NCBI GenBank assembly: GCA_937879955.1
Contig: CALFMK010000001.1
Location: 5,461 to 69,460, forward strand
DNA from: an uncultured bacterium
GTDB taxonomy: Bacteria > Patescibacteriota > Minisyncoccia > Phycocordibacterales > Phycocordibacteraceae
DNA: 64,000 nucleotides
Direction: 5' to 3'
The notes under the pieces were generated by a model that was not told where the DNA came from, searched no databases, and worked only from the letters and a program-made list of their open reading frames with translations. Position 1 is the first letter of the stretch. The number at the start of each line of letters is the position of its first letter. This document shows positions 1 through 64,000 of this stretch, one piece after another. A program made the translations under genes and the position numbers.

Positions 1-305
1 TTCTTCTGGAACTGCAGGCTGTTGCGGGCCGGCCACAGCGCGAAGCGGGCGATGAGGAAGCCGAAGAGGACGTTGAGGAGCACGAGGCCGAGGAACGAGT
101 ACAGGTACGCCTCGTCCTTCACGGCGTCGATGGTGTCCGGCAGGCTGCTCGTGGTGGTCGCGTTCTCTGCGAGCGCCTGGGCTATCTGCGTCGTGATGGT
201 CTCCACGGTGCGCTCCTGGGCGTAGTGCACGCCCCACACGAACACCACGATCGAGATCAGGGCGAGCACGATCTGCAGCCCGACGACATGGATCGCCGTC
301 TTCAC
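1..305 (-). CDS. Sensor histidine kinase, N-terminal fragment running off the window. It lies immediately downstream of the OmpR-type regulator on the minus strand.
   Basis: The minus-strand translation after the regulator stop reads VKTAIHVVGLQIVLALISIVVFVWGVHYAQ...FLGLVLLNVLFGFLIARFALWPARNSLQFQK. This is two TM helices around an extracytoplasmic loop, typical of a sensor kinase N-terminus. The probable start is a GTG near 303-305. Confidence 0.4.
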   Translation of the reverse strand, partial: MKTAIHVVGLQIVLALISIVVFVWGVHYAQERTVETITTQIAQALAENATTTSSLPDTIDAVKDEAYLYSFLGLVLLNVLFGFLIARFALWPARNSLQFQK

Positions 306-324
306 GAACAGGTTGTACCGGTAC

Positions 325-999
325 TTATCGATTAAGTCGGTAACCCACGCCGCGGACGGTTTCGAAGAGAGGGGCATCTGCATAGGTATCGAGCTTCTTG
401 CGAAGATTCTTCATGTGTACATCAAGCACGTTCGAGAAGCCAGGGAAGTCGAAGCTCCAGACATGGTCGAGGATGCTCTCGCGCGTGAGGGCCTCGTCCG
501 GGTGGCGCATGAAGTACTCGAGGAGCGAGTACTCCTTGAGCGTGAGGGAGAGCGGCTTGCCGCCCTTGGTCACGGTCCGCGCCCCGGAGTCGAGCTCGAT
601 GTCGCGGACGGAGAGCTTCGACGGGAGGCTCTGCTCAGGACGGCGGAGCACCGCGTTGATGCGGGCCACGAGCTCCTCGAACGAGAACGGCTTCGCGAGG
701 TAGTCGTCGGCGCCGGTGTTGAGGAGCTCCACCTTGTACTCGGTCTCGTCGCGGGCCGTGAGGATGATGATCGGGGTCTTCACGCCCTCCTTCCGAGCCT
801 CGCGCGTGATGGTGGCGCCGTCGACGCCCGGGAGCATGAGGTCGAGCAGGATGAGGTCGTACTCGTCCCGGTAGAGGAGGATGCGGGTCTTCGCCTTCTC
901 GCTCTCCGCGATCCAGTCCACGGCGAAGCCCTTCGACTCGAGGCCGCGCTTCAGGCCCTCGGCGAGCTTCGCTTCGTCTTCAACGATGAGTATGCGCAT
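325..999 (-). CDS. OmpR/PhoB-family response regulator (receiver plus winged-helix output).
   Basis: 224 aa. The receiver has the acidic pocket (VEDE...LLDLMLP) and the conserved K (AKPF). The C-terminal Trans_reg_C-like domain ends ...VRGVGYRLNR. Confidence 0.9.
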   Translation of the reverse strand: MRILIVEDEAKLAEGLKRGLESKGFAVDWIAESEKAKTRILLYRDEYDLILLDLMLPGVDGATITREARKEGVKTPIIILTARDETEYKVELLNTGADDYLAKPFSFEELVARINAVLRRPEQSLPSKLSVRDIELDSGARTVTKGGKPLSLTLKEYSLLEYFMRHPDEALTRESILDHVWSFDFPGFSNVLDVHMKNLRKKLDTYADAPLFETVRGVGYRLNR

Positions 1000-1184
1000 G
1001 GGTAGAGGATTTATGGCTAATCGCGTATGGGAAGACTCTATCTATTAGAGCATGAAGCCTTCATGAAGGATGGTTCAGAAAGGAAAAAGACCCGCAGGAG
1101 CGCGGGTCCTCTGAAGGATCAGGAGACGCAGGACGGGATCGCTGGGCGCGACCCCGTCCTGCCGATATTCCTGCGCGGAACGAT

Positions 1185-1600
1185 GCGCACAGGAATCTAT
1201 CGAGGGTGCGAGCCACCTGCCAGAGGCAGACAGCGGTGCCGCTTCCGCTCGGGTGAGGGCACCATACCACATAAAGAAATCCGCCTCACTGATGAGGCGG
1301 ACTGGACAAGGAAAGAGCGGGGAAGCCGGGCGCAGAACGGAAGCTGCTCGCTAGAGGGAGGAACGAGCTTTCTCCATTCTGCGCCGGGCCCGCGCTTGTC
1401 GTCGCTGGCGGGGCTCATTTCGCCGGCGACTGGCGCGTCGTGCCGGAAGATACGAGGGGTACTCCCGGCACGTGCATCCTCCCATAGGCAGGGCGAGCGT
1501 CAAGCGATGCGGGAAGTCGTATCCATTCGCGCACCGCACCACGATTCCCGGGTCCGTCTATGGGTCAAAAAACGGCCTCACGAAAGGCTTTTTCGAAGTT
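1185..1600 (+). promoter_or_regulatory. Candidate structured 5' leader upstream of nrdA, possibly a cobalamin riboswitch, ending in a weak hairpin plus T-run at about 1571-1595.
   Basis: The untranslated region is 770 nt and any ORFs in it are Arg-rich junk. Blocks resembling cobalamin-riboswitch conserved elements appear in the expected order: AGGAATC...GGGTGCGAGCCACCTGCC...GGTGCC...GGCGGACTGG...GGGGAAGCC. I did not fold it or scan it with a covariance model. Confidence 0.3.
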
Positions 1601-1830
1601 GTGTCTTGCCTCTGTCCGGGAACGTTTCGTGCTGGTTTATGCACAAGGAAGATTGGGTGAAGAGCCCGTATCATACGTAGGTCAACGCAGCCGAATGCAG
1701 TCGGAAGGATGCGGCGGGACGCGCTACGGCGCCCCCGAACGCGGTCCGAAGTGGAGCGAAAACCCTGCCAGCGTCCGAAGCCAAGGCTGACTTATAAATG
1801 TGCCGTGTAACCTACGGGATTACCTACCAT

Positions 1831-4719
1831 ATGAAGCAGGTCAAGAAGCGGAACGGGAGCATCGTCGACTTCGAGGCGACGAAGATTACTGACGCATTGC
1901 GAAAATCCTTCGCGTATTGCGAGGTCGCGATAGACGAGGCGGGGCTCGAGACGCTCACCAAGGGCGTCCTTGAGGACCTCTCGGCGAAGTTCGGCGACGA
2001 GGCGACTCCCTCCGTGGAGCATGTACAGGACCTGGTAGAGCTCGCGCTCATGGAGGCGGGCTACCTCACCGTGGCGAAGCACTACATCGTGTACCGCTAC
2101 GAGCATGCGAAGGTCCGCGAGGAGAAGAAGCAGGAGACCCTCGAGAAGATCGAGGAGGAGGGTCTCCTCATCACCACCGCGTCCGGGAAGCAGGAGCGCT
2201 TCAACGAGACCAAGCTCCGCCAGACCCTCGAGCATCTCGCGAAGGAGGACCAGATGGCGGGCATCGACATCGACCACATCCTCTCCCAGCTCAAGTACGA
2301 GCTCTATGAGGGTATGACCACGGCCGAGGTGGGGAAGGCGCTCATCATGGTGGTCCGCTCGATGATCGAGCGCGACCCGGCGTACTCGCGCCTGGCCGCC
2401 CGTCTCCTCCTGAACCGTCTCTACGCCGAGGTCTTCGGCACGGAGTTCGACAGCAAGAACCCGTACGATTCCGTCGAGCGCGTGTTCGAGGCGAACATGA
2501 AGCGGCTTGTGGCGAACGGCGACCTCGACGAGCGCATGGCCGAGTTCGACCTGAAGAAGCTCGCGCGCGCGATGAAGCTCGAGAACGACCAGCTCTTCGA
2601 GTACATGGGCCTCGAGATCATGATCAGCCGCTACTGCATGGAGGACCCGAAGGCCAAGCGCACCCTCGAGATCCCGCAGATGCTCTGGATGCGCGTGGCC
2701 ATGGGCCTCGCCATCGCCGAGAAGCCGGAGGACCGCGAGCGCGTGGCGCTCGAGTTCTACGACGCGCTCTCGAACTTCTACTACACCCCGGGCGGCCGCA
2801 CCCTCTTCCAGGCAGGCGCGAAGAAGGCGCAGCTTTCCAACTGCTTCCTCAACACCGTGCCTGATTCCCTCGAGGGCATCTTCAAGTCCATCTCGGACAA
2901 CGCCCAGTACCTGAAGTGGTCGGGAGGCACCGGCACCGACTGGACCCCGGTCCGCGCGACGGGTTCCTTCATCAAGGGTACCGGCGTGCCTTCCCAGGGC
3001 ATCGTGCCGTTCCTCAAGATCGCGAACGACGTGAACCTCGCCATCAACCGCTCCGGCAAGCGCCGCGGCGCCGGCTGCGTGTACCTCGAGACCTGGCACC
3101 ACGACATCGAGGACTTCCTCGAGCTCCGCAAGAACACCGGAGACGAGCGCCGCCGCACGCACGACATCAACACCGCGAACTGGATCCCGGACCTGTTCAT
3201 GAAGCGGGTGCGCGACAACGGCATGTGGACCCTCTTCAGCCCGAGCGAGGTGCCTGACCTCCACGACCTCTACGGCGCAGCCTTCGAGAAGCGCTACATG
3301 GAGTACGAGGCTATGGCGGACGCGGGCGGCATGGAGCTCTGGAAGCGCATCCCGGCGACCGACCTCTGGAAGAAGATGATCGGCATGCTCTTCGAGACGG
3401 GTCATCCATGGATCACCTGGAAGGACCCGATCAACGTCCGCTCCCCGCAGGATCACGCGGGCGTCGTGCACAACTCGAACCTCTGCACCGAGATCACCCT
3501 CAATACGAACGAGGACGAGACCGCCGTCTGTACGATCGGCTCCCTCAACTTCGCGAAGTTCGTCGTTACCGGCGAGGACGGCGTGGCTCGCTTCGACCAC
3601 GAGCTCGTGGCGCGCTACACGCGCATCGCGATCCGCATGCTCGACAACGTCATCGACCTCAACTTCTATCCGACGGAGGACGCACGTCGCGGCAACACCC
3701 GCCACCGTCCGGTGGGCCTCGGCGTCCGCGGCTACCATGACGCGCTCTACGGCCTGAACATCCAGTTCGACTCGCCTGAGGCGCTCAACTTCGCCGACGA
3801 GAGCATGGAGGTCGTCGCGTACTACGCGATCCTCGGCTCGTCCGAGCTCGCGAAGGAGCGCGGCACCTACTCGACCTACAAGGGATCGAAGTGGGACCGG
3901 GACATCTTCCCGCAGGACACCCTCGACCTCCTCGAGAAGGAGCGCGGCGAGTCCGTGAAGCTGAAGCGCGGCGGCAAGCTCGACTGGACCCCGGTCCGCG
4001 AGCACGTGAAGAAGTACGGCATGCGCAACAGCAACACCATGGCGATCGCGCCGACCGCGTCGACCGCGAACCTCGTCGGCTGCATCCCGTGCGTCGAGCC
4101 GATCTACAAGAACATCTACGTGAAGTCGAACAAGGAAGGGGAGTTCGTCGTCGTGAACAAGTACCTCGTCGAGGACCTCAAGAAGGCGAACCTCTGGAGC
4201 GCCGGCATGCTCAACCGCATCAAGTACGCGGACGGCAGCATCCAGGGCATCATCGAGATTCCGCGCGCGCTCCGCGAGAAGTACAAGGAGGTCTTCGAGA
4301 TCGACGGCAAGTGGCTCGTCGAGGCGGCGGCTCGTCGCGGCAAGTGGATCGACCAGTCCCAATCCCTGAACATCTTCTATAACGGAACCTCCGGAAAGGA
4401 CCTCTCCGACATCTACTTCCTCGCGTGGGAGATGGGCCTCAAGACGACCTATTACCTCCGCACCCTCGGCGCGTCCCAGGTTGAGAAGGCGACCGTCTCG
4501 ACCGTTGAGTACGGCTCGACCCACATCCGCGGAGGATCGACCCTCGCTGAGGTCGCTGCTGCGACCGTCGTAGAGGAGGTGGCCGTCGCGGCCCCGGTTA
4601 TCGAGGAGGTGCCCGCGCTCAGCGTCCCGAGCGGATTCTCGGCTGCGGAATGGCAGGCCAAGATGGCTCGCGTCGCCGCAGGCGAGGAGGCGGGCGTGTG
4701 CGAATCGTGCGAAAGCTAA
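1831..4719 (+). CDS. nrdA: Ribonucleoside-diphosphate reductase alpha subunit (class I, with an N-terminal ATP-cone).
   Basis: The ATP-cone motif VKKRNGSIVDFEATKI is at the N-terminus. The active-site region NLCTEI is present, and the C-terminal Cys pair is present (CESCES). The start was moved to the ATG at 1831 (MKQVKKRNG). The longer ORF in the same frame begins at 1798. Confidence 0.93.
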   Translation: MKQVKKRNGSIVDFEATKITDALRKSFAYCEVAIDEAGLETLTKGVLEDLSAKFGDEATPSVEHVQDLVELALMEAGYLTVAKHYIVYRYEHAKVREEKKQETLEKIEEEGLLITTASGKQERFNETKLRQTLEHLAKEDQMAGIDIDHILSQLKYELYEGMTTAEVGKALIMVVRSMIERDPAYSRLAARLLLNRLYAEVFGTEFDSKNPYDSVERVFEANMKRLVANGDLDERMAEFDLKKLARAMKLENDQLFEYMGLEIMISRYCMEDPKAKRTLEIPQMLWMRVAMGLAIAEKPEDRERVALEFYDALSNFYYTPGGRTLFQAGAKKAQLSNCFLNTVPDSLEGIFKSISDNAQYLKWSGGTGTDWTPVRATGSFIKGTGVPSQGIVPFLKIANDVNLAINRSGKRRGAGCVYLETWHHDIEDFLELRKNTGDERRRTHDINTANWIPDLFMKRVRDNGMWTLFSPSEVPDLHDLYGAAFEKRYMEYEAMADAGGMELWKRIPATDLWKKMIGMLFETGHPWITWKDPINVRSPQDHAGVVHNSNLCTEITLNTNEDETAVCTIGSLNFAKFVVTGEDGVARFDHELVARYTRIAIRMLDNVIDLNFYPTEDARRGNTRHRPVGLGVRGYHDALYGLNIQFDSPEALNFADESMEVVAYYAILGSSELAKERGTYSTYKGSKWDRDIFPQDTLDLLEKERGESVKLKRGGKLDWTPVREHVKKYGMRNSNTMAIAPTASTANLVGCIPCVEPIYKNIYVKSNKEGEFVVVNKYLVEDLKKANLWSAGMLNRIKYADGSIQGIIEIPRALREKYKEVFEIDGKWLVEAAARRGKWIDQSQSLNIFYNGTSGKDLSDIYFLAWEMGLKTTYYLRTLGASQVEKATVSTVEYGSTHIRGGSTLAEVAAATVVEEVAVAAPVIEEVPALSVPSGFSAAEWQAKMARVAAGEEAGVCESCES

Positions 4720-4767
4720 TAGCTGGCACAAAGGCTGACTTACAAGAAGCGTTAACACTCGCGAACT

Positions 4768-5802
4768 ATGCCCATCAACAAAGGTGCTGCTCCCGTGAAC
4801 ATTAACAACCGCAGGATCATCAACGGCGGAGACGCCGACGTGATGCAGCTCTACCCGATGAAGCACACGTTCGCGTGGGACGCGTACATGGCGGGTAACA
4901 GCAACCACTGGCTTCCGACGGAGATCAGCATGCAGCGCGACATCGAGCAGTGGAAGTCGACGACCGTGCTCTCGGACGACGAGCGCAGGGCGTTCGAGAC
5001 CGTGCTCGGATTCTTCACCACGGCCGATTCGATCGCCGCGAACAACATCGTGCTCGCCATCTACAAGCACATCACGAGCCCGGAGTGCCGCATGTACCTC
5101 CTGCGCCAGGGATACGAGGAGGCGATCCATACGCACGCGTACCAGTACATCGTGGAGTCGCTCGGCATGGACGAGTCGAAAATCTTCAACATGTACCGCG
5201 AGGTGGAGGCGATCTACAACAAGGACAACATGGTGCTGCGCCTCAACGAGGGCATCTTCTCGCCGGACTTCAAGACCGGCACGCTCGAGAACGACCAGCT
5301 CTTCGTGGAGAACCTCTGCGTCTTCTCGCTCATCATGGAAGGCATCTTCTTCTACAGCTCGTTCGCCGTCATGTTCGGCTTCCAGCGCCAGAACAAGCTC
5401 ACGGGCGCCGCGGAGCAGATCCAGTACATCATGCGCGACGAGTCCCAGCACCTTAACTTCGGCGTGAACCTGATTAACACGATCAAGGAGGAGCAGCCTG
5501 AGGTGTGGACCCCTGAGTTCCAGGAGCGCATCATCGGCATGGTGAAGCGCGCGGTGCAGCTCGAGTACGAGTTCGCTACCACGGTCTTCCCGAAGGGCAT
5601 CTTCGGCATGAACGCAGCAGGCTTCAAGCAGTACATCGAGCATATCGCCGACCGCCGTCTCGCGTCGGTAGGCCTTCCGGCGCAGTACAACGTCGAGAAC
5701 CCGTTCCCGTGGATGGGCGAGGCGGTGGACCTGAACAAGGAGAAGAATTTCTTCGAGACCCGCGTGACCGAGTACAAGACGGGCGGGCAGTTGAGCTGGT
5801 AA
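4768..5802 (+). CDS. nrdB: Ribonucleotide reductase beta subunit (class I R2, di-metal/tyrosyl radical protein).
   Basis: 344 aa with the R2 ferritin-like fold motifs (EEAIHTHAY...; EGIFFYSSF; DESQHLNFG). It sits directly downstream of nrdA. Confidence 0.93.
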   Translation: MPINKGAAPVNINNRRIINGGDADVMQLYPMKHTFAWDAYMAGNSNHWLPTEISMQRDIEQWKSTTVLSDDERRAFETVLGFFTTADSIAANNIVLAIYKHITSPECRMYLLRQGYEEAIHTHAYQYIVESLGMDESKIFNMYREVEAIYNKDNMVLRLNEGIFSPDFKTGTLENDQLFVENLCVFSLIMEGIFFYSSFAVMFGFQRQNKLTGAAEQIQYIMRDESQHLNFGVNLINTIKEEQPEVWTPEFQERIIGMVKRAVQLEYEFATTVFPKGIFGMNAAGFKQYIEHIADRRLASVGLPAQYNVENPFPWMGEAVDLNKEKNFFETRVTEYKTGGQLSW

Positions 5803-5824
5803 TCCTTCTTCCCGTGTTCAAAAA

Positions 5825-5853
5825 AGCGCTCCTTTACGGGAGTGCTTTGTTAT
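5825..5853 (+). terminator. Rho-independent terminator after nrdB.
   Basis: AGCGCTCC-TTTAC-GGGAGTGCT hairpin followed by TTTGTTAT. Confidence 0.6.
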
Positions 5854-5863
5854 ACTAATTCCG

Positions 5864-8257
5864 ATGAAACACGTGGGAAGGCTTCTGGTACTGCTTTTTG
5901 GTGCTTTTATCTTTCCGGGGATGGTCTCTGCAGCCACCTACTACGTTGATGCGACTCTCGGTAATAATTCGAATAACGGCACTGCCGCTAGTACCTCGTG
6001 GCAGACGCTCGCCAAAGTAAACGGCACTACATTCTTGGCTGGCGATAATATCCTCTTTAAGAAGGGAGAGACGTTTACTGGTGTGCTCGTAGCAGGCCAG
6101 AGTGGCACTAATGGGAATCCAATCACGTACGGCTCATATGGGGAGGGTGCGCGCCCAATTATTAATGCCGCTGGAAATAATCATGGATTCGACATCCGGA
6201 CAGGTAAGTCTTATATCAATGTAGCTGGCCTCGAAGTTCGAAACGCGACCTTGAACCAGTTTCTTCTGTTCGCTAATAGTTCGAATATATCGCACGTGTC
6301 CATCCAGGACTCGATAGCTGTAGGGGGAACGAGCGGATTCAATTTACAGGGACCAGGAACGTTTCTAGACATAACAATAAGTAGCAGTACCGCAAGCGGG
6401 TACGCGGGAGGTTCTGCGGTTGGTGTTCGCCTTGGTTCAGGAACCACTTTTGATGGAATTACTCTCGATGGAGTATCGGCGGCTTCTGGAAGTGGGTATC
6501 AGGGCTTCAGTACTGGATCGGGAACCTATTCAAATATTTCGATACTGAACTCATCGTTCACTGGGCATCCATCAAACGGTATTGCGTTTCTGTCTGCAAC
6601 GACGACTAACGTGGTCATTAGGGATACTGTAGCGAGCTTGAATGGAGGAAGTGGGATTTATTTCTTTGGTGTGAAGAGTGGAGTTGAGATTGATAACGTA
6701 ACAGCAAACTCAAATACCCAAAACGGAATAGGATTTGAAGCTGGTGCCATGAATCACATATCAATCGAAGACTCCGAGTTCAACAATAATGGACTTAATG
6801 GAATCGCACTTCTCGGAAGCGGAACCGGAACGTCAACAATCGTTTCTCGGTCGATTGCGTCTGGTAATGATAATGACGGTTTTAATATCTCTGGAAACTG
6901 GCAGAATGTCGTATTCGAGGAAGCGATCGCAAGTGATAATGGTGTAGATGGTATTGGCTCGAACGGAGACGGCTTCAGCTTTCACAACTCGAGCACCGGT
7001 GTAATTAGGAATAGCCAGGCACATAATAATTGGAAGTCAGCCGTAACAAACGTGAATACATCGAGCACGACGGTATATAACAACCTCTTTTCGCATGACA
7101 CCAACGGAACGAATGCCCTCATCACATTCCTAGACAGCGGAAGCCATGCTGCTTACAACAATGTGCTCTATAGCCCTGCACAGGTGGGGTATGGATTGGT
7201 CGCGAATGGTACAACGACACTCATAGCGAGGAATAATATTATTCAAGGTTTTCAGTACGGCGTATCGAAGGGGACGAATGCCTTCTTGGTAGAAGATTAC
7301 AATGACGTTTATGGAGCCAGTACGGCCTCCTACATTGGGCTTACTGGAGGTGTACATTCTATCTCTGTGAATCCAAAGTTTGTCGACGCTGAGGATGATG
7401 ATTTCCGACTACTTCAGTCCTCTCTTGCTATAAATGCAGGTACTACGACGCCCTATGTAACCGATTACCTCGGAAATCCACGCGTCGGCATTCCGGATAT
7501 GGGTGCATATGAGTATCAGGGAATACCTGATATAACAGCACCTTCTATCTACATAATTGCACCAGTGGATCCGGCTACGATATCTGGAACTGTAATTATT
7601 ACCGCATCAGCGACGGATGCTATCGGCGTAGAAGAAGTCGAATTTTTTCTAGATGGAGTATCGCTCGGGGATGATGCATCTGATCCTTATTCATTTTCAT
7701 GGAACTCATCTGCAGTTCCCGATGGCGTATACTCACTTCTCGCAGTTGCACATGATGCTGAAGGGAATTATGCCACCTCCTCTCCTGTCTCCGTCACGGT
7801 CTCGAATGTAATTCAGGAAGCGAGCCATCGCTCTGGTAAGTCCGGTCAGAGTGTCGTACGCACTATCTCTCCGCTCGCAGATTCTGTATTAAATGAAGGA
7901 GAAGCAAAGATATCATCAATAAATCGGCTCATACTCGATAATCGCGCACTTTTTATGCTTGCGCAGGAAAAGGGAATAGTAGTTCCTGAATTCATACTCA
8001 ATATGCTCGATCTCCCTTCGGGCTCGACCATTTCGATATTCTTTAATCGTCCTCTTGCGCTTGGAGCAACTGGCCCAGATGTCACTGCACTCCAGCAGAT
8101 TCTTAAGGATAAGGGCTTCTATGTTTATCAGGAGATAACCGGCTACTACGGACAAGCCACACTACAAGCTGTTGCTGACTACCAGAAGTCACTTGGGCTC
8201 GAATCTCTCGGGTATGTAGGTCCAGCAACAAGGGAAGCCTTGAATGCTGGGATTTGA
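5864..8257 (+). CDS. Exported right-handed beta-helix (pectate-lyase-like repeat) protein with an Ig-like domain and a C-terminal peptidoglycan-binding (PG_binding_1-like) domain.
   Basis: Signal peptide MKHVGRLLVLLFGAFIFPGMVSA. Many parallel beta-helix repeats (NxxGIxxxG, NNNGLNGIAL, SGNDNDGFNISGN...), then an Ig-like segment. The C-terminus reads ...ALGATGPDVTALQQILKDKGFYVYQEITGYYGQATLQAVADYQKSLGL. The gene is about 45% GC in a 66% GC genome. There is no SD. A TATACT sits 7 nt upstream of the ATG. Confidence 0.8.
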   Translation: MKHVGRLLVLLFGAFIFPGMVSAATYYVDATLGNNSNNGTAASTSWQTLAKVNGTTFLAGDNILFKKGETFTGVLVAGQSGTNGNPITYGSYGEGARPIINAAGNNHGFDIRTGKSYINVAGLEVRNATLNQFLLFANSSNISHVSIQDSIAVGGTSGFNLQGPGTFLDITISSSTASGYAGGSAVGVRLGSGTTFDGITLDGVSAASGSGYQGFSTGSGTYSNISILNSSFTGHPSNGIAFLSATTTNVVIRDTVASLNGGSGIYFFGVKSGVEIDNVTANSNTQNGIGFEAGAMNHISIEDSEFNNNGLNGIALLGSGTGTSTIVSRSIASGNDNDGFNISGNWQNVVFEEAIASDNGVDGIGSNGDGFSFHNSSTGVIRNSQAHNNWKSAVTNVNTSSTTVYNNLFSHDTNGTNALITFLDSGSHAAYNNVLYSPAQVGYGLVANGTTTLIARNNIIQGFQYGVSKGTNAFLVEDYNDVYGASTASYIGLTGGVHSISVNPKFVDAEDDDFRLLQSSLAINAGTTTPYVTDYLGNPRVGIPDMGAYEYQGIPDITAPSIYIIAPVDPATISGTVIITASATDAIGVEEVEFFLDGVSLGDDASDPYSFSWNSSAVPDGVYSLLAVAHDAEGNYATSSPVSVTVSNVIQEASHRSGKSGQSVVRTISPLADSVLNEGEAKISSINRLILDNRALFMLAQEKGIVVPEFILNMLDLPSGSTISIFFNRPLALGATGPDVTALQQILKDKGFYVYQEITGYYGQATLQAVADYQKSLGLESLGYVGPATREALNAGI

Positions 8258-8284
8258 ATTCTTCTAGAGGACGGCGATAATAAA

Positions 8285-8500
8285 CTATATATAACGTTTA
8301 ATTATCTCAACACTGCCCAAGGTCAGTATGTCTCTACCGACCACTCCGTTCTTACGGGTACTAATTACTTTAATAGCTTCTCGTTCGAGAAAGTACATTA
8401 CCGCAGTGTTCAGAATTAAATTCCTATCCCTCTCCTCTGTAACTAGTAAATCAATCGTTTCAAGGACATCCTCTGGAATATCAAGATTAATTTTAGACAC
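8285..8500 (-). CDS. Small ribbon-helix-helix (CopG/antitoxin-like) DNA-binding protein, tentative.
   Basis: 71 aa. The N-terminal strand-helix-helix pattern is INLDIPEDVLETIDLLVTEE...RNLILNTAVMYFLERE. It has a GTG start and no SD, and lies in the low-GC island. Confidence 0.35.
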   Translation of the reverse strand: MSKINLDIPEDVLETIDLLVTEERDRNLILNTAVMYFLEREAIKVISTRKNGVVGRDILTLGSVEIIKRYI

Positions 8501-8523
8501 TGTAAATTCTAAAAATTAAAGCT

Positions 8524-9003
8524 CTAGCTGAACTTCAGCATTTTCGTTTCTAAATTTTCCAGCAATATCTGATAACGCGCATCGAGAGGATTTAACTTGT
8601 AACGTATTTGACGTATAACGATTTTGTATAATTTCCCAACTTGCCCTCGCGTTTCTATACGAATACGGAAGGCTGCTGTCATTCCTGTTGGTATCTTGCA
8701 GTAAACTATCGTGCCTAGGGCAACTTGAGTTATGTTCTCTCCTCGGCATGAAATATCAGTTTTTAATATTGAACTCTGAGCCGTTCCTTCAATCTGATAT
8801 ACAAAACCGGTTGGCTTCTTGCCCGAGGCAACCGAAAGAGGAACGTATAGATCTTTCCGAGGAGCAGTTATGTTAATGATAAATATAAAATTCCCGATTA
8901 CGCGGTCAGGTCCATTAGGAATTCGCGTTCTCCTAAGATTCTCTTCAGTGTCTTTAATATCGACCAAGACATCTTTCTCCGGTGGAATGATTGGTTTATC
9001 CAT
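8524..9003 (-). CDS. Hypothetical protein (159 aa) in the low-GC island.
   Basis: An intact ORF immediately upstream of the RHH ORF on the same strand. It has no recognisable motifs and AT-rich codon usage like the island. Confidence 0.4.
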   Translation of the reverse strand: MDKPIIPPEKDVLVDIKDTEENLRRTRIPNGPDRVIGNFIFIINITAPRKDLYVPLSVASGKKPTGFVYQIEGTAQSSILKTDISCRGENITQVALGTIVYCKIPTGMTAAFRIRIETRGQVGKLYKIVIRQIRYKLNPLDARYQILLENLETKMLKFS

Positions 9004-9111
9004 ATAATCAGATAGCTCTTTGTATAAGATCAGTATGGGTTTAGGAATATGAAAAATATCTCAAAATTGCATAAAGTAATTATGGAGACAGTGGCAGAAA
9101 GCTGATCTAGT

Positions 9112-9148
9112 CACTTCGAAAAGAAGCACCGGACCACATGTCCGGTGC
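9112..9148 (-). terminator. Rho-independent terminator for the 9182..9484 gene.
   Basis: GCACCGGAC-CACAT-GTCCGGTGC hairpin, followed on the minus strand by CTTCTTTTCG. Confidence 0.55.
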
Positions 9149-9181
9149 TAACTAATATGAATCCTATAAGAAAGAGGCAAA

Positions 9182-9484
9182 TTACTTCTTACCCCAGCGC
9201 CATGATGGCTCTTCGCCAAAGCGTAGGCAGATCCGGTAGAGGGAATAGGAAAGAAGGGCGATAACGCCTGTGAACTCTAAGACTCCGAAAATGATGTCCC
9301 GGGCCCCTACATGGCTCTCGACCGCGGCACCGACCCATCCGAAGAATATAAGGAAGGCGAAGGTGAAGAGGAGGGCATAGAAGACCGTCACGGCCCATCC
9401 CTGCCATGAGACAGGGAACCAGCCCCACCCGAATTCCTTCGCCCGGAACCACAGCTTCCGGGCCTTCCTTTTGTGTTCGCTCAT
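9182..9484 (-). CDS. Small membrane protein (two predicted TM helices), function unknown.
   Basis: 100 aa. It has a basic N-terminus, a Trp-rich motif WFRAKEFGWGWFPVSWQGW and two hydrophobic spans. Confidence 0.6.
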   Translation of the reverse strand: MSEHKRKARKLWFRAKEFGWGWFPVSWQGWAVTVFYALLFTFAFLIFFGWVGAAVESHVGARDIIFGVLEFTGVIALLSYSLYRICLRFGEEPSWRWGKK

Positions 9485-9565
9485 GGGCTTATAATACTGT
9501 AAATAGGCCGTTTTATCCAGGCTTGACTCCTAAAAATGAGGGTCTCCTGAACATGAAGAATTGGC

Positions 9566-9594
9566 TTTCCACGTCTTGACAGTGGTTGTCAACC
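9566..9594 (+). promoter_or_regulatory. Sigma70-type promoter for the 3D-domain gene.
   Basis: TTGACA -35 box at about 9566-9571, a 17-nt spacer, then TACTAT at about 9589-9594. This lies about 50 nt upstream of the ATG at 9644. Confidence 0.5.
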
Positions 9595-9643
9595 CTGCTA
9601 CTATGGGCCTTGTCAGGCCGTCCGCAAGGGCGGTCTTTCATTT

Positions 9644-10258
9644 ATGCCAGTTATTGCAGTAGTAGCCCTTATGGGCTTCCTGTTTTTACCGGGTAGCGCA
9701 GGAGCGCCGGCACAAGCGGAGACGATTTCCGCGCCGGTCGCGATAGCGGGGGCGGCTGAAGAGCCTTCCAAACGCCTGGCCACCTCGAAAGAGGCGGCCC
9801 GGACCTACCAGGTAAGTATGACCGCTTACAATGCCGTTCCCGGCCAGACGGATGCCAACCCATTCGTCACCGCGAGCGGCATGGCCTCGAATCACGAGGT
9901 TGTGGCTGCGCGATCGCGCGATATGGCGGCTGAACTCCCGTTCGGCACCGTCATACGCTTCGAGCGCTCGACGAAGGACACGCCTTCGTGCCGTTTCGGC
10001 GAAGTCGAGCACTTGATGGGGTACCGCATCATCGCGGACACCATGCATGAGCGCTGGAGCCACAAGGTGGACGTGCTCTTCGACCAGACCGATACGGTCA
10101 TGGTCGAGGGACGCATCGTCAACCCGGCGCTCGCCCTCGGTATCTGCGACGACGTGACGATCACGGTCGTGGGAACTGTCGATATGACGGATCCGCCGAC
10201 CACGCAGGCCGAGCTCGCGGCGATGTTCGCCACGCCGACCTACGCGATAGCGAAATAA
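9644..10258 (+). CDS. Exported 3D-domain (YuiC/MltA-like double-psi beta-barrel) cell-wall protein.
   Basis: Signal peptide, then the motif YQVSMTAYNAVPGQTDANPFVTASGMASNHEVVAA...LPFGTVIRFE, which is characteristic of 3D-domain proteins. Confidence 0.72.
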   Translation: MPVIAVVALMGFLFLPGSAGAPAQAETISAPVAIAGAAEEPSKRLATSKEAARTYQVSMTAYNAVPGQTDANPFVTASGMASNHEVVAARSRDMAAELPFGTVIRFERSTKDTPSCRFGEVEHLMGYRIIADTMHERWSHKVDVLFDQTDTVMVEGRIVNPALALGICDDVTITVVGTVDMTDPPTTQAELAAMFATPTYAIAK

Positions 10259-10330
10259 ATGAATCTCCTTCATGAAGAGTCCTGCTCGTAAGAGCCGGGC
10301 TCTTCTTACGTTTGGTATACTGAACCCAGT

Positions 10331-11578
10331 ATGAACATCACCCCGAAGATCCTCGTCGCAGCCGCGCTCATGGCGACGTTCGCGGTCGCAGGCGCTATGC
10401 CCGCTACCGCGCTCGCGGCAAGTAGCAGGTCCTCCTCAAAATCCTCGATAGAGATATCGGGATGGATCCCGTACTGGAGGACGGAGCTCGGCACGAAGGA
10501 CGCGAAGGCGCACATCTCGCAGATGGCAGAGGTGAACCCGTTCGGCTACACGGTGACGAGTACCGGGAATCTGAACGACGCCATGAAGATCGGCGGCGCC
10601 GACTGGCAGAGCCTCATCGCAGCCGCGAAGAAGAAGGGCGTGAAGGTCATCCCGACGGTCATGTGGAGCGATACGGCGTCCATCTATAGCGTCCTCTCGA
10701 ACCCGGTCACGCGCGCGTCGCACGTGAAGGCTATCGCGAAGGCCGTTAAGGACAACGGCTTCGACGGCATCGACATCGACTACGAAGGCAAGACCGCGGA
10801 GACCCGCGTCTACTTCTCTGCGTTCCTCGCCGAGCTCAAGGCCGAGCTCGGCCGCAGCAAGCAGCTCGACTGCACCATCGAGGCCCGCATGCCGCTCGAG
10901 GCGCGCTTCTCGGGAACTCCTCCGGCGAACATCGAGTACGCGAACGACCTCCCGGAGATCAACAAGAGCTGCGATCGCGTGCGCATCATGACCTACGACC
11001 AGCAGACCGCAGACCTGCAGCTGAACGCATCGGCACGCCGCGCAGGCGAGATCTATGCGCCTGTGGCGGACGTGAAGTGGGTGGAGAAGGTCGTTGAGTA
11101 CATGGGCAAGGATATCGACAAGAAGAAGATGGTCCTCGGCGTCCCGACGTACGGCTATATCTACCAGATCATGCCGAACTCGGATGGCAGCGGCTACGGC
11201 TACACGAAGCTCGAGGCCTTCAATCCGGCGTACGCGACGCAGCTCGCGAAGGAGCTCGGCATCACGCCGGAGCGCAACCGCGCGGGCGAGATGTCCTTCA
11301 GCTACGTGCCGAAGGACCAGCCGGCCTCGCTCCCGACGCAGAGCGCGCTCTCGCGGCTCGCGCCGCGGAGCACCTCGTCGGCGAGCCTCGCTGCCGCAGG
11401 TGCCCTCGCGCTTGCGAAGAGCAAGAAGCAGCAGGCCCCGTTCGAGTACATCACCTGGAGCGACGCGGGCGCGATCAAGCAGAAGGTGGACCTCGCGAAG
11501 AAGATGAAGCTCGCGGGCGTGGCGGTCTTCAAGATCGACGGAGGATCCGACCCGAAGATGTGGGACGTGCTGAAGTAG
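10331..11578 (+). CDS. Exported glycoside hydrolase family 18 (chitinase-like) protein.
   Basis: Signal peptide. The GH18 catalytic motif is FDGIDIDYEGK (DxxDxDxE), in a (beta/alpha)8-like context (GWIPYW..., VMWSD...). A TATACT sits 9 nt upstream of the ATG. Confidence 0.8.
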   Translation: MNITPKILVAAALMATFAVAGAMPATALAASSRSSSKSSIEISGWIPYWRTELGTKDAKAHISQMAEVNPFGYTVTSTGNLNDAMKIGGADWQSLIAAAKKKGVKVIPTVMWSDTASIYSVLSNPVTRASHVKAIAKAVKDNGFDGIDIDYEGKTAETRVYFSAFLAELKAELGRSKQLDCTIEARMPLEARFSGTPPANIEYANDLPEINKSCDRVRIMTYDQQTADLQLNASARRAGEIYAPVADVKWVEKVVEYMGKDIDKKKMVLGVPTYGYIYQIMPNSDGSGYGYTKLEAFNPAYATQLAKELGITPERNRAGEMSFSYVPKDQPASLPTQSALSRLAPRSTSSASLAAAGALALAKSKKQQAPFEYITWSDAGAIKQKVDLAKKMKLAGVAVFKIDGGSDPKMWDVLK

Positions 11579-11622
11579 AACGTGAGACACGAGAAAAGCC
11601 CCTGCGCGAGCGGGGGCTTTTC

Positions 11623-11970
11623 CTATTCCGTCGTTTGCTGGATGTCCTGCGTCTGTTCGTCGAGCATGTCGATGAGTGCGGCGTAATAGGTCGGACGCGT
11701 AGCAACCTTCTCTTCCGTAGCTGCGTTAATCGCGCGTATCGCGTCCTCGAGCGTGAATCCGGCAATAGCGGCCCGCGTCTCTTCCTTGCGTGCATCGCTC
11801 CAGAGGGACATATCGGCGCCGGGCCCGTACGTCTCGCCGACCATTCGTCGCACGCTCGCTTCCTTCGCCATGTCCAGAGCGCCGGTCTCTGCGGCCGGAC
11901 TCTCGGAGAGGTTGTCATTCGCTGCGGCATTCGGGAACTGCAGGATCTTTCCGAACGGTCTTCCTTCCAT
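11623..11970 (-). CDS. Hypothetical acidic protein.
   Basis: The ORF was trimmed to an internal ATG (MEGRPFGKILQF...). It has no recognisable domains. Confidence 0.45.
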   Translation of the reverse strand: MEGRPFGKILQFPNAAANDNLSESPAAETGALDMAKEASVRRMVGETYGPGADMSLWSDARKEETRAAIAGFTLEDAIRAINAATEEKVATRPTYYAALIDMLDEQTQDIQQTTE

Positions 11971-11992
11971 GGGTATGTAAATCCTAGTAGTG

Positions 11993-12874
11993 CTAATCGA
12001 ACAGCTCCGCAAGGTACTCGTCGATGGTGCGCTGGTCGAGGTCGTAGAACCACGCGTCATCGTCGTGCAGCCGCTCGGCGAGGTCCCTGCCTACGAAGCG
12101 CCAGTGCCACGGCTCGTACTGGTAGTACGTGTTGCCCTTGGGGTAGGAGAGCACAAAGCCGTACTTCCAGGCGTTCTTCGTGAGCCATTCGTACTCCTCG
12201 GTCTTGTCGAAGCCAGCGAACGTTCCGCCCACCGTCGTCGTCGTGAAGTCGACGGCGGTGCCGAGCTGGTGCTCGGAGTAGCCCTGATCTGCGGAGAACG
12301 AATTGGCTCCGGACCCGTACTTCACGGTGTAGCCGGACTTGAGCGACGCCTGGTTCGCGAACGAGCGGTACGAGGACGCCACCTTGAGGTCGAGGCCGTC
12401 CTCCTTCGCGTCGTCGAGCAGGTCCTCGAGGAACGGGTCTACGTCGGCATGTATCTCGTACGCGCGTCCCTCCTGGAACGCGTACGCGGCATCGATAACG
12501 GTCAGTCTCGACGGGACGTAGTTCTCGTTCAGGAAGTAGACCTTCGAGTACTTCGCGAGCAGCTCGGGATCGGTCTTCGCGAGCTTCTCGAGGGTCCCTA
12601 CGGTCCCCGAGAGGTCCTTGAGCTGGCTCTCGAACTTACCGTTCTTCTGCTGCTCGCGCCGGAGCTCCCCGGCGAGGCTGATGCTCTCCTCGGTCTTCTC
12701 GCCGAGCTTTCCGGTAAGCTCGGCCTCCTTCGCCTCGGCCGTCGCACGGGCCTCGGTAAGCGCGCTCTTCGCCGCCGCCAGCTCTGACGAGAGGGAATAG
12801 AGGCCGTACATCGCGAACCCTGCGAGCGCGAGGACGACGAGGCCGATGAGTGCGAGAAGGGTGCTGCGGGACAT
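11993..12874 (-). CDS. Membrane-anchored VanY-type D,D-carboxypeptidase (peptidase M15B) with a coiled-coil linker.
   Basis: N-terminal TM segment. The M15 motifs are SGYSEHQLGTAVD and EPWHWRFVG, with the Zn-ligand pattern of VanY-like D-Ala-D-Ala carboxypeptidases. Confidence 0.85.
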   Translation of the reverse strand: MSRSTLLALIGLVVLALAGFAMYGLYSLSSELAAAKSALTEARATAEAKEAELTGKLGEKTEESISLAGELRREQQKNGKFESQLKDLSGTVGTLEKLAKTDPELLAKYSKVYFLNENYVPSRLTVIDAAYAFQEGRAYEIHADVDPFLEDLLDDAKEDGLDLKVASSYRSFANQASLKSGYTVKYGSGANSFSADQGYSEHQLGTAVDFTTTTVGGTFAGFDKTEEYEWLTKNAWKYGFVLSYPKGNTYYQYEPWHWRFVGRDLAERLHDDDAWFYDLDQRTIDEYLAELFD

Positions 12875-12897
12875 ATGGCTATTCTCTCACAGGTCCC

Positions 12898-14979
12898 CTA
12901 TGCGCGCTCGATAGTAGCGAGAATCTCCTCGATCTCAGCGAGCCCCGCCGGCTTCGTGAGATGGTGGTCGAACCCGGCCTTCCGGGCCTTCTGTATGTCG
13001 GATTCCTGGCCGTAGCCGGTGAGTGCGACGAGCGTCGCGGCGAACCCATCAGCGCGGAGCGCCGTCGCGACCTCGTAGCCCTCCATGTCCGGCAGGCCGA
13101 TGTCGAGCAGGATCACGTCAGGACGGAACGCGGGCGCGCGGGCGATAGCCTCCTCGCCGGTATATGCGGTTTCGGTACGGTTCCCGCGGAGCGTGAGGAG
13201 CTTCGCGAGCGCGTCGGCCGCGGCGCGGTTGTCGTCCACGACGAGGATGCGGAACCCGTCACGCGCCTTTGGCGCTGCTACGGCCCGTGCCCGCACCCCG
13301 ACGGCTCCCTCCTGCGGGAGCGGGATGCGGACGGTGAACCGGCTCCCGTGTCCGGGCCCGTCGCTCTCGGCCTCGATCGTGCCGTCGTGCATCTCCACCA
13401 GGTTCTTGGTAAGCGAGAGGCCGATGCCGAGACCTGCGTGCATCTTGCCGGGCTGCTCGATCTGGAAGAACGGTTCGAAGACGTGCGCAAGGAGCGCGGC
13501 GTCCATGCCGATGCCGGTGTCCGTCACCGTGACGACGGCCTCGGTCCCGTCCGTGCGTGCCACGAGCTCGATACGGCCTCCGGGCTCGGTGTACTTCGCC
13601 GCGTTGTTGAGGAGGTTCACGAACACCTGCTCGAGACGCACGGGATCGGCCTCGAGGCGGATCGCCTCGTCCGGCATGTCGATCGAGAGCTCGTGCTTGA
13701 GGGACGCCATGAGCGGCGCCACGGTACGCTGGCTCCTTGCGAGCACGGTCTGGAGGTCGATGTGCTCCTTCTGGAGGGAGAGCTTCTCGCGGGTGATGCG
13801 CGAGATGTCGAGCAGGTCGTCGAGGAGATGCCGCATGGTCTTCAGGTGGTCGGTCATGCCTTCGGCGAGCTCGCTCGAGCGAGCGGCATCCGGCCGCTCG
13901 AGCTTCATGATCTCGAGCGAGGACATGAGCGGGGCGAGCGGGTTGCGCAGCTCGTGCGCGAGGGTGGCGATGAAGCGGCTCTTCGCCTCGTCCTCACGGC
14001 GGATCCGCTCCACGGCGTCCTCGAGCCTGCGCACGTTGTCGCGCAGGACGTTCGCGGTGTCCTTGCGCTCCTCCGCGATGGAGACGAGCACGAGGAATAT
14101 GAGGGAGAGCACGATCACGAATATCTCGGTCTGCAGGAGGTCGTATCCGAGCGTCCCTGTACCGGACGCGAGGCTGAGGAACGCGGTGCCGCCGAGCGCG
14201 AGCGCGGCGTTCAGGAAGAGCGCGAGCGTCATGAAGCGCGGGCCGATGCGCAGCGCGATCCAGAGGAACGGGATGAGGATAAGGTATACGAGCGGCACCT
14301 GCGCGATCTCGCGGTATGGGGTCCAGTACAGGAGGAGGCCGGTCCCGACGACGGCCGCTATCGCGACCCAGGCCTCGACGAGCTCGCCCTTCGTGCGCTG
14401 GAACCTGAAGCGCGGCAGCCACTTGATGAGGAGCGGCGTCACGACGAGCATGGAGAGGATGTGCCCGATCCACCACGGGATGAAGGTACCCATGAGGCCG
14501 CGGGGCATGGCGCGCTCGGCCAGGGTGAAGGTGAGGGTTCCGAGCGCCGGGATGAGGATGGTGACGAAGAGCGCGACGAACACGAACATGAGGGTGTCGG
14601 GAGCCTTCGAGAAGGTGTTGCGGTATCCGAGCTTCCGGAGGAGCCAGGTGCCCACGCTTGCCTGTATGGCGTTCGCCGCCGCAAGCCCGAGCGCCACGAA
14701 CAGCACGCTCCCGTTCAGGAGCTGGTGCGCGAGAGCTGCCAGGAATACCGCAGGCCAGAGCGCGATGCCGCCGAGGAGGAGTCCGCCGAGCGCGATGCCG
14801 GATGCCGGCCAGATGAGGGCCGGGGCGGTCGGGACGGAGGAATAGATATGCGAGAAGACCTGGGCGCAGAACAGGTACGCGCAGAACAGCAGCGCCATGT
14901 AGAGGAGCGACCGTCCGGAATAGGGGAAGCGAGGCATAGACGGGTGGATGGCGTTCTCCCTAGGATACATTCTTTTCAT
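12898..14979 (-). CDS. Hybrid sensor histidine kinase: N-terminal polytopic MASE1-like membrane domain, then HisKA, HATPase and a C-terminal receiver.
   Basis: About 8 TM helices (IWPASGIALGGLLLGG...). The H-box is ATLAHELRNPLAP. The N, G1 and G2 boxes are present (DTGIGM..., GLGIGLSL). The C-terminal receiver reads ILVVDDN...DVILLDIGLPDMEG. Confidence 0.9.
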   Translation of the reverse strand: MKRMYPRENAIHPSMPRFPYSGRSLLYMALLFCAYLFCAQVFSHIYSSVPTAPALIWPASGIALGGLLLGGIALWPAVFLAALAHQLLNGSVLFVALGLAAANAIQASVGTWLLRKLGYRNTFSKAPDTLMFVFVALFVTILIPALGTLTFTLAERAMPRGLMGTFIPWWIGHILSMLVVTPLLIKWLPRFRFQRTKGELVEAWVAIAAVVGTGLLLYWTPYREIAQVPLVYLILIPFLWIALRIGPRFMTLALFLNAALALGGTAFLSLASGTGTLGYDLLQTEIFVIVLSLIFLVLVSIAEERKDTANVLRDNVRRLEDAVERIRREDEAKSRFIATLAHELRNPLAPLMSSLEIMKLERPDAARSSELAEGMTDHLKTMRHLLDDLLDISRITREKLSLQKEHIDLQTVLARSQRTVAPLMASLKHELSIDMPDEAIRLEADPVRLEQVFVNLLNNAAKYTEPGGRIELVARTDGTEAVVTVTDTGIGMDAALLAHVFEPFFQIEQPGKMHAGLGIGLSLTKNLVEMHDGTIEAESDGPGHGSRFTVRIPLPQEGAVGVRARAVAAPKARDGFRILVVDDNRAAADALAKLLTLRGNRTETAYTGEEAIARAPAFRPDVILLDIGLPDMEGYEVATALRADGFAATLVALTGYGQESDIQKARKAGFDHHLTKPAGLAEIEEILATIERA

Positions 14980-15044
14980 GAAGCCTACATGAAAGGCCCG
15001 CGCCTTGCTACGGAGCCGTGCTTCGCCGTACTATGGGCTCCACT

Positions 15045-15455
15045 ATGACAGCAAAAGGAAAGTACGTACCCGGCGAGTGGACGCTCGCCGTGAAGCGGTC
15101 GAGCGCCGGCCTCGGCCTGTTCGCGGGCGAGCGCATCCCGAAGGGCGCCTGCGTCATCGAGTATGTCGGACGCACGGTATCGAAGGAGGAGAGCGAGACG
15201 AGCAAGAGCAAGTACCTCTTCGAGATCTCGAAGAACAAGACCATCGACGGGAAGCCGAAGATAAACAAGGCGGGGTACATCAACCATGCCTGCAATCCGA
15301 ACTGCGAGACGGAGATAGCGAAAGGCCGCATCTTCGTGATGGCGATCAAGGACATAAAGCCCGGAGACGAACTCACCTACGACTACGGGAAGGAGTACTG
15401 CCTCGAGCACTGCGTCCCGTGCCGCTGCAGCGCGAAGAAGCACCTGTACGGATAG
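15045..15455 (+). CDS. SET-domain protein (putative protein-lysine methyltransferase).
   Basis: The GxG region is SAGLGLFAGERIPKGACVIEYVG. The NHxCxPN motif is INHACNPNC. The ELxxDY motif is DELTYDYG, and a Cys-rich tail follows (CVPCRCSAKKH). The longest ORF begins at 15018. The start was moved to the ATG at 15045, which sits 10 nt downstream of a TACTAT box. Other candidate starts are 15018 and 15033. Confidence 0.78.
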   Translation: MTAKGKYVPGEWTLAVKRSSAGLGLFAGERIPKGACVIEYVGRTVSKEESETSKSKYLFEISKNKTIDGKPKINKAGYINHACNPNCETEIAKGRIFVMAIKDIKPGDELTYDYGKEYCLEHCVPCRCSAKKHLYG

Positions 15456-15516
15456 GTGCCGCGCATGAGGAACCCGCGCTTCGCGTGAAGCGCGGGTTCC
15501 GTGCTAGCGTACTCCC

Positions 15517-15741
15517 ATGTACGTGAAAGCGAGAGTACAGGCCGGTGCGAAGGCCGAGTCCCTCCGGCAGGTCTCTGATACGCATTTCGCGATAGCGGTC
15601 AGGGAGAAGGCGGAGCGGAACGAGGCGAACCTGCGGGTGATCGCGCTTGTCGCCGGCCACTTCGGCGTTCCTGCGGGGAAGGTGCGGATCGTGAACGGGC
15701 ATCGAAGCCCGTCGAAGCTCCTCTCCGTCGATACGGACTAG
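15517..15741 (+). CDS. DUF167/YggU-family small protein.
   Basis: 74 aa. The pattern V.A...EKAERNEANLRVIALVAGHFGVPAGKVRIVNGHRSPSKLL matches the YggU family. Confidence 0.65.
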   Translation: MYVKARVQAGAKAESLRQVSDTHFAIAVREKAERNEANLRVIALVAGHFGVPAGKVRIVNGHRSPSKLLSVDTD

Positions 15742-16346
15742 CGGATGCGGACGTTCTTCGCGATCGCGCGGACGGTCTCCTCGTCTGCCTCGTCCGCCGA
15801 GAGGTTGAGCGGCGCGCCGATAACGAGCATCTTCGTTGCGGAGGCGCCCGTCGAGAGGACGAACGCGTAGTACGGGCCCTTCTCGACCTCCGTGACGCTT
15901 CCGGTGGCGAGGTCCTTGAGTTCGCCCTTCAGGTAGAGCTCGTAGCCGCTCGCGCCCATGTCCGAGACGAAGGGCGACAGCCGGGTCACGCCCGTGCAGG
16001 AGAAGGAGGCGTCAGGACCGTCTGCGGCGCAGAGGTTCGCGAGCTCGCGCACGGCTGCGTCCGTGAAGGACTCGCCCTCCTTTCCTTCGATGACCTGCAC
16101 GCGCACGTCGGCGACGCTATCGATGCCGCCTTCGATGAGGTGTCCGATCGACGCGATGTCATCGGTGTACTCGAGGATGTCGAGGTCTGCCGGATAGGCG
16201 AGGGAGTATCCGTGATCCGCGTTCTCGTACGCGGTCTCAGGCACCTCCTCCGGCGCAGGCGCGTTCGCCTTCAGGTTGAAGATGAAGCCGCCGAGCGCGA
16301 TGACGAATACGATGCAGATGGCGACGGAGAGGATGCGGTTCAGCAT
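15738..16346 (-). CDS. Membrane-anchored hypothetical protein.
   Basis: N-terminal TM anchor (ILSVAICIVFVIALGGFIF) followed by an acidic extracytoplasmic domain. No motifs recognised. Confidence 0.55.
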   Translation of the reverse strand: MLNRILSVAICIVFVIALGGFIFNLKANAPAPEEVPETAYENADHGYSLAYPADLDILEYTDDIASIGHLIEGGIDSVADVRVQVIEGKEGESFTDAAVRELANLCAADGPDASFSCTGVTRLSPFVSDMGASGYELYLKGELKDLATGSVTEVEKGPYYAFVLSTGASATKMLVIGAPLNLSADEADEETVRAIAKNVRIR

Positions 16347-16391
16347 GGATAGGGATTTAGTGCTATGCCGCGAGTATACCGCGGGGCTGTA

Positions 16392-16793
16392 TCAGCGTGC
16401 CACGACGGCGTAGCAGAGCTGCTTGTGCCCGCAGCTTGCCGTCGGCATGATAGAGCCGCTCCTCACGGCATCAGCGAGCTCCGTGCGCGTCGCAGGGATC
16501 GTGAGAGGGATCTGGCACGTGCCATCGTCCGTGCTGGACCAAGTGCCGTTCGCGAGGATGCAGTCGTACTCAGTCTTCGTTTCGCGGCTGAACTCGTAGT
16601 GTCCGGTACCGGACACCTGATCTCCCGTAACATCGAGGGTGCCGGCATAGGTCCGGCCTCCGCCTGAGCTCGTGAGGTCCGCGCTCAGGGTCATGACGAA
16701 CGAGCGGGGAAGGCCGTCGCCCCTGAGGACGACCGCGGCGAGCACGCCGAGCGCGAGGCAGGCGAGGACGATGAGCGGAATGAGTCTCTTCAT
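16392..16793 (-). CDS. Exported hypothetical protein.
   Basis: Signal peptide MKRLIPLIVLACLALGVLAAVV, then a 110-aa domain with 4 Cys. Confidence 0.55.
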   Translation of the reverse strand: MKRLIPLIVLACLALGVLAAVVLRGDGLPRSFVMTLSADLTSSGGGRTYAGTLDVTGDQVSGTGHYEFSRETKTEYDCILANGTWSSTDDGTCQIPLTIPATRTELADAVRSGSIMPTASCGHKQLCYAVVAR

Positions 16794-16817
16794 GGCGACA
16801 ATGGTACCGCGTATACG

Positions 16818-16848
16818 AAGAAAGCGCCCTCTGGGGGGCGCTTTTCCT
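16818..16848. terminator. GC-rich hairpin (bidirectional terminator candidate).
   Basis: AAAGCGCCC-TCTGGG-GGGCGCTTT, with TTTTCC on the plus side and TTTCTTCG on the minus side. Confidence 0.4.
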
Positions 16849-16849
16849 G

Positions 16850-16963
16850 CTAGCGGACCTTCCGGGCGTCCTTCGCTGCCTGCTTGATAGCGAGACGCTT
16901 CTTGGTCTTCGGAGGACTCTTCCTCGGTTTCTTCGGGCTCACCCCGTGACTGTTTGCTGCCAT
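16850..16963 (-). CDS. Very small basic ORF (37 aa), tentative.
   Basis: MAANSHGVSPKKPRKSPPKTKKRLAIKQAAKDARKVR. It sits between two terminator-like hairpins and was not in the ORF track because it is under 60 aa. Confidence 0.25.
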   Translation of the reverse strand: MAANSHGVSPKKPRKSPPKTKKRLAIKQAAKDARKVR

Positions 16964-17067
16964 AGATATGATTTAGGTGTGCTCACACGATACTACGAAA
17001 TAAGGGAAAAAGCTCGGTGGGGGATATGAAAAAGGCGAGGACGTTCTGTCCTCGCCCTCTGCCAGCG

Positions 17068-17451
17068 TCAGGTGCTGGGATACTGAACCACGATGCGGTC
17101 GGCGTAGATGTCGATGACGGTCGCCGCGCAGACATTCACGCCCATCTTGGTGAGCACCTTGCCGCCGTTGAACTCGACCTTGATGTCGTACCGGCAGGCG
17201 CCGGAGCCGTCGTCGATATTGGCGATCTTCTGCCGGCCAGCGAACAGGACCGTACCGCCGAGCATGTCTTCCTGCCAGCTGTCCACGCCGACCCGCGAGG
17301 CATAGAACCTCCAGACCGAGACCTGCGCGTGGTTATGCAGCGCCACCTCACGGTCCCTGGCGCCGTCGGATTGGGCCAGGGCGGGCTGGGCGGACAAGGC
17401 AACGGCCGCCAGGATGGCGGCAGCGGATACGAATCGTTGGAACGCTCGCAT
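17068..17451 (-). CDS. Exported hypothetical protein.
   Basis: Signal peptide (AAILAAVALSAQPALAQS) followed by a 100-aa domain. No motifs recognised. Confidence 0.55.
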   Translation of the reverse strand: MRAFQRFVSAAAILAAVALSAQPALAQSDGARDREVALHNHAQVSVWRFYASRVGVDSWQEDMLGGTVLFAGRQKIANIDDGSGACRYDIKVEFNGGKVLTKMGVNVCAATVIDIYADRIVVQYPST

Positions 17452-17564
17452 GATATTCCCTCCTTGGAATATGAAAGATCAATGAAACAACCGTGGGAAT
17501 GTAACACACGTTATAGTGCCTGTCATCAGAAAACCGCCGGGTCCAGGGACCCGGCGGGGAAGTT

Positions 17565-18164
17565 CTAGAGGGATGGCGGCACGAAGCATCGGCGGCAGCG
17601 CGGCTCGTACTTGTCCGCGTCGCCGATGACGACCGTCGACGTGTCCTTGCTTAGTCGTTGCGAGAACTGTGCTTCGTCACCGCATTCGCAGATAGCCGTG
17701 ACCTTCAGTATGCGGTCCGCGATGGCGCAGAGCCCGGGCATGCCGTTGAACGGCTTCCCGTCCCAGGTCATGTCGAGGCCGGCGATGTAGGCATGCAGGT
17801 CGTCATTCCGTCGTAGGTAGAGGAGCGTTTCGATAGCGCGCCCGAACCAGCCGAGCTGGTCCCCGTCGAGCGGGAAGAACTGGGCTTCGTCGACGATGAG
17901 GACGTCGAAGTCCTCATTGGCGAAGAGCGCGAGAAGTTCTCGCTCGGTCCTGATCTCGTGCGCCGGGAGGAGTCCCGTGCGCGCGGTGGTGCCGTTCTCC
18001 TGGAGCCTTCGCGGCGCGATGCCGTTAGCGATGCGCGTGTCGGTGACCGGCTTCACGGCGAGCACCCTCTTCTTCGCGATGCGCGCGCGTTCCGCCCGCA
18101 GGAGCAGTACCCCGGACTTCCCGGAGAACATGGGCCCCACGATAACCTCGAGCGTTGCTGGCAT
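17565..18164 (-). CDS. tdk: Thymidine kinase.
   Basis: The P-loop is GPMFSGKS. The C-terminal Zn ribbon reads CECGDEAQFSQR...PRCRRC. About 199 aa. An AAGGAGGG SD sits upstream. Confidence 0.9.
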   Translation of the reverse strand: MPATLEVIVGPMFSGKSGVLLLRAERARIAKKRVLAVKPVTDTRIANGIAPRRLQENGTTARTGLLPAHEIRTERELLALFANEDFDVLIVDEAQFFPLDGDQLGWFGRAIETLLYLRRNDDLHAYIAGLDMTWDGKPFNGMPGLCAIADRILKVTAICECGDEAQFSQRLSKDTSTVVIGDADKYEPRCRRCFVPPSL

Positions 18165-18269
18165 GGAGCCCTCCTTGTTGATGAACGTCTGGAGGCAATG
18201 ATACAGCTCGCGCCTGACAAAGGAAAAGACAGGCCGCGAGGGCCTGTCTTTCCGTGTGTGGTCGGGTTG

Positions 18270-18695
18270 CTAGGCAGCCGGTGCCTCTACCATCCACTCG
18301 ATGCCGTACTTGTCGCGGAACATGCCGAAATGCGTGCCCCACGGGCTCTCGCTCATCGGCGCCTCTACCCGTCCTCCTTGCGAGAGGCCGGAGAATATCC
18401 TATCCGCCTCCTCCTTGCTCTCCGCGCTCACCGCTATCTTGCTGCGGTTCTCGCTCTCGCTCACGGTGCCCATGAACGAGGGAACGTCATTCCCCATGAG
18501 CACGTTCCCTGGGCCGATAGGGAGGGCGATGAGGATGATCTTGTCCGCGTCCGCCTCCGATACCGGGAACTCCGGACTCACGAGCTCCTTGAGGCGGAGC
18601 TTCTTGGTGAACTCGCCGCCGAACACCGACTTATAGAACGTGAACGCTTCTTCGGCGTTGCCGTTGAAGTTTATCCAAGGGTTTATGGTTGCCAT
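18270..18695 (-). CDS. VOC/glyoxalase-fold protein (PhnB-like).
   Basis: MATINPWINFNGNAEEAFTFYKSVFGGEF... matches the PhnB/YjdN-type VOC family. The start was trimmed to an internal ATG. Confidence 0.65.
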   Translation of the reverse strand: MATINPWINFNGNAEEAFTFYKSVFGGEFTKKLRLKELVSPEFPVSEADADKIILIALPIGPGNVLMGNDVPSFMGTVSESENRSKIAVSAESKEEADRIFSGLSQGGRVEAPMSESPWGTHFGMFRDKYGIEWMVEAPAA

Positions 18696-18769
18696 GCGAG
18701 GAGTATAGCAGGGAGGATTTCGCTCCTGCATGAAGGAAAAAGGACCCTCATGGATCCTTGCGTCCTATC

Positions 18770-18844
18770 TGGCTCCGCGGGCAGGATTCGAACCTGCGAC
18801 CAATCGATTAACAGTCGACCGCTCTACCACTGAGCTACCGCGGA
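18770..18844 (-). tRNA. tRNA-Asn (anticodon GUU), with an encoded CCA end.
   Basis: The minus-strand sequence is TCCGCGGTAGCTCAGTGGTAGAGCGGTCGACTGTTAATCGATTGGTCGCAGGTTCGAATCCTGCCCGCGGAGCCA. This gives a 7-bp acceptor stem, a 4-bp D stem, the anticodon loop CTGTTAA and a TTCGAAT T-loop. Confidence 0.9.
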
Positions 18845-18851
18845 ATGCTAT

Positions 18852-18878
18852 GAAGCCCTCCTGGGAGGGCTTTTTCCA
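18852..18878 (+). terminator. Plus-strand intrinsic terminator next to tRNA-Asn.
   Basis: GCCCTC-CTGG-GAGGGC followed by TTTTTCC. There is no plus-strand gene upstream, so it may block antisense read-through into the tRNA. Confidence 0.5.
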
Positions 18879-18954
18879 TACTAGCCGAATTCTCGGATTC
18901 GGCAACGGGTAGGGCCTGGTATGCTTGGTATATATCCCGCTAACCCCATACGCC

Positions 18955-19197
18955 ATGCCTATCCTCTACATACGCCTCGGCTGCCACTACTCCGAGAAGG
19001 TGCTCCATGCGGCAGCCGAGCTCGGCGTGGCCTTCGACCTGAAGACCATCGACAATCCGGAGAGCCTCGCCGAGCTCGTGGCTCGAGGCGGGAAGCAGCA
19101 GGTCCCGTACCTCGTGGACGCCGAGCACGGCGTCGAGATGTACGAGTCCGAGGATATCATCGCCCATCTTCACGCTACCTTTACGTCGGCAGCGTAG
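18955..19197 (+). CDS. Glutaredoxin-like protein (thioredoxin fold, CxxS active site).
   Basis: MPILYIRLGCHYSEKVLHAAAELGVAFDLKTID...VPYLV has a glutaredoxin/NrdH-like layout. The start was trimmed to an internal ATG. Confidence 0.65.
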   Translation: MPILYIRLGCHYSEKVLHAAAELGVAFDLKTIDNPESLAELVARGGKQQVPYLVDAEHGVEMYESEDIIAHLHATFTSAA

Positions 19198-19247
19198 GAT
19201 AGGGCGAGGTGCGCCGTCTTATGAGATTCCGTTAAGTACCAGACTCC

Positions 19248-19616
19248 ATGCAGATCCATTTCAAGGGCACGAATTATGAGCTTCCGGCGAACGTAAGCGC
19301 GCTCGCCAAGCGCAAGGTGGACGGCCTCGCGAAGTATCTCGGGAAGGGGAAGGAGAACGCGCGCGCGTACGTCGACCTCGGGAAGGAGACCGAGGCGCAT
19401 CAGAACGGCGCTATCTGGCGCGCGGACATCAACTTCGACATCGATGGCAGCCGCTTCTACGCGAAGGCCGTGGAGGACAGCATCGAGAAGGCCATAGACC
19501 GGTCCGTGAGCGAGCTCGCGAAGGAGCTGCAGACAGCAAGGAAGCGCGAGCAGAGCCTCGCGCGCAAGGGAGGCAGCCTCATCAAGTCACTGATGCGCCG
19601 CGGGCTCACGTCCTAG
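19248..19616 (+). CDS. hpf: Ribosome hibernation promoting factor / ribosome-associated inhibitor (short HPF/RaiA).
   Basis: MQIHFKGTNYELPANVSALAKRKVDGLAKYL...AHQNGAIWRADINFDIDGSRFYAKA is a typical sigma-54 modulation protein/HPF fold. Confidence 0.85.
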   Translation: MQIHFKGTNYELPANVSALAKRKVDGLAKYLGKGKENARAYVDLGKETEAHQNGAIWRADINFDIDGSRFYAKAVEDSIEKAIDRSVSELAKELQTARKREQSLARKGGSLIKSLMRRGLTS

Positions 19617-20470
19617 AGCGCATTCCAGCCGGAGGATACGAGACCGCGGTATGCGGTCTCGCTCTTTCCTTCGGGCACCACGAGCTCGGGCGCGAAGACG
19701 CCGTCCTCGAATCGCGCGGTCCTTATCTTCACGCGCAGGCGCTTCCCGTCCTTCTCCATGAAGAAGTACGTGCCCGGGGACTCCGCGTACGCGCGGTATC
19801 GGTTCCAGTTCTCCGTAGCGTCACCCCTGAGCGAGAGCTCGCCCATCTCCTTCCGGATCTTCTTCGTGACGGTGGCCTTGGAATCGTCCTGCGGTACGGG
19901 CACCAGCGTACCCTCCTCGAAGGCTGGGAGGATGTCGGCGAGGAGCGCGGCGCCGATCTGCACGAGGCGCGGACGGAGCTCGCGCGTGGTCTCGTCGGAT
20001 TCTATGGCTACGGTCTTCGACGCGAGCACGTCGCCTGCGTCGAGCGCGTAGACCATCCGCTGAATGGCGACGCCGGTCTCGGTCTCGCCCGCGAGGAGCG
20101 CGCCCTCGACAGGAGAGGCGCCGCGGTACTTCGGGAGGAGGGAATAATGGATATTGAGGATGCCGAGCGGGAACGAGTCGATGAGCGCCTGCGGCAGGAT
20201 CTTGCCGTACGCGACCACGATCGCGTACTCGCAACCGTATCCCTTGAGCTCTTCGATGAGCGCATCGTCCGCCTTCTCGGGCGTGAGGACGGGAAGGTCG
20301 TGCTCGAGCGCCCAGGCCTTGGTCTCGCAGGGCGTGAGCGTCATGCCGCGCCCTCTCGGCGCGTCAGGCGAGGTGACCACGACCGCGGGCACGTAGCCCC
20401 GCTCGACGAGGATCGCGAGGGTATCGCGCGCGACGTAGGGAGTGCCGAAGAAGGCGAAGGGCTTAGGCAT
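19613..20470 (-). CDS. fmt: Methionyl-tRNA formyltransferase.
   Basis: Formyltransferase motifs LNIHYSLLPKYRGASPV and an N-terminal Rossmann-like region. It overlaps the def stop by 8 nt. Confidence 0.93.
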   Translation of the reverse strand: MPKPFAFFGTPYVARDTLAILVERGYVPAVVVTSPDAPRGRGMTLTPCETKAWALEHDLPVLTPEKADDALIEELKGYGCEYAIVVAYGKILPQALIDSFPLGILNIHYSLLPKYRGASPVEGALLAGETETGVAIQRMVYALDAGDVLASKTVAIESDETTRELRPRLVQIGAALLADILPAFEEGTLVPVPQDDSKATVTKKIRKEMGELSLRGDATENWNRYRAYAESPGTYFFMEKDGKRLRVKIRTARFEDGVFAPELVVPEGKSETAYRGLVSSGWNAL

Positions 20471-20984
20471 GGCGCGCAGGGTCGGTCTCTACTTTATCAG
20501 TGGCATGGTCGATGAAGAGGATGCCGTTCAGGTGGTCGGTCTCGTGCTGGAAGATCTGCGCGAGTAAGCCGCCGCCGCCGCGCTCGAAGGCCGCGCCCTG
20601 CTCGTCGCGGGCTCGTACCGTGGCGCGATTGTGGCGCATGGTCTTGCCGTAGATGCCGCGTACGGAGAGGCAGCCCTCGTCCATCTCGACCCTGCGCTTC
20701 GAGCTCTTCACGAAGACGGGGTTTATGTAGACGCCCACTTCCACCGGATGGTCCGGGTGCCCGTCAGGCGGGGGAGGCACGGTGCGGTCGTAACGCACGA
20801 TGAAGATGCGCAGGCTGATGCCGATCTGAGGCGCCGCGAGCGCGACGCCGTCCTTCTGAGCGTCGAGGGCCTCGGCCATGTCGGCGAGTATGCGGGCGAG
20901 CTCGGGCGTCCCGAAGAGCTCTTCGGGTACGGGTTCGGCTATCTTTCTGAGGACGGGCGCGCCGTCCTGGACGATCTCGGACAT
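20463..20984 (-). CDS. def: Peptide deformylase.
   Basis: The motifs are GIGLAAPQIG, EGCLS and QHETDHLNG (HExxH). A TATAGT sits 6 nt upstream of the ATG, suggesting a leaderless start. Confidence 0.93.
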   Translation of the reverse strand: MSEIVQDGAPVLRKIAEPVPEELFGTPELARILADMAEALDAQKDGVALAAPQIGISLRIFIVRYDRTVPPPPDGHPDHPVEVGVYINPVFVKSSKRRVEMDEGCLSVRGIYGKTMRHNRATVRARDEQGAAFERGGGGLLAQIFQHETDHLNGILFIDHATDKVETDPARHA

Positions 20985-21000
20985 ACGGGGACTATAGCAA

Positions 21001-21033
21001 AAAAGAAAGCACCGGCCACGAGGGTCGGTGCGG
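21001..21033 (-). terminator. Rho-independent terminator between the 21272..21568 gene and def.
   Basis: On the minus strand, GCACCGACC-CTCGT-GGCCGGTGC followed by TTTCTTTTTT. The def -10 box follows immediately. Confidence 0.6.
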
Positions 21034-21271
21034 GAAGGTGCGAAAGGGCAAGGGTGCGTCGTCGGAGGACGGTGCCAGGGTTGGTGCGCCAGGCGGGGAA
21101 GGCGTGCGAATCGTTCCCCAACGGTACGTAGCCTCTTCTGTGCGAGTCGCTACTCTCTGACGGTCGACTCCGACGACGCGATGATAGCCTCACATGAGAG
21201 GCGAGGTCCTTGGCAGGGATTATGTACCAACGACCTTCTGACTATAGCACTAATATGAATCGAGTCAATGG

Positions 21272-21568
21272 CTAGAACGGCTTGTCCAGCGTCTTGTGCT
21301 TCTCCGGGTCTATCTCCCACCAGAACTTCTTGCTGAAGTTCTTCGCTCTCGAACAGACCGTCTTCAGGTAGTAGAGGTCGTCGGTCGGGATGCCTTCGAG
21401 GATCTTTCCCATGCGGCTCATGGTGAGCTTCGGGAGGCCGTCATGCGCGCGGCTGTGGTTCAGGTGCCGGACGAAGAAGCGCATGAGCTCGCCGCGCTCG
21501 GTCTTGGTGCTCGGCTTCTTGCCGTCCTTGCCGAAGTCCTTCGGGAGGAGGTCCGCGATGCTCTTCAT
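21272..21568 (-). CDS. Hypothetical protein (98 aa).
   Basis: Intact ORF, basic, with no recognisable motif. A 240-nt 3' region follows it. Confidence 0.5.
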   Translation of the reverse strand: MKSIADLLPKDFGKDGKKPSTKTERGELMRFFVRHLNHSRAHDGLPKLTMSRMGKILEGIPTDDLYYLKTVCSRAKNFSKKFWWEIDPEKHKTLDKPF

Positions 21569-21595
21569 AAGGGAATTGTACCAATTCCCGGGACG

Positions 21596-22897
21596 CTACG
21601 CGTGCTCGATTTTCGCGCCGATCGACGTGAGCCTATTCACCAAATCCTCGTATCCGCGGTTGATGCTGTAGACGTTGCGGAGCGTGGAGCGGCCTTCTGC
21701 GGCGAGCATGCCGATGAGGAGGATGGTCGCAGGGCGCAGTGCTGGCGGCGCCACGATCTCGGCGCCGCGCAGGTGCACGGGGCCGTGTATCTGGATGCGG
21801 TGCGGGTCCATGAGGAGCGTGTTCGCGCCGAGGCGGTCGAGCTCGGTGTAGTAGATGGCGCGCTTCTCGTAGACCCAGTCGTGGATCATGGTCTCGCCCT
21901 CGGCCTTCAGCGCCATGACGGCGAAGAACGGGAGGTTGTCGATGTTGAGCCCTGGGTACGGACGCGCATGGATCTTCTCGGGGAAGGCCGTGAGGGTCGA
22001 CGGCTCGATATGGATGTCGGCGAGCTTCGTGATGCCGTTCGCAGATATCGCGTGGCTGTCGACGCTGAACTTCAGTCCCATCTTCTCGAGCACCTCGAGC
22101 TCCACCTCGAGGAACTCGATCGGCGCGTTGCGGATGGTGAGCGCGGAGTTCGTGGTAACGGCGCAGGCGATGAAGAACATGGCATCGATCGGGTCCTCGC
22201 CGATCGCGTAGGTGACGTCGGCGCGGATGTCCTTCTTGCCGGTGATGGTGAGGGTCGTGGTGCCGATGCCTTCAACGGAGACGCCGAGCGCCTTGAGGAA
22301 GCCGCAGACCTCCTGGACCTGGTAGTTCGCGGACGCGTACTTGATGACGCTCGTGCCCTCGATACCTGCGGCTGCCAGCATCGCGTTTATGGTCGCGGTG
22401 TCGCTCGACTCGTAGAGCACTACCTCGGCCGCTGAGAGCCCGTCGTTCGTGATCTGGAAGCTGTCGGTGAGCGCCTCGATCGTGATGCCGAACTTCTCGA
22501 GCGCCCAAAGATGCGAGCGCACGCTCCTGAGACCGAGCGTGCAGCCGCCGGACTGCGGGAGCTCGAACGAAGGGAAGTGATGCACGAGGGAGCCGATGAA
22601 CATGAGGATGCTCCGGGTGCGCACGGCCGCGGCACGGTCGATGCTGTCGAGGTCGATCGTCTCGGGCGGCGTGATGGTCACGTCCTTCCCGTTCCACTCG
22701 ACCGAGACGCCGATGGAGCGGAGCACCTCGATGAGGCGGTTCACCTCCTCGATCTTCGGCATGTTGCGGAGCGTCGTCGTGCCCTTGTTAAGGAGCGACG
22801 CGCCGAGCATGGCCACGGCGCCGTTCTTCGAGCTATTGGTAGTGATGGACCCTGAGAGCGGATGGCCTCCCTCGACGACGAAGTTGTTCTCTGACAT
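21596..22897 (-). CDS. murA: UDP-N-acetylglucosamine 1-carboxyvinyltransferase.
   Basis: The full EPSP-synthase-like fold is present (KNGAVAMLGASLLNKGTTTLRNMP...; active-site region ...GGCTLGLRSVRSH...). The start was trimmed to MSENNFVVEGG. A TACAAT sits 7 nt upstream. Confidence 0.93.
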   Translation of the reverse strand: MSENNFVVEGGHPLSGSITTNSSKNGAVAMLGASLLNKGTTTLRNMPKIEEVNRLIEVLRSIGVSVEWNGKDVTITPPETIDLDSIDRAAAVRTRSILMFIGSLVHHFPSFELPQSGGCTLGLRSVRSHLWALEKFGITIEALTDSFQITNDGLSAAEVVLYESSDTATINAMLAAAGIEGTSVIKYASANYQVQEVCGFLKALGVSVEGIGTTTLTITGKKDIRADVTYAIGEDPIDAMFFIACAVTTNSALTIRNAPIEFLEVELEVLEKMGLKFSVDSHAISANGITKLADIHIEPSTLTAFPEKIHARPYPGLNIDNLPFFAVMALKAEGETMIHDWVYEKRAIYYTELDRLGANTLLMDPHRIQIHGPVHLRGAEIVAPPALRPATILLIGMLAAEGRSTLRNVYSINRGYEDLVNRLTSIGAKIEHA

Positions 22898-22986
22898 GGG
22901 TGGCATTGTAGCAGGCCCCGGACGCGTCCAGCCACAGATTCCATCGGTTTTGCGCACCTCGCCTCACCCGCGGTATGATGGCGCCA

Positions 22987-23997
22987 ATGTCCCTCTTCTC
23001 ACCGCGCATCGGCATCGACCTCGGCACTACCAATGTCCTCGTGTTCGTGCCTGGGAAGGGCGTGGTCCTGAACGAGCCGTCGGTCGTGGCGGTCTCCACC
23101 GAGACGAACAAGGTGGTCGCCATCGGGGTGGAGGCCAAGGCGATGGTAGGCCGCACCCCGGACTCCATCCAGGCGTACCGCCCGATGAAGGATGGCGTCA
23201 TCGCGGACTATCGCGTGACCGAGGCGATGCTCCGCTATTTCATAAAGAAGGCACTCGGCCGGAACCTCTTCAAGCCCACCGTCCTCATCTCCGTGCCTGC
23301 GGGCGTTTCCTCCACCGAGAAGCGCGCCGTGATCGAGGCTGCCGTGAAGGCGGGCGCGGCAGACGCGTACGTCGTGAAGGAGCCGATCCTCGCCGCGATC
23401 GGTGCCGGAATCCCGATCCAGGAACCGATGGGGCGCATGGTGGCTGACATCGGCGGCGGCACCATCGACGTGGCCGTGATCTCGCTCGGCGGCATCGTGG
23501 CGTCCACCTCCGTGAAGGTGGCAGGGAACAAGCTCGACCGCGCGATCATCGACCATGTGAAGAAGCAGTACAACCTCTCCATCGGCGACAAGTCGGCCGA
23601 GGACATCAAGATCCAGATCGGCTCGGCCGTCCCGGTCACCGAGGAGCTCACGATGTCGGTGAAGGGACGCGACCTCCTCTCGGGCCTCCCGCGCACCATC
23701 GAGCTCAAGACCAACGAGGTGGTGCAGGCACTGAACCGCGAGCTGCGCGACATGATGAACGCGGTGCGCAAGGTGCTGCAGGACACGCCGCCTGAGCTCG
23801 CAAGCGACATCATCGACAACGGCATCATCCTTACGGGCGGCACGAGCCAGCTCCGCCATCTCCCCGAGCTCGTGTATAGGCGCACCGGCGTGCAGGCGAA
23901 GCTCGCCGACGACGCCTACTACTGCGTCGTGCGCGGCACGGGCATCGCGCTCAAGCATCTCGATACCTATAAGAAGAGCATCATCTCGAAGCGGTAA
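22987..23997 (+). CDS. mreB: Rod-shape-determining protein MreB (actin homolog), copy 1.
   Basis: MSLFSPRIGIDLGTTNVLVFVPGKGVVLNEPSVVAV... has the phosphate 1/2 and adenosine motifs. The start was chosen at the ATG 7 nt downstream of a TATGAT box. The ORF track starts at 22975. Confidence 0.9.
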   Translation: MSLFSPRIGIDLGTTNVLVFVPGKGVVLNEPSVVAVSTETNKVVAIGVEAKAMVGRTPDSIQAYRPMKDGVIADYRVTEAMLRYFIKKALGRNLFKPTVLISVPAGVSSTEKRAVIEAAVKAGAADAYVVKEPILAAIGAGIPIQEPMGRMVADIGGGTIDVAVISLGGIVASTSVKVAGNKLDRAIIDHVKKQYNLSIGDKSAEDIKIQIGSAVPVTEELTMSVKGRDLLSGLPRTIELKTNEVVQALNRELRDMMNAVRKVLQDTPPELASDIIDNGIILTGGTSQLRHLPELVYRRTGVQAKLADDAYYCVVRGTGIALKHLDTYKKSIISKR

Positions 23998-24006
23998 CAG
24001 GGAAGA

Positions 24007-24037
24007 GCAAAAGGCCCCGCGCATGCGCGGGGCCTTT
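24007..24037. terminator. Bidirectional terminator made of a perfect palindrome (repeat copy 1).
   Basis: CAAAA-GGCCCCGCGCATGCGCGGGGCC-TTT. The 22-nt core is perfectly self-complementary and lies between convergent mreB and the 24044..24328 gene. Confidence 0.6.
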
Positions 24038-24043
24038 CCTGAT

Positions 24044-24328
24044 TCAGGCGCCGGTGCCCGTAGCGGCCCGGTACTCCTTCTCGGTCATGACGACGAACCC
24101 GTCCTTCCCGAGCTCGTCCTTCATGCAGCGGACGTAGTAGCGGTCGCGGTCGTCCGGATCGGTCACGGCGGCGAGACAGGTCGCCTTCGCCTTCAGGTAG
24201 GCCGCGGTCGCGACGCTCTGGTCGGTGACGCCGGGCTTCGTGACGTAGACCGCGGGCGGGTCGTACGGCTCGTGCGCGAGCGCGGAGCCGGCCAGAAGGC
24301 AGGCGAGTGTCAAAAGAGCGATGCGCAT
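24044..24328 (-). CDS. Small exported hypothetical protein (94 aa).
   Basis: Signal peptide MRIALLTLACLLAGSALA. A GGGAGG SD sits 7 nt upstream. Confidence 0.55.
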   Translation of the reverse strand: MRIALLTLACLLAGSALAHEPYDPPAVYVTKPGVTDQSVATAAYLKAKATCLAAVTDPDDRDRYYVRCMKDELGKDGFVVMTEKEYRAATGTGA

Positions 24329-24401
24329 TGGTTTCCTCCCTGTGTGCGCGGCCGATCATGTCGGCGTGGGATGCACTATATACCGTTCCGCGCCCGTGGC
24401 C

Positions 24402-24431
24402 ACAAAAGGCCCCGCGCATGCGCGGGGCCTT
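24402..24431. terminator. Second identical palindromic hairpin (repeat copy 2).
   Basis: ACAAAA-GGCCCCGCGCATGCGCGGGGCC-TTCAGTCTTTC. It shares 29 nt with copy 1 and lies downstream of the 24439..24906 gene. Confidence 0.55.
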
Positions 24432-24438
24432 CAGTCTT

Positions 24439-24906
24439 TCATCGCCTCTTCCATGAGGTCTTCCGGGTGATGCTGATCCCGTAGCTCAGGTCCTTCTCCA
24501 TCCGCGGCATGAACCGCTCGGAGTACTTCGTGAGCCAGGCGCCGGCGTAGAGGGTGGTCCGGTCGTCGATGACTCGGGTGGCGTAGACGCCCTCGAACCG
24601 CTGCTTGGTCCCTTCGCGGAGGTAGTAGGACTTGCTGCGGGTCGTGAGGTCGACGTTCAGGACCGGGATGCGGACCGTGAACCGGCCGTCGTCGATGCGG
24701 TCGCGGAGCGAGTGCTCCGCGAAGCGGTCGAGGAAGAGCGGATCGGAGGCCGTGTCCGTATACCTCGCGGCGAACCGGTCAGCGAGGCCGGTGTCGAACG
24801 TCTTGGCGCTATAGGCGCGCGGCTCGGGCGTGAGCTTGAGCTGCGCGTGCGCTATGCCGCCACCGATCGTGGCGAGGGCGATGATGCTGAAAAGAGCTGC
24901 GCGCAT
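24439..24906 (-). CDS. Exported hypothetical protein (155 aa).
   Basis: Signal peptide MRAALFSIIALATIGGGIAHA. No motifs recognised. Confidence 0.55.
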   Translation of the reverse strand: MRAALFSIIALATIGGGIAHAQLKLTPEPRAYSAKTFDTGLADRFAARYTDTASDPLFLDRFAEHSLRDRIDDGRFTVRIPVLNVDLTTRSKSYYLREGTKQRFEGVYATRVIDDRTTLYAGAWLTKYSERFMPRMEKDLSYGISITRKTSWKRR

Positions 24907-25044
24907 TCGAACGTCCTTTCATGCTGGGTGATACGCACTACTTCCATCATAAGACTCCCGAACAGGGTTGGCGTCAATGCGGCCGGGGTGCAAAAGGAGT
25001 AGCCCGTTAATACGGGCTACTCCTTACTTCTTGCGAGGTGGGCG

Positions 25045-25509
25045 CTACTTCACGCGCGTGAACTCGAGCGAGCCGTTGCCCGAGAGGTAGATCATGGAGA
25101 GGTCGGTCTCCGAGAGGTTCGTGAGCGCGAAGTACATGACCTCCTCGGGGAACTGGAGCTTCAGGACCTTCGCGTCCTTCACGACGGGAAGCTCCGCCTG
25201 CTCCTTCGTCGGGTCCGCCACGAAGCTCCAGGTGCCGCTCACGGTCGCGCTGTCATCGCCCTCGTAGCGGTCGGTGACGGTGCCGTCGGCCGTGAAGCTG
25301 CGGACGAAGCGCGCGTCGTCCGTGCTCTTCCAGGTGCCCTCGATCTTCGCGGCCGTCTCCTCGTTCGGCGTCGCGACATCATTCACGCTCCCGGATGCGG
25401 GGACGTCCTCGCCCATGTCGGCAGGCTTCTGCATGAAGAAGTAATACGCGCCGCCGACCACGATGAGCGCGAGCGCGATGACGATCCCTATAACGACGTT
25501 CCTGTTCAT
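25045..25509 (-). CDS. Membrane-anchored hypothetical protein (154 aa).
   Basis: N-terminal TM (VVIGIVIALALIVVGGAYYFF) followed by an acidic extracytoplasmic domain. Confidence 0.55.
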   Translation of the reverse strand: MNRNVVIGIVIALALIVVGGAYYFFMQKPADMGEDVPASGSVNDVATPNEETAAKIEGTWKSTDDARFVRSFTADGTVTDRYEGDDSATVSGTWSFVADPTKEQAELPVVKDAKVLKLQFPEEVMYFALTNLSETDLSMIYLSGNGSLEFTRVK

Positions 25510-25567
25510 ATGCGCGTTCAGGTTAGTTCCTATGGAGACAAGTCTAGCACCGGGGTAGACTGCCTGT

Positions 25568-26260
25568 ATGGCGCACCATGCGTATGTCTACATAGGGGAC
25601 CGCGAGGCAGGGCTCGCTGCCGCGCGCGCGTACGCGGCGGACGCGCTCGGCCTCCATGGGAGCGACAACCCGAACGTCGCCGTGTTCGAGTTCGGGCTCT
25701 TCTCGGTCGACGACGCGAGACGGGTCGCGAGCTTCGCGTCCCAGTCCCAGGCGACCGGCGACCGGAAGCTCATCGTCATCGCGACAGGACGCCTCTTCCA
25801 CGAGGCGCAGAACGCGCTCCTGAAGCTCTTCGAGGAGCCGACCGAGGGTACGACGCTCGTGCTCGTGGTCCCTGCCGAAGGCATCCTCCTGCCGACGCTC
25901 CGCTCGCGGCTCATCAGGCTTCCGGACGCGTCGGGCGGCGCGAACGCGATAGGGGACGTCGCGCAGGAATTCCTCTCCATGGCGAAGGCCGAGCGCGAGA
26001 AGTACGTCGTGAAGCTCGTCGCGCGCTCAAAGTCAGATAAGGACGCGGAGAAGCAGGCGGCCCGCCTCGAGGCGGCGTCCGTGATCGCGGGCGTCATGCG
26101 CGCGGCACATGCGAAGAACATGAAGACGCCCACAAGAGAGCTTGGCCTCCTCCTGCGCGACCTCGACCGGTTCGCACCCATCGTGCACGAGCGCTCCGCT
26201 CCGCTGAAGCTCATCTTCGAGCATCTCGTCCTCGTGATGCCCGAAGGACTGGGGAAGTGA
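25568..26260 (+). CDS. holB: DNA polymerase III delta-prime-like subunit (short, 230 aa).
   Basis: The motifs are NALLKLFEEP, TLRSRLIRL and an AAA+ lid-like region. It lacks a clear Walker A and is shorter than the canonical HolB of about 330 aa. Confidence 0.65.
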   Translation: MAHHAYVYIGDREAGLAAARAYAADALGLHGSDNPNVAVFEFGLFSVDDARRVASFASQSQATGDRKLIVIATGRLFHEAQNALLKLFEEPTEGTTLVLVVPAEGILLPTLRSRLIRLPDASGGANAIGDVAQEFLSMAKAEREKYVVKLVARSKSDKDAEKQAARLEAASVIAGVMRAAHAKNMKTPTRELGLLLRDLDRFAPIVHERSAPLKLIFEHLVLVMPEGLGK

Positions 26261-26274
26261 TACACTCTCCGCAT

Positions 26275-26829
26275 ATGGCCTCATTCGATTTCAAGACCCT
26301 AGACACCAGCATCAAGGAGACCGAGGAGTGGCTCGTCCGCGAGCTCTCGACGGTGCGCACCGGCCGCGCCACCCCGGCGATCCTCGACACGATAAAGCCC
26401 GAGGTGTACGGCAGCCGCACCCCGATCAACCAGGTCGCGGCCGTCACCATCGAGGACGCGCGCACGCTGCGCATCGTCCCGTGGGACAAGTCCCTCACGA
26501 AGGTGATCGAGCGCGCGATCCAGGACGCCGACCTCGGCATGGGCGTGGGCAGCGACGACCAGGGGCTCCGCGTCTCGTTCCCTGAGCTCACGGCGGAGCG
26601 CCGCACCATGCTCCTCAAGGTAGCCAACGACAAGCTCGAGCAGGCGCGCATCACGCTGCGCGGCCATCGCACCGATACGCTCAAGGCGCTCGACGCTGCG
26701 GAGAAGGAGGGCGGCATGGGAAAGGACGAGCTCGCGCGCCTGAAGGACGAGGTCCAGAAGAAGGTGGATGCCGCCACCGAGGCGCTCGGCGCGCTCGCGA
26801 AGAAGAAGGAAGCAGAGATCGCTGCCTAG
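26275..26829 (+). CDS. frr: Ribosome recycling factor.
   Basis: ...TGRATPAILDTIKPEVYGSRTPINQVAAVTIEDARTLRIVPWDKS... is a typical RRF. The start was trimmed to MASFDFKTL. The ORF track starts at 26257. Confidence 0.9.
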   Translation: MASFDFKTLDTSIKETEEWLVRELSTVRTGRATPAILDTIKPEVYGSRTPINQVAAVTIEDARTLRIVPWDKSLTKVIERAIQDADLGMGVGSDDQGLRVSFPELTAERRTMLLKVANDKLEQARITLRGHRTDTLKALDAAEKEGGMGKDELARLKDEVQKKVDAATEALGALAKKKEAEIAA

Positions 26830-26832
26830 GCC

Positions 26833-27915
26833 ATGACGATTCTTATCTTCGTACTCGTTCTCGTCGCGCTCATCGTGGTGCACGAGTTCGGGCATTTCCT
26901 CGTCGCGAAGTGGTCCGGGATGCGCGTGGACGAGTTCGGCCTCGGCTATCCGCCGAAGGCCTGGGGCAAGAAGATCGGCGAGACCGAGTACACCCTCAAC
27001 TGGCTGCCGTTCGGCGGCTTCGTGAAGATATTCGGCGAGGACCCGGAGCCAGGGGAGAAGCCCGCGCCGCGCTCGTTCGGCTCGCGCCCGCGCGTCCTGC
27101 AGGCCGCGGTGCTCGTCGCAGGCATCGCCATGAACCTGTTGTTCGCGTACGTCCTTCTCACGGCGACCCTTTTCGGCGGCACGACCCGCGCGCTCACCGA
27201 CGAGGAGGCGAAGACCGCGCCTGACGCCGTGCTTGCCGTGGCGAGCGTGCTGCCCGAGTCTCCGGCCGCGGACGCTGGCCTCAGGCCTGGCGACTTCATC
27301 CTCTCTGCGACCGCGGGCGAGGACACCTACGAAGGCGCCGACGCGAAGGCGTTCACGTCCTTCGTCGCGGAGCACGGTGCCGAGGAGATCGTCCTCGACG
27401 TGAAGGGAGAGGAGGTCGTCGTGCGTCCTGAGGCGGGCGTCATCGCGGCGGATCCGGAACGCCTCGCGCTCGGCGTCGGGCTCACTGCCGTGGGCACGGC
27501 ATCGATGCCGTGGTATAGGGCGCCTATCGAGGGCGCGGTGCTCACCTGGGAGCTCACGAAGGAGACCGCCGTCGCGCTCGTGCATTTCTTCACCGGCATA
27601 TTCACGCTCTCCGCGGACCTCTCGCAGGTAGCGGGCCCGGTGGGCATCGCGGGTGCGGTCGGCGACGCGTCGAACAACGGCCTCGCGTCCCTCGCCACCA
27701 TCACGGCACTCATCTCCATCAACCTCGCGCTCATCAACCTGCTGCCAATCCCGGCGCTCGACGGCGGACGCCTCCTCTTCGTGATCATCGAGGCGATAAC
27801 CCGCAGGCCTATCAAGCCGTCCTTCGCGAACGCGGTGAACGGCATCGGGTTCTTCCTCCTCGTCGCGCTCATGCTCGTCGTGACCGCGAGCGACATCTTC
27901 AAGATCGTCGGGTAA
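26833..27915 (+). CDS. rseP: RIP metalloprotease RseP (site-2 protease, M50 family, with PDZ domain).
   Basis: The HExxH motif is HEFGHFLVAKWSG. A PDZ segment follows, and the C-terminal motif is NLLPIPALDGG. Confidence 0.9.
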   Translation: MTILIFVLVLVALIVVHEFGHFLVAKWSGMRVDEFGLGYPPKAWGKKIGETEYTLNWLPFGGFVKIFGEDPEPGEKPAPRSFGSRPRVLQAAVLVAGIAMNLLFAYVLLTATLFGGTTRALTDEEAKTAPDAVLAVASVLPESPAADAGLRPGDFILSATAGEDTYEGADAKAFTSFVAEHGAEEIVLDVKGEEVVVRPEAGVIAADPERLALGVGLTAVGTASMPWYRAPIEGAVLTWELTKETAVALVHFFTGIFTLSADLSQVAGPVGIAGAVGDASNNGLASLATITALISINLALINLLPIPALDGGRLLFVIIEAITRRPIKPSFANAVNGIGFFLLVALMLVVTASDIFKIVG

Positions 27916-27931
27916 AGGAAATGGCCGCTGG

Positions 27932-28207
27932 TTAGGCGGCCATGGGGAGTTCGTGATGCGCTTCGTCGATGCGCTCTTCTCCGTCAAAATCTGGGTCCTC
28001 GAACGGGCAGTACGGATTCAGGTGCTTCTTCCGTACGAGCACGTACCCGTAGCGTCCGTTCTTGCGAATCGTTACGGTGCGCTCATACCTATCCAGGGGA
28101 AAGATCGGATGGTTGCAGCGATCGCAGCGGTGCGTCAGTCTGGCGACGTGCGTGCTGCACGTGGGCTTCGGCATGTGAGCTTCCTTTCCGAGGACGTTGT
28201 AGCACAT
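27932..28207 (-). CDS. Small Cys/His-rich hypothetical protein.
   Basis: The C-terminal 91 aa of the ORF is protein-like (MCYNVLGKEAHMPKPTCSTHVARLTHRCDRCNHP...). The upstream part of the ORF is Arg/Pro-rich junk that overlaps another gene. Confidence 0.4.
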   Translation of the reverse strand: MCYNVLGKEAHMPKPTCSTHVARLTHRCDRCNHPIFPLDRYERTVTIRKNGRYGYVLVRKKHLNPYCPFEDPDFDGEERIDEAHHELPMAA

Positions 28208-28213
28208 GGGGAA

Positions 28214-28260
28214 GTAAAAAGAAGGACGCTCTCCTGAAAGGGAGAGCGTCTGTCTTTTTC
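28214..28260. terminator. Bidirectional rho-independent terminator.
   Basis: GACGCTCTCC-TGAAAG-GGAGAGCGTC, with TGTCTTTTTC on the plus side and CTTCTTTTTAC on the minus side. Confidence 0.6.
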
Positions 28261-28263
28261 CGG

Positions 28264-28569
28264 TCACGCGCGCTTCTTCGCTCCCGAGGGAGCGCGGAAC
28301 GGATTCCGGTCGGGGACGAAGAGCAGGACGAGCGCGATGGCGAGGCCTTCGCCGAAGACGATGCCGGCGGTGAACTGGACGAGCTCCGCGAGCGGGAAGT
28401 CGCCGCGGAGCGTCGGGAGGGCCATCCCGACGAACGGGATGAAGAACCCGGCGAGCACGTTCAGGACGAAGGCCGATTTCTTCGCGCGCCGCGGCGTGAC
28501 GGTCGGCGTGCCGAGCGCTGCGCACGAGAGCCCATGCTGCCTTCTGGGCAGCGCTGCATACGAGGTCAT
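28264..28569 (-). CDS. Small membrane protein (101 aa).
   Basis: Two hydrophobic helices (FVLNVLAGFFIPFVGMAL; AGIVFGEGLAIALVLLFV). Confidence 0.5.
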   Translation of the reverse strand: MTSYAALPRRQHGLSCAALGTPTVTPRRAKKSAFVLNVLAGFFIPFVGMALPTLRGDFPLAELVQFTAGIVFGEGLAIALVLLFVPDRNPFRAPSGAKKRA

Positions 28570-28684
28570 AGCTATTTCTCCCTAGGCTGAAGAGGACGGA
28601 CTGGGACCACTATACTCCTGCCCTGTCCAGTAGGGAACAGCCACTTTTGCGGTGCGCGGGACAGGGCCGTATACTGGACGCACT

Positions 28685-29929
28685 ATGCGCCAGAGTCAGC
28701 TATTCACGAGGACCAGGAAAGACAATCCGTCCGACGAGGAATCGAAGAACGCGCAGCTCCTCATCCGTGCCGGATTCGTCTACAAGGAGATGGCGGGCGC
28801 CTACACGTACCTGCCGCTCGGTCTCCGCACGCTCAACAACCTGAACCGCATCATCCGCGAGGAGATGAACGCGATCGGCGGCCAGGAGCTCGCCATGACC
28901 GCGCTCCAGGACAAGTCGTTGTGGGAGAAGACCGACCGCTGGGACGACGCGAAGGTGGACAACTGGTTCAAGACCGAATTCAAGTCGGGCGGCGAGACCG
29001 GCCTCGGCATCACGCACGAGGAGCCGATCACGCGCATCATGACGGAGCACATCGCCTCGTATCGCGACCTGCCGGTGTACGCGTACCAGTTCCAGAACAA
29101 GTTCCGCAACGAGCTGCGCGCGAAGTCCGGCATCATGCGCGGGAAGGAGTTCCTCATGAAGGACCTCTACTCGTTCTCGAAGGACACGGAGGAGCACGAC
29201 GCCTTCTTCGCGAAGGCGCGCGAGGCGTACCTGAACGTCTTCCGTCGCGCCGGCATCGGAGACCGCACCTACGTCACGTTCGCGTCCGGCGGCATCTTCA
29301 GCGAGTTCTCGGAGGAGTTCCAGACCGAGTCCGAGGCGGGCGAGGACCTCATCTACGTGGACGAGGCGAAGGGCATCGCGGTTAACAAGGAGGTGCTCGA
29401 CGACGCGACCCTCGCGAAGCTCGGCCTTTCTAAGGACGCGCTCGTGGAGAAGAAGGCGATAGAGGCGGGCAACATCTTCAATCTCGGCACCCGCTTCTCG
29501 GAGCCGCTCGGCCTTACCTACACGGCCGAGGACGGCAGCAAGCAGCCCGTCGTGATGGGAAGCTACGGCATCGGTCCGACGCGCCTCATGGGCATCATCG
29601 CGGAGACCCTCTCCGACGATAAGGGGCTCGTGTGGCCGGAGGAGGTCGCGCCGTTCACGTACCATCTCGTCTCGCTCGCCGGCAACGATGATGAACTTGC
29701 TGCGGTCGCGGACGAGCTCTATGCGGACATGGAGAAGAAGGGCATGTCCGTCCTCTATGACGACCGCATTGCTCGCGCCGGCGAGAAGTTCGCGGACGCC
29801 GACCTCATCGGCATCCCGTACCGGATCGTGGTCGGGAAGGAGACGAAGGCGTCAGGACGCGTCGAGCTAGTCTCCCGGGCGACCGGCGAGGTCTCGACGC
29901 TCTCGCGCGAGGAATTACTCAACCGATAG
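28685..29929 (+). CDS. proS: Proline--tRNA ligase (short bacterial-type form without the INS editing domain).
   Basis: Class II aaRS motifs are present. The N-terminus MRQSQLFTRTRKDNPSDEESKNAQLLIRAGF... is a typical ProRS. At about 414 aa it lacks the insertion/editing domain. A TATACT sits 9 nt upstream of the ATG. Confidence 0.93.
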   Translation: MRQSQLFTRTRKDNPSDEESKNAQLLIRAGFVYKEMAGAYTYLPLGLRTLNNLNRIIREEMNAIGGQELAMTALQDKSLWEKTDRWDDAKVDNWFKTEFKSGGETGLGITHEEPITRIMTEHIASYRDLPVYAYQFQNKFRNELRAKSGIMRGKEFLMKDLYSFSKDTEEHDAFFAKAREAYLNVFRRAGIGDRTYVTFASGGIFSEFSEEFQTESEAGEDLIYVDEAKGIAVNKEVLDDATLAKLGLSKDALVEKKAIEAGNIFNLGTRFSEPLGLTYTAEDGSKQPVVMGSYGIGPTRLMGIIAETLSDDKGLVWPEEVAPFTYHLVSLAGNDDELAAVADELYADMEKKGMSVLYDDRIARAGEKFADADLIGIPYRIVVGKETKASGRVELVSRATGEVSTLSREELLNR

Positions 29930-29933
29930 ACAT

Positions 29934-30995
29934 ATGGCAAAAGGAAACCGCTTCTCGAAGAGCTCGCTCTTCTCCACCGACATCGGCATCGACCTCGGCA
30001 CCGGCAATACGCTCGTGTACGTGCGCGGCCGCGGCATCGTGATATCGGAGCCGTCGGTGGTGACGCTCAACGAGAAGACCGGCCAGATGGTGGCGGTCGG
30101 GAAGGAGGCGAAGGCCATGCTCGGCAAGACGCCGCCGCACATCCGCGCGGTGCGTCCCTTGTCGCACGGCGTCATCTCCGACTTCGAGGTGACGGAGGAG
30201 CTGCTCGCGTATTTCATAAACAAGGCGCAGGGCGGACGCTCCAGGCTCTTCGGGCCAAGAGTGGTGGTGGGCGTGCCGACCGGCGTGACGAACGTCGAGT
30301 CGAGAGCGGTGCGCGACGCGGCGATGACGGCGGGCGCGCGCGAGGTGTTCATCCTCGAGGAGCCGATGGCGGGCGCGATCGGCGCGAAGCTCCCGGTCAT
30401 GGAGGCGGTGGGCACCATGGTGCTCGACATCGGCGCAGGCACTACCGACATCGCGGTCATCGCGCTCGGCGGATCGGTAGCAGGGAAGAGCTCGCAGGTC
30501 GCGGGCGACCGGTTCAACGAGAACATCATCGATTTCGTGCGCAGCGAGTTCCAGCTCGCCATCGGCGAGAAGACCGCCGAGGACACCAAGATCGCCATCG
30601 GCGCGGTGCTCCCGCTCGCGACGCCGCTCGAGAAGGCGATCCGCGGACGCGACCTCGCCACCGGCCTCCCGCGCGAGATCACCCTCAACGACTCACACAT
30701 GCGCGACGCGCTCGCGCCGTCCATGGAAGCGCTCATGGAGGCGATGAAAGAGGTCATCGAGAAGACGCCGCCCGAGCTCCTCTCGGACGTGCTCGAGCGC
30801 GGCGTCACCGTGTTCGGCGGCGGCGCCTTGCTCCGCGGCCTGCCTGAGCTCCTCGCGAAGATGCTCGGCGTGCCGGTGCACGTGGCCTCTGATCCTCTCA
30901 CGGCCGTGGTGCGTGGCACCGGCGTCGTGACGGAGGACCCGCGCCCGTGGAATGACGCATTCATGCATGAAGAAGCGATTCTCCCGAAGGCATAA
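29934..30995 (+). CDS. mreB: MreB-family actin homolog, copy 2, immediately upstream of mreC.
   Basis: MAKGNRFSKSSLFSTDIGIDLGTGNTLVYVRGRGIVISEPSVVTL... is full length. It is a paralog of the gene at 22987. Confidence 0.9.
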   Translation: MAKGNRFSKSSLFSTDIGIDLGTGNTLVYVRGRGIVISEPSVVTLNEKTGQMVAVGKEAKAMLGKTPPHIRAVRPLSHGVISDFEVTEELLAYFINKAQGGRSRLFGPRVVVGVPTGVTNVESRAVRDAAMTAGAREVFILEEPMAGAIGAKLPVMEAVGTMVLDIGAGTTDIAVIALGGSVAGKSSQVAGDRFNENIIDFVRSEFQLAIGEKTAEDTKIAIGAVLPLATPLEKAIRGRDLATGLPREITLNDSHMRDALAPSMEALMEAMKEVIEKTPPELLSDVLERGVTVFGGGALLRGLPELLAKMLGVPVHVASDPLTAVVRGTGVVTEDPRPWNDAFMHEEAILPKA

Positions 30996-31755
30996 CTCGT
31001 TCGTCGGCGCGTATCCGTGGGTCGGTCCCGCGCTCATAAGCCTCGTGGCGCTCGTGCTCGTCATGGGCCTCTTCCGCTTCCTCCTCCCGGGCGCGCTTGT
31101 CGCGGTGTCGAAGCCGTTCTGGTCCGCAGGCACCTCGCTCTCCGCGGGCGTCGGGAATGTCGGCTCGTTCTTCACGGACAAGACGAAGCTCGCGAACGAG
31201 CGCGATGCGCTCGCAAGCGAGAACGCCGCGCTGAAGGCTGCCGGCGCGACGAGCGCGGCCCGCATCACGGACCTCGAGCGCCTGCTCGGAGACCGCACGG
31301 AGGCGGGTAACGGCGTCCTTGCGGGTGTCCTCGCGCGTCCGCCCGTATCCCCGTACGACGTGCTCGTCATCGACCAGGGAAGCGATGCGGGCATCAAGGA
31401 GGGCAGCCGCGTGCAGGGGCCGGGCGGCATGCCGCTCGGCGTTATCGAGAGCGTGACGAAGTCGTCCGCGCGCGTCCTCCTGTACTCGGCGCCTGCCAAC
31501 GAGACGGAGAGCTGGATCGGCGAGGCGCGCATCCCCGTGACCGTGGTCGGCGAGGGCGCCGGCAGCCTGAGCGCGGAGGTTGCGCGCGAGGCGGGCGTCG
31601 CCGTGGGCGATCTCGTCTACATGATGGGTCCGGGCGCACGGGCGGTGGGCACGGTCATCGAGGTCGGCAACGACCCGTCCTCGCCGCGCTCGAGGGTCGA
31701 CATCCACCCGCTCCAGAACCCGTTCTCCATCACCTGGGTGACCGTGACGCCATGA
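30967..31755 (+). CDS. mreC: Rod-shape-determining protein MreC.
   Basis: N-terminal TM, a coiled coil (ANERDALASENAALKAAG) and a C-terminal beta-barrel region (GVLAGVLARPPVSPYDVLVIDQGSDAGIKEG). It lies between mreB and mreD. Confidence 0.8.
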   Translation: MKKRFSRRHNSFVGAYPWVGPALISLVALVLVMGLFRFLLPGALVAVSKPFWSAGTSLSAGVGNVGSFFTDKTKLANERDALASENAALKAAGATSAARITDLERLLGDRTEAGNGVLAGVLARPPVSPYDVLVIDQGSDAGIKEGSRVQGPGGMPLGVIESVTKSSARVLLYSAPANETESWIGEARIPVTVVGEGAGSLSAEVAREAGVAVGDLVYMMGPGARAVGTVIEVGNDPSSPRSRVDIHPLQNPFSITWVTVTP

Positions 31756-32006
31756 TCCGCTTCGCAGCCGTAGCCGCCGCCTTCGTCTCGCTCTTCGTAT
31801 TCCCATGGCCGGTCTCGGCCGCCTTCATGCTCGCGGCGAGCCTCTTCCTGCCGCCGGCAGGCATCGCGCTCGGCCTCGTCGCCGACCTTTCGTACTTTGT
31901 CCCGGGTGCGGCCCTCTTTCCGTACCTCTCCGTCTGGGGCGTCGCCTGCACGCTCGCGAGCCTGCTCGTGCATCGTTTCGTGAAGACGCGTATCATCAAC
32001 GGATGA
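31752..32006 (+). CDS. mreD: Small polytopic membrane protein in the MreD position.
   Basis: 84 aa, hydrophobic. Its stop overlaps the pbp2 start (ATGA). Confidence 0.55.
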   Translation: MIRFAAVAAAFVSLFVFPWPVSAAFMLAASLFLPPAGIALGLVADLSYFVPGAALFPYLSVWGVACTLASLLVHRFVKTRIING

Positions 32007-33673
32007 TCCTCAGGCGGCGCAGGCGAAGACGGGGGCTCGAGCTCGATCCGGACGAGATCTTCCTCGATTCCTCGAACACCTCGGGCTTCGACAGGAGCCA
32101 GCTGGAAGGGAGGCTCGAGAAGCCCATCGACCGCACCACGTTCGCGGGCATCGGCATCGTGATAGCGCTCATGTTCACGACCCTGCTCACGCAGGCCGCG
32201 AACCTCCAGATACACCAAGGAGACGAGTACGCGGCGCGCTCGGAGCGCAACCGCCTCCGCCCCCAGGTGCTCTTCGCCGAGCGCGGCGCCATCGTGGACC
32301 GCAACGGCGAGCCGCTCGTCTACAACGAGGAAGGCGAGGACGGGTTCGTGAAGCGCGTGTACGCGTACCCGGGATTCTCGCACCTCCTCGGCTACGTGTC
32401 GTACCCGAAGAAGGACTCCTCGGGCAATTTCTACGAGACGAAGATCGAGGGACTGAACGGCGTGGAGGAGGCGTTCGACCTGGCGCTCTCGGGCGAGAAC
32501 GGCACGCTGCTCGTGGAAGAGGATGCGCACGGCGACATCCAGTCGTCAGGCACCGTGAAGCCTGCCACGAAGGGGCAGACCGTGACGCTCTCGATAGACG
32601 CGCGGGCGCAGCGGGCCTTCGCGCACTCCATCAGCGAGCTCGCCGACCGCATCCCGTTCATGGGCGGCTCCGCCATCCTCATGGACGTGAACACGGGCGA
32701 GGTGCGCGCGCTCGTCTCCTATCCCGAGTACGACCCGAACGTGCTCTCGTCCGGCGGGCCGTCGAACGTGATCGCGGGATACCAGACCAACCCGCGCCGC
32801 GTCTATCTCGACCGCGCGGTCTCCGGCATCTATACGCCAGGCTCGATCGTGAAGCCGATGGAGGCGGCGGGCGCGATCAGTGACGGCGTGGTGACGCCTG
32901 AGTGGGGCATCGTCTCGACGGGTTCCATCTCCATCCCGAACCCGTACAACCCGGACAAGCCGAGCATCTTCAAGGACTGGAAGGCGCACGGCTGGGTGGA
33001 CGCGCGCCGCGCCATCGCGGTCTCCTCCGACGTGTACTTCTACGCCGTGGGCGGCGGGTACGGCGACGTGAAGGGCCTCGGCATCGAGCGCCTCAAGTAC
33101 TGGTTCGAGGCATTCGGCTTCACGAGCCCGACGGGCATCGAGCTCTCGGGCGAGGCCTCGGGCTTCGTGCCGGATCCGGCCTGGAAGGAGGCGAAGTACG
33201 ACGAGCCATGGCGCCTCGGCGACACGTACAACACCTCGATCGGGCAGTACGCGATGCAGATAACGCCGCTCGAGGCCGCGCGCGCGGTGGCGGCGGTCGC
33301 CAACGGCGGGAAGCTCGTTAAGCCCACCCTCATCAAGGACGCGCCGCTCCAGGGGCAGACCATTCCGATCAGCCAGGACGCGCTTAAGGTCGCGCGCGAG
33401 GGCATGCGCCTCGGCGCGGTCGAAGGCACGTCGGTGGGCCTCGCGCCGCTCTCGTTCGTGAAGCTCGCCGGAAAGACCGGCACGGCGCAGCTCGGCGTGA
33501 ACAACGAGTTCTACAACTCGTGGGCGGTGGGGTACTTCCCGTACGACAACCCGAAGTACGTGTACGTGGTGGTGATGGAGCGCGGTCCCTCCACCAACGC
33601 GATCGGCGGCATCTACGCGACGTATCAGGCGCTCGCGGAGCTGCATCGGACGGCGCCGGAGTACTTCGAGTAG
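32003..33673 (+). CDS. mrdA: Penicillin-binding protein 2 (elongasome transpeptidase).
   Basis: N-terminal TM. The motifs are SxxK (GSIVKP), SxN and KTG (KTGTAQ). It is in the mreBCD operon. The start was trimmed to MILRRRRRRRG. Confidence 0.9.
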   Translation: MILRRRRRRRGLELDPDEIFLDSSNTSGFDRSQLEGRLEKPIDRTTFAGIGIVIALMFTTLLTQAANLQIHQGDEYAARSERNRLRPQVLFAERGAIVDRNGEPLVYNEEGEDGFVKRVYAYPGFSHLLGYVSYPKKDSSGNFYETKIEGLNGVEEAFDLALSGENGTLLVEEDAHGDIQSSGTVKPATKGQTVTLSIDARAQRAFAHSISELADRIPFMGGSAILMDVNTGEVRALVSYPEYDPNVLSSGGPSNVIAGYQTNPRRVYLDRAVSGIYTPGSIVKPMEAAGAISDGVVTPEWGIVSTGSISIPNPYNPDKPSIFKDWKAHGWVDARRAIAVSSDVYFYAVGGGYGDVKGLGIERLKYWFEAFGFTSPTGIELSGEASGFVPDPAWKEAKYDEPWRLGDTYNTSIGQYAMQITPLEAARAVAAVANGGKLVKPTLIKDAPLQGQTIPISQDALKVAREGMRLGAVEGTSVGLAPLSFVKLAGKTGTAQLGVNNEFYNSWAVGYFPYDNPKYVYVVVMERGPSTNAIGGIYATYQALAELHRTAPEYFE

Positions 33674-33764
33674 CCAATTACGACCCGAAACAGGGAAGAT
33701 TGACGCCAGGGTGGCACCCCGTACAATACTCATACCAAACAGCGTTCATTACTGATTCATACCC

Positions 33765-34235
33765 ATGACCGAACAGGATACTGTCGTAAGCCAGGAGAAA
33801 TTCGACGAGATGATAAAGGAGCTCGAGAACCTCAAGACCGTCCGCCGCACCGAGATCGCGGAGAATCTTGAGTATGCTCGCTCTCTCGGCGACCTGTCGG
33901 AGAACGCGGAGTACCAGGAGGCGCGCGAGCTCCAGGCCGCTACCGAGGAGCGCATCCGCAAGCTCGAGGAGCTCGTGAAGCGCGCGAAGATCGTCACGGA
34001 CGGCAAGAAGAAGGACGTCGTGGGATTCAGCTCCACCGTCACGATAAAGAAGGAGGGAAGCAGCGAGTCGCACGAGTACACCATCGTCGGCAGCGAGGAG
34101 GCGGACATGCGCGTGCACAAGCTCTCGCACGTGTCGCCGCTCGGCGCCGCGCTCATGGGCAAGAAGAAGGGGGACGTCTTCACGTTCGAGACGCCGAACG
34201 GGAAGCAGACGTACTCCGTCGAGAAGGTCTCCTAG
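33765..34235 (+). CDS. greA: Transcription elongation factor GreA.
   Basis: N-terminal coiled coil with the conserved acidic tip (LSENAEYQEARE), followed by a C-terminal FKBP-like domain. Confidence 0.93.
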   Translation: MTEQDTVVSQEKFDEMIKELENLKTVRRTEIAENLEYARSLGDLSENAEYQEARELQAATEERIRKLEELVKRAKIVTDGKKKDVVGFSSTVTIKKEGSSESHEYTIVGSEEADMRVHKLSHVSPLGAALMGKKKGDVFTFETPNGKQTYSVEKVS

Positions 34236-34254
34236 GCATCCTCGGAGATAAGGG

Positions 34255-34285
34255 AAAGGGCGGTCCTTCGGGACCGCCCTTCGAC
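34255..34285. terminator. Hairpin terminator after greA.
   Basis: GGGCGGTCC-TTCG-GGACCGCCC. Confidence 0.5.
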
Positions 34286-34290
34286 GTATC

Positions 34291-34671
34291 TCATGCGACG
34301 TTCTTTTTCGCCGTATCGAACCATGTCAGGACCAGGTTCGCGGCGTGCTTGAAGCGCTCGTCCCGCAGGCGGACCAGCGGACGATCGAGGTTCCTCGCCT
34401 CCTCGAGGTCCCGCACGCAGACGTAGCACGGGGCCTGCGGGCACCAGGGCTTCGGAGCGAGGCCGAGGGCCGGGAGTCCGGCGCGTTCGAGCCGCTGGAA
34501 CGGGTGCTTGAGGCCCTTCTTCGCGTACAGGATGGGAATCTCGCCGTCTCTGGGGCCTGCGGCTTCCTTCGCCGTGAGCACGCGGACCTCTAGCTGCGTA
34601 CGCAGGATGAGCTTCAGGATCTCATCGGGCAGCTCATCCTGGTGAGTGACGAACCTGATACTGGCGCACAT
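34291..34671 (-). CDS. Hypothetical protein with a CxxxxxCxxC motif.
   Basis: 126 aa. It contains KPWCPQAPCYVCVRDL. No confident family assignment. Confidence 0.45.
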   Translation of the reverse strand: MCASIRFVTHQDELPDEILKLILRTQLEVRVLTAKEAAGPRDGEIPILYAKKGLKHPFQRLERAGLPALGLAPKPWCPQAPCYVCVRDLEEARNLDRPLVRLRDERFKHAANLVLTWFDTAKKNVA

Positions 34672-34934
34672 GGCGTCCTCCTTCTGTTTCTGGTTGAAAG
34701 AACAAACGAAATCGAGCCCCTGCCGTTTCCGGTCAGAGGCTCGTTTCAGGTTTCTCTCTGCTAGCTCTTGGCTGGGGAAACCTCAAATGAACCTCCGACC
34801 TTCGTAAGAAGGACGTAGGTAATCGTAAAGAGGATTCCCGCGAGCATGCTTATCATGTAGCCCGAGTATAGCGGGACAGGCATGCCTGTCAAAGGAAGGT
34901 TATACACAACTTTCTGTAGGGCGGATGAACCGAG

Positions 34935-34980
34935 TGGGGCAAAGTGTCATATACTGACCTATACGTGGGATGAAGTGGGA
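34935..34980 (+). promoter_or_regulatory. Putative MraZ operator/promoter: a TGGGR repeat array around a TATACT -10 box.
   Basis: TGGGG at about 34935, then TATACT at about 34950, then TGGGA at 34966 and TGGGA at 34976. The last two are spaced 10 bp apart. All lie 50-90 nt upstream of mraZ. Confidence 0.4.
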
Positions 34981-35025
34981 ACACGTTCCCTTCATCTTTC
35001 TCCCGCCAAAACCCTTCGTATCACT

Positions 35026-35460
35026 ATGTTCATCGGAGAATACCGCCACACTCTGGACGCGAAGAACCGCCTCTCGCTCCCGGCGAAGTTCCGCAAGGAG
35101 CTCGGCTCTTCGGTGATCGTGACGCGTGGTCTCGACCACTGCCTCTTCGTGTACCCGAAGGCGGCATGGAAGAAGGAGGCGCAGAAGTTCGCGGAGCACT
35201 CCTCGGGCGGACAGGCCGGCCGCGCGTTCGCGCGCCTCATGCTCGCGGGCGCGAACGAGGTCGACGTCGATACGGCCGGCCGCGTGCTCGTGCCTGACTA
35301 CCTCAAGACCTACGGCGCCCTCACGGGGAAGTGCGTGGTCGCGGGCGTCTCGGACCGCATCGAGATCTGGGACGAGGCGGCATGGGAGACCTACACGAAG
35401 GAGATCGAGCGCGATGCCGATTCCTTCGCGGAGACCCTCGGGGCCAAGGCGCTCGCATAA
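35026..35460 (+). CDS. mraZ: Transcriptional regulator MraZ.
   Basis: MFIGEYRHTLDAKNRLSLPAKFRKELG... shows the duplicated MraZ fold. The start was trimmed from the ORF track. Confidence 0.9.
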   Translation: MFIGEYRHTLDAKNRLSLPAKFRKELGSSVIVTRGLDHCLFVYPKAAWKKEAQKFAEHSSGGQAGRAFARLMLAGANEVDVDTAGRVLVPDYLKTYGALTGKCVVAGVSDRIEIWDEAAWETYTKEIERDADSFAETLGAKALA

Positions 35461-35464
35461 CGGT

Positions 35465-36427
35465 ATGGATATGGCACCGGTACAGCGTCACGACACCGTC
35501 CTCCTCAAGGAGGCGGTCGACGCGCTCGAGGTCACGGCCGGCGACGTCGTCGTCGACGCGACGCTCGGCGGGGCAGGGCACTTCGGGGCGCTCCTCGCGC
35601 TGCTTGGCAAGGAGGGCACGCTCGTCGGCATCGACGCGGACAAGGATGCGCTCGTGCGCGCCCAGGCGGTCGTGGATGCGGTTCCGGAGGACGTCCGTCC
35701 GACGGTGCACCTCGTGAACGGGAACTTCCGCGACCTCGCGGTGATCCTCGACGAGCTCGAGCTCACGCCGACGAAGGTCCTCTTCGACCTCGGCTGGAGC
35801 GCCTTCCACCTCACGAGCGGGCGCGGCTTCTCGTTCCGTACGGACGAGCCGCTCCTCATGACCTACGGCGATCCTGAGGGCGTAACGACGGCAGCCGACC
35901 TCGTGAATCATCTCTCGGAGTCCTCGCTCGCCGATCTGCTCTGGTCGCTCGGCGAGGAGCGCTTCGCCCGGTCCATCGCGAAGTCCATCGTCGCCGTGCG
36001 CGAGGAGAAGCCGATCGAGACCACCGCGGACCTCGTCGCCGCGATCGGCGAGGGCGCGCCGTCCTGGTACCAGCATCGCAAGATCCATCCCGCCACGAAG
36101 ACCTTCCAGGCGCTCCGCATCGCCGTGAACGACGAGCTCGGCGCGCTGCGCGAGGGCCTTTCGGTGGCGCTAGAGCGGGTGCCTGCGGGCGGCCGCGTCG
36201 CCGTCATAACCTTCCACAGCACCGAGGACCGCATCGTGAAGACGATGCTCCGCGAGGCGGTGGACGAGGGGAGAGGGACGCTCGCGTCCCGGAAGCCGGT
36301 GGCGCCGTCGGCTGCCGAGCTCGAGAAGAACCCTCGGGCCCGCAGCGCGAAGCTCCGGACGTTCGTCGCCGGTGCGCCTGCCGTTAAGAACCGTATCAAC
36401 CTGACCTCATTTCCAGCCTATGCCTAA
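35465..36427 (+). CDS. rsmH: 16S rRNA (cytosine1402-N4)-methyltransferase RsmH (MraW).
   Basis: The SAM-binding region is VDATLGGAGH. The F-box is ITFHSTEDRIVK. Confidence 0.93.
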   Translation: MDMAPVQRHDTVLLKEAVDALEVTAGDVVVDATLGGAGHFGALLALLGKEGTLVGIDADKDALVRAQAVVDAVPEDVRPTVHLVNGNFRDLAVILDELELTPTKVLFDLGWSAFHLTSGRGFSFRTDEPLLMTYGDPEGVTTAADLVNHLSESSLADLLWSLGEERFARSIAKSIVAVREEKPIETTADLVAAIGEGAPSWYQHRKIHPATKTFQALRIAVNDELGALREGLSVALERVPAGGRVAVITFHSTEDRIVKTMLREAVDEGRGTLASRKPVAPSAAELEKNPRARSAKLRTFVAGAPAVKNRINLTSFPAYA

Positions 36428-36698
36428 GCTCGCCATCCCCGTCCTCGGATACTCCATCGCCGCCCTCGTCGCGACGTACCTCGTCCTGATCGTGGCCACG
36501 GTCTCGATGGCGGCATGGCAGACGAACCTCGCCATGGAGGTGCATGAGACCGAGTCGGACATCGCACGCCTCGAGTCCCGCTACTACGACATGGTGGCGC
36601 AGATCGACCGCCGGGACCCGGCGAGCATGGGCTTAGTCGCGCCGAAGGCCGTCTCCTACGCGCCGACGAAGGCCGCGCCGACATTCTCGCTCCGCTAG
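36420..36698 (+). CDS. ftsL: Cell division protein FtsL-like (TM plus coiled coil).
   Basis: 92 aa, with a single TM then a coiled coil. It sits between rsmH and ftsI. Confidence 0.6.
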   Translation: MPKLAIPVLGYSIAALVATYLVLIVATVSMAAWQTNLAMEVHETESDIARLESRYYDMVAQIDRRDPASMGLVAPKAVSYAPTKAAPTFSLR

Positions 36699-36702
36699 TC
36701 CT

Positions 36703-38430
36703 ATGCGCCGGGCGATACGAGGACGGCTCCGCATACTGACCATCGGTCTCGCTGCGGTCGCATTGCTGCTCGTCGTGCGGCTCTATTTCGTACAGGTGGT
36801 GCATGGCAGCGAGTTCGCGCTGCGCGCCGAGCGGCAGTACGTCTCGGCGAGCCAGGAGCTCTACGACCGCGGGACGATCTATTTCACCAGGAAGGACGGG
36901 ACGGTGCTCTCGGCCGCCACGCTCGCGAACGGCTTCACGGTCTCGATGAGCCCGAAGCTCGTGAAGGATCCGGAGGCGGCGTACCTGGCCATCTCCGCGC
37001 TCACGCCGATCGACCGCGACGCGTTCATGGCGTCCGCCGCACGGAAGGAGGATCCGTACGAGGTGGTGGCACGCCGTGTCGACGACGATGCGGGCCGCGC
37101 CATCGAGGCGCTCGAGATTCCAGGCATCTCGGTCTCGCGCGAGCGGTGGCGCTCTTATCCGGGAGAGACGCGCGCCGCGCAGTCCATCGGGTTCGTGGCG
37201 TTCGACGACGACGATACGCTCGCCGGCCGCTTCGGCCTCGAGCGCTACTATAACGACGTCCTGTCCCGGGATTCCGTCGGCGTGTTCGGCAACTTCTTCG
37301 CAGAGCTCTTCGCGAACGTGGACAACGCGACGTCCGAGGCGCGCGAGACCCGCGAAGGCGACCTCATAACCTCCATCGAGCCCGTGGTGCAGGAGAAGCT
37401 CGACCAGGTGCTCGCCTCCGTGAACGCGCAGTACGGCTCCCTCGAGACCGGCGGCATCGTCATGGATCCTGCCACCGGCGAGATCATCGCGCTCGACACG
37501 GCGCCCTCATTCGACGCGAACGACTTCGCGAACGGGGACTCGTCGCATTTCGGAAACCCGCTCGTGGAGCACCGCTACGAGTTCGGGTCGATCGTGAAGG
37601 CGCTCACCATGACCGCGGGGCTCGACTCGGGCGTCGTGACCGCGGACTCGACCTATAACGACACCGGCTGCACGACGCTCAACAACAAGACGTTCTGCAA
37701 CTACGACCTCAAGGCGCGCGGCATAACGCCGATGCAGGAGGTGCTCTCGCAGTCCCTGAACATGGGCGCGTCCTACATCGCGCTCAAGGTCGGGCACGAG
37801 AAGCTGCGGACGTACTTCAAGGACCTCGGCATGGCTACCGAGACCGGCGTCGACCTGCCGAGCGAGATCCGTGGCGACCTCGCGAACATCGAGACGTCCC
37901 CGCGCGACATCGAGTACGCCACGGCCTCCTACGGGCAGGGCATCGCGCAGACCCCGATGCAGATGGTGCGGGCGCTGGGCGCCTTGGCCAACGGCGGACA
38001 GGTGGTGACACCGCACCTCGTCTCGAAGATCCGCCTCGAGTCCGGCATCGAGAAGCAGCTCTCCTGGGGCACGCCCGAGCGCGTCTTCAGCGCGAAGGCT
38101 ACCGAAGAGACCACGCGCATGCTCGTGAAGGTGGTGGACACGAAGCTCGCGAACGGGACCGTGAAGATCCCGGAGATGAGCGTGGCCGCGAAGACCGGCA
38201 CCGCCCAGATCGCGGGCCCGGGCGGCAAGTACGCGGAGGGGAAGTACTTCCACTCCTTCTTCGGGTACTTCCCGGCGTACGACCCGAAGTTCATCATCGT
38301 CCTTTACACGCGCGAGCCGCAGGGCGTACAGTACGCCTCTGAGACGCTGACGCTGCCCTTCATGGATCTGACACACTTCCTCATCAATTATTACGAGATC
38401 CCGCCCGACCGGGCCGACTATCCCGCCTAG
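36703..38430 (+). CDS. ftsI: Division-specific penicillin-binding protein (FtsI/PBP3-like transpeptidase).
   Basis: N-terminal TM. The motifs are SxxK (GSIVKALT) and KTG (KTGTAQ). Confidence 0.9.
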   Translation: MRRAIRGRLRILTIGLAAVALLLVVRLYFVQVVHGSEFALRAERQYVSASQELYDRGTIYFTRKDGTVLSAATLANGFTVSMSPKLVKDPEAAYLAISALTPIDRDAFMASAARKEDPYEVVARRVDDDAGRAIEALEIPGISVSRERWRSYPGETRAAQSIGFVAFDDDDTLAGRFGLERYYNDVLSRDSVGVFGNFFAELFANVDNATSEARETREGDLITSIEPVVQEKLDQVLASVNAQYGSLETGGIVMDPATGEIIALDTAPSFDANDFANGDSSHFGNPLVEHRYEFGSIVKALTMTAGLDSGVVTADSTYNDTGCTTLNNKTFCNYDLKARGITPMQEVLSQSLNMGASYIALKVGHEKLRTYFKDLGMATETGVDLPSEIRGDLANIETSPRDIEYATASYGQGIAQTPMQMVRALGALANGGQVVTPHLVSKIRLESGIEKQLSWGTPERVFSAKATEETTRMLVKVVDTKLANGTVKIPEMSVAAKTGTAQIAGPGGKYAEGKYFHSFFGYFPAYDPKFIIVLYTREPQGVQYASETLTLPFMDLTHFLINYYEIPPDRADYPA

Positions 38431-38433
38431 ACC

Positions 38434-39717
38434 ATGAAAACCTTCCTGAAGTCCGTCGTCGCCATGCTCCTCGCGGTCCTCGCGAAAGCGGTTGTGCGCA
38501 AGTACCGCCCGCTCGTCGTGATGGTGACCGGAAGCGTCGGGAAGACCTCCACGAAGGATGCGCTCGCGTCCGTGCTCGCCGCCCGCTACCACCTGCGCGC
38601 GAGCGAGAAGAGCTATAACAGCGAGTTCGGCGTCCCGCTCACGATCCTCGGCAGCAAGAACCCGTGGGAGAAGCCGGCGGCATGGCTGCGTGTGGTCGAG
38701 GAGGCGTTCGCGCTCCTCCTCCTTCCGAACCATTACCCGAAGCTCCTCGTGCTCGAGGTGGGTGCGGACCGTCCCGGCGATCTCGCGCGCATCCTGCGCA
38801 TCGTGCGCCCTGACGCGGTGGTGGTCACGCGCCTGCCGGACGTGCCGGTGCACGTGGAGGCGTACGCGAGTCCGCAGGCCGTGCGCGACGAGGAGTTCAC
38901 GCCTGCCTATGCGCTCATCGCGGGCAGCCCGCTCGTGGTCTCCGCCGACGATCCGAACGCCATGACCATGGCGAGCCTGCTGCCGCTCTCCATTAGCACC
39001 TTCGGCTTCTCGGACGGCAGCGACGTCAGGCTCGAGGGGTACTCGTTCTTCGAGGACGGGGAGGTCTGCGGCATGGAGGCCACGCTCAACGTGCGCGGCA
39101 CCTCCTGCACGCTGCGGGTGCCGGGCGCGCTCGGGAAGAGCCAGCTGTACGCGCCTGCCGCCGCCATCGCCTGCGCGCTCACCCTCGACCTCACGCTCGA
39201 AGAGGCACTCAAGGGTGCGGAGAGCTACGTGCCGCCGGCCGGCCGCGGCCGCATCCTGGCCGGCAAGAACGGCTCGCTCCTCATAGACGATTCCTATAAC
39301 GCCTCCCCGGCCGCGGTCGAGGAGGCGCTTTCCGCGCTCCAGCTCCTGACGGGCCGCAAGCGCCGCATCGCGGTGCTCGGCGACATGCTCGAGCTCGGCC
39401 GGTACTCGGCGGAAGAGCACGAGCGCGTGGGAGCGCTCGCGGCAGGGAAGGTGGACGTGGTGGCCGCGGTAGGGACCCGCTCCCGCGCTACCGCCGCCGC
39501 CGCGATCAGCGCCGGGATGAAGGAAGAGGCCGTGTTCTCGTTCGATACCGCGAAGGACGCGGCAGACATGCTCGAGGGCTTTCTCGAGGAGGGGGACGCG
39601 GTGCTCGTGAAGGGCTCGCAGGGCATCCGTACGGAGCGGGTCGTGGAGCGCCTCCTCAAGGACCCGGCTGACTTGCCGAAACTGGTGCGTCAGGAGCGGG
39701 AGTGGAAGAGGCGATAG
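38434..39717 (+). CDS. murF: UDP-N-acetylmuramoyl-tripeptide--D-alanyl-D-alanine ligase.
   Basis: The P-loop is VTGSVGKTSTKD. The Mur ligase C-terminus reads DDSYNASPAAVEEAL. There is no murE between ftsI and murF. Confidence 0.9.
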   Translation: MKTFLKSVVAMLLAVLAKAVVRKYRPLVVMVTGSVGKTSTKDALASVLAARYHLRASEKSYNSEFGVPLTILGSKNPWEKPAAWLRVVEEAFALLLLPNHYPKLLVLEVGADRPGDLARILRIVRPDAVVVTRLPDVPVHVEAYASPQAVRDEEFTPAYALIAGSPLVVSADDPNAMTMASLLPLSISTFGFSDGSDVRLEGYSFFEDGEVCGMEATLNVRGTSCTLRVPGALGKSQLYAPAAAIACALTLDLTLEEALKGAESYVPPAGRGRILAGKNGSLLIDDSYNASPAAVEEALSALQLLTGRKRRIAVLGDMLELGRYSAEEHERVGALAAGKVDVVAAVGTRSRATAAAAISAGMKEEAVFSFDTAKDAADMLEGFLEEGDAVLVKGSQGIRTERVVERLLKDPADLPKLVRQEREWKRR

Positions 39718-39771
39718 ATTGACTTTCTATTTTAGATACGTATAGTTCAGGCAGAAGAAAAGGAGCATCAG

Positions 39772-40137
39772 ATGCTTTCAGAAGAAGTGCGCGTACGTCT
39801 GCGCGAGATGGGAGTCTTCCCGACTGACGAGGACATGCATCGGCGAAAGGACGCCAACCCCTTCTTCGAGATCCGGCCTGACAGCGAATCTCCGACCGAG
39901 ACAGAACTGAATCGTCTGACCGCTCTGACCGAGGCCTATCGGGAATGCTTCGGCGACGCCGCGACGATCAGGACGTTCTGGGGCGTGATGGCGAATACCA
40001 TTACGCTTTGGAAGTGTAAGGGTACCTGGCGCATGCGTCGCATGACGTGGACCGACAAGGGAGAGTGGACACCAGCACCGAATGGCGTCAGTATCGAAGA
40101 ACTGTTCCTAAAGGTTGCCCGCGGCACGACCGCCTGA
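39772..40137 (+). CDS. Hypothetical protein (121 aa).
   Basis: It has its own TATAGT box and AAGGAG SD. GC is lower, about 52%. No motifs recognised. Confidence 0.5.
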   Translation: MLSEEVRVRLREMGVFPTDEDMHRRKDANPFFEIRPDSESPTETELNRLTALTEAYRECFGDAATIRTFWGVMANTITLWKCKGTWRMRRMTWTDKGEWTPAPNGVSIEELFLKVARGTTA

Positions 40138-40140
40138 CCA

Positions 40141-40180
40141 GAGAGACCGCACGGCTCTCGGGTCGGGCGGTTTTCTTTTA
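40141..40180 (+). terminator. GC-rich structure plus TTTTCTTTT after the 39772 gene.
   Basis: GAGAGACCGCACGGCTCTCGGGTCGGGCGG followed by TTTTCTTTT. Confidence 0.4.
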
Positions 40181-40189
40181 TGGAAACGA

Positions 40190-40217
40190 GCAAAGCCGCC
40201 CTTTCGGACGGCTTTGC
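40190..40217 (-). terminator. Hairpin downstream of tRNA-Glu.
   Basis: GCAAAGCCG-(ccctttcgga)-CGGCTTTGC. Confidence 0.4.
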
Positions 40218-40221
40218 TGCT

Positions 40222-40296
40222 TGGTGACCTCACGGGGAATCGAACCCCGATTTGATCCGTGAGAGGGATCTGTCCTAGCCGTTAGACGATGAGGCC
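40222..40296 (-). tRNA. tRNA-Glu (anticodon CUC), with an encoded CCA end.
   Basis: The minus-strand sequence is GGCCTCATCGTCTAACGGCTAGGACAGATCCCTCTCACGGATCAAATCGGGGTTCGATTCCCCGTGAGGTCACCA. The D-loop is Glu-type (TCTAACGGCTAGGAC), the anticodon loop is CTCTCAC and the T-loop is TTCGATT. Confidence 0.85.
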
Positions 40297-40409
40297 GTGC
40301 AAGATTTATACCAGATTCCTCTGGGGAATTCAAACCAGTCCAGCACCCTCAGGAGATTGATTTACCCTCGTCGGAGGGTATAGTCCTCGAGGAGAGAGAA
40401 GGAGGAGAG

Positions 40410-40817
40410 ATGCACGATTATTTCGAGATCGTCGTCCCGCGCCAGACGCAGGATCCGATCGCATATATCGAGTTAGCGGAATGGGGAACGGCCACGGTCC
40501 TCTGTGCCCGAAAACGGGTCCGCATCACGTTCGAGATGACCTTCCCGTCGCAGGAGCACATGGACTCGTTCCTCGAAGCGCGTCGCACGCACCGATACGC
40601 GCAGTATGGCGGCCGCATCACGGCGCTCACGCCGACGCACCTGAGCGAGCAAATCCCGTCATCTGAGAGCGAAGATGGGGACAGTCTGGTACTCGGGATA
40701 CGGCAGCTGGCCGAGGTGTTCGGCGTAACGGAGAAGGAGTTCAAGGCGGCGAGGACGCTCGCGGAGTCCGCCATCCTCTCGAAGTACCGTTTCGGAAGAA
40801 GGAGAGCGTCTACCTAA
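40410..40817 (+). CDS. Hypothetical protein (135 aa).
   Basis: Strong SD GGAGGAGAG. No motifs recognised. Confidence 0.55.
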   Translation: MHDYFEIVVPRQTQDPIAYIELAEWGTATVLCARKRVRITFEMTFPSQEHMDSFLEARRTHRYAQYGGRITALTPTHLSEQIPSSESEDGDSLVLGIRQLAEVFGVTEKEFKAARTLAESAILSKYRFGRRRAST

Positions 40818-40855
40818 TCGACCCCTGCCGCATGGCACGGGGTCGATTTCTTCAT
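40815..40855 (+). terminator. Terminator after the 40410 gene.
   Basis: ATCGACCCC-(tgccgcatggcac)-GGGGTCGAT followed by TTCTTC. Confidence 0.5.
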
Positions 40856-40858
40856 GGC

Positions 40859-41686
40859 TCAGCGGTATTCCCGGATCCAGCATCCCATGCCGAGGATCTG
40901 CCGGTAGGTGCCGATCCTCGTCCTCCGGATGGAGAGCGCCATGCCTCGGGTGCCGAGCGCGCGGCCGATGCGCTCGGCAAGCGAGCGCATGTAGGTTCCT
41001 GACGCGCAGGTCACGCGGAGCCGCATGCTAGCGAAGCTGCGATCAGCCATGTCGTCGAACGTGTCCTTCCATGCGGCGCGTATCTCGTCCTGCCTGAAGT
41101 CCCGTCCGAGCGCTTTCGACTCATCGTCGGTGCGTGGTGCCAGATCGAGCATCGCCATGACGCGCTTCTCGAGGTCCTTCGCATCGATCTTCAGGATGTC
41201 GAGATCCGCTATGCGATAGATGGTCTCGGTGTGCGTCGGCATATCGACGGCATCGAGCGTGCCCTCGAGCGCGTGCAGGAAGAGCGGCCTGCCGCCTACG
41301 GTCTTCGACGAGTAGGGCGGGTACGGGATATCCTTCGCGCCCGTTTCCGCCTTGAGCGCCTTCCGGACCGTCCTGCCATCGGGATGGGACGCAGTTCCTG
41401 CGTAGGACGGCATGCCGAGCACGTCCCCCGTGTCAGTCGCCAGATCGAGCAGGACCTCAACCTCGTATTCCTTGTCGAGCCCGAGATATGCCTCCTTGCG
41501 CTTGCACTCGTCGCCGAGCAGCACGAGGAGCGCTCCTTCGGCCATCGGATCGAGCCTGCCGGCGTAGGTGGCCGGGAGGTGCGCGTATCGGGGATTTTCC
41601 CGCTTCCAGTCCTGAAGCGCTTGGAGCGGCGTCTGGCCGATTTTCTTATGGAGTACGATCGGGCCGGTCGGCTGGATGCTCTGCAT
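40859..41686 (-). CDS. truB: tRNA pseudouridine(55) synthase TruB.
   Basis: The catalytic Asp motif is YAGRLDPMAEGALLVLLG, in a TruB-family fold. The start was trimmed to MQSIQPTGPI. Confidence 0.9.
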   Translation of the reverse strand: MQSIQPTGPIVLHKKIGQTPLQALQDWKRENPRYAHLPATYAGRLDPMAEGALLVLLGDECKRKEAYLGLDKEYEVEVLLDLATDTGDVLGMPSYAGTASHPDGRTVRKALKAETGAKDIPYPPYSSKTVGGRPLFLHALEGTLDAVDMPTHTETIYRIADLDILKIDAKDLEKRVMAMLDLAPRTDDESKALGRDFRQDEIRAAWKDTFDDMADRSFASMRLRVTCASGTYMRSLAERIGRALGTRGMALSIRRTRIGTYRQILGMGCWIREYR

Positions 41687-41758
41687 GGTGGGTTGATGAT
41701 ACCGGCAACAGCCAGGAAAAGAAAAAGGCCCCGACATGATGTCGGGGCCAATGCTGCC

Positions 41759-42766
41759 TCATATAGGGGCGGAAAGTGCGTAGTCTCCGGTCCTCGTGGT
41801 GCGAAGCGCGCTGAGGCCGTGGCTGTGATAGAGCGCCCTCCATTCGGCATACTCCGCCGCGCTCAGTCCCGGATACTTTGCCAGGACGTAGGGAAGCGGG
41901 ATGCCGCCCTTCTCGACGAGCAGGACGATCACCGCCTTGCGGCGTATGACCCATCGCGTGTCCTGCGCTTCGGACGGGAGGTCCTCGGCGCAGATCTTCA
42001 TTCCCAGGGGGCCCGTGATCGTCTTCTTCGGGTCGAAGCAGACCGTCGGGTTCGCGCTCGGATCGAGCCTGAGCTCGCCGAAGTAGTAGCCGCGGCCCCA
42101 GACGGTCCTGAGCGGAGGGTTACCCGGGAAGAACGCCCCGAGAGCCTTCCGCATCCTGCACGCATGCACGTCGATTATCTTCGGATCGACATGCGTGCCT
42201 TCCTCGTGCCTCGCATCCAGCAGCATCTGCCGCGTATGGATGATCCCGGACTTCGAGATGAGGGTCGTGAGCAGGCGGGCCTCGTCAGGGGTGATGCGCG
42301 CGCGCTGGCCCCCGATGAAGACCTCGTCGAGCCCGTTGATGACGATCGGAACGCCTTCGTGCACGGACTCGAGCTTGGTCGCGACGGATTGCAGCTCGGC
42401 TCCGTCTTCAAGCGCGAGCATGTAGCCCCTCCTGGGATGCGTGCTGATGACCTGCCTTGCGGCGGGGTGGCACGCGGCGAGCCGCATGCGGATATGGTGG
42501 ATATGGGTGTCGATCACCTTATCGAGCGGAGGATGCTCCTTGTTGCCGTCGATGACGCGCTTGAGGCTCGCCTTCGACTGCAGATGGCCACGCCGATCCA
42601 TCATGTAGAGGAAGAGCTTCTGCTCCGAAGGCGTGAACTTGGCGGAGATCTCGTTTACTGAGACCTGGCCGCTCGAGGCGATCTTGAACACCAGCTCTCC
42701 GTACGTAAGCTGGATAGGGTCTCGCTGGGGAGCCGCGTGGGTTCCCGTACGTTCGACGACGCTCAT
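41759..42766 (-). CDS. Receiver-less transcription regulator with two tandem CtrA/OmpR-type winged-helix DNA-binding domains fused to a C-terminal DUF1153-like HTH domain.
   Basis: Domain 1 contains ...DKVIDTHIHHIRMRL...VISTHPRRGYML. Domain 2 contains ...DPKIIDVHACRMRKALG...LRTVWGRGYYF, which closely matches the CtrA recognition helix/wing ([13 protein letters not shown]...[10 protein letters not shown]). The C-terminus DTRWVIRRKAVIVLLVEKGGIPLPYVLAKYPGLSAAEYAEWRALYHSHGLSALRTTR matches the DUF1153 pattern. The start was set at the ATG with an AGGAG SD 9 nt upstream. The ORF-track TTG at 42820 lies inside the promoter/5'UTR. Confidence 0.75.
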   Translation of the reverse strand: MSVVERTGTHAAPQRDPIQLTYGELVFKIASSGQVSVNEISAKFTPSEQKLFLYMMDRRGHLQSKASLKRVIDGNKEHPPLDKVIDTHIHHIRMRLAACHPAARQVISTHPRRGYMLALEDGAELQSVATKLESVHEGVPIVINGLDEVFIGGQRARITPDEARLLTTLISKSGIIHTRQMLLDARHEEGTHVDPKIIDVHACRMRKALGAFFPGNPPLRTVWGRGYYFGELRLDPSANPTVCFDPKKTITGPLGMKICAEDLPSEAQDTRWVIRRKAVIVLLVEKGGIPLPYVLAKYPGLSAAEYAEWRALYHSHGLSALRTTRTGDYALSAPI

Positions 42767-42808
42767 GTACTTGCTCCTAGATACCTTGGTTTCAACGAAT
42801 CCAGAGCC

Positions 42809-42837
42809 AGTAAATGACAAGAAGGAGGCCGTGTCAA
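42809..42837 (-). promoter_or_regulatory. Sigma70-type promoter of the double-wHTH/DUF1153 gene.
   Basis: On the minus strand, TTGACA, a 17-nt spacer, then TTTACT. This sits about 45 nt upstream of the SD/ATG. Confidence 0.45.
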
Positions 42838-42844
42838 TAAATAG

Positions 42845-42885
42845 GACAATGGAAAGAGCCGCCCTTCATGGAAGGGCGGCTCTGC
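42845..42885 (-). terminator. Terminator after the first ctrA paralog.
   Basis: AGAGCCGCCCTTC-ATG-GAAGGGCGGCTCT, followed on the minus strand by TTTCCATTGTCCTATTTATT. Confidence 0.55.
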
Positions 42886-42912
42886 TTGAAGCACGCACTG
42901 CTGATACTGCTC

Positions 42913-43683
42913 TCAGGCCATCGGCGCCGGACTCGGGGCGCCGGAGCCGTTCGTGAAGGCCGGTCTCGCGGCCTCGGCGATCGGAAGATCTTCTGCCATC
43001 ACGCGCTCGTTCGGGTCGCGCAGCACGTAGCCGCGGCCCCAGACGGTCTCGATGTGGTGCCTGCCGCTGTTACCGGAAGCGAGCTTCCTGCGCAGCTTGC
43101 AGACGAACACGTCCACGATCTTGAGTTCCGGCTCGTCCATGCCGCCGTACAGGTGGTTCAGGAACATCTCCTTGGTGAGGGTGGTGCCCTTGCGCAAGGA
43201 GAGGAGCTCCAGTATCTGGTACTCCTTGCCGGTCAGGTGCACGTGCTTCCCGCCGATCTCGACGGTCTTCGCGTCGAGGTTCACGACGATCTCGCCGGTC
43301 TTGATGACCGACTGGGCATGACCCCGCGAGCGCCGCACGATCGCGTGGATGCGCGCGATCATCTCGTCCTTGTGGAACGGCTTGGTCATGTAGTCGTCGG
43401 CGCCGCCCGCGAAGGTCTTCACCTTCATGTCGATCTCGGCGGATCGCGCCAGGATCATGATCGGCGTGTTGACCTTCGCGACCCTGATGGTGCGAAGCAC
43501 GTCGATCGCTGACATGTCGAGCAGGTCGAGACTGAGTACGATCATGTCGTAGTCATATATCTTTGCCAGATCGACGCCCTCCTCGCCCAGGTCGGTCACG
43601 TAGACGTTGAAGCCTTCCGACTTCAGCATCAGCTCGATCGTCTGGGCGGTAGCGCTGTCGTCTTCGATCAGGAGAATACGCAC
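42913..43683 (-). CDS. CtrA-family response regulator paralog with the phospho-acceptor Asp replaced by Ser, plus a C-terminal extension.
   Basis: 256 aa. [28 protein letters not shown]...[20 protein letters not shown]...[53 protein letters not shown]...[17 protein letters not shown] matches CtrA along its whole length. The receiver position that aligns with CtrA D51 is Ser ([16 protein letters not shown]). It has a GTG start with a GAGGAG SD. Confidence 0.88.
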
Positions 43684-43736
43684 GCTTAGCTCTCCTCTGT
43701 GTCTGTTTGATTATCGGGAACGCATGTCTGGGATTG

Positions 43737-43764
43737 ATGATAGTGATTATCCGGGCATTGTCAA
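43737..43764 (-). promoter_or_regulatory. Sigma70-type promoter of the first ctrA paralog.
   Basis: On the minus strand, TTTTGACAAT, a 16-nt spacer, then TATCAT. A leader of about 60 nt with the SD follows. Confidence 0.5.
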
Positions 43765-43788
43765 AAGTAGCGAATGCTCCTGTCCCTC

Positions 43789-43826
43789 AGGTAAGAAATT
43801 GGCCGCCCTTCGTGAGAAGGACGGCC
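43789..43826 (-). terminator. Terminator after the second ctrA gene.
   Basis: GGCCGTCCTTC-TCACG-AAGGGCGGCC, followed on the minus strand by AATTTCTTACC. Confidence 0.5.
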
Positions 43827-43851
43827 AGGTATCTTCGGATGGGTGATGCTA

Positions 43852-44547
43852 CTACGCCGCGGATACCATCTCGTTCTCGTCGCGCAGCACGTAGCCGCGG
43901 CCCCAGACGGTATCGATGTGATGCTTGCCGCCGTTGCCCGAGCCGAGCTTCTTGCGAAGCTTGCAGATAAAGACGTCCACGATCTTGATCTCGGGAACAT
44001 CGATGCCGCCGTACAGGTGATTCAAGAACATCTCCTTGGAAAGGGCGGTGCCCTTGCGTAGCGACAGGAGCTCGAGCATCTGGTACTCCTTGCCGGTCAG
44101 GTGCACGCGCGTGCCGCCGACCTCGACGGTCTTCATGTCGAGGTTCACGACGATCTCGCCGGTCTTGATGACCGAATGAACGAGACCCTTCGAGCGCCGT
44201 ACGATCGCATAGATGCGAGCCACGAGCTCGTCCTTATGGAACGGCTTGGTCATGTAGTCGTCGGCGCCGAGGTTCAGCGCCTTCACCTTCGTCTCGATGC
44301 GGGTGTCGCCGGTCGAGATCATGACGAGCGTCTCGATCTTCTCGGCGCGGAGCGTCCGGAGAACGTCGAGGCCGTACATGTCAGGCAGGTTAAGGTCGAG
44401 CAGGATCAGGTCGTAGTCGTAGGACCTCGCGAGATCGAGACCCTCCTCGCCCAGGTCGGTCGTCTGGACGCTGAAACCTTCCGACATCAGCATCAGCTCC
44501 ACCGTTTGGGCAGTGGCGCCGTCATCTTCGATCTGGAGAACGCGCAT
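43852..44547 (-). CDS. ctrA: CtrA-family response regulator (canonical receiver with phospho-Asp).
   Basis: 231 aa. [25 protein letters not shown]...[24 protein letters not shown]...[20 protein letters not shown]...[53 protein letters not shown]...[17 protein letters not shown]. The AGGAGG SD sits 8 nt upstream. The start was trimmed from the longer ORF. Confidence 0.88.
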
Positions 44548-44596
44548 TATGAAATCCTCCTGTTTCCGTTGTCTGGATGGAACGTGTCTGATTTTG

Positions 44597-44624
44597 ATAC
44601 TACGACTACTCCATGGATTGTCAA
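44597..44624 (-). promoter_or_regulatory. Sigma70-type promoter of the second ctrA gene.
   Basis: On the minus strand, TTTGACAAT, a 16-nt spacer, then TAGTAT. This is the same architecture and the same -35-extended motif as the ctrA paralog promoter. Confidence 0.5.
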
Positions 44625-44644
44625 ACGAGCGCACGTGAGGAATA

Positions 44645-44675
44645 GGGAAAGGCGGCCATGCGTGGCCGCCTTTGC
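44645..44675 (-). terminator. Hairpin terminator after the 44675..44974 gene.
   Basis: AAAGGCGGCCA-TGCG-TGGCCGCCTTT. Confidence 0.45.
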
Positions 44676-44974
44676 TAGGGAGGTGGGAAGAGCGGCAGCT
44701 GTCGTGCATCCTGCGCCGCTCGCGCTTCGGCGCGCTCACGCTTCTTGCTGTTTCTCGAACGCGTCGCGCCCGCTTTCTTGCCGTACCGCTGACGGAGTCT
44801 CGCGACGAGGCCTTCGGGCGTATCGGCATCGGGCCAGCAGGTGCTGTTCAGGAACTCGTTCGCCTTTTGTACGAGCTCCTTATTCGTGAATCGGTTAAGG
44901 TCCTTCGGGCCGTGCCGCCTCCGGAAGCGCAGGTTCCGCTCGAATGCGTCGAGACGCTCTTCAGGGGACAGCAT
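44675..44974 (-). CDS. Hypothetical basic protein (99 aa).
   Basis: Intact ORF. It overlaps the upstream small ORF by 14 nt. No recognisable motif. Confidence 0.4.
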
Positions 44975-45176
44975 GCCGTCTCCTTTTCGGGGCGCGTATG
45001 ATGCCGCGATTCCGGAGTTCGGCGAGGACTTCCGCCACGCGTCTCCTTATATCGGGAGCATGGCGGATATTCTTCCCTTCGATTGCCTTGATCGCCGCGA
45101 GCGGCCACCCGACGCTCTTGTCGGAACGCTGCTTCACGCGGATAGTCGCCTCGGTAAGCTCTGCAATGCTTAACAT
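44961..45176 (-). CDS. Small hypothetical protein (71 aa), possibly HTH/excisionase-like.
   Basis: MLSIAELTEATIRVKQRSDKSVGWPLAAIKAIEG... loosely resembles an AlpA/Xis-type HTH. This is a weak resemblance. Confidence 0.3.
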   Translation of the reverse strand: MLSIAELTEATIRVKQRSDKSVGWPLAAIKAIEGKNIRHAPDIRRRVAEVLAELRNRGIIRAPKRRRHAVP

Positions 45177-45250
45177 CTGACACCTCTCAAAGATCCAGAT
45201 ATCGTGCTGGAAAAACTATACCGAACGGAGAAAGGGCATGTCAAACCTCT

Positions 45251-45706
45251 CTAGGAAAGGAGGGAATCGATCACCGCCTTCACGGCAGCGCCGTCCGCGC
45301 GTCCCTTAATCTCCTGCATGACGGCGCCCGTGAACTTGCCGGCGTCCTTCTTCTCGGAGATCCCGAGCTCTGCCATCTTCGCCTTCACCACGGCCTCGAT
45401 CTCCTCGGTGCTCATCTGCGCAGGGAGGAACGACTCGATCACGGCGAGCTCCTCCTTCTCGGGCGCGGCGAGCTCGTCACGCCCTGCGGCCGTGAACTGC
45501 TCGATGGAGTCCTTGCGCTGGTTCGCTGCGCGCTTCACAACCGCGAGCGCCTCATCGTCCGTGAGGAACTCGTCAGGCTTGCGCTTCTTCGCGACGACCT
45601 CGTTGGTCATCATGGTAGCGAGCGAACGGAGGGTGCGGAGGCGGATTTCGTCCTTTGCGCGCAGCGCATCAGGGATGCCGGCCTTTATGGTCTGATGTAG
45701 GGTCAT
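45251..45706 (-). CDS. GatB/YqeY-domain protein.
   Basis: 151 aa with a YqeY-like helical domain (…LRSLATMMTNEVV...LAVIESFLP...). Confidence 0.8.
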   Translation of the reverse strand: MTLHQTIKAGIPDALRAKDEIRLRTLRSLATMMTNEVVAKKRKPDEFLTDDEALAVVKRAANQRKDSIEQFTAAGRDELAAPEKEELAVIESFLPAQMSTEEIEAVVKAKMAELGISEKKDAGKFTGAVMQEIKGRADGAAVKAVIDSLLS

Positions 45707-45733
45707 GCGGAAATCGTACCATCCCCGGGCGCG

Positions 45734-46546
45734 TCAGGCACTCCGGTGCGCATAGGACGCGGGTACGCTCGCGTACGCGTCCCTGGTCACGATGACATGG
45801 TCGACGAGCTCGATGCCGAGCAGGCGCCCGGCCTCGATGACCTGTTCCGTGACCCTGAGGTCGGCCACAGAGGGAGCCACTTCTCCGGAGGGATGGTTGT
45901 GGACCAGGATTACGGCTGCGGCCAGGTGTTCAACCGCCGGACGGAACACCTCGCGCGGATGCACGAGGTTCGCGTCGATAGTGCCCATGGAGAGTATCTC
46001 GTCATGGACGACCTTGTAATGCGCGTTCAGGTAGAGGCCGCGCAGGTGCTCCTTCGGCAGCATGCGCATGTCCGCGACATGCTCGAAGACGTCGCGTGCG
46101 GTCCGTACGACCGGCAGCGCCTTGTCGTTGCGCGCGTAGAAGCGGCGCCCGAGCTCGGCGGCAGCGACCACCTGCATGGCCTTGCCGATAGGGAGGCCGA
46201 TCTCCCGTGCGAGGCGCTCCGGATCGGCTTCGTGCATCATGGCGCGCTCGCCATACTCCCGCGTGATGCGGGATGCCATCGAGAGCACATTCTCCTTCTT
46301 GGTGCCGGACGAGAGGAGCACTGCTACGAGCTCGGCGGTGCTGAGCGCCTTGGGCCCGTGCTCGAGCAATCGCTCGCGCGGACGGTCCTCGTCCGGCAGG
46401 TCGTGGATAGTAAGGACATAGGTGCGCTCGGCATCGGACACGAGGGCATCCATCGGCGCGATGGCATAGGGCGTGAGCGTCTCCATGAGGACATCGTACT
46501 GCGCTTCGTGCGGAGCGCCTGAAAAGAAATCCCCAAAAGATTTCAT
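45734..46546 (-). CDS. radC: RadC-family JAB-domain protein (UPF0758).
   Basis: The JAMM motif region is HNHPSGEVAPSVADLRVT. An N-terminal HhH-like region is present. The start was trimmed to MKSFGDFF. Confidence 0.85.
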   Translation of the reverse strand: MKSFGDFFSGAPHEAQYDVLMETLTPYAIAPMDALVSDAERTYVLTIHDLPDEDRPRERLLEHGPKALSTAELVAVLLSSGTKKENVLSMASRITREYGERAMMHEADPERLAREIGLPIGKAMQVVAAAELGRRFYARNDKALPVVRTARDVFEHVADMRMLPKEHLRGLYLNAHYKVVHDEILSMGTIDANLVHPREVFRPAVEHLAAAVILVHNHPSGEVAPSVADLRVTEQVIEAGRLLGIELVDHVIVTRDAYASVPASYAHRSA

Positions 46547-46676
46547 ATTCTCGTTATCTTTTAGACGTCCGATGTCACTGAAATCGGAAACGGACCAACG
46601 GATACAATAAGGAATGCATTCCCGAACGAGGCCCCTGTCCTCAGGGCTCGATTTCTTCGTCGGGTATACTGGCAGC

Positions 46677-49343
46677 ATGAAAGACACGGCAACGTGGCAC
46701 GCCCTTGCGCTATCGGATGCGGCCGAGTACCTGGAGACTGATCATGTGAGAGGGCTCTCGCGTGACGAAGCGGCGAAGCGCCTCCTTCAGGGTGCGAATC
46801 GCATGCCCGAGCCCGAACGGGATGGCTTTCTCATGCGGCTCCTAAAGCAGTTCGCGAGCCCCATAACGCTCGTGCTCGTGGCGGCGAGCATCGCGACCCT
46901 GCTGCTCTCGCACGTGACCGACTCGCTCGTCATCCTCGCTGCGCTCCTCGTGAACGTCGTCATGGGGCTCGTACAGGAGGGGAGGGCCTCCCGCGCGTTC
47001 GAAGCGCTCAAGGAAGGCGAGGCGCGCTTCGCGATGGTGATCCGCGGCGGCGAGCCGCTGCGCATCCCCGCCGAGGAGCTCGTGCCAGGCGATCTCGTCA
47101 TGCTCTCGACCGGGAACGCGGTCCCTGCCGACCTGCGCCTCGTGGAGACGCACGGGCTCTCCGTCAACGAGTCCGCGCTCTCGGGCGAATGGATGGCGGT
47201 CGAGAAGGATACTGAAGGAACGCATGAGGAAGCCCCGCTCGTGGAGCGCACCGGCATGGCGTACGCGGGGACGCTCATCGCAGCGGGCGCGGGTAAGGGC
47301 ATCGTCGTCGCGACCGGAAGCAAGACCGAGCTCGGCAAGATCGCGCTCGAGCTCGGGAAGAAGGACGAGTCCGTCACGCCGCTCATGCGCGACATACGGC
47401 AGGTGGCCCGCCTTATCCTGATCGTCGTCTCCTTCGTTATCGTGGGAATCGTCGCGCTCGGCCTGTTGCGCGGGCTCCCGCTCGACGAGTCCCTGTTCAC
47501 GGCTATCGCGCTCGCGGTGGCGTCCGTCCCCGAGGGGCTCCCGGCCGCGGTGACGGTCGTGCTCGCGCTCGGCATGGAGCGCATCCTCACGTCCGGCGGC
47601 CTCGTCCGCAACCTGCTCGCGGCCGAGACGCTCGGGACGACGAGCATCATCCTCACCGACAAGACCGGTACGCTCACCGAAGGCCGCATGACGCTCGAGC
47701 GGTACGTCGGGAAGTCAGGATCGGCGGGAGCGGCAGACGACACCGAGCCCGCCATGCTCCTCACGGGCGCGGTCCTGGCATCGAACGCGTACGTGGAGGA
47801 GGTCCAGGGCGCCCCGGAGAGCGAGCGGCTCGTGGTGCACGGCAGGCCCATCGAGGCGGCCATCGTCACGGCGGGCCTCGCGTACGGCGTCGAGCAGCAC
47901 GTGCTCCTTTTGGAGCGTCCGCGCATCGACGAGCTGCACTTCGATTCCTCCCGCCGCTTCGGCGGCATGATCGTACGGGAAGGAGGCGTGCCTGTCGCGT
48001 ACGTGACCGGCGCGCCTGAGCTCTTCCTCGCCTCCGTGAAGACGGTGCGGGACGGGGACGGTACGGACCATCCGATCGCGGGCGCGGCCCTTTCGCACTT
48101 CGAGGACGCGCTCTCCGAAGCTGCCGCGAGCGGAAAGCGCGTGATCGCGGTGGCGCGCATCCCTGCGGGAGACGCGTTCCCGTCTGAGGATGCGCTCCCG
48201 GCGTTCCTCGCGACAGGCTCTTTGCTCGGGCTCCTCGTCTTCTCGGACGTCATACGCCCTGAGGCGGCGCGCGCGATACAGGACATGCGCGCGGCAGGCG
48301 CGCGCGTGATCATGCTCACGGGGGACAATCCGGAGACTGCGCTCTCCATCGCGCGCACGGTCGGCATCGCCACGGACGCCGAGGAGCGCGCCTATACGGG
48401 TGCCGAGCTCTCCGGTCTCTCGGATGCCGAGCTCCTCTCTGTGCTGCGCGAGCATGTCGTCTTCGCGCGCGTGGCGCCTGCCGAGAAGCTCCGCATCGCA
48501 ACCGTGCTCAAGGACGCGGGCGAGGTCGTCGCCATGACGGGCGACGGCGTGAACGACGCGCCCGCGCTGCGCTCCGCCGCCATCGGCATCGCGCTCGGCT
48601 CCGGCACCGACGTCGCGAAGGAGGCTTCGGACCTCGTACTCCTCGACAACGGCTTCTCCGTGATAACGGCGGCGATACGCGAAGGGCGCCGCCTGCGTGA
48701 CAATTTCAAGAAGATATTCGCGTACATGCTCTCGACGAACTTCAGCGAGGTCTCGCTCATCGCGTTCTCGCTCATCGTCGGACTGCCGCTCCCGATCCTG
48801 CCGACGCAGATCCTCTGGTCCAACCTCGTGGAGGGCGGGCTCATGAACTTCGCGTTCGCGTTCGAGCCCCTGTATCCGGACGCCATGAAGCGCGGCCCGA
48901 AGGACCCGGAGACCGCGCGCGTGCTCTCGCCGAAGCTCCTCCGGCTCATCGGCGTGGTGGGTACCATAACCTCGGTCACGCTCATCGGCGTCTATACGTA
49001 TCTCATCTATCTCACGGACCTCGCCCTGCCTGAGATCCAGACGCTCATGTTCGTCGCGGTCTCCGTGAACTGCATCTTCATGGCGTTCTCGATGAAGAGC
49101 TTCGGCACGCCGCTCTGGAAGCTCCCGCTCTTCTCGAACATGTTCCTCCTCGTCTCGCTGCTCGGCAGCGCAGCGCTCCTCTTCGCCGCGCTCTACGTCC
49201 CGATGCTCCAGATGCTCGTGCACGTGTCTCCGCCGACCGTGCTTCAGATTCTGATGCTCGTTGGATTCGGCTTCGTGAACCTCGCCACCATCGAGCTCGC
49301 GAAATGGATCGTGTTCATACGCCCGCAGCGGAATCCGGTATAA
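46677..49343 (+). CDS. P-type cation-transporting ATPase (type II, Ca2+/Mg2+-like).
   Basis: The phosphorylation motif is DKTGTLT. The hinge is TGDGVNDAPAL. A Cation_ATPase_N-like N-terminus is present, and there are about 10 TM helices. A TATACT sits 6 nt upstream of the ATG. Confidence 0.9.
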   Translation: MKDTATWHALALSDAAEYLETDHVRGLSRDEAAKRLLQGANRMPEPERDGFLMRLLKQFASPITLVLVAASIATLLLSHVTDSLVILAALLVNVVMGLVQEGRASRAFEALKEGEARFAMVIRGGEPLRIPAEELVPGDLVMLSTGNAVPADLRLVETHGLSVNESALSGEWMAVEKDTEGTHEEAPLVERTGMAYAGTLIAAGAGKGIVVATGSKTELGKIALELGKKDESVTPLMRDIRQVARLILIVVSFVIVGIVALGLLRGLPLDESLFTAIALAVASVPEGLPAAVTVVLALGMERILTSGGLVRNLLAAETLGTTSIILTDKTGTLTEGRMTLERYVGKSGSAGAADDTEPAMLLTGAVLASNAYVEEVQGAPESERLVVHGRPIEAAIVTAGLAYGVEQHVLLLERPRIDELHFDSSRRFGGMIVREGGVPVAYVTGAPELFLASVKTVRDGDGTDHPIAGAALSHFEDALSEAAASGKRVIAVARIPAGDAFPSEDALPAFLATGSLLGLLVFSDVIRPEAARAIQDMRAAGARVIMLTGDNPETALSIARTVGIATDAEERAYTGAELSGLSDAELLSVLREHVVFARVAPAEKLRIATVLKDAGEVVAMTGDGVNDAPALRSAAIGIALGSGTDVAKEASDLVLLDNGFSVITAAIREGRRLRDNFKKIFAYMLSTNFSEVSLIAFSLIVGLPLPILPTQILWSNLVEGGLMNFAFAFEPLYPDAMKRGPKDPETARVLSPKLLRLIGVVGTITSVTLIGVYTYLIYLTDLALPEIQTLMFVAVSVNCIFMAFSMKSFGTPLWKLPLFSNMFLLVSLLGSAALLFAALYVPMLQMLVHVSPPTVLQILMLVGFGFVNLATIELAKWIVFIRPQRNPV

Positions 49344-49350
49344 TCAGGGC

Positions 49351-50427
49351 ATGGACGTCATAACCGTAGTCATCATCGTCGCCGTCGTCATGGTCCTGCA
49401 GGGGGTCGGGCTGTACCTGGTCCTGCGGCGCCGGGAGAACGACGCGCCCAAGGAGGACAACGGCGGCCTGCTTCTGATCCAGAACCAGATGGAGAAGCTC
49501 GAGCGCGCGCTCGACACCCGCATGGCCGAGAGCCAGCGCGCCGCGCACGAAGCGATGCGTTCGCAGAACGAGACGATGCGCAGCGCGAACTCCGAGACCG
49601 CGCAGCTCATCAAGGAGATCACGGCGGAGATCACCTCGGTGAAGGAGATCGGCCGCGAGACGGGAAAGTTCGCCGAGCAGCTAAAGTCCCTCCAGGACAT
49701 CCTGAAGAACCCGAAGCAGCGCGGCATCCTCGGCGAGTACTACCTCGAGACCGTGCTCAAGAACGTGCTGCCGCCTGGCATGTTCCAGATGCAGTACCCG
49801 TTCCCGAACGGGGAGATCGTGGACGCGGCGGTGTTCGTGAACGAGAAGGTGGTGCCGATCGATTCGAAGTTCTCGCTCGACAACTACAACCGGTTCATCC
49901 ATGCGGAGGGCGCCGAGCGCACGGCCCTCGAGAAGGCGTTCGTGAACGACCTCAAGCTCCGCATCACGGAGACGGCGAAGTACATCCGCCCGGAGGAGGG
50001 GACCATGGACTTCGCGTTCATGTTCATCCCGTCCGAGGGCATCTACTACGACCTCCTCACGAATCAGGTGGGCGCGGGCGAGGACGAGAACCTCATCCAG
50101 CGCGCGGCCGGGAAGTACAAGGTGATCATCGTGTCGCCGACCTCCTTCCTCGCGTACCTCCAGACCGTCATGCAGGGCCTGAAGGCCCTCCAGATCGAGA
50201 AGCGGGCCGAGGAGATCCAGAAGCGCGTGGGGGAGCTCGGGAAGCATCTCGGCGCCTACGAGACCTACTATCAGAAGCTCGGCGCTTCGCTCGGGACCGC
50301 CGTCTCCCATTACAACGCCGGCTACAAGGAGCTCGGGAAGGTGGAGAAGGACGTGTACCGCATCGCCGAGGAGAAGATCGGGCTCGAGGTGACCTTGCTC
50401 GACAAGCCGTCCGCGGGGGACGAGTAA
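49351..50427 (+). CDS. rmuC: DNA recombination protein RmuC.
   Basis: N-terminal TM, a coiled coil and the RmuC C-terminal region (KQRGILGEYYLETVLKNVLPPGMFQMQYPFPNGEIVDAAVF...). Confidence 0.9.
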   Translation: MDVITVVIIVAVVMVLQGVGLYLVLRRRENDAPKEDNGGLLLIQNQMEKLERALDTRMAESQRAAHEAMRSQNETMRSANSETAQLIKEITAEITSVKEIGRETGKFAEQLKSLQDILKNPKQRGILGEYYLETVLKNVLPPGMFQMQYPFPNGEIVDAAVFVNEKVVPIDSKFSLDNYNRFIHAEGAERTALEKAFVNDLKLRITETAKYIRPEEGTMDFAFMFIPSEGIYYDLLTNQVGAGEDENLIQRAAGKYKVIIVSPTSFLAYLQTVMQGLKALQIEKRAEEIQKRVGELGKHLGAYETYYQKLGASLGTAVSHYNAGYKELGKVEKDVYRIAEEKIGLEVTLLDKPSAGDE

Positions 50428-50491
50428 TTGACGCTTCTCCGCGCCAGTCGCATAGTGCTCCCGGAATGACCGCTTCGGGGGAGGAATAGCC

Positions 50492-50698
50492 ATGAAGCCC
50501 TTACGTGAGGACAGGCAGGAAGCCATACGGGACAAGGGGATCGCCATAGGCTCGATCGTGAGCTTCGCCGCGGGACCCGGGCTTCCGGCGGGCCGCGGGG
50601 AGGTCCTCGGCATCGACGAGGACGATCTCGGGCTCTATATCGAAGGCCGGAAGGACCCGCTCTGTCCGCTCGAGGTCCAGAAGGTCCTCAGTACCTAG
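50492..50698 (+). CDS. Small hypothetical protein (68 aa).
   Basis: It has a GGAGGAA SD and a terminator at about 50725-50758. Confidence 0.5.
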   Translation: MKPLREDRQEAIRDKGIAIGSIVSFAAGPGLPAGRGEVLGIDEDDLGLYIEGRKDPLCPLEVQKVLST

Positions 50699-50724
50699 GC
50701 GCCTATTCGCCGAGATGCGCCCCA

Positions 50725-50758
50725 CAGGCCGCCGCTAACCCCGGCGGCCTTGCTTTCT
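50725..50758 (+). terminator. Rho-independent terminator.
   Basis: AGGCCGCCG-CTAACCC-CGGCGGCCT followed by TGCTTTCT. Confidence 0.55.
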
Positions 50759-50787
50759 AGGGCCTATTTCGGTACTATACGGGGACT

Positions 50788-51117
50788 ATGGAACTCGCAG
50801 TAATCAAGACCGGAGGCAAGCAGTACGTCGTCTCCCCAGGCGCTCTCGTAACCATCGAGAAGCTCGGCCGCGGCATCAACACCGTGGCGCTCAAGAAGGG
50901 AGATACCGTCACCTTCGACGAGGTGCTCATGAAGGATAACGGCACCCTCAGCCTCGGCACTCCGGTGCTCGCGGGCGCGAAGGTAACCGGTACTGTCCAG
51001 TCGGTAGGCCGCAACAAGAAGGTGGAGGTGGTGAAGTACAAGGCGAAGAGCAACTACCTCAAGCGCCGCGGACACCGCCAGCCGCACATCAAGGTCAAGA
51101 TCGACGCGATCGCGTAA
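50788..51117 (+). CDS. rplU: 50S ribosomal protein L21.
   Basis: MELAVIKTGGKQYVVSPGALVTIEKL...VKYKAKSNYLKRRGHRQPHIKVKI. A TACTAT sits 9 nt upstream of the ATG. Confidence 0.95.
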   Translation: MELAVIKTGGKQYVVSPGALVTIEKLGRGINTVALKKGDTVTFDEVLMKDNGTLSLGTPVLAGAKVTGTVQSVGRNKKVEVVKYKAKSNYLKRRGHRQPHIKVKIDAIA

Positions 51118-51121
51118 GCAC

Positions 51122-51147
51122 GAGCCGCCCGGAAGGGCGGTTTTGCG
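51122..51147 (+). terminator. Terminator after rplU.
   Basis: CCGCCC-GGAA-GGGCGG followed by TTTTG. Confidence 0.7.
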
Positions 51148-51204
51148 TTACGCAGGCCTCGTGGCATATTAGGGAAAGCATTTTGTACAACAGGGAGGAA
51201 TACC

Positions 51205-51447
51205 ATGCGTAGCGAGCGGCTCATGAAAGTCATCGCGATCAGGGGGACCGGGGAGGTGAATATGCCCCTCGGTGAGCACAGCCTGCCGGACGATCTCGTG
51301 CCGGGCGTCACGTTCACGCTCACCGACTATCCCGACGTGCAGTTCACGACCATGAACATCGTTCACGGCGTGGTCCGCGGCCGTGTCGCGGTCGACGTCT
51401 ATGATCGCACATTCGCCGGCAAGGGAGCGCAGGGCGTCGCAGCCTGA
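51205..51447 (+). CDS. Small hypothetical protein (80 aa).
   Basis: GGGAGG SD. It is flanked by terminators on both sides, so it is a stand-alone gene. Confidence 0.5.
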   Translation: MRSERLMKVIAIRGTGEVNMPLGEHSLPDDLVPGVTFTLTDYPDVQFTTMNIVHGVVRGRVAVDVYDRTFAGKGAQGVAA

Positions 51448-51451
51448 CATC

Positions 51452-51489
51452 AAAACCCCGCTCGGACATCTGTCCGGGCGGGGTTTTCT
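51452..51489. terminator. Bidirectional terminator between the 51205 gene and recR.
   Basis: AAAA-CCCCGCTCGGACA-TC-TGTCCGGGCGGGG-TTTTCTC. Confidence 0.7.
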
Positions 51490-52095
51490 CTATGTCTCCT
51501 TCCGGTTCTGGAGCGCCGCCGAGAGGGTAGCGGAATCGGCGTACTCGAGCTCGGAGCCCGTGGCGAGCCCGCGGCCGAGCTCGGAGATGAGGATGGGGCC
51601 GCGCAGGGGCGCGAGCAGCTCGCGGACACGGTCCGCGGTGTGCTCGCCCTCAGAAGTCGCCGAGAGCGCGAGGACGATCTCCGAGAGGCCGTTGCGGGAT
51701 CGCTCCTCCACGACGCGCACGAGGTCGCGCTCGCGGATGGCGCCCTTGCCGGAGAGCGTGAGGACGCCGCCGAGGACGAAGTACCGTCCGCGATAGGTGC
51801 CTGCGCGCTCCACGGCTACCAGGTCCTGGTCCTTCTCGAGGATCATGAGGATAGCGTCTTCCCGGCCCTGGTCCGCGCAGTAGTTGCAGAGGGCGTCCGC
51901 GTTCACGGGCGCAAAGCGCATGCACATGCGGCACTGCGCGACGTCCTGCCCGAGGTTCGCGATGAGGTCGGCGAGGCGGTTCCGGTCGCCCTGCGAGACG
52001 GCGAGAAGGTGATAGACGAAGCGCTTCGCCTGGCGGGGTCCGATGCCCGGGAAGCGGTTGAACGCTGCGGAGAGGTCTTCAATCCGGTCGCGCAT
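51490..52095 (-). CDS. recR: Recombination protein RecR.
   Basis: N-terminal HhH, a C4 zinc finger (CRMCMRFAPVNADALCNYC) and a Toprim domain. Confidence 0.95.
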   Translation of the reverse strand: MRDRIEDLSAAFNRFPGIGPRQAKRFVYHLLAVSQGDRNRLADLIANLGQDVAQCRMCMRFAPVNADALCNYCADQGREDAILMILEKDQDLVAVERAGTYRGRYFVLGGVLTLSGKGAIRERDLVRVVEERSRNGLSEIVLALSATSEGEHTADRVRELLAPLRGPILISELGRGLATGSELEYADSATLSAALQNRKET

Positions 52096-52097
52096 GG

Positions 52098-53468
52098 CTA
52101 GAATTCGTCAGCGAGCTCGCCGTAGCCGGTCTTGTCCATCGGCATGAAGCTCGTGCGCTTCTCGTCGAAGTAGAGCTCCACCGAGCCTGTCGGGCCGTTA
52201 CGGTGCTTCTCGATGAGGATCTCGGCGATGTTCGGGCGGTCGCTGTCCTTGTTTATCTTGTCCTCGCGATGGATGAACATAACCACGTCCGCGTCCTGCT
52301 CGATCGATCCCGAGTCGCGGAGGTCGGAGAGGCGGGGCTTGCCGCCGCGCTGCTCCACGGCGCGCGAGAGCTGCGAGAGCGCGATGACAGGCACCTCGAT
52401 CTCGCGGGCGAGCTGCTTCAGGGAGCGGGAGATCTCCGTGACCTGCTGCACCATGGAATCCGACGCCTTCGTGTTGGTCGGCGCCATGAGCTGGAGGTAG
52501 TCCACGACGATGAGGCCGATGCCGCGCTCGCGCTTCAGGCGGCGCGCCACGGCGCGCATGGAAAGGATGTTCTGGGCCGGCTTGTCGTCGATGTAGATCG
52601 GCGCCTTCGAGAGGGTCTCGAGCGCGTCGCGGATCTTCGCGAAGTCGTCCTCGCTGCTGATGGCGCCCGTGCGCATCTTCCAGGAATTCACGAAGGACTC
52701 CGCGGAGAGCATGCGGTCCACGAGCTGCTCCGAGCTCATCTCGAGCGAGAAGATGCCCACCGGCGTGTCGTGCCGCACGGCGACGTTGCGCGCGATGTCG
52801 AGCGCGAACGACGTCTTACCCATGGACGGACGGGCGGCGAGGATGATGAGGTCGGACTTATGGAGTCCGGACATGAGGTTGTCGAGGTCCGGGAAGCCGG
52901 TCGGCACGCCCCGGACGGCGCCCTTGTTCTTCGAGAGCTGCTCGATGCGGTCCCAGGCGTCGTCCACCTTGTCCTTGATGGCTACGAACTTGTGAACGGC
53001 CGACGAGTTGCCGATGGCATAGATCGCTTTCTCGGCCGCGTCGAGCGCTACCGCCGTGTCCACGGAATCGTCATAGGCGGACTCGGTGATCTCGCTCGCG
53101 GTCTCGATGAGGGAGCGCATGATGTGCTTCCGGACCACGAGCTCCGCGTAGTGGTTGAAGTTGCCCGGAGTAGGCGAGGAGCCCGCGAGCTCGGCGAGGT
53201 ACGCGCGTCCGCCGGCGCGCTCGAGCAGCCCCTTCGCGTTCAGGCGCTCGCCCAAGGAGAGCATGTCGATCGGCTCGCCGCGCTCGACGAGCTCGCGCAT
53301 GGTGTCGAAGATGTGGCGGTGCTTGTCCGCGTAGAAGGACTCCGGACGGATGAGGTCCGAGACGTCGTGGATGGCGTCAGGCTTGAGCAGGAGCGAGCCC
53401 AGGAGCGCGCGTTCAGACTCGAGGCTCTGCGGAGGTACGCGGTGGGTGGGGTCGGTAGGGGTGGCCAT
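52098..53468 (-). CDS. dnaB: Replicative DNA helicase DnaB.
   Basis: The N-terminal domain is ESERALLGSLLLKPDAI. The Walker A is ARPSMGKTSFAL, with RecA-like motifs H2-H4. A TAGAAT sits 5 nt upstream of the ATG. Confidence 0.95.
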   Translation of the reverse strand: MATPTDPTHRVPPQSLESERALLGSLLLKPDAIHDVSDLIRPESFYADKHRHIFDTMRELVERGEPIDMLSLGERLNAKGLLERAGGRAYLAELAGSSPTPGNFNHYAELVVRKHIMRSLIETASEITESAYDDSVDTAVALDAAEKAIYAIGNSSAVHKFVAIKDKVDDAWDRIEQLSKNKGAVRGVPTGFPDLDNLMSGLHKSDLIILAARPSMGKTSFALDIARNVAVRHDTPVGIFSLEMSSEQLVDRMLSAESFVNSWKMRTGAISSEDDFAKIRDALETLSKAPIYIDDKPAQNILSMRAVARRLKRERGIGLIVVDYLQLMAPTNTKASDSMVQQVTEISRSLKQLAREIEVPVIALSQLSRAVEQRGGKPRLSDLRDSGSIEQDADVVMFIHREDKINKDSDRPNIAEILIEKHRNGPTGSVELYFDEKRTSFMPMDKTGYGELADEF

Positions 53469-53480
53469 GCCCCCATTCTA

Positions 53481-54941
53481 TCAACCGCGCCTCCTGGTGA
53501 CTACGGTCCCGGAAGGGCCGTCTTCAACATGATATCCACTCTCCTCTATGTGGATACGGAGCGCGTCTGACTTCGCGAAATCCCGGGAAATGCGCGCGAT
53601 ATCGCGCTCCTTGAGGAGCGCCTCGATATGGGCAGGGATAGCGGCCTCCTTGGCAAGGAGCGAGAGGCCGAACACGGCGTCCGCGGCCTCGATGACGGCG
53701 AGCTGCTCCTCGCGTCCCATGTCCTCGTCCTTCACGGCCTCCCAGAGGAGCGCGAGCGCGGCGGGGGTGGCGAGGTCATCCCGCAGGAGGGCGATAACGC
53801 GGCGGCTCGCGTCGGACTGCCGGGCCACGCCCTTCGCTTCCGCATGGATGGTGCGTGCGATGCGCTGCAGGCGCTCGAGCGCCGCATCCGCGGCCGCGAG
53901 CGACTCCCAGGTGAACGAGAGCGGGGAGCGGTAATGAGCCTGGAGGAACAGGTAGCGGAGCGCGAGGGGGCTGTAGCCGCGCTCGACGACGTCGGAGACG
54001 TAGTAGGTATTCCCGAGGGACTTCGCGATCTTCTCGCCGTCTATCGTGAGGAACCCGCCGTGCATCCAGAAGCGCGCGAGCGGCTTGTCGAAGGCGGCCT
54101 CGGACTGCGCGATCTCGTTGGTGTGATGGACCGGGATGTGATCGATGCCGCCGGTATGGATGTCGAGCGGCTGGCCGAGGAGGCTGCGTGCCATCGCGGA
54201 GCACTCGATGTGCCAGCCCGGGAACCCGACGCCCCACGGACTCTTCCATTCCTGTTCGCGCCGCGCGCCGCGGGGCGAGAACTTCCAGAGCGCGAAGTCC
54301 GCAGGATGCCTCTTCTCGTCGTTGCCGGCGATGCGGCGGCCGATCTCCGCGAACGCCTCTTCGCGCATCTTCGCGCCCGAGTGGTCCAGCACGCCGTAGG
54401 CAGGGAACTGCTTCGTATCGAAATAGATGCCGTCGGAGGTGCGATAGGTATAGCCGCGCTGCTCGAGCCGCTTCACGATGTCGATCTGCTCCTCGATGTA
54501 GTCGGTGGCCTTCGGGAAGCTGATGTCGTCGACGTCCACGCCGAGCATGCGGACGTCGTCGAGGTACATCTTCGTGTAGCGCGCGGCGATGTCCTGCGCG
54601 CGGAGCCCCTCCTTCTTCGCGCCCATCTCCATCTTGTCCTCGCCGTCGTCCGCGTCCGAAACGAGGTGGCCGACGTCCGTGATGTTTATCACGCGGCGCA
54701 CGTGATAGTCCGCGCTCTTGAGCGTGCGGGCGAGGAGGTCGGAGAACACGACGGCCCGCATGTTCCCGATGTGCTGCTTGCTGTAGACGGTGGGTCCGCA
54801 GGAGTAGAGCGTCACGGACCCGGCGCGTATCGGGGAGAAGATCTCCTTCTTCCCGGAAAGGGTATTCGTGAGGAGGACGGGCGCGTCGCTCCGGGCAGGC
54901 TCGCTCGCACGAGGACGGAAGAGGGAGGCGAGCCAGTTCAT
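53481..54941 (-). CDS. cysS: Cysteine--tRNA ligase.
   Basis: Class I motifs HIGN (HIGNMRAVV) and KMSKS-like (KIAKSLGN), in a CysRS layout. A TAGAAT sits 6 nt upstream of the ATG. Confidence 0.95.
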   Translation of the reverse strand: MNWLASLFRPRASEPARSDAPVLLTNTLSGKKEIFSPIRAGSVTLYSCGPTVYSKQHIGNMRAVVFSDLLARTLKSADYHVRRVINITDVGHLVSDADDGEDKMEMGAKKEGLRAQDIAARYTKMYLDDVRMLGVDVDDISFPKATDYIEEQIDIVKRLEQRGYTYRTSDGIYFDTKQFPAYGVLDHSGAKMREEAFAEIGRRIAGNDEKRHPADFALWKFSPRGARREQEWKSPWGVGFPGWHIECSAMARSLLGQPLDIHTGGIDHIPVHHTNEIAQSEAAFDKPLARFWMHGGFLTIDGEKIAKSLGNTYYVSDVVERGYSPLALRYLFLQAHYRSPLSFTWESLAAADAALERLQRIARTIHAEAKGVARQSDASRRVIALLRDDLATPAALALLWEAVKDEDMGREEQLAVIEAADAVFGLSLLAKEAAIPAHIEALLKERDIARISRDFAKSDALRIHIEESGYHVEDGPSGTVVTRRRG

Positions 54942-55043
54942 GCCCGTATTCTACCCTAGAGTCCCTGGCGTTTGACAGGCCTCCTTGGCAGGAGCACTCT
55001 ACGGAAAGCACCTTGTCCTTACGTAGTTTCTGAGGAGGTAGAG

Positions 55044-55589
55044 ATGAATACGCTTGTCGAAGAGCGGCCCGTCGCGGCCGCCGAGCCCATCCAGGTCCTC
55101 GAGCGCGTCGGTCCGGTCGTCACGCTCCCTGAGGTCCAGAACTCTCACATGTCCGGCCTCTTCTCCGTGAGCGGCGTCGAGCCCGTCCCGTTCTCTGAGA
55201 TCTGCAAGGCGTTCAAGAGGTTGATGCCGAGCCAGTCGAGCGCCCCGTCGATAACGGTCAGCGCGCGGCGCCTCACCGGCGGGTGGACCGACGAGGAGGT
55301 CATCGCGGCGCTCAGGAGCGCAGGCTCCTCGCCGTATGTCGCGCTGATTCACGTGTACGAGTACCTGAAGCATGCCGAGCGCCGGCCGGCCGATCTCGAG
55401 GTCGACCGCCGTCCCCACTGGCATATCTTCTACTACAGGACGGACCATCCTGACCCGAAGAAACGGGAAGACTGGGTGATCCGCGCGCTCTGGCAGGAAG
55501 GCGGCTGGTCCATGGCCGCGGGCCGTACGGACGCGGAGAGGCCCTGGGACGAGGACGAGGAGATACTCGTCATCGCTCCTGACTCCTGA
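55044..55589 (+). CDS. Hypothetical protein (181 aa).
   Basis: The start was trimmed to the ATG after a GAGGAGG SD. No motifs recognised. Confidence 0.55.
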   Translation: MNTLVEERPVAAAEPIQVLERVGPVVTLPEVQNSHMSGLFSVSGVEPVPFSEICKAFKRLMPSQSSAPSITVSARRLTGGWTDEEVIAALRSAGSSPYVALIHVYEYLKHAERRPADLEVDRRPHWHIFYYRTDHPDPKKREDWVIRALWQEGGWSMAAGRTDAERPWDEDEEILVIAPDS

Positions 55590-55645
55590 ACGAAAGAAGG
55601 CCCGCATCTCTCCGGAGAGATGCGGGCCTTTTCCTTATTCTTTAG

Positions 55646-56563
55646 CTACAGCCACTTCTTCAGCTTGAAGAACGCGAGGAGCGCGAGGCCCGTGAGCGTC
55701 ATGATGCCGAGGATGATCCAGAAGCCGTTCTGTCCGTGCACGACAGGCATGTACTCCGCGTTCATGCCGAATACGGACGCGATGAGGGTGAGCGGCACCC
55801 CGACGAACGCCATCACCGTGAGGGTCTTGGTCACCTGGTTCTGGCTCGCCGAGAGGAGGGAGTCGTTGGTGATGCGGAGCTCCTGCGCCACGGCGCGATA
55901 CGAGGACACGAGCCCTGCGGCGTGGGTGCGCCTCGCCTCGATATGCGCGGCATGCTCCTCGAAGGCGGTGCCGAAGAAGACCGGCGTTGAGAGCGCCGCG
56001 AGGAAGTCCGCGAGCGGCTCCTTGTGACGCGAGAGGGAGGTCTCGAACCGCAGGAGGATGCGGCCGGTCTCGGAGATCGGACGGACCGTCTCCTGTTCCT
56101 TGCCGGAGAAGATGTCGCGCTCGATGCGCTCGAGCCGGTATCCGGCCTGCTCGATGTCCTCGCTGATGGAGGCGTAGAGGCGGCTCATGACGCGCTCGAG
56201 CAGCTCGCCGGTGCGCAGCAGGCCGCCGCGCAGCTCGAGCATCTCCTCGGCCTCGAGCACCTTATGCAGGTTATGGAGCGACTCGATGCTCTCGTACCTG
56301 GCGGTTATGAGGAAGTGCTTGCCGACGATGAAGTCGATCTCCTGGGAGCGGGTGCCGTCCTCGGAGCCCGCGATCGGGAAGTGCAGGATGAGATAGGTGT
56401 AGCCCGGGAAGGAGATGGAGAGCGGGTAGGCGGTCGGCGTCGAGATCTCCTGGTGGATGCGCTCGTCGATGTCGAACTCCCGCATCACCTCGCTCACTTC
56501 CTCGTCGGTCGGGCACTCAAGGTCGACCCAGACGGTCTTGCCGCGCGTATGCCTGGTTATCAT
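55646..56563 (-). CDS. corA: Magnesium/cobalt transporter CorA.
   Basis: The C-terminal two TM helices carry the GMN motif (VFGMNAEYMP). The cytoplasmic funnel domain is present. Confidence 0.9.
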   Translation of the reverse strand: MITRHTRGKTVWVDLECPTDEEVSEVMREFDIDERIHQEISTPTAYPLSISFPGYTYLILHFPIAGSEDGTRSQEIDFIVGKHFLITARYESIESLHNLHKVLEAEEMLELRGGLLRTGELLERVMSRLYASISEDIEQAGYRLERIERDIFSGKEQETVRPISETGRILLRFETSLSRHKEPLADFLAALSTPVFFGTAFEEHAAHIEARRTHAAGLVSSYRAVAQELRITNDSLLSASQNQVTKTLTVMAFVGVPLTLIASVFGMNAEYMPVVHGQNGFWIILGIMTLTGLALLAFFKLKKWL

Positions 56564-56650
56564 GCCAGTAAGTATACGCGCTCCGCGTACGTCTTAAGCG
56601 GCATAGCCTCTCGCATCAGTGGATATGCGCGGCATGATAGAATTTCTCCC

Positions 56651-57922
56651 ATGAACCCATTCGAAGAATCCGAGGCGCCGATCCGCTCCTCCAGCCCGTT
56701 ACCGAAGATCGCGAAGCTCGGCATCGCGTCCGCGCTCATGCTCGCCGTCGGATTCATCGGCGGCATCTCGGTAGGCGCCGCGAACGCGAGCAACCTGATC
56801 GCGAACGTGCCGCTGCTCGGCGACGGGCTCGACGCGACCCCGGACGCCGATGCCGACCTCACGGACTTCTGGAAGGCATGGAACACGCTCGACTCGCGGT
56901 TCGTCGAGACGCACTCGACCTCGAGCCTTCCGACATCGGAGAACAAGATCTGGGGCGCTATCCAGGGTCTCGCCGCATCGTACGGCGACCCGTACACGAT
57001 ATTCATGCCGCCGTCGGAAGCGAAGCAGTTCCAGGACGATATCCGGGGCGACTTCTCGGGCGTAGGCATGGAGCTCGGCGTGAAGGACGGCGTCCTCACC
57101 GTCATCGCACCCTTGAAGGGTACGCCGGCAGAGCGCGCAGGCCTCCGCTCCGGCGACATGATCATCGCGATCGACAAGGCCTCCACCGACGGCCTCTCGA
57201 CCGACGAGGCGGTGAAGCTCATCCGCGGCGAGAAGGGCACGACCGTCACCTTCACCATCATCCGGGACGGCAAGTCGTCCGAGATACCTGTCGTGCGCGA
57301 CACCATCGTCGTGCCGACCATCGAGACGGAGACCAAGGACGGCGTGTTCGTCATCTCCTTCTACAGCTTCACGGCTAACTCGAGCCAGCTCTTCGCGAAG
57401 GCTATCGCCGAGTTCCGCGCTTCCGGCTCTAAGAAGCTCGTCATCGACCTGCGCAGCAATCCGGGCGGCTACCTCGAGTCCGCGGTGGCTATAGCGGGCC
57501 ACTTCCTCCCGAAGGGAGCTAGCGTCGTCACCGAGGACTATAAGGGGAAGGGGAATCAGGAGAACGTCGTGCATCGCAGCCGCGGCATCGGCGGCTTGCC
57601 TGAGGGCGCGAAGGTCGCGATCCTCATCGATCAGGGCTCCGCGTCAGCGTCCGAGATCCTCGCGGGAGCGCTGCAGGACGCGCACGTAGCGACGCTCATC
57701 GGCACTCGCTCGTTCGGAAAGGGCTCGGTCCAGGAGCTCGTCGATATCAACGGCGGCGCGCTCAAGGTCACGATCGCGCGCTGGCTCACCCCGAGCGGCC
57801 GTTCCATCTCCGACGGCGGCCTCACGCCTGACATCGAGGTCGAGTACACCGCGAAGGACCGCGATGCGGACGCCGATCCGCAGATGGACCGCGCGATACG
57901 GTTCCTGAACACGGGGAAGTAG
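56651..57922 (+). CDS. Carboxyl-terminal processing peptidase (S41 family, with PDZ domain).
   Basis: A TM anchor, a PDZ domain (GVGMELGVKDGVLTVIAPLKGTPAERAGLRSGDMIIAID) and the S41 catalytic region (DLRSNPGGYL...ILIDQGSASASE). The start was trimmed to MNPFEES. Confidence 0.9.
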   Translation: MNPFEESEAPIRSSSPLPKIAKLGIASALMLAVGFIGGISVGAANASNLIANVPLLGDGLDATPDADADLTDFWKAWNTLDSRFVETHSTSSLPTSENKIWGAIQGLAASYGDPYTIFMPPSEAKQFQDDIRGDFSGVGMELGVKDGVLTVIAPLKGTPAERAGLRSGDMIIAIDKASTDGLSTDEAVKLIRGEKGTTVTFTIIRDGKSSEIPVVRDTIVVPTIETETKDGVFVISFYSFTANSSQLFAKAIAEFRASGSKKLVIDLRSNPGGYLESAVAIAGHFLPKGASVVTEDYKGKGNQENVVHRSRGIGGLPEGAKVAILIDQGSASASEILAGALQDAHVATLIGTRSFGKGSVQELVDINGGALKVTIARWLTPSGRSISDGGLTPDIEVEYTAKDRDADADPQMDRAIRFLNTGK

Positions 57923-57937
57923 GTTCTGCATCGCAGT

Positions 57938-57970
57938 AACAGCCCCGCATACGCGGGGCTGTTCTATTGA
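57938..57970 (+). terminator. Terminator after the S41 peptidase gene.
   Basis: CAGCCCCGC-ATAC-GCGGGGCTG followed by TTCTATTG. Confidence 0.6.
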
Positions 57971-58052
57971 CGTTATCTAGATATAGAGGTATAACCATCC
58001 CAGACGTTCTCTCCATGAATGGTCATGAGAGACAGATCGATGGGAGGAATAC

Positions 58053-58412
58053 ATGCTCCGTTCGCTTCAAGACCTGGAAACCGGGATCATCATCCCCGAT
58101 ACGGTCGCGTACCACGTCCGCGCGTTCGACATCGTCGGCCGCTGGACGGGCCGCGACATCGACGGCGCGATGCACGCCCGGTCCCTGATTCGGATCACGG
58201 ATCCGGACATCATCGCGCTGATCCGCGACGACGACCTGCTCGATCGCAGCGGCATGCCGAACCTGATCCCGCAGGACGATATCCTGGCCCTGAGCCTGGT
58301 CTACTCGCGCAACGACCGCGGCATCACGACCGATCGCGCGAGCATGACCTCGCGGATCCCGTGGACGGGCGGCCGCCTGTTCGTGCTCGCCGCCGGCGCC
58401 TGTCCGAACTGA
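58053..58412 (+). CDS. Hypothetical protein (119 aa).
   Basis: GGGAGG SD with a terminator downstream. No motifs recognised. Confidence 0.5.
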   Translation: MLRSLQDLETGIIIPDTVAYHVRAFDIVGRWTGRDIDGAMHARSLIRITDPDIIALIRDDDLLDRSGMPNLIPQDDILALSLVYSRNDRGITTDRASMTSRIPWTGGRLFVLAAGACPN

Positions 58413-58432
58413 CGGCGTCCTGACCCGCATAC

Positions 58433-58467
58433 AAACCCCGGCTACCAAGGTAGCCGGGGTTTTCTCT
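58433..58467 (+). terminator. Rho-independent terminator.
   Basis: CCCCGGCTACC-AAG-GTAGCCGGGG followed by TTTTCTCT. Confidence 0.7.
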
Positions 58468-58508
58468 GTCGTTGCGCGGCCCTATCTTTGCCGGTAGGAT
58501 GGTCCTAT

Positions 58509-58934
58509 ATGAAAGTCGTACTACTCAAAGACGTGAAGAATACGGGCCGTGCGGGAGCGGTCATCGAGTGCTCTGACGGGCACGCGCAGAACTTCCTCAT
58601 ACCGCGCGGCATGGCCGCGCTCGCGACGCCCGCGAACCTCAAGCAGGCCGAGCTCCGCCTCAAGCAGGAAGGCGAGCGCAAGGCGCTCGACGTGAAGCTC
58701 ATCCAGGACCGCCTCGCCGCGCTCGCGGAGGAGCGCATCGTCATCCTGAAGAAGACGAACGAGAAGGGTCACCTCTACGACGCGGTCGACGCGGCGGATA
58801 TCGCGAAGGCGACGCAGCTTCCGGTAGAGGCCATCAAGCTCGAGAAGCCGTTCAAGGAGGTCGGCACGTTCGACGTCCCGGTAGCGCTCGGAGAGAGTTT
58901 CGGGAAGCTCTCCATCACGGTCGAGGCCGAGTAA
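58509..58934 (+). CDS. rplI: 50S ribosomal protein L9.
   Basis: MKVVLLKDVKNTGRAGAVIECSDGHAQNFLIPRGMA... is a typical L9. The start was trimmed from the ORF track. A TAGGAT sits 8 nt upstream. Confidence 0.92.
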   Translation: MKVVLLKDVKNTGRAGAVIECSDGHAQNFLIPRGMAALATPANLKQAELRLKQEGERKALDVKLIQDRLAALAEERIVILKKTNEKGHLYDAVDAADIAKATQLPVEAIKLEKPFKEVGTFDVPVALGESFGKLSITVEAE

Positions 58935-58953
58935 GAGAAGGGAGATAAAAGAT

Positions 58954-58987
58954 AACGGCGTCCCATGCGGGACGCCGTTCTTTTGTG
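58954..58987. terminator. Bidirectional terminator after rplI and the 58997 gene.
   Basis: AACGGCGTCCC-ATGC-GGGACGCCGTT, with CTTTTGT on the plus side and ATCTTTTATC on the minus side. Confidence 0.7.
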
Positions 58988-58996
58988 CCTGCGCGG

Positions 58997-59419
58997 CTAC
59001 CGCCTGCGGCCCATCCTTCCGGCGACGAAGCCGAGAAGCAGGGAGAGCAGGATGACGAACGCGCACCAGCCAACCCACCCGAGATTGTAGTGCCGCTTGA
59101 AGTAGTTCGTGTCGCCGACCCGCAGCTTCAGCTGGTCGACCTCGGCGCTCAGTGCGCTGATCCGGGCCTTCTGGTCCCTGATCATCGCATCCTTCGCGTC
59201 CATGGCCGACTTCGCCTTGTCGGCTTTCGCGCAGATGCTCTGCGCGCTTTCGCCGGGCCTGACGAAGTACTCGGCGTTCTCGAACAGGATCGCCGTGTTC
59301 GCGACGAGTCCCGTCGGCGAGAGCCCCTGCGCGGCGAACCGTTCCTCGCAGGTCTTCGCATTCGCGGCGGATGCCGCGAATGCCATGATCGCTACTGCGA
59401 CCACCATCCTGTACTTCAT
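58997..59419 (-). CDS. Hypothetical protein with an N-terminal signal/anchor and a C-terminal TM helix.
   Basis: MKYRMVVAVAIMAFAASAANA... then a coiled coil, with the C-terminus WVGWCAFVILLSLLLGFVAG. The GGGAGG SD sits 6 nt upstream. Confidence 0.5.
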   Translation of the reverse strand: MKYRMVVAVAIMAFAASAANAKTCEERFAAQGLSPTGLVANTAILFENAEYFVRPGESAQSICAKADKAKSAMDAKDAMIRDQKARISALSAEVDQLKLRVGDTNYFKRHYNLGWVGWCAFVILLSLLLGFVAGRMGRRR

Positions 59420-59514
59420 GGAACCCCTCCCTAGAGAAAACAATGATCCGGTGCAGCCGGATGTCTGGGAGCATTATGCATTAAAATTCAATATGTTCAA
59501 TGCTTGGCATAGAA

Positions 59515-59546
59515 AGAGAAAAACCGCCCAGAGAGGCGGTTTTTCG
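59515..59546. terminator. Terminator downstream of rpmA.
   Basis: AAACCGCC-CAGAGA-GGCGGTTT flanked by A/T runs. Confidence 0.6.
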
Positions 59547-59558
59547 GAGGAGGATGGC

Positions 59559-59837
59559 TTATGCCGGCACGACGTCCACGACCTTCTTCTGGACGACGCG
59601 TCCGTCGAAGTTGGTCTTGCGGCGGCTGCGAAAGAGGACCTTGCCCGCGATCATCGAGTAGAGGGTGTGGTCATGGCCGACCTTCACGTTGTGGCCTGCC
59701 TCGATCTTGGTGCCGCGCTGGCGCACGATAACCATGCCCGGGCGCGCTGCCTGGCCGTCATAGAGCTTAACGCCCAGGAACTTTGGTCCTGAGTCGCGCC
59801 CGTTCTTAGTCGATCCTCCGGCTTTTGTGTGTGCCAT
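59559..59837 (-). CDS. rpmA: 50S ribosomal protein L27.
   Basis: [29 protein letters not shown]...GHDHTLYS. Confidence 0.95.
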
Positions 59838-59860
59838 ACTGCTATACTTTTTAGGTTGCT

Positions 59861-60289
59861 ATGACTATATCAGAGGAGCAGGTACAGGGCAAGGCGTATA
59901 TAGGCCGTATACCCCCGGATATCCTCATCCTCCTGGTGCTCGTGCTCTCCTCGACCCTGGCGTTCGGGCTCGGGATCCTGGCAGGGAAGGATATGGCAAA
60001 GACGGACGGGAAGGACGGATTCTGGATAGAACAGCTCCCGGAACAGCCCGGAAGTGCTGCGGGAGGGCCTGCCGCGGCCATCGAGGCCGTTACGCCCGCG
60101 AAGGCTGCCGAGCCGGCACCGGCTCCTGGGCCCCAGGTCTACATGGCCTCGAAGAACGGCACTAAGTACTACCTGCCGTCCTGCGGGTCCGCGAAGCGCA
60201 TTAAGGAGGAGAACCGGATCTGGTTCGCTACCAAGGACGAGGCGGAGGCGGCAGGGTACGGCCCGGCGGCGAACTGCCCGGGGCTCTAG
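59861..60289 (+). CDS. Membrane-anchored protein with a Pro/Ala-rich linker and a C-terminal Cys-containing domain.
   Basis: TM anchor (ILILLVLVLSSTLAFGLGILAG), then a linker. The C-terminus GTKYYLPSCGSAKRIKEENRIWFATKDEAEAAGYGPAANC resembles small metal/DNA-associated C-terminal domains found on exported bacterial proteins. No family is named with confidence. Confidence 0.5.
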   Translation: MTISEEQVQGKAYIGRIPPDILILLVLVLSSTLAFGLGILAGKDMAKTDGKDGFWIEQLPEQPGSAAGGPAAAIEAVTPAKAAEPAPAPGPQVYMASKNGTKYYLPSCGSAKRIKEENRIWFATKDEAEAAGYGPAANCPGL

Positions 60290-60303
60290 GGTAGAATAGG
60301 CGC

Positions 60304-60909
60304 ATGATAGTCCTCGACGTCGAAGGGACCGGGCTCGACCCGCAGAAGCATTCCATCGTATCCATCGGCGCGCTCGACCTCGACGATCCCACGAACCAGT
60401 TCTACGAGGAGTGCCAGGTGTGGGACGGCGCGGAGATCGAGGATGCGGCGCTCATGGTTAACGGCTTTGCGCGCGAGGAGATAACCGGACAGGGAACCCG
60501 AAAGCAGACCGAGGCTGAGCTCATCGCGTCCTTCGTCACGTGGGCCATGGATCGCCCGAAGGACCGCACGCTCGCGGCGCAGAACGTCACGTTCGACCGG
60601 TTGTTCGTCGAGGCGGCGTGCAGGCGCGCCGGGATCGAGTGCCCGTTCGCGCACCGGACGCTCGACGTGCACAGCCTCGTGTGGCTGCACATGGTCTCGA
60701 ACGGGAAGGTGCCGCCGACGAAGAACGCGCACTCGGGCATCGATCTCGGGTTCGCGCTCAACTACGCCGGGCTCCCTGAAGAGCCCCGGCCGCACAATGC
60801 ACTCACAGGCGCCTTCTGCCATGCCGAAGTGATATCGCGCATAGCGTATACTAAGAAACTACTACCAGACTTCAGCGACTTCGACATTCCATGGGAGACG
60901 AACCGATAA
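60304..60909 (+). CDS. DnaQ-like (DEDD) 3'-5' exonuclease domain protein.
   Basis: Exo I is VLDVEGTGLDP. Exo II is NVTFDRLFV. Exo III is HNALTGAFCHAE (partial). Confidence 0.72.
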   Translation: MIVLDVEGTGLDPQKHSIVSIGALDLDDPTNQFYEECQVWDGAEIEDAALMVNGFAREEITGQGTRKQTEAELIASFVTWAMDRPKDRTLAAQNVTFDRLFVEAACRRAGIECPFAHRTLDVHSLVWLHMVSNGKVPPTKNAHSGIDLGFALNYAGLPEEPRPHNALTGAFCHAEVISRIAYTKKLLPDFSDFDIPWETNR

Positions 60910-61685
60910 TCACGACGCCGACGACGAGCCTCTATACCCCTGACGAAGGGGAGCCGAAGGCCGAGCGCAACCGCGAGATGGGCAACGTGCTCACGCGCGC
61001 CATCGAGGAAGGGAAGCATGTGGTCCCGGAGAATCCGGCGCCCTTGGTGTGCAAGCCGGCGCAGCTCGAGAGCTGGCGGGTGTTCAAGATCATGGCAGAG
61101 TTCGTGGACGGCTTCGAGATCCTCAAGAAGTACGGACTCGCCGCGACCTTCTTCGGCAGCGTCCGCCTCACGCCCGAGGACCGCTACTACCAGGAAGCAT
61201 CCGCGCTCGCGGGCCTCATGGCGAAGGCAGGCTACGCGATCATCACGGGCGGGTCGGCCGGCATCATGGAGGCGGGGAACAAGGGCGCGCACGACGCGGG
61301 CGGCTCCTCGGTCGGCCTCAACATCCGTCTCTCGGACAGCCAGGCGTACAACGGCTACCTCACCGATTCCTTCACCTTCGACCACTTCTTCGTGCGCAAG
61401 GTGATGCTCGCGTTCGCGTCCGAGGTATACGTGTACTTCCCGGGTGGCTTCGGTACGCTCGACGAGTTCTCGGAGATCGTCACGCTCGTACAGACGAAGA
61501 AGATAAAGCCGGTGCCGATCGTCCTCTACGGGAAGGAGTTCTGGGACCCGATCGTCGAGCTCTTCAAGACGCATCTCCTCGGGAAGTACAAGACCATCAG
61601 CGAGGAGGACATGGACCTCTTCCATGTCGTGGACTCGGTGGACGAGGCGTTCGCGTATATCCAGAAGAACGTCACGGCCTGCTAG
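60891..61685 (+). CDS. LOG-family (TIGR00730, lysine-decarboxylase-like) nucleotide-binding protein.
   Basis: The motifs are IITGGSAGIMEAGNKGA and PGGFGTLDEFSEIVT (PGGxGTxxE), in a Rossmann fold. Confidence 0.85.
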   Translation: MGDEPIITTPTTSLYTPDEGEPKAERNREMGNVLTRAIEEGKHVVPENPAPLVCKPAQLESWRVFKIMAEFVDGFEILKKYGLAATFFGSVRLTPEDRYYQEASALAGLMAKAGYAIITGGSAGIMEAGNKGAHDAGGSSVGLNIRLSDSQAYNGYLTDSFTFDHFFVRKVMLAFASEVYVYFPGGFGTLDEFSEIVTLVQTKKIKPVPIVLYGKEFWDPIVELFKTHLLGKYKTISEEDMDLFHVVDSVDEAFAYIQKNVTAC

Positions 61686-61694
61686 CGCATCACC

Positions 61695-61856
61695 ATGGGA
61701 CTCGACTATAGCCAGAAGCGCCTCGTCTCCGCGCCGCTCCATCACCGGGGGCGCGAGAGCGCGCACACCAAGCGCCTTAAGCTCTACGCGTTCCTCACGG
61801 GCCTCATGAGCACCTGCATATCGCTCGCGCAGCTGGTTATCACGGCGATGAAATAG
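61695..61856 (+). CDS. Small tail-anchored hydrophobic peptide (53 aa), paralog A.
   Basis: MGLDYSQKRLVSAPLHHRGRESAHTKRLKLYAFLTGLMSTCISLAQLVITAMK. It was not in the ORF track because it is under 60 aa. It has a clear paralog 30 nt downstream. Confidence 0.4.
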   Translation: MGLDYSQKRLVSAPLHHRGRESAHTKRLKLYAFLTGLMSTCISLAQLVITAMK

Positions 61857-61886
61857 GCGTGCTATCCTAGTACCCATACATTCCTT

Positions 61887-62006
61887 ATGGCACGCCGAGC
61901 AAAGAAACATTCCAAGGGACCGGGGCTCGAGGTCTACGCGTTCTGGACCGGGTTCGCGAGCACTATCATCAGCCTCCTGCACGTGCTCATCGTGGCGAGC
62001 AAGTAG
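61887..62006 (+). CDS. Small tail-anchored hydrophobic peptide (39 aa), paralog B.
   Basis: MARRAKKHSKGPGLEVYAFWTGFASTIISLLHVLIVASK. It aligns with paralog A over the core (K..L.LYAF.TG..ST.ISL..L.I.A.K-stop). Confidence 0.4.
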   Translation: MARRAKKHSKGPGLEVYAFWTGFASTIISLLHVLIVASK

Positions 62007-62010
62007 CGCC

Positions 62011-62130
62011 ATGGCAGAGAATAAGCCTGCACCATCGTTCCGTGACCCGAAGCGCGGCATGAGCGCGTTCTCGAGCAAGGGCGTGAAGAAGCCTGTACGC
62101 GCGTCGTATTTCGGAAAGAAGGCGCGATAG
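62011..62130 (+). CDS. Small basic ORF (39 aa), tentative.
   Basis: MAENKPAPSFRDPKRGMSAFSSKGVKKPVRASYFGKKAR. It is the third in the tandem series, immediately before a terminator. Confidence 0.25.
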   Translation: MAENKPAPSFRDPKRGMSAFSSKGVKKPVRASYFGKKAR

Positions 62131-62136
62131 GGAAGG

Positions 62137-62170
62137 GAAAAGCCGGAGTAGGGATGCTCCGGCTTTTACG
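62137..62170. terminator. Bidirectional terminator.
   Basis: AGCCGGAG-TAGGGATG-CTCCGGCT flanked by AAAA and TTTT. Confidence 0.65.
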
Positions 62171-62182
62171 TAGGTGGATGCG

Positions 62183-62368
62183 TCATCGGGTGCGGCCGCT
62201 GTAGGTGAGCACGCCGGCGATTATGATCGCGACGGTGACAGTCCGTCCGGCGATCTGTACGACAGGGTCCGGATGGAGATTCGCCGCGAGCGAGCAGAGC
62301 AGCATCACGAGAGCGACGGTGTACAGAATGATCGAGATACCCCTACTTTCAGGACTATGACGCGACAT
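62183..62368 (-). CDS. Small membrane protein (61 aa, two TM helices).
   Basis: IILYTVALVMLLCSLAANL...VAIIIAGVLTY. An AGGAAAGG SD sits upstream. Confidence 0.45.
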   Translation of the reverse strand: MSRHSPESRGISIILYTVALVMLLCSLAANLHPDPVVQIAGRTVTVAIIIAGVLTYSGRTR

Positions 62369-62552
62369 GGCACGGACCTTTCCTAAAGAGCGATACCGAG
62401 CTCTTCCGCTAGTATGCGCTCCGCCGGGGATTTGTTAAGCAGAAAGGCACTCGACTTTATCTTTTCTTTATCTCTCGTACATACACTGAGCCGGGTAGTT
62501 CTTTCATCCTGCAAGGTCGCCCGTAGCGACTGCGCATGAATACCCGCATAGG

Positions 62553-62590
62553 GGAGAGCGAACCGTCCGTCAGGGCGGTTCGCTCTTTAG
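62553..62590 (+). terminator. Rho-independent terminator ending a possible small RNA.
   Basis: AGAGCGAACCG-(tccgtcaggg)-CGGTTCGCTCT followed by TTAG. The next gene has its own TATAGT box 10 nt upstream of its ATG. Confidence 0.6.
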
Positions 62591-62648
62591 TGGTGTAATA
62601 TTTTAGCCCTAAACACGGTACGCGCACGGTGCTATAGTCGAGGTATCT

Positions 62649-63014
62649 ATGCCTTGGCCACGAGTGGGGGACTGGTTGGAGAGGATCAGTAAATCGAACG
62701 CGCTCTATCCGCTCCTCATAGCGCTATGCCTCTCCGTCGCGTTCGCCGGTACGGTCATAGCATTCGTACCGAACGTTCTCATCCAGGTCATCGTCTGTAT
62801 ACCAGTGCTGATGATCGTATTCCAGATCGTCCGGAGCTTCGAGTACTTCTCCAAGAACAACCCGGACATGCTCCGGACCGAGACGCATGTGATCCAGCAG
62901 CGCGTCCTCGAGATGATGGGGGACGAGTCCGGCGTCGTGCACGCGACTGCGGCCGACCTGGTAGCCATAACGAATCCTGCGAATACCCAGGATAGAATCG
63001 AAAACCATGGCTAA
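62649..63014 (+). CDS. Membrane protein (121 aa).
   Basis: Two TM helices (LYPLLIALCLSVAFAGTVIAFV; IQVIVCIPVLMIVFQIV). Confidence 0.55.
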   Translation: MPWPRVGDWLERISKSNALYPLLIALCLSVAFAGTVIAFVPNVLIQVIVCIPVLMIVFQIVRSFEYFSKNNPDMLRTETHVIQQRVLEMMGDESGVVHATAADLVAITNPANTQDRIENHG

Positions 63015-63294
63015 CATCTATCTTATCGCCGTAAAGAATGATGATTCCTTCAATGTTAAGGAATTCCATAAATTTGTTAAGGAAAAACTCTATCCTGAGC
63101 ATGTGGGCGGTTGGTGGCATTACGTTTCTGGACCAACCTATCTCGTTAAGTCGGAAACACTTGATGCTAAGGGAATATCCGAAATCATCACCCAGTTCAC
63201 TGGCAAGCAGAGTCATCTTGTTACCAAGATCGATCTAGAAGATATCGAAGGAATGTTGCCGGCTCGCGCATGGGACTGGCTCGGACTCTACTAA
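63007..63294 (+). CDS. Hypothetical protein in the terminal low-GC island (95 aa).
   Basis: Intact ORF at about 40% GC. No motifs recognised. Confidence 0.45.
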   Translation: MANIYLIAVKNDDSFNVKEFHKFVKEKLYPEHVGGWWHYVSGPTYLVKSETLDAKGISEIITQFTGKQSHLVTKIDLEDIEGMLPARAWDWLGLY

Positions 63295-63512
63295 TGGAGC
63301 ACATCACACTTCAAGAGTATGAAGATACTGATGGAACGAGGATGGAGCTCGGTATCCAGTATGACGAAGCTACCTACCAGTTCATCGTTTCCGGAACGCC
63401 AATTAATGGCAATGGGGCGTATGAGGCAGGGAAGACGCCCATTTTCGCATCCTTCCCGACCCTCGAAGAAGCAAGGATGTTCGTAGAAAAGAGTTTCACT
63501 AAGATCTCCTAG
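63295..63512 (+). CDS. Hypothetical protein in the terminal low-GC island (72 aa).
   Basis: Its ATG directly follows the upstream stop (TAATGG). No motifs recognised. Confidence 0.4.
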
Positions 63513-63571
63513 GAATCTTCGGTTTATTTTTTCTCCAGGATTCCTTTATCCGGGGCTGGTAGGGTTCGGAT

Positions 63572-64000
63572 ATGGCAATGGTAGAAGAAAATCTGATACT
63601 TTCCCTCTTGAAGAAAGAGTTTCCGAAGGCGCCCGAACAGGTATTGAGACAATGGCTTGCTCCAGCTGTTAAGAAGGACGGTTGGCCACCGACCGGACTT
63701 CATTGGATCGGTGTATTGGGGAAAAGGGATCTGGATTTCTGGAAAAAGAAGGAATGGTCCCTTAAGGACGTTAACCTCGAAGAAGCTTCCTGGGATTACG
63801 ATACTAGGTACGCGGCAGAAAAGGTGCTCGAAGGGTTTGTTGCATCTCAAGAATCTGAAGTCCTCTTCTCTGATTCTCATGAGAAGCAGAAGGTCATACG
63901 AGCACTTAAGCACCTTTCAGTCGAAGGAAGCTTCTTCGAGCCGATAACCGCATTTCTCGTAGAAAACGAATCTGGTGGCTACTCGCTCGTAGACGGATTC
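63572..64000 (+). CDS. Hypothetical protein, 5' fragment running off the window. Its reading frame stays open to the window end.
   Basis: A 143-codon open frame (MAMVEENLILSLLKKEFPKAPEQVLRQWLAPAVKKDGWPP...) with no stop before 64000. It is low GC. I prefer it over the overlapping minus-strand ORF 63524..63913, which has low-complexity, junk-like composition. Confidence 0.4.
   Translation, partial: MAMVEENLILSLLKKEFPKAPEQVLRQWLAPAVKKDGWPPTGLHWIGVLGKRDLDFWKKKEWSLKDVNLEEASWDYDTRYAAEKVLEGFVASQESEVLFSDSHEKQKVIRALKHLSVEGSFFEPITAFLVENESGGYSLVDGF

Follow-up and report, generated by a model that had tools for sequence, protein, structure and literature searches.

CtrA is the OmpR/PhoB-family master regulator of the cell cycle in Caulobacter and is regarded as a hallmark of Alphaproteobacteria. 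Its Asp51 takes phosphate from the CckA-ChpT relay, it binds DNA boxes of the type TTAA-N7-TTAA or TTAACCAT, and its ...AA-COOH end is a degradation tag for ClpXP. Engineered Caulobacter alleles, ctrA(D51E) and ctrA-delta3-omega, carry changes at the phosphorylation site and in the degron at the C terminus. OmpR-family regulators with aspartate-less receivers (ALRs) are exemplified by HP1043 (HsrA) and HP1021 of Helicobacter and by ChxR of Chlamydia. A canonical receiver contains five catalytic residues, DD, D, T and K (PMC12632262), and a pseudo-receiver or ALR is a domain that is recognized as a receiver by profile and is missing the phosphorylation-site Asp (PMC12632262, PMC4395418). SciP, a DUF1153 protein, inhibits Caulobacter CtrA by binding to it directly (PMC6847485).

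The gene described here, CtrA-S, lies in a 64-kb window (the whole stretch of DNA that was analyzed, 64,000 nucleotides) and had been read in an earlier note as a CtrA paralog with Ser in place of the phospho-acceptor Asp. The features of the locus are collected in Table 1. Like CtrA of Caulobacter vibrioides, CtrA-S combines a receiver with a winged-helix domain and has D8/D9, Y98, K101 and T168/T170. Unlike it, CtrA-S is without D51 and S79, is changed at P55, G59 and G80, carries a 25-aa extension in place of the AA-COOH end, and is encoded in a Patescibacteria genome behind a TTGACA-type promoter. It resembles the ALR regulators in being of OmpR/PhoB type, in having lost the phospho-acceptor but neither the fold nor the DNA-binding domain and, by analogy, in the expected phosphorylation-free mode of action. 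However, HP1043, HP1021 and ChxR represent old, divergent lineages, whereas CtrA-S derives recently from a canonical, well-studied regulator, with a divergence of only about 15%. Its relatives also preserve intermediates (D51 in locus L027 and N51 in locus L087), and a paralog with an intact site adjoins it. CtrA-S is naturally altered at the two control points changed in ctrA(D51E) and ctrA-delta3-omega, namely residue 51 and the AA at the C terminus; its extension is a 25-residue tail predicted to be disordered. Ser, like the Asn of L087, is not known to act as a phosphomimic.

Table 1. Features of the ctrA locus in the 64-kb window, in window positions; (-) denotes the reverse strand.
Feature	Position	Strand	Remarks
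Hybrid histidine kinase, MASE1 sensor	12898..14979		Only hybrid kinase in the window
truB-like pseudouridine synthase	40859..41737	(-)	Conserved gene, other side of the insertion slot
Two winged-helix (Trans_reg_C) + C-terminal SciP/DUF1153 fusion, 335 aa	41759..42766	(-)	Cassette partner
G+C-rich hairpin, likely terminator	42855..42883	(-)	Directly past the CtrA-S stop; read from sequence
CtrA-S	42913..43683	(-)	256-aa CtrA-family response regulator with aspartate-less receiver; ORF, Pfam, NCBIfam
C-terminal extension of CtrA-S, 25 residues	42916..42990	(-)	Takes the place of the ancestral ...AA-COOH end
Winged-helix DNA-binding domain, residues 145-221	43021..43251	(-)	Pfam Trans_reg_C PF00486
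Receiver domain, residues 1-120	43324..43683	(-)	Pseudo-receiver without both D and T
Codon 101, conserved Lys (TKPF), retained	43381..43383	(-)	
Codon 79, GCG = Ala	43447..43449	(-)	Replaces conserved Ser/Thr, end of beta4
Codon 53, GAC = Asp ('D+2' loop position)	43525..43527	(-)	Common to the Asp-less L087 copy; 0/207 other CtrAs
Codon 51, AGT = Ser	43531..43533	(-)	Phospho-acceptor position
CtrA-S promoter, sigma-70-like	43737..43764	(-)	TTGACA, 16 nt, TATCAT; 11/12 consensus matches
CtrA2 terminator	43827..43800		Consensus scan
CtrA2, 231-aa tandem CtrA paralog	43852..44547	(-)	D8, D9, D51, T79, K101 all present; ...SAA end
CtrA2 promoter	44624..44597		Consensus scan
yqeY	45251..45706	(-)	Conserved Paceibacterota gene, one side of the insertion slot

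Membership of CtrA-S in the CtrA family was clear from profile searches. Pfam Response_reg matched residues 3-112 with 72.5 bits, and Trans_reg_C (73 bits) placed the protein in the OmpR/PhoB subfamily. The NCBIfam CtrA equivalog NF045991 gave 379.9 bits against a curated cutoff of 350, compared with 410.2 for Caulobacter CtrA, 401.5 for the L027 copy, 389.9 for the L087 copy and 357.8 for CtrA2. Identity to C. vibrioides CtrA was 85% over 230 ungapped residues, and the most similar database protein reached no more than 86%. The reading frame starts with GTG, 8 nt downstream of a GAGGAG ribosome-binding site; the hairpin behind its stop was not called by the consensus terminator scan. An AlphaFold2 (AF2) model predicted five strand-helix units in the (beta-alpha)5 fold, with pLDDT values of 84-93 for residues 1-110, around 90 for the receiver domain.

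S51 lies opposite D51 of C. vibrioides CtrA in the ungapped alignment, and HMMER likewise placed it without gaps on the phospho-Asp of the Brucella CtrA receiver (4qpj), DrrD (1kgs) and BasR (8jo2), with full-length alignments obtained for the latter two. In the AF2 model, beta3 comprises residues 47-51 with S51 at its C-terminal end, and D53 sits two residues into the beta3-alpha3 loop. The substitution read in the earlier note is thus upheld, as an Asp of the LDLLD motif does not occupy the acceptor site. The reference string used there as CtrA is, however, the Caulobacter sequence, which is not encoded in the window, and the neighboring paralog reads differently. Among 207 other CtrA-like proteins, position 51 was D in 204 and E in three. 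Retention of the acidic pocket and of the Lys was also borne out (D8/D9 and K101-P-F), but the supposed retention of the T/S was mistaken: position 79, which matches the conserved Thr in the DrrD and BasR alignments and lies at the end of beta4 in the model, is Ala, whereas all 207 other CtrAs have S or T there. The five-residue receiver set is therefore incomplete, with DD and K101 present and D51S and S/T79A changed, and CtrA-S is an ALR by sequence, being a receiver by profile with its phosphorylation-site Asp missing. Further changes affected the near-invariant P55, G59 and G80, which have become L, A and R. CtrA has 102 positions conserved to at least 97% (44 in the receiver, 58 in residues 121-229), and CtrA-S retains 95 of them; of the five receiver changes among the remainder, four (D51S, P55L, G59A and G80R) are concentrated at the active site. 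The alpha4-beta5-alpha5 face differs from that of Caulobacter CtrA at only 2 of 36 residues.

The DNA-binding domain had been described as essentially intact, and this was confirmed: 56 of the 58 conserved positions in residues 121-229 are unchanged, the exceptions I190V and K199R are conservative, and the recognition-helix region is conserved relative to Caulobacter CtrA. Within the 64-kb window, TTAA-N7-TTAA with at most one mismatch was observed 0 times against an expectation of 1.97, and the cassette loci L027, L087 and L088 contained no TTAA-N7-TTAA; at expectations of 0.03 and 2 sites, these absences do not count against binding. Neither TTAACCAT nor TTAA pairs were found upstream of the cassette genes, and the CtrA-S gene showed no CtrA or GcrA promoter elements. 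The 25-aa C-terminal tail proved to be real, and a second strain (L004) has it with 100% identity. It has pLDDT values below 50 (residues 228-250) and ends in ...SPAPMA, whereas CtrA2 and the L027 and L087 proteins all end in AA. At the junction, CtrA-S reads GCA GAA GAT where L087 reads GCT GCG TAA, which fits the loss of a stop codon. An origin of the tail by read-through of a conserved 3' UTR is no more than a suggestion, given that the downstream DNA is unalignable between species.

CtrA-S forms a cassette with CtrA2 and the (wHTH)2-SciP fusion, inserted between yqeY and truB. The genome belongs to Patescibacteria (Paceibacterota), part of the candidate phyla radiation (CPR), with DnaB, GreA and MreB falling in clusters of that name, and is represented by a contig of 591 kb (591,393 bp). 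The same cassette occupies the same yqeY-truB slot in two further Paceibacterota species (L027/L088 and L087). Among 80 yqeY loci from GTDB Paceibacterota genomes, about 20 showed yqeY-truB synteny and L027 alone had the cassette; a metagenome scan added only L088, of the same species as L027. In all, 3 of about 21 related species carry the cassette. Two other proteins with apparent links to CPR genes, P0254 and P0192, were discarded because both links were coincidental. The SciP domain of the fusion accompanies ctrA in all three CPR species. It resembles SciP in its DUF1153 match (Pfam 63.7 bits, cutoff 23.5), but differs in being fused to two winged-helix domains in proteins of 328-339 aa, in scoring 61 bits on the NCBIfam SciP equivalog, below the cutoff of 100, and in evolving fast, with 24-33% identity between species. 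Since this genome keeps two CtrA genes together with a SciP-derived fusion, the module probably matters to the CPR cell. The native setting of CtrA would be an alphaproteobacterial genome with CckA, ChpT and DivK; here the genome is that of a Paceibacterota bacterium, and CtrA-S was accordingly in all probability acquired horizontally. No CckA, ChpT or other CtrA-pathway genes and no CckA-like match were found within the 64-kb window. The hybrid kinase was rejected as a CckA homolog, as its NCBIfam matches are to generic hybrid kinases and it carries a MASE1 sensor. The earlier designation as a CtrA paralog consequently holds with respect to the tandem intact-site copy, but not in the sense of a native CtrA network. 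Full-text literature searches returned no paper linking CtrA to CPR or Patescibacteria.

Codon 51 is GAT (D) in L027, AAT (N) in L087 and AGT (S) in CtrA-S, states that are consistent with a path in single steps, GAT to AAT to AGT. The earlier note had asked whether orthologs share the substitution; the closest relative, the L087 protein (P0034), is also Asp-less, yet its residue is N51 (with D53 and D79), and L027 has D51. CtrA-S and the L087 copy are sisters with a bootstrap of 94% (96% for the receiver alone), and they share D53, V71, A82, K146 and M229, all absent from CtrA2 and L027; I115 is common to both as well, but occurs also in CtrA2. Between the receivers of these two Asp-less copies, dN/dS was 0.117 at a dS of 0.95 (0.134 for the receiver against Caulobacter), which indicates purifying selection on both. 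A raised value of 0.37 was obtained for CtrA-S against CtrA2, and CtrA-S is a mosaic containing gene-conversion tracts from CtrA2. With D and T lost in two sister copies under such selection, CtrA-S is likely to be independent of phosphorylation or differently regulated, as the earlier note had predicted. A 350-aa, internally duplicated product with D51 on a 1.6-kb contig (P0002, 477 bits) was rejected as a close ortholog.

The best matches of all CPR copies are in Caulobacter, with 77-87% identity, and each of the D51, N51 and S51 proteins of the three species is 85-87% identical to the Caulobacter regulator. A neighbor-joining tree placed the CPR clade as sister to the genus Caulobacter. M108 was confined to the Asp-less CPR copies and a Caulobacter-centered subset of the other proteins (24 of 207). 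The ctrA genes are compositional outliers, with GC3 values of 0.73 and 0.82 versus about 0.50 in the low-GC CPR genomes. The transfer may have been a single event followed by loss, may involve ancient paralogy, or may reflect CPR-to-CPR and repeated transfer; monophyly of the four CPR copies had a bootstrap of 18%, and the gene and flank trees disagree. A phage origin was rejected: among 50,697 phage records, tblastn found a single partial match of 63.8% identity (57% of the query) and otherwise values below 60%, and scans of IMG/VR with the fusion alignment and with CtrA-S revealed no cassette. A CPR-wide CtrA family was likewise dismissed, since large protein searches yielded no CPR-specific clade and both copies in the window match Caulobacter best.

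Taken together, we consider it probable that CtrA-S is a horizontally acquired, Caulobacter-derived CtrA that has become an aspartate-less but functional transcription factor in Paceibacterota. We propose that ctrA from a Caulobacter-like alphaproteobacterium, along with a SciP-derived gene, entered the CPR clade and became established between yqeY and truB. In the line that led to CtrA-S and the L087 copy, the phospho-acceptor would then have been lost from D through N to S, together with the Ser/Thr79 switch residue, while the rest of the receiver, including the alpha4-beta5-alpha5 face, and the entire DNA-binding domain would have stayed under purifying selection. CtrA-S is thus envisaged as a regulator of normal receiver and winged-helix fold, predicted to bind CtrA-type sites, that is probably independent of phosphorylation and would not be switched at an Asp. 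Its activity would instead be set by its own sigma-70-type promoter. It may also be modulated by the adjoining (wHTH)2-SciP protein, a proposal made because SciP inhibits CtrA by direct binding in Caulobacter, and it possibly pairs with the intact-site CtrA2. Removal of the ...AA-COOH end by the extension could in addition alter its proteolysis.

An assembly or binning error that stitched a Caulobacter ctrA fragment into a CPR contig, or a sequencing error at the Ser codon, would make these findings spurious. The S51 codon is indeed covered by a single assembly, and Logan contigs of the sister strain break inside both ctrA genes. These breaks arise because CtrA-S and CtrA2 share exact repeats of 30-39 nt, however, and in independent assemblies (L004, L005, L087, L027 and L088) the ctrA genes are contiguous with CPR genes. 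In L004 and L005, both from SRR14271336 and 97% and 95% identical at the nucleotide level, the 3' end of CtrA-S is physically joined to the fusion and truB, and yqeY to the 5' end of CtrA2, while L087, from SRR12983620, shows the same slot in another species, as do L027 and L088. AGT is two substitutions away from GAY and so does not represent a single-base error, five further nearby residues are changed, and database proteins reach at most 86% identity to CtrA-S; an artefact is therefore extremely improbable. It also appears improbable that CtrA-S is a relic whose receiver has been degenerating, in a protein without function, since it was transferred into a genome that lacks CckA-ChpT. The successive active-site losses (D51, S79 and G80, followed in the window copy by P55 and G59), the raised dN/dS against CtrA2 and the sparse distribution of the cassette would suit such decay, but the reading frame is intact with promoter, ribosome-binding site and terminator hairpin, the low receiver dN/dS between the Asp-less copies persists at a dS near 1, and nearly all near-invariant CtrA positions have been kept, as has the face shared with Caulobacter CtrA. 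Moreover, a genome of about 0.6 Mb would seldom be expected to retain dead genes.

Phosphorylation might instead have moved to another residue, either to Ser51, as the target of a Ser/Thr kinase, or to the new Asp53, as that of a histidine kinase or phosphotransferase. Modification of either residue is conceivable in principle, and CheY D57N, which is phosphorylated on the neighboring Ser56, provides a precedent. Retention of D8/D9 and K101, the exclusive presence of D53 in both Asp-less copies and the hybrid MASE1 kinase in the window agree with this idea. Phosphorylation of Ser cannot be a conserved mechanism, however, because L087 has Asn51, and both copies have lost the Thr/Ser through which receivers link the phosphoryl group to their conformational switch (A79 and D79). 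D53 is located off the strand end in a loop whose P55 and G59 are also changed in CtrA-S, and we regard an alternative phosphosite as unlikely. A different use of the protein would be as a host-directed mimic, in which a CPR epibiont of a Caulobacter-like host employs a non-phosphorylatable, degron-masked CtrA and the SciP fusion to disturb or read the host regulon. Both control features of Caulobacter CtrA are altered in a protein that is Caulobacter-derived, still 85% identical and near-identical on the dimer face, and the foreign composition of the ctrA genes suggests that exchange with a high-GC donor continues. CtrA-S lacks a signal peptide and any known route of delivery, though, the promoters look native, and the fully canonical L027 CtrA and the intact catalytic residues of CtrA2 fit internal use better, so that we judge this mimicry to be as improbable as decay. 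The broader notion that a Paceibacterota lineage captured, and perhaps re-samples, the CtrA-SciP module of its host, with the Asp-less, degron-masked CtrA coupling to the host programme or disturbing its regulon, is rather unlikely as well; if true, it would make the CPR bacterium a regulatory mimic and provide a genomic marker of its host.

Across the three species, a natural series runs from the canonical D51 over N51 to S51 with further erosion of the active site. This series is suited to asking how a receiver becomes a pseudo-receiver and what keeps selection on such receivers. For this uncultured Paceibacterota clade, a testable hypothesis on its host or partner also follows from the Caulobacter-like ancestry and foreign GC3 of the ctrA genes. 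One further residue, N205, is present in 4/4 CPR copies and in 0/207 others.

CtrA-S, the CtrA-family protein with Ser at position 51, scored 379.9 bits on NCBIfam NF045991 ‘response regulator transcription factor CtrA’ (equivalog cutoff 350 bits), and every CtrA copy from the candidate phyla radiation (CPR) clears this cutoff. Its closest database proteins are Caulobacter CtrA, with 85-86% identity over the common 230 residues. In a gapless alignment with C. vibrioides CtrA, Ser51 faces Asp51 within the compared 16-residue contexts. HMMER alignments to three solved receivers (Brucella CtrA 4qpj, Thermotoga DrrD 1kgs and BasR 8jo2) placed Ser51 on the phospho-Asp and Ala79 on the conserved Thr. 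In an AlphaFold2 model (mean pLDDT 81), beta3 spans 47-51, beta4 75-79 and beta5 97-100. Since the modelled beta3 and beta4 end at 51 and 79, S51 and A79 take the strand-end places of D and T, while K101 directly follows beta5. The replacement of the phospho-acceptor Asp by Ser, proposed in an earlier note, was thus borne out by both kinds of alignment and by the model; no Asp occupies the equivalent site, and the nearby D53 lies within a modelled loop.

The active site was further compared with 207 other CtrA-like proteins, which have D (204) or E (3) at position 51 and S (199) or T (8) at position 79; none has D at position 53, the D+2 position at which CtrA-S carries D53. The T/S that the earlier note regarded as kept is Ala79 in CtrA-S. 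Seven of the 102 near-invariant positions (each at least 97% conserved across the 207 CtrAs) deviate in CtrA-S, namely V3I, D51S, P55L, G59A, G80R, I190V and K199R, with the non-conservative ones concentrated at the active site. The acidic pocket (D8/D9) and the Lys of TKPF (K101) are retained as previously described, whereas D51 and T/S79 are lost and Arg stands at 80. Codon 51 is AGT, two substitutions off GAY, with coverage from one assembly only. The essentially intact DNA-binding domain was likewise confirmed, as was the 25-residue C-terminal tail, which replaces the AA-COOH end and is predicted to be disordered. The dimer face (alpha4-beta5-alpha5, residues 84-119) is kept, with two differences from Caulobacter CtrA, T86M and V115I.

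Features of the cassette and of other parts of the window
Feature	Position	Strand	Description
CtrA-S	42913..43683	-	256 codons, GTG start, GAGGAG upstream of start; Response_reg residues 3-112, Trans_reg_C residues 145-221
CtrA2	43852..44547	-	231 aa; D51/T79/K101 intact; 357.8 bits (NCBIfam CtrA)
Fusion	41759..42766	-	335 aa; two Trans_reg_C and C-terminal DUF1153/SciP
yqeY	45251..45706		one flank of cassette
truB	40859..41737		other flank of cassette
First MreB	22975..23997	+
Second MreB	29934..30995	+	followed by MreC and PBP2-like gene
Hybrid histidine kinase	12898..14979	-	693 aa; MASE1 sensor, HisKA, HATPase_c, C-terminal receiver
SET-domain protein	15018..15455	+	145 aa; Pfam SET 86 bits
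orf135	40410..40817		lineage-specific
tRNA-Glu(CTC)	40222..40296	-
orf121	39772..40137		lineage-specific

From yqeY to truB, the order is two small ORFs, CtrA2, CtrA-S and the (wHTH)2-SciP fusion. A TTGACA-type promoter was predicted for each of the two ctrA genes, with a terminator hairpin 3' of CtrA2 and a G+C-rich hairpin after the CtrA-S stop codon. No Caulobacter-type promoter elements were found at the cassette genes, and TTAA-N7-TTAA was absent from the window and the cassette loci, which is uninformative at such lengths. CtrA2 keeps all catalytic residues, yet is altered at otherwise invariant positions (P74L, L78S, E184V, P224E, T170S and T168A); T168 and T170 tune promoter choice of Caulobacter CtrA (PMC6847485).

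The cassette in the window is no artefact. Two contigs, L004 and L005, were obtained for a closely related strain in a different run (Logan SRR14271336). The former (97.2% nucleotide identity) carries the last 43 CtrA-S codons with the whole identical tail, then the fusion, truB and orf135; the latter (94.8%) carries RmuC, an ATPase, RadC, YqeY, two small ORFs and the first 25 CtrA2 codons. Both end within the two ctrA genes, because the paralogs have common exact runs of 30-39 nt. In a second species (L027 and L088), the same slot holds, between yqeY and truB, a CtrA that has D51 and T79 and terminates in AIAA, followed by a 339-aa fusion. In a third (L087, Logan SRR12983620), the order is RmuC, ATPase, yqeY, a 133-aa ORF, an MFS gene, CtrA (P0034), a 328-aa fusion, a 134-aa ORF and truB. 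The yqeY-truB gap of about 20 related Paceibacterota species is just 0.5-1.9 kb, without ctrA. The fusion protein (328-339 aa) occurs together with ctrA in each of the three CPR species (L087 7179..8165, L027 3199..4218) and evolves fast, with 24-33% identity between species. Rare receiver-wHTH-SciP and SciP-CtrA fusions exist in the protein database (P0169-P0175).

The loss of Asp is common to CtrA-S and P0034, although as Asn in the latter; Ser itself is not shared, and L027 keeps D51. The motifs LIIL-N-L-D-LPDMSG and IMIL-D-A-C-A of P0034 give N51, D53, D79 and A80. The two proteins have D53, V71, A82, K146 and M229 in common, found in neither CtrA2 nor L027, and also I115, which is present in CtrA2 as well. 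In neighbour-joining (NJ) trees with simple distance correction (85 representatives), they are sisters with 94% bootstrap (96% with only the receiver). At codon 51, L027 has GAT, L087 AAT and CtrA-S AGT, a single-substitution path. The two Asp-less receivers differ by a dS of 0.95 with dN/dS 0.117, and dN/dS was 0.134 for CtrA-S versus Caulobacter ctrA; dS is near saturation in some pairs and also affected by GC3 bias. These low ratios indicate that the pseudo-receiver is maintained by selection and not left to decay. The D-to-S change recurs elsewhere, as in the CtrA-like protein P0254 (L002 1495..2235, Logan SRR31153000), which is unrelated, diverges further and scores below the CtrA cutoff (282.8 bits). 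It has Ser51 and Ala79, has lost the acidic pair (VENS) and reads TKLF; a gene for a single-domain receiver lies nearby.

For each of the four CPR copies, the genus Caulobacter is the closest match (77-87% identity). The best NJ tree unites these copies in a single clade, with C. vibrioides and C. segnis as its sister group and a bootstrap of only 18%. N205, present in all four and in none of the 207 others, favours their common ancestry. M108 is restricted to a Caulobacter-centred subset (24 of 207) and the two Asp-less copies, whose receivers cluster with Caulobacter (76% bootstrap). CtrA-S is a mosaic. In its DNA-binding domain, it clusters with CtrA2 (80% bootstrap). The nucleotide identity of these paralogs is 0.88-0.90 at nt 360-450 and 0.87 at nt 600-660, versus 0.63-0.72 around the active site, a patchiness that points to gene conversion within the tandem pair.

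The flank and gene trees disagree, as yqeY+truB pairs the window with cassette-free L006 and L087 with L027. Three histories are candidates: differential loss from an old tandem pair, transfer of the cassette among CPR lineages via the conserved flanks, or repeated replacement from a high-GC donor. The ctrA genes of L027 (2338..3033, GC3 0.73 versus ~0.50 in neighbours) and L087 (6318..7013, 0.82 versus ~0.52) are compositional outliers in low-GC CPR genomes, and Caulobacter ctrA has a GC3 of 0.86. Amelioration is complete in the L027 fusion gene (0.52), and this contrast suggests either different residence times or a ctrA repeatedly replaced from a high-GC donor.

CtrA-S is presumably not switchable by Asp phosphorylation, which would make it an aspartate-less receiver (ALR) or atypical response regulator (PMC12632262, PMC4395418). 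Its dimer would bind CtrA-type sites, with control set by expression level, and CtrA2, whose site is intact, is a possible pairing partner; proteolysis of CtrA-S is probably altered. In Caulobacter, SciP acts as an inhibitor of CtrA-activated promoters (PMC6847485), so the SciP domain of the adjoining fusion may also control CtrA-S. Alternatively, CtrA-S could be a mimic of the host regulator made by an epibiont of Caulobacter. We consider this improbable, as no delivery route is known and internal use agrees better with the canonical CtrA copy of L027 and with CtrA2. Asp-less OmpR-family regulators form an established kind and CtrA is a thoroughly studied protein, but full-text literature searches gave no paper that links CtrA to CPR. 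New here are a CtrA-SciP module in Patescibacteria, the (wHTH)2-SciP fusion and a series, preserved in nature, that runs from canonical to Asp-less CtrA.

The window does not come from an alphaproteobacterium. By exact-sequence match, its DnaB, GreA and MreB fall in clusters ‘Patescibacteria group bacterium’, ‘Candidatus Paceibacterota bacterium’ and ‘Parcubacteria bacterium C7867-004’, and its gene content is a compact housekeeping set. The contig of origin measures 591,393 bp. A YqeY scan of GTDB genomes gave 80 loci, mostly labelled Paceibacterota, Parcubacteria or Patescibacteria, with many labelled ‘uncultured Candidatus Saccharibacteria’ or generically, and none alphaproteobacterial. About 20 of the 80 have yqeY-truB synteny as in the window.

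Two MreB paralogs are encoded in the window. The hybrid kinase had no specific CckA match and possibly acts upstream of CtrA2, if an Hpt protein exists; it adjoins a SET-domain protein, unusual for a small bacterial genome. A low-GC stretch at ~5864..10000 (GC 0.47 versus ~0.64) resembles an island gained in a separate acquisition; its 797-aa protein combines beta-helix, Big_7 and peptidoglycan-binding domains. A second stretch of low GC (62000..64000, GC 0.515) has short ORFs with low GC3, and the single ORF tested there had no Pfam match. The tRNA-Glu(CTC) adjoins orf135 and orf121, neither of which has homologs among the 80 related loci. Between the two strains, orf135 and its adjoining stretch are the most divergent part, at ~8-9% versus ~1.6-1.9% for truB and the fusion gene.
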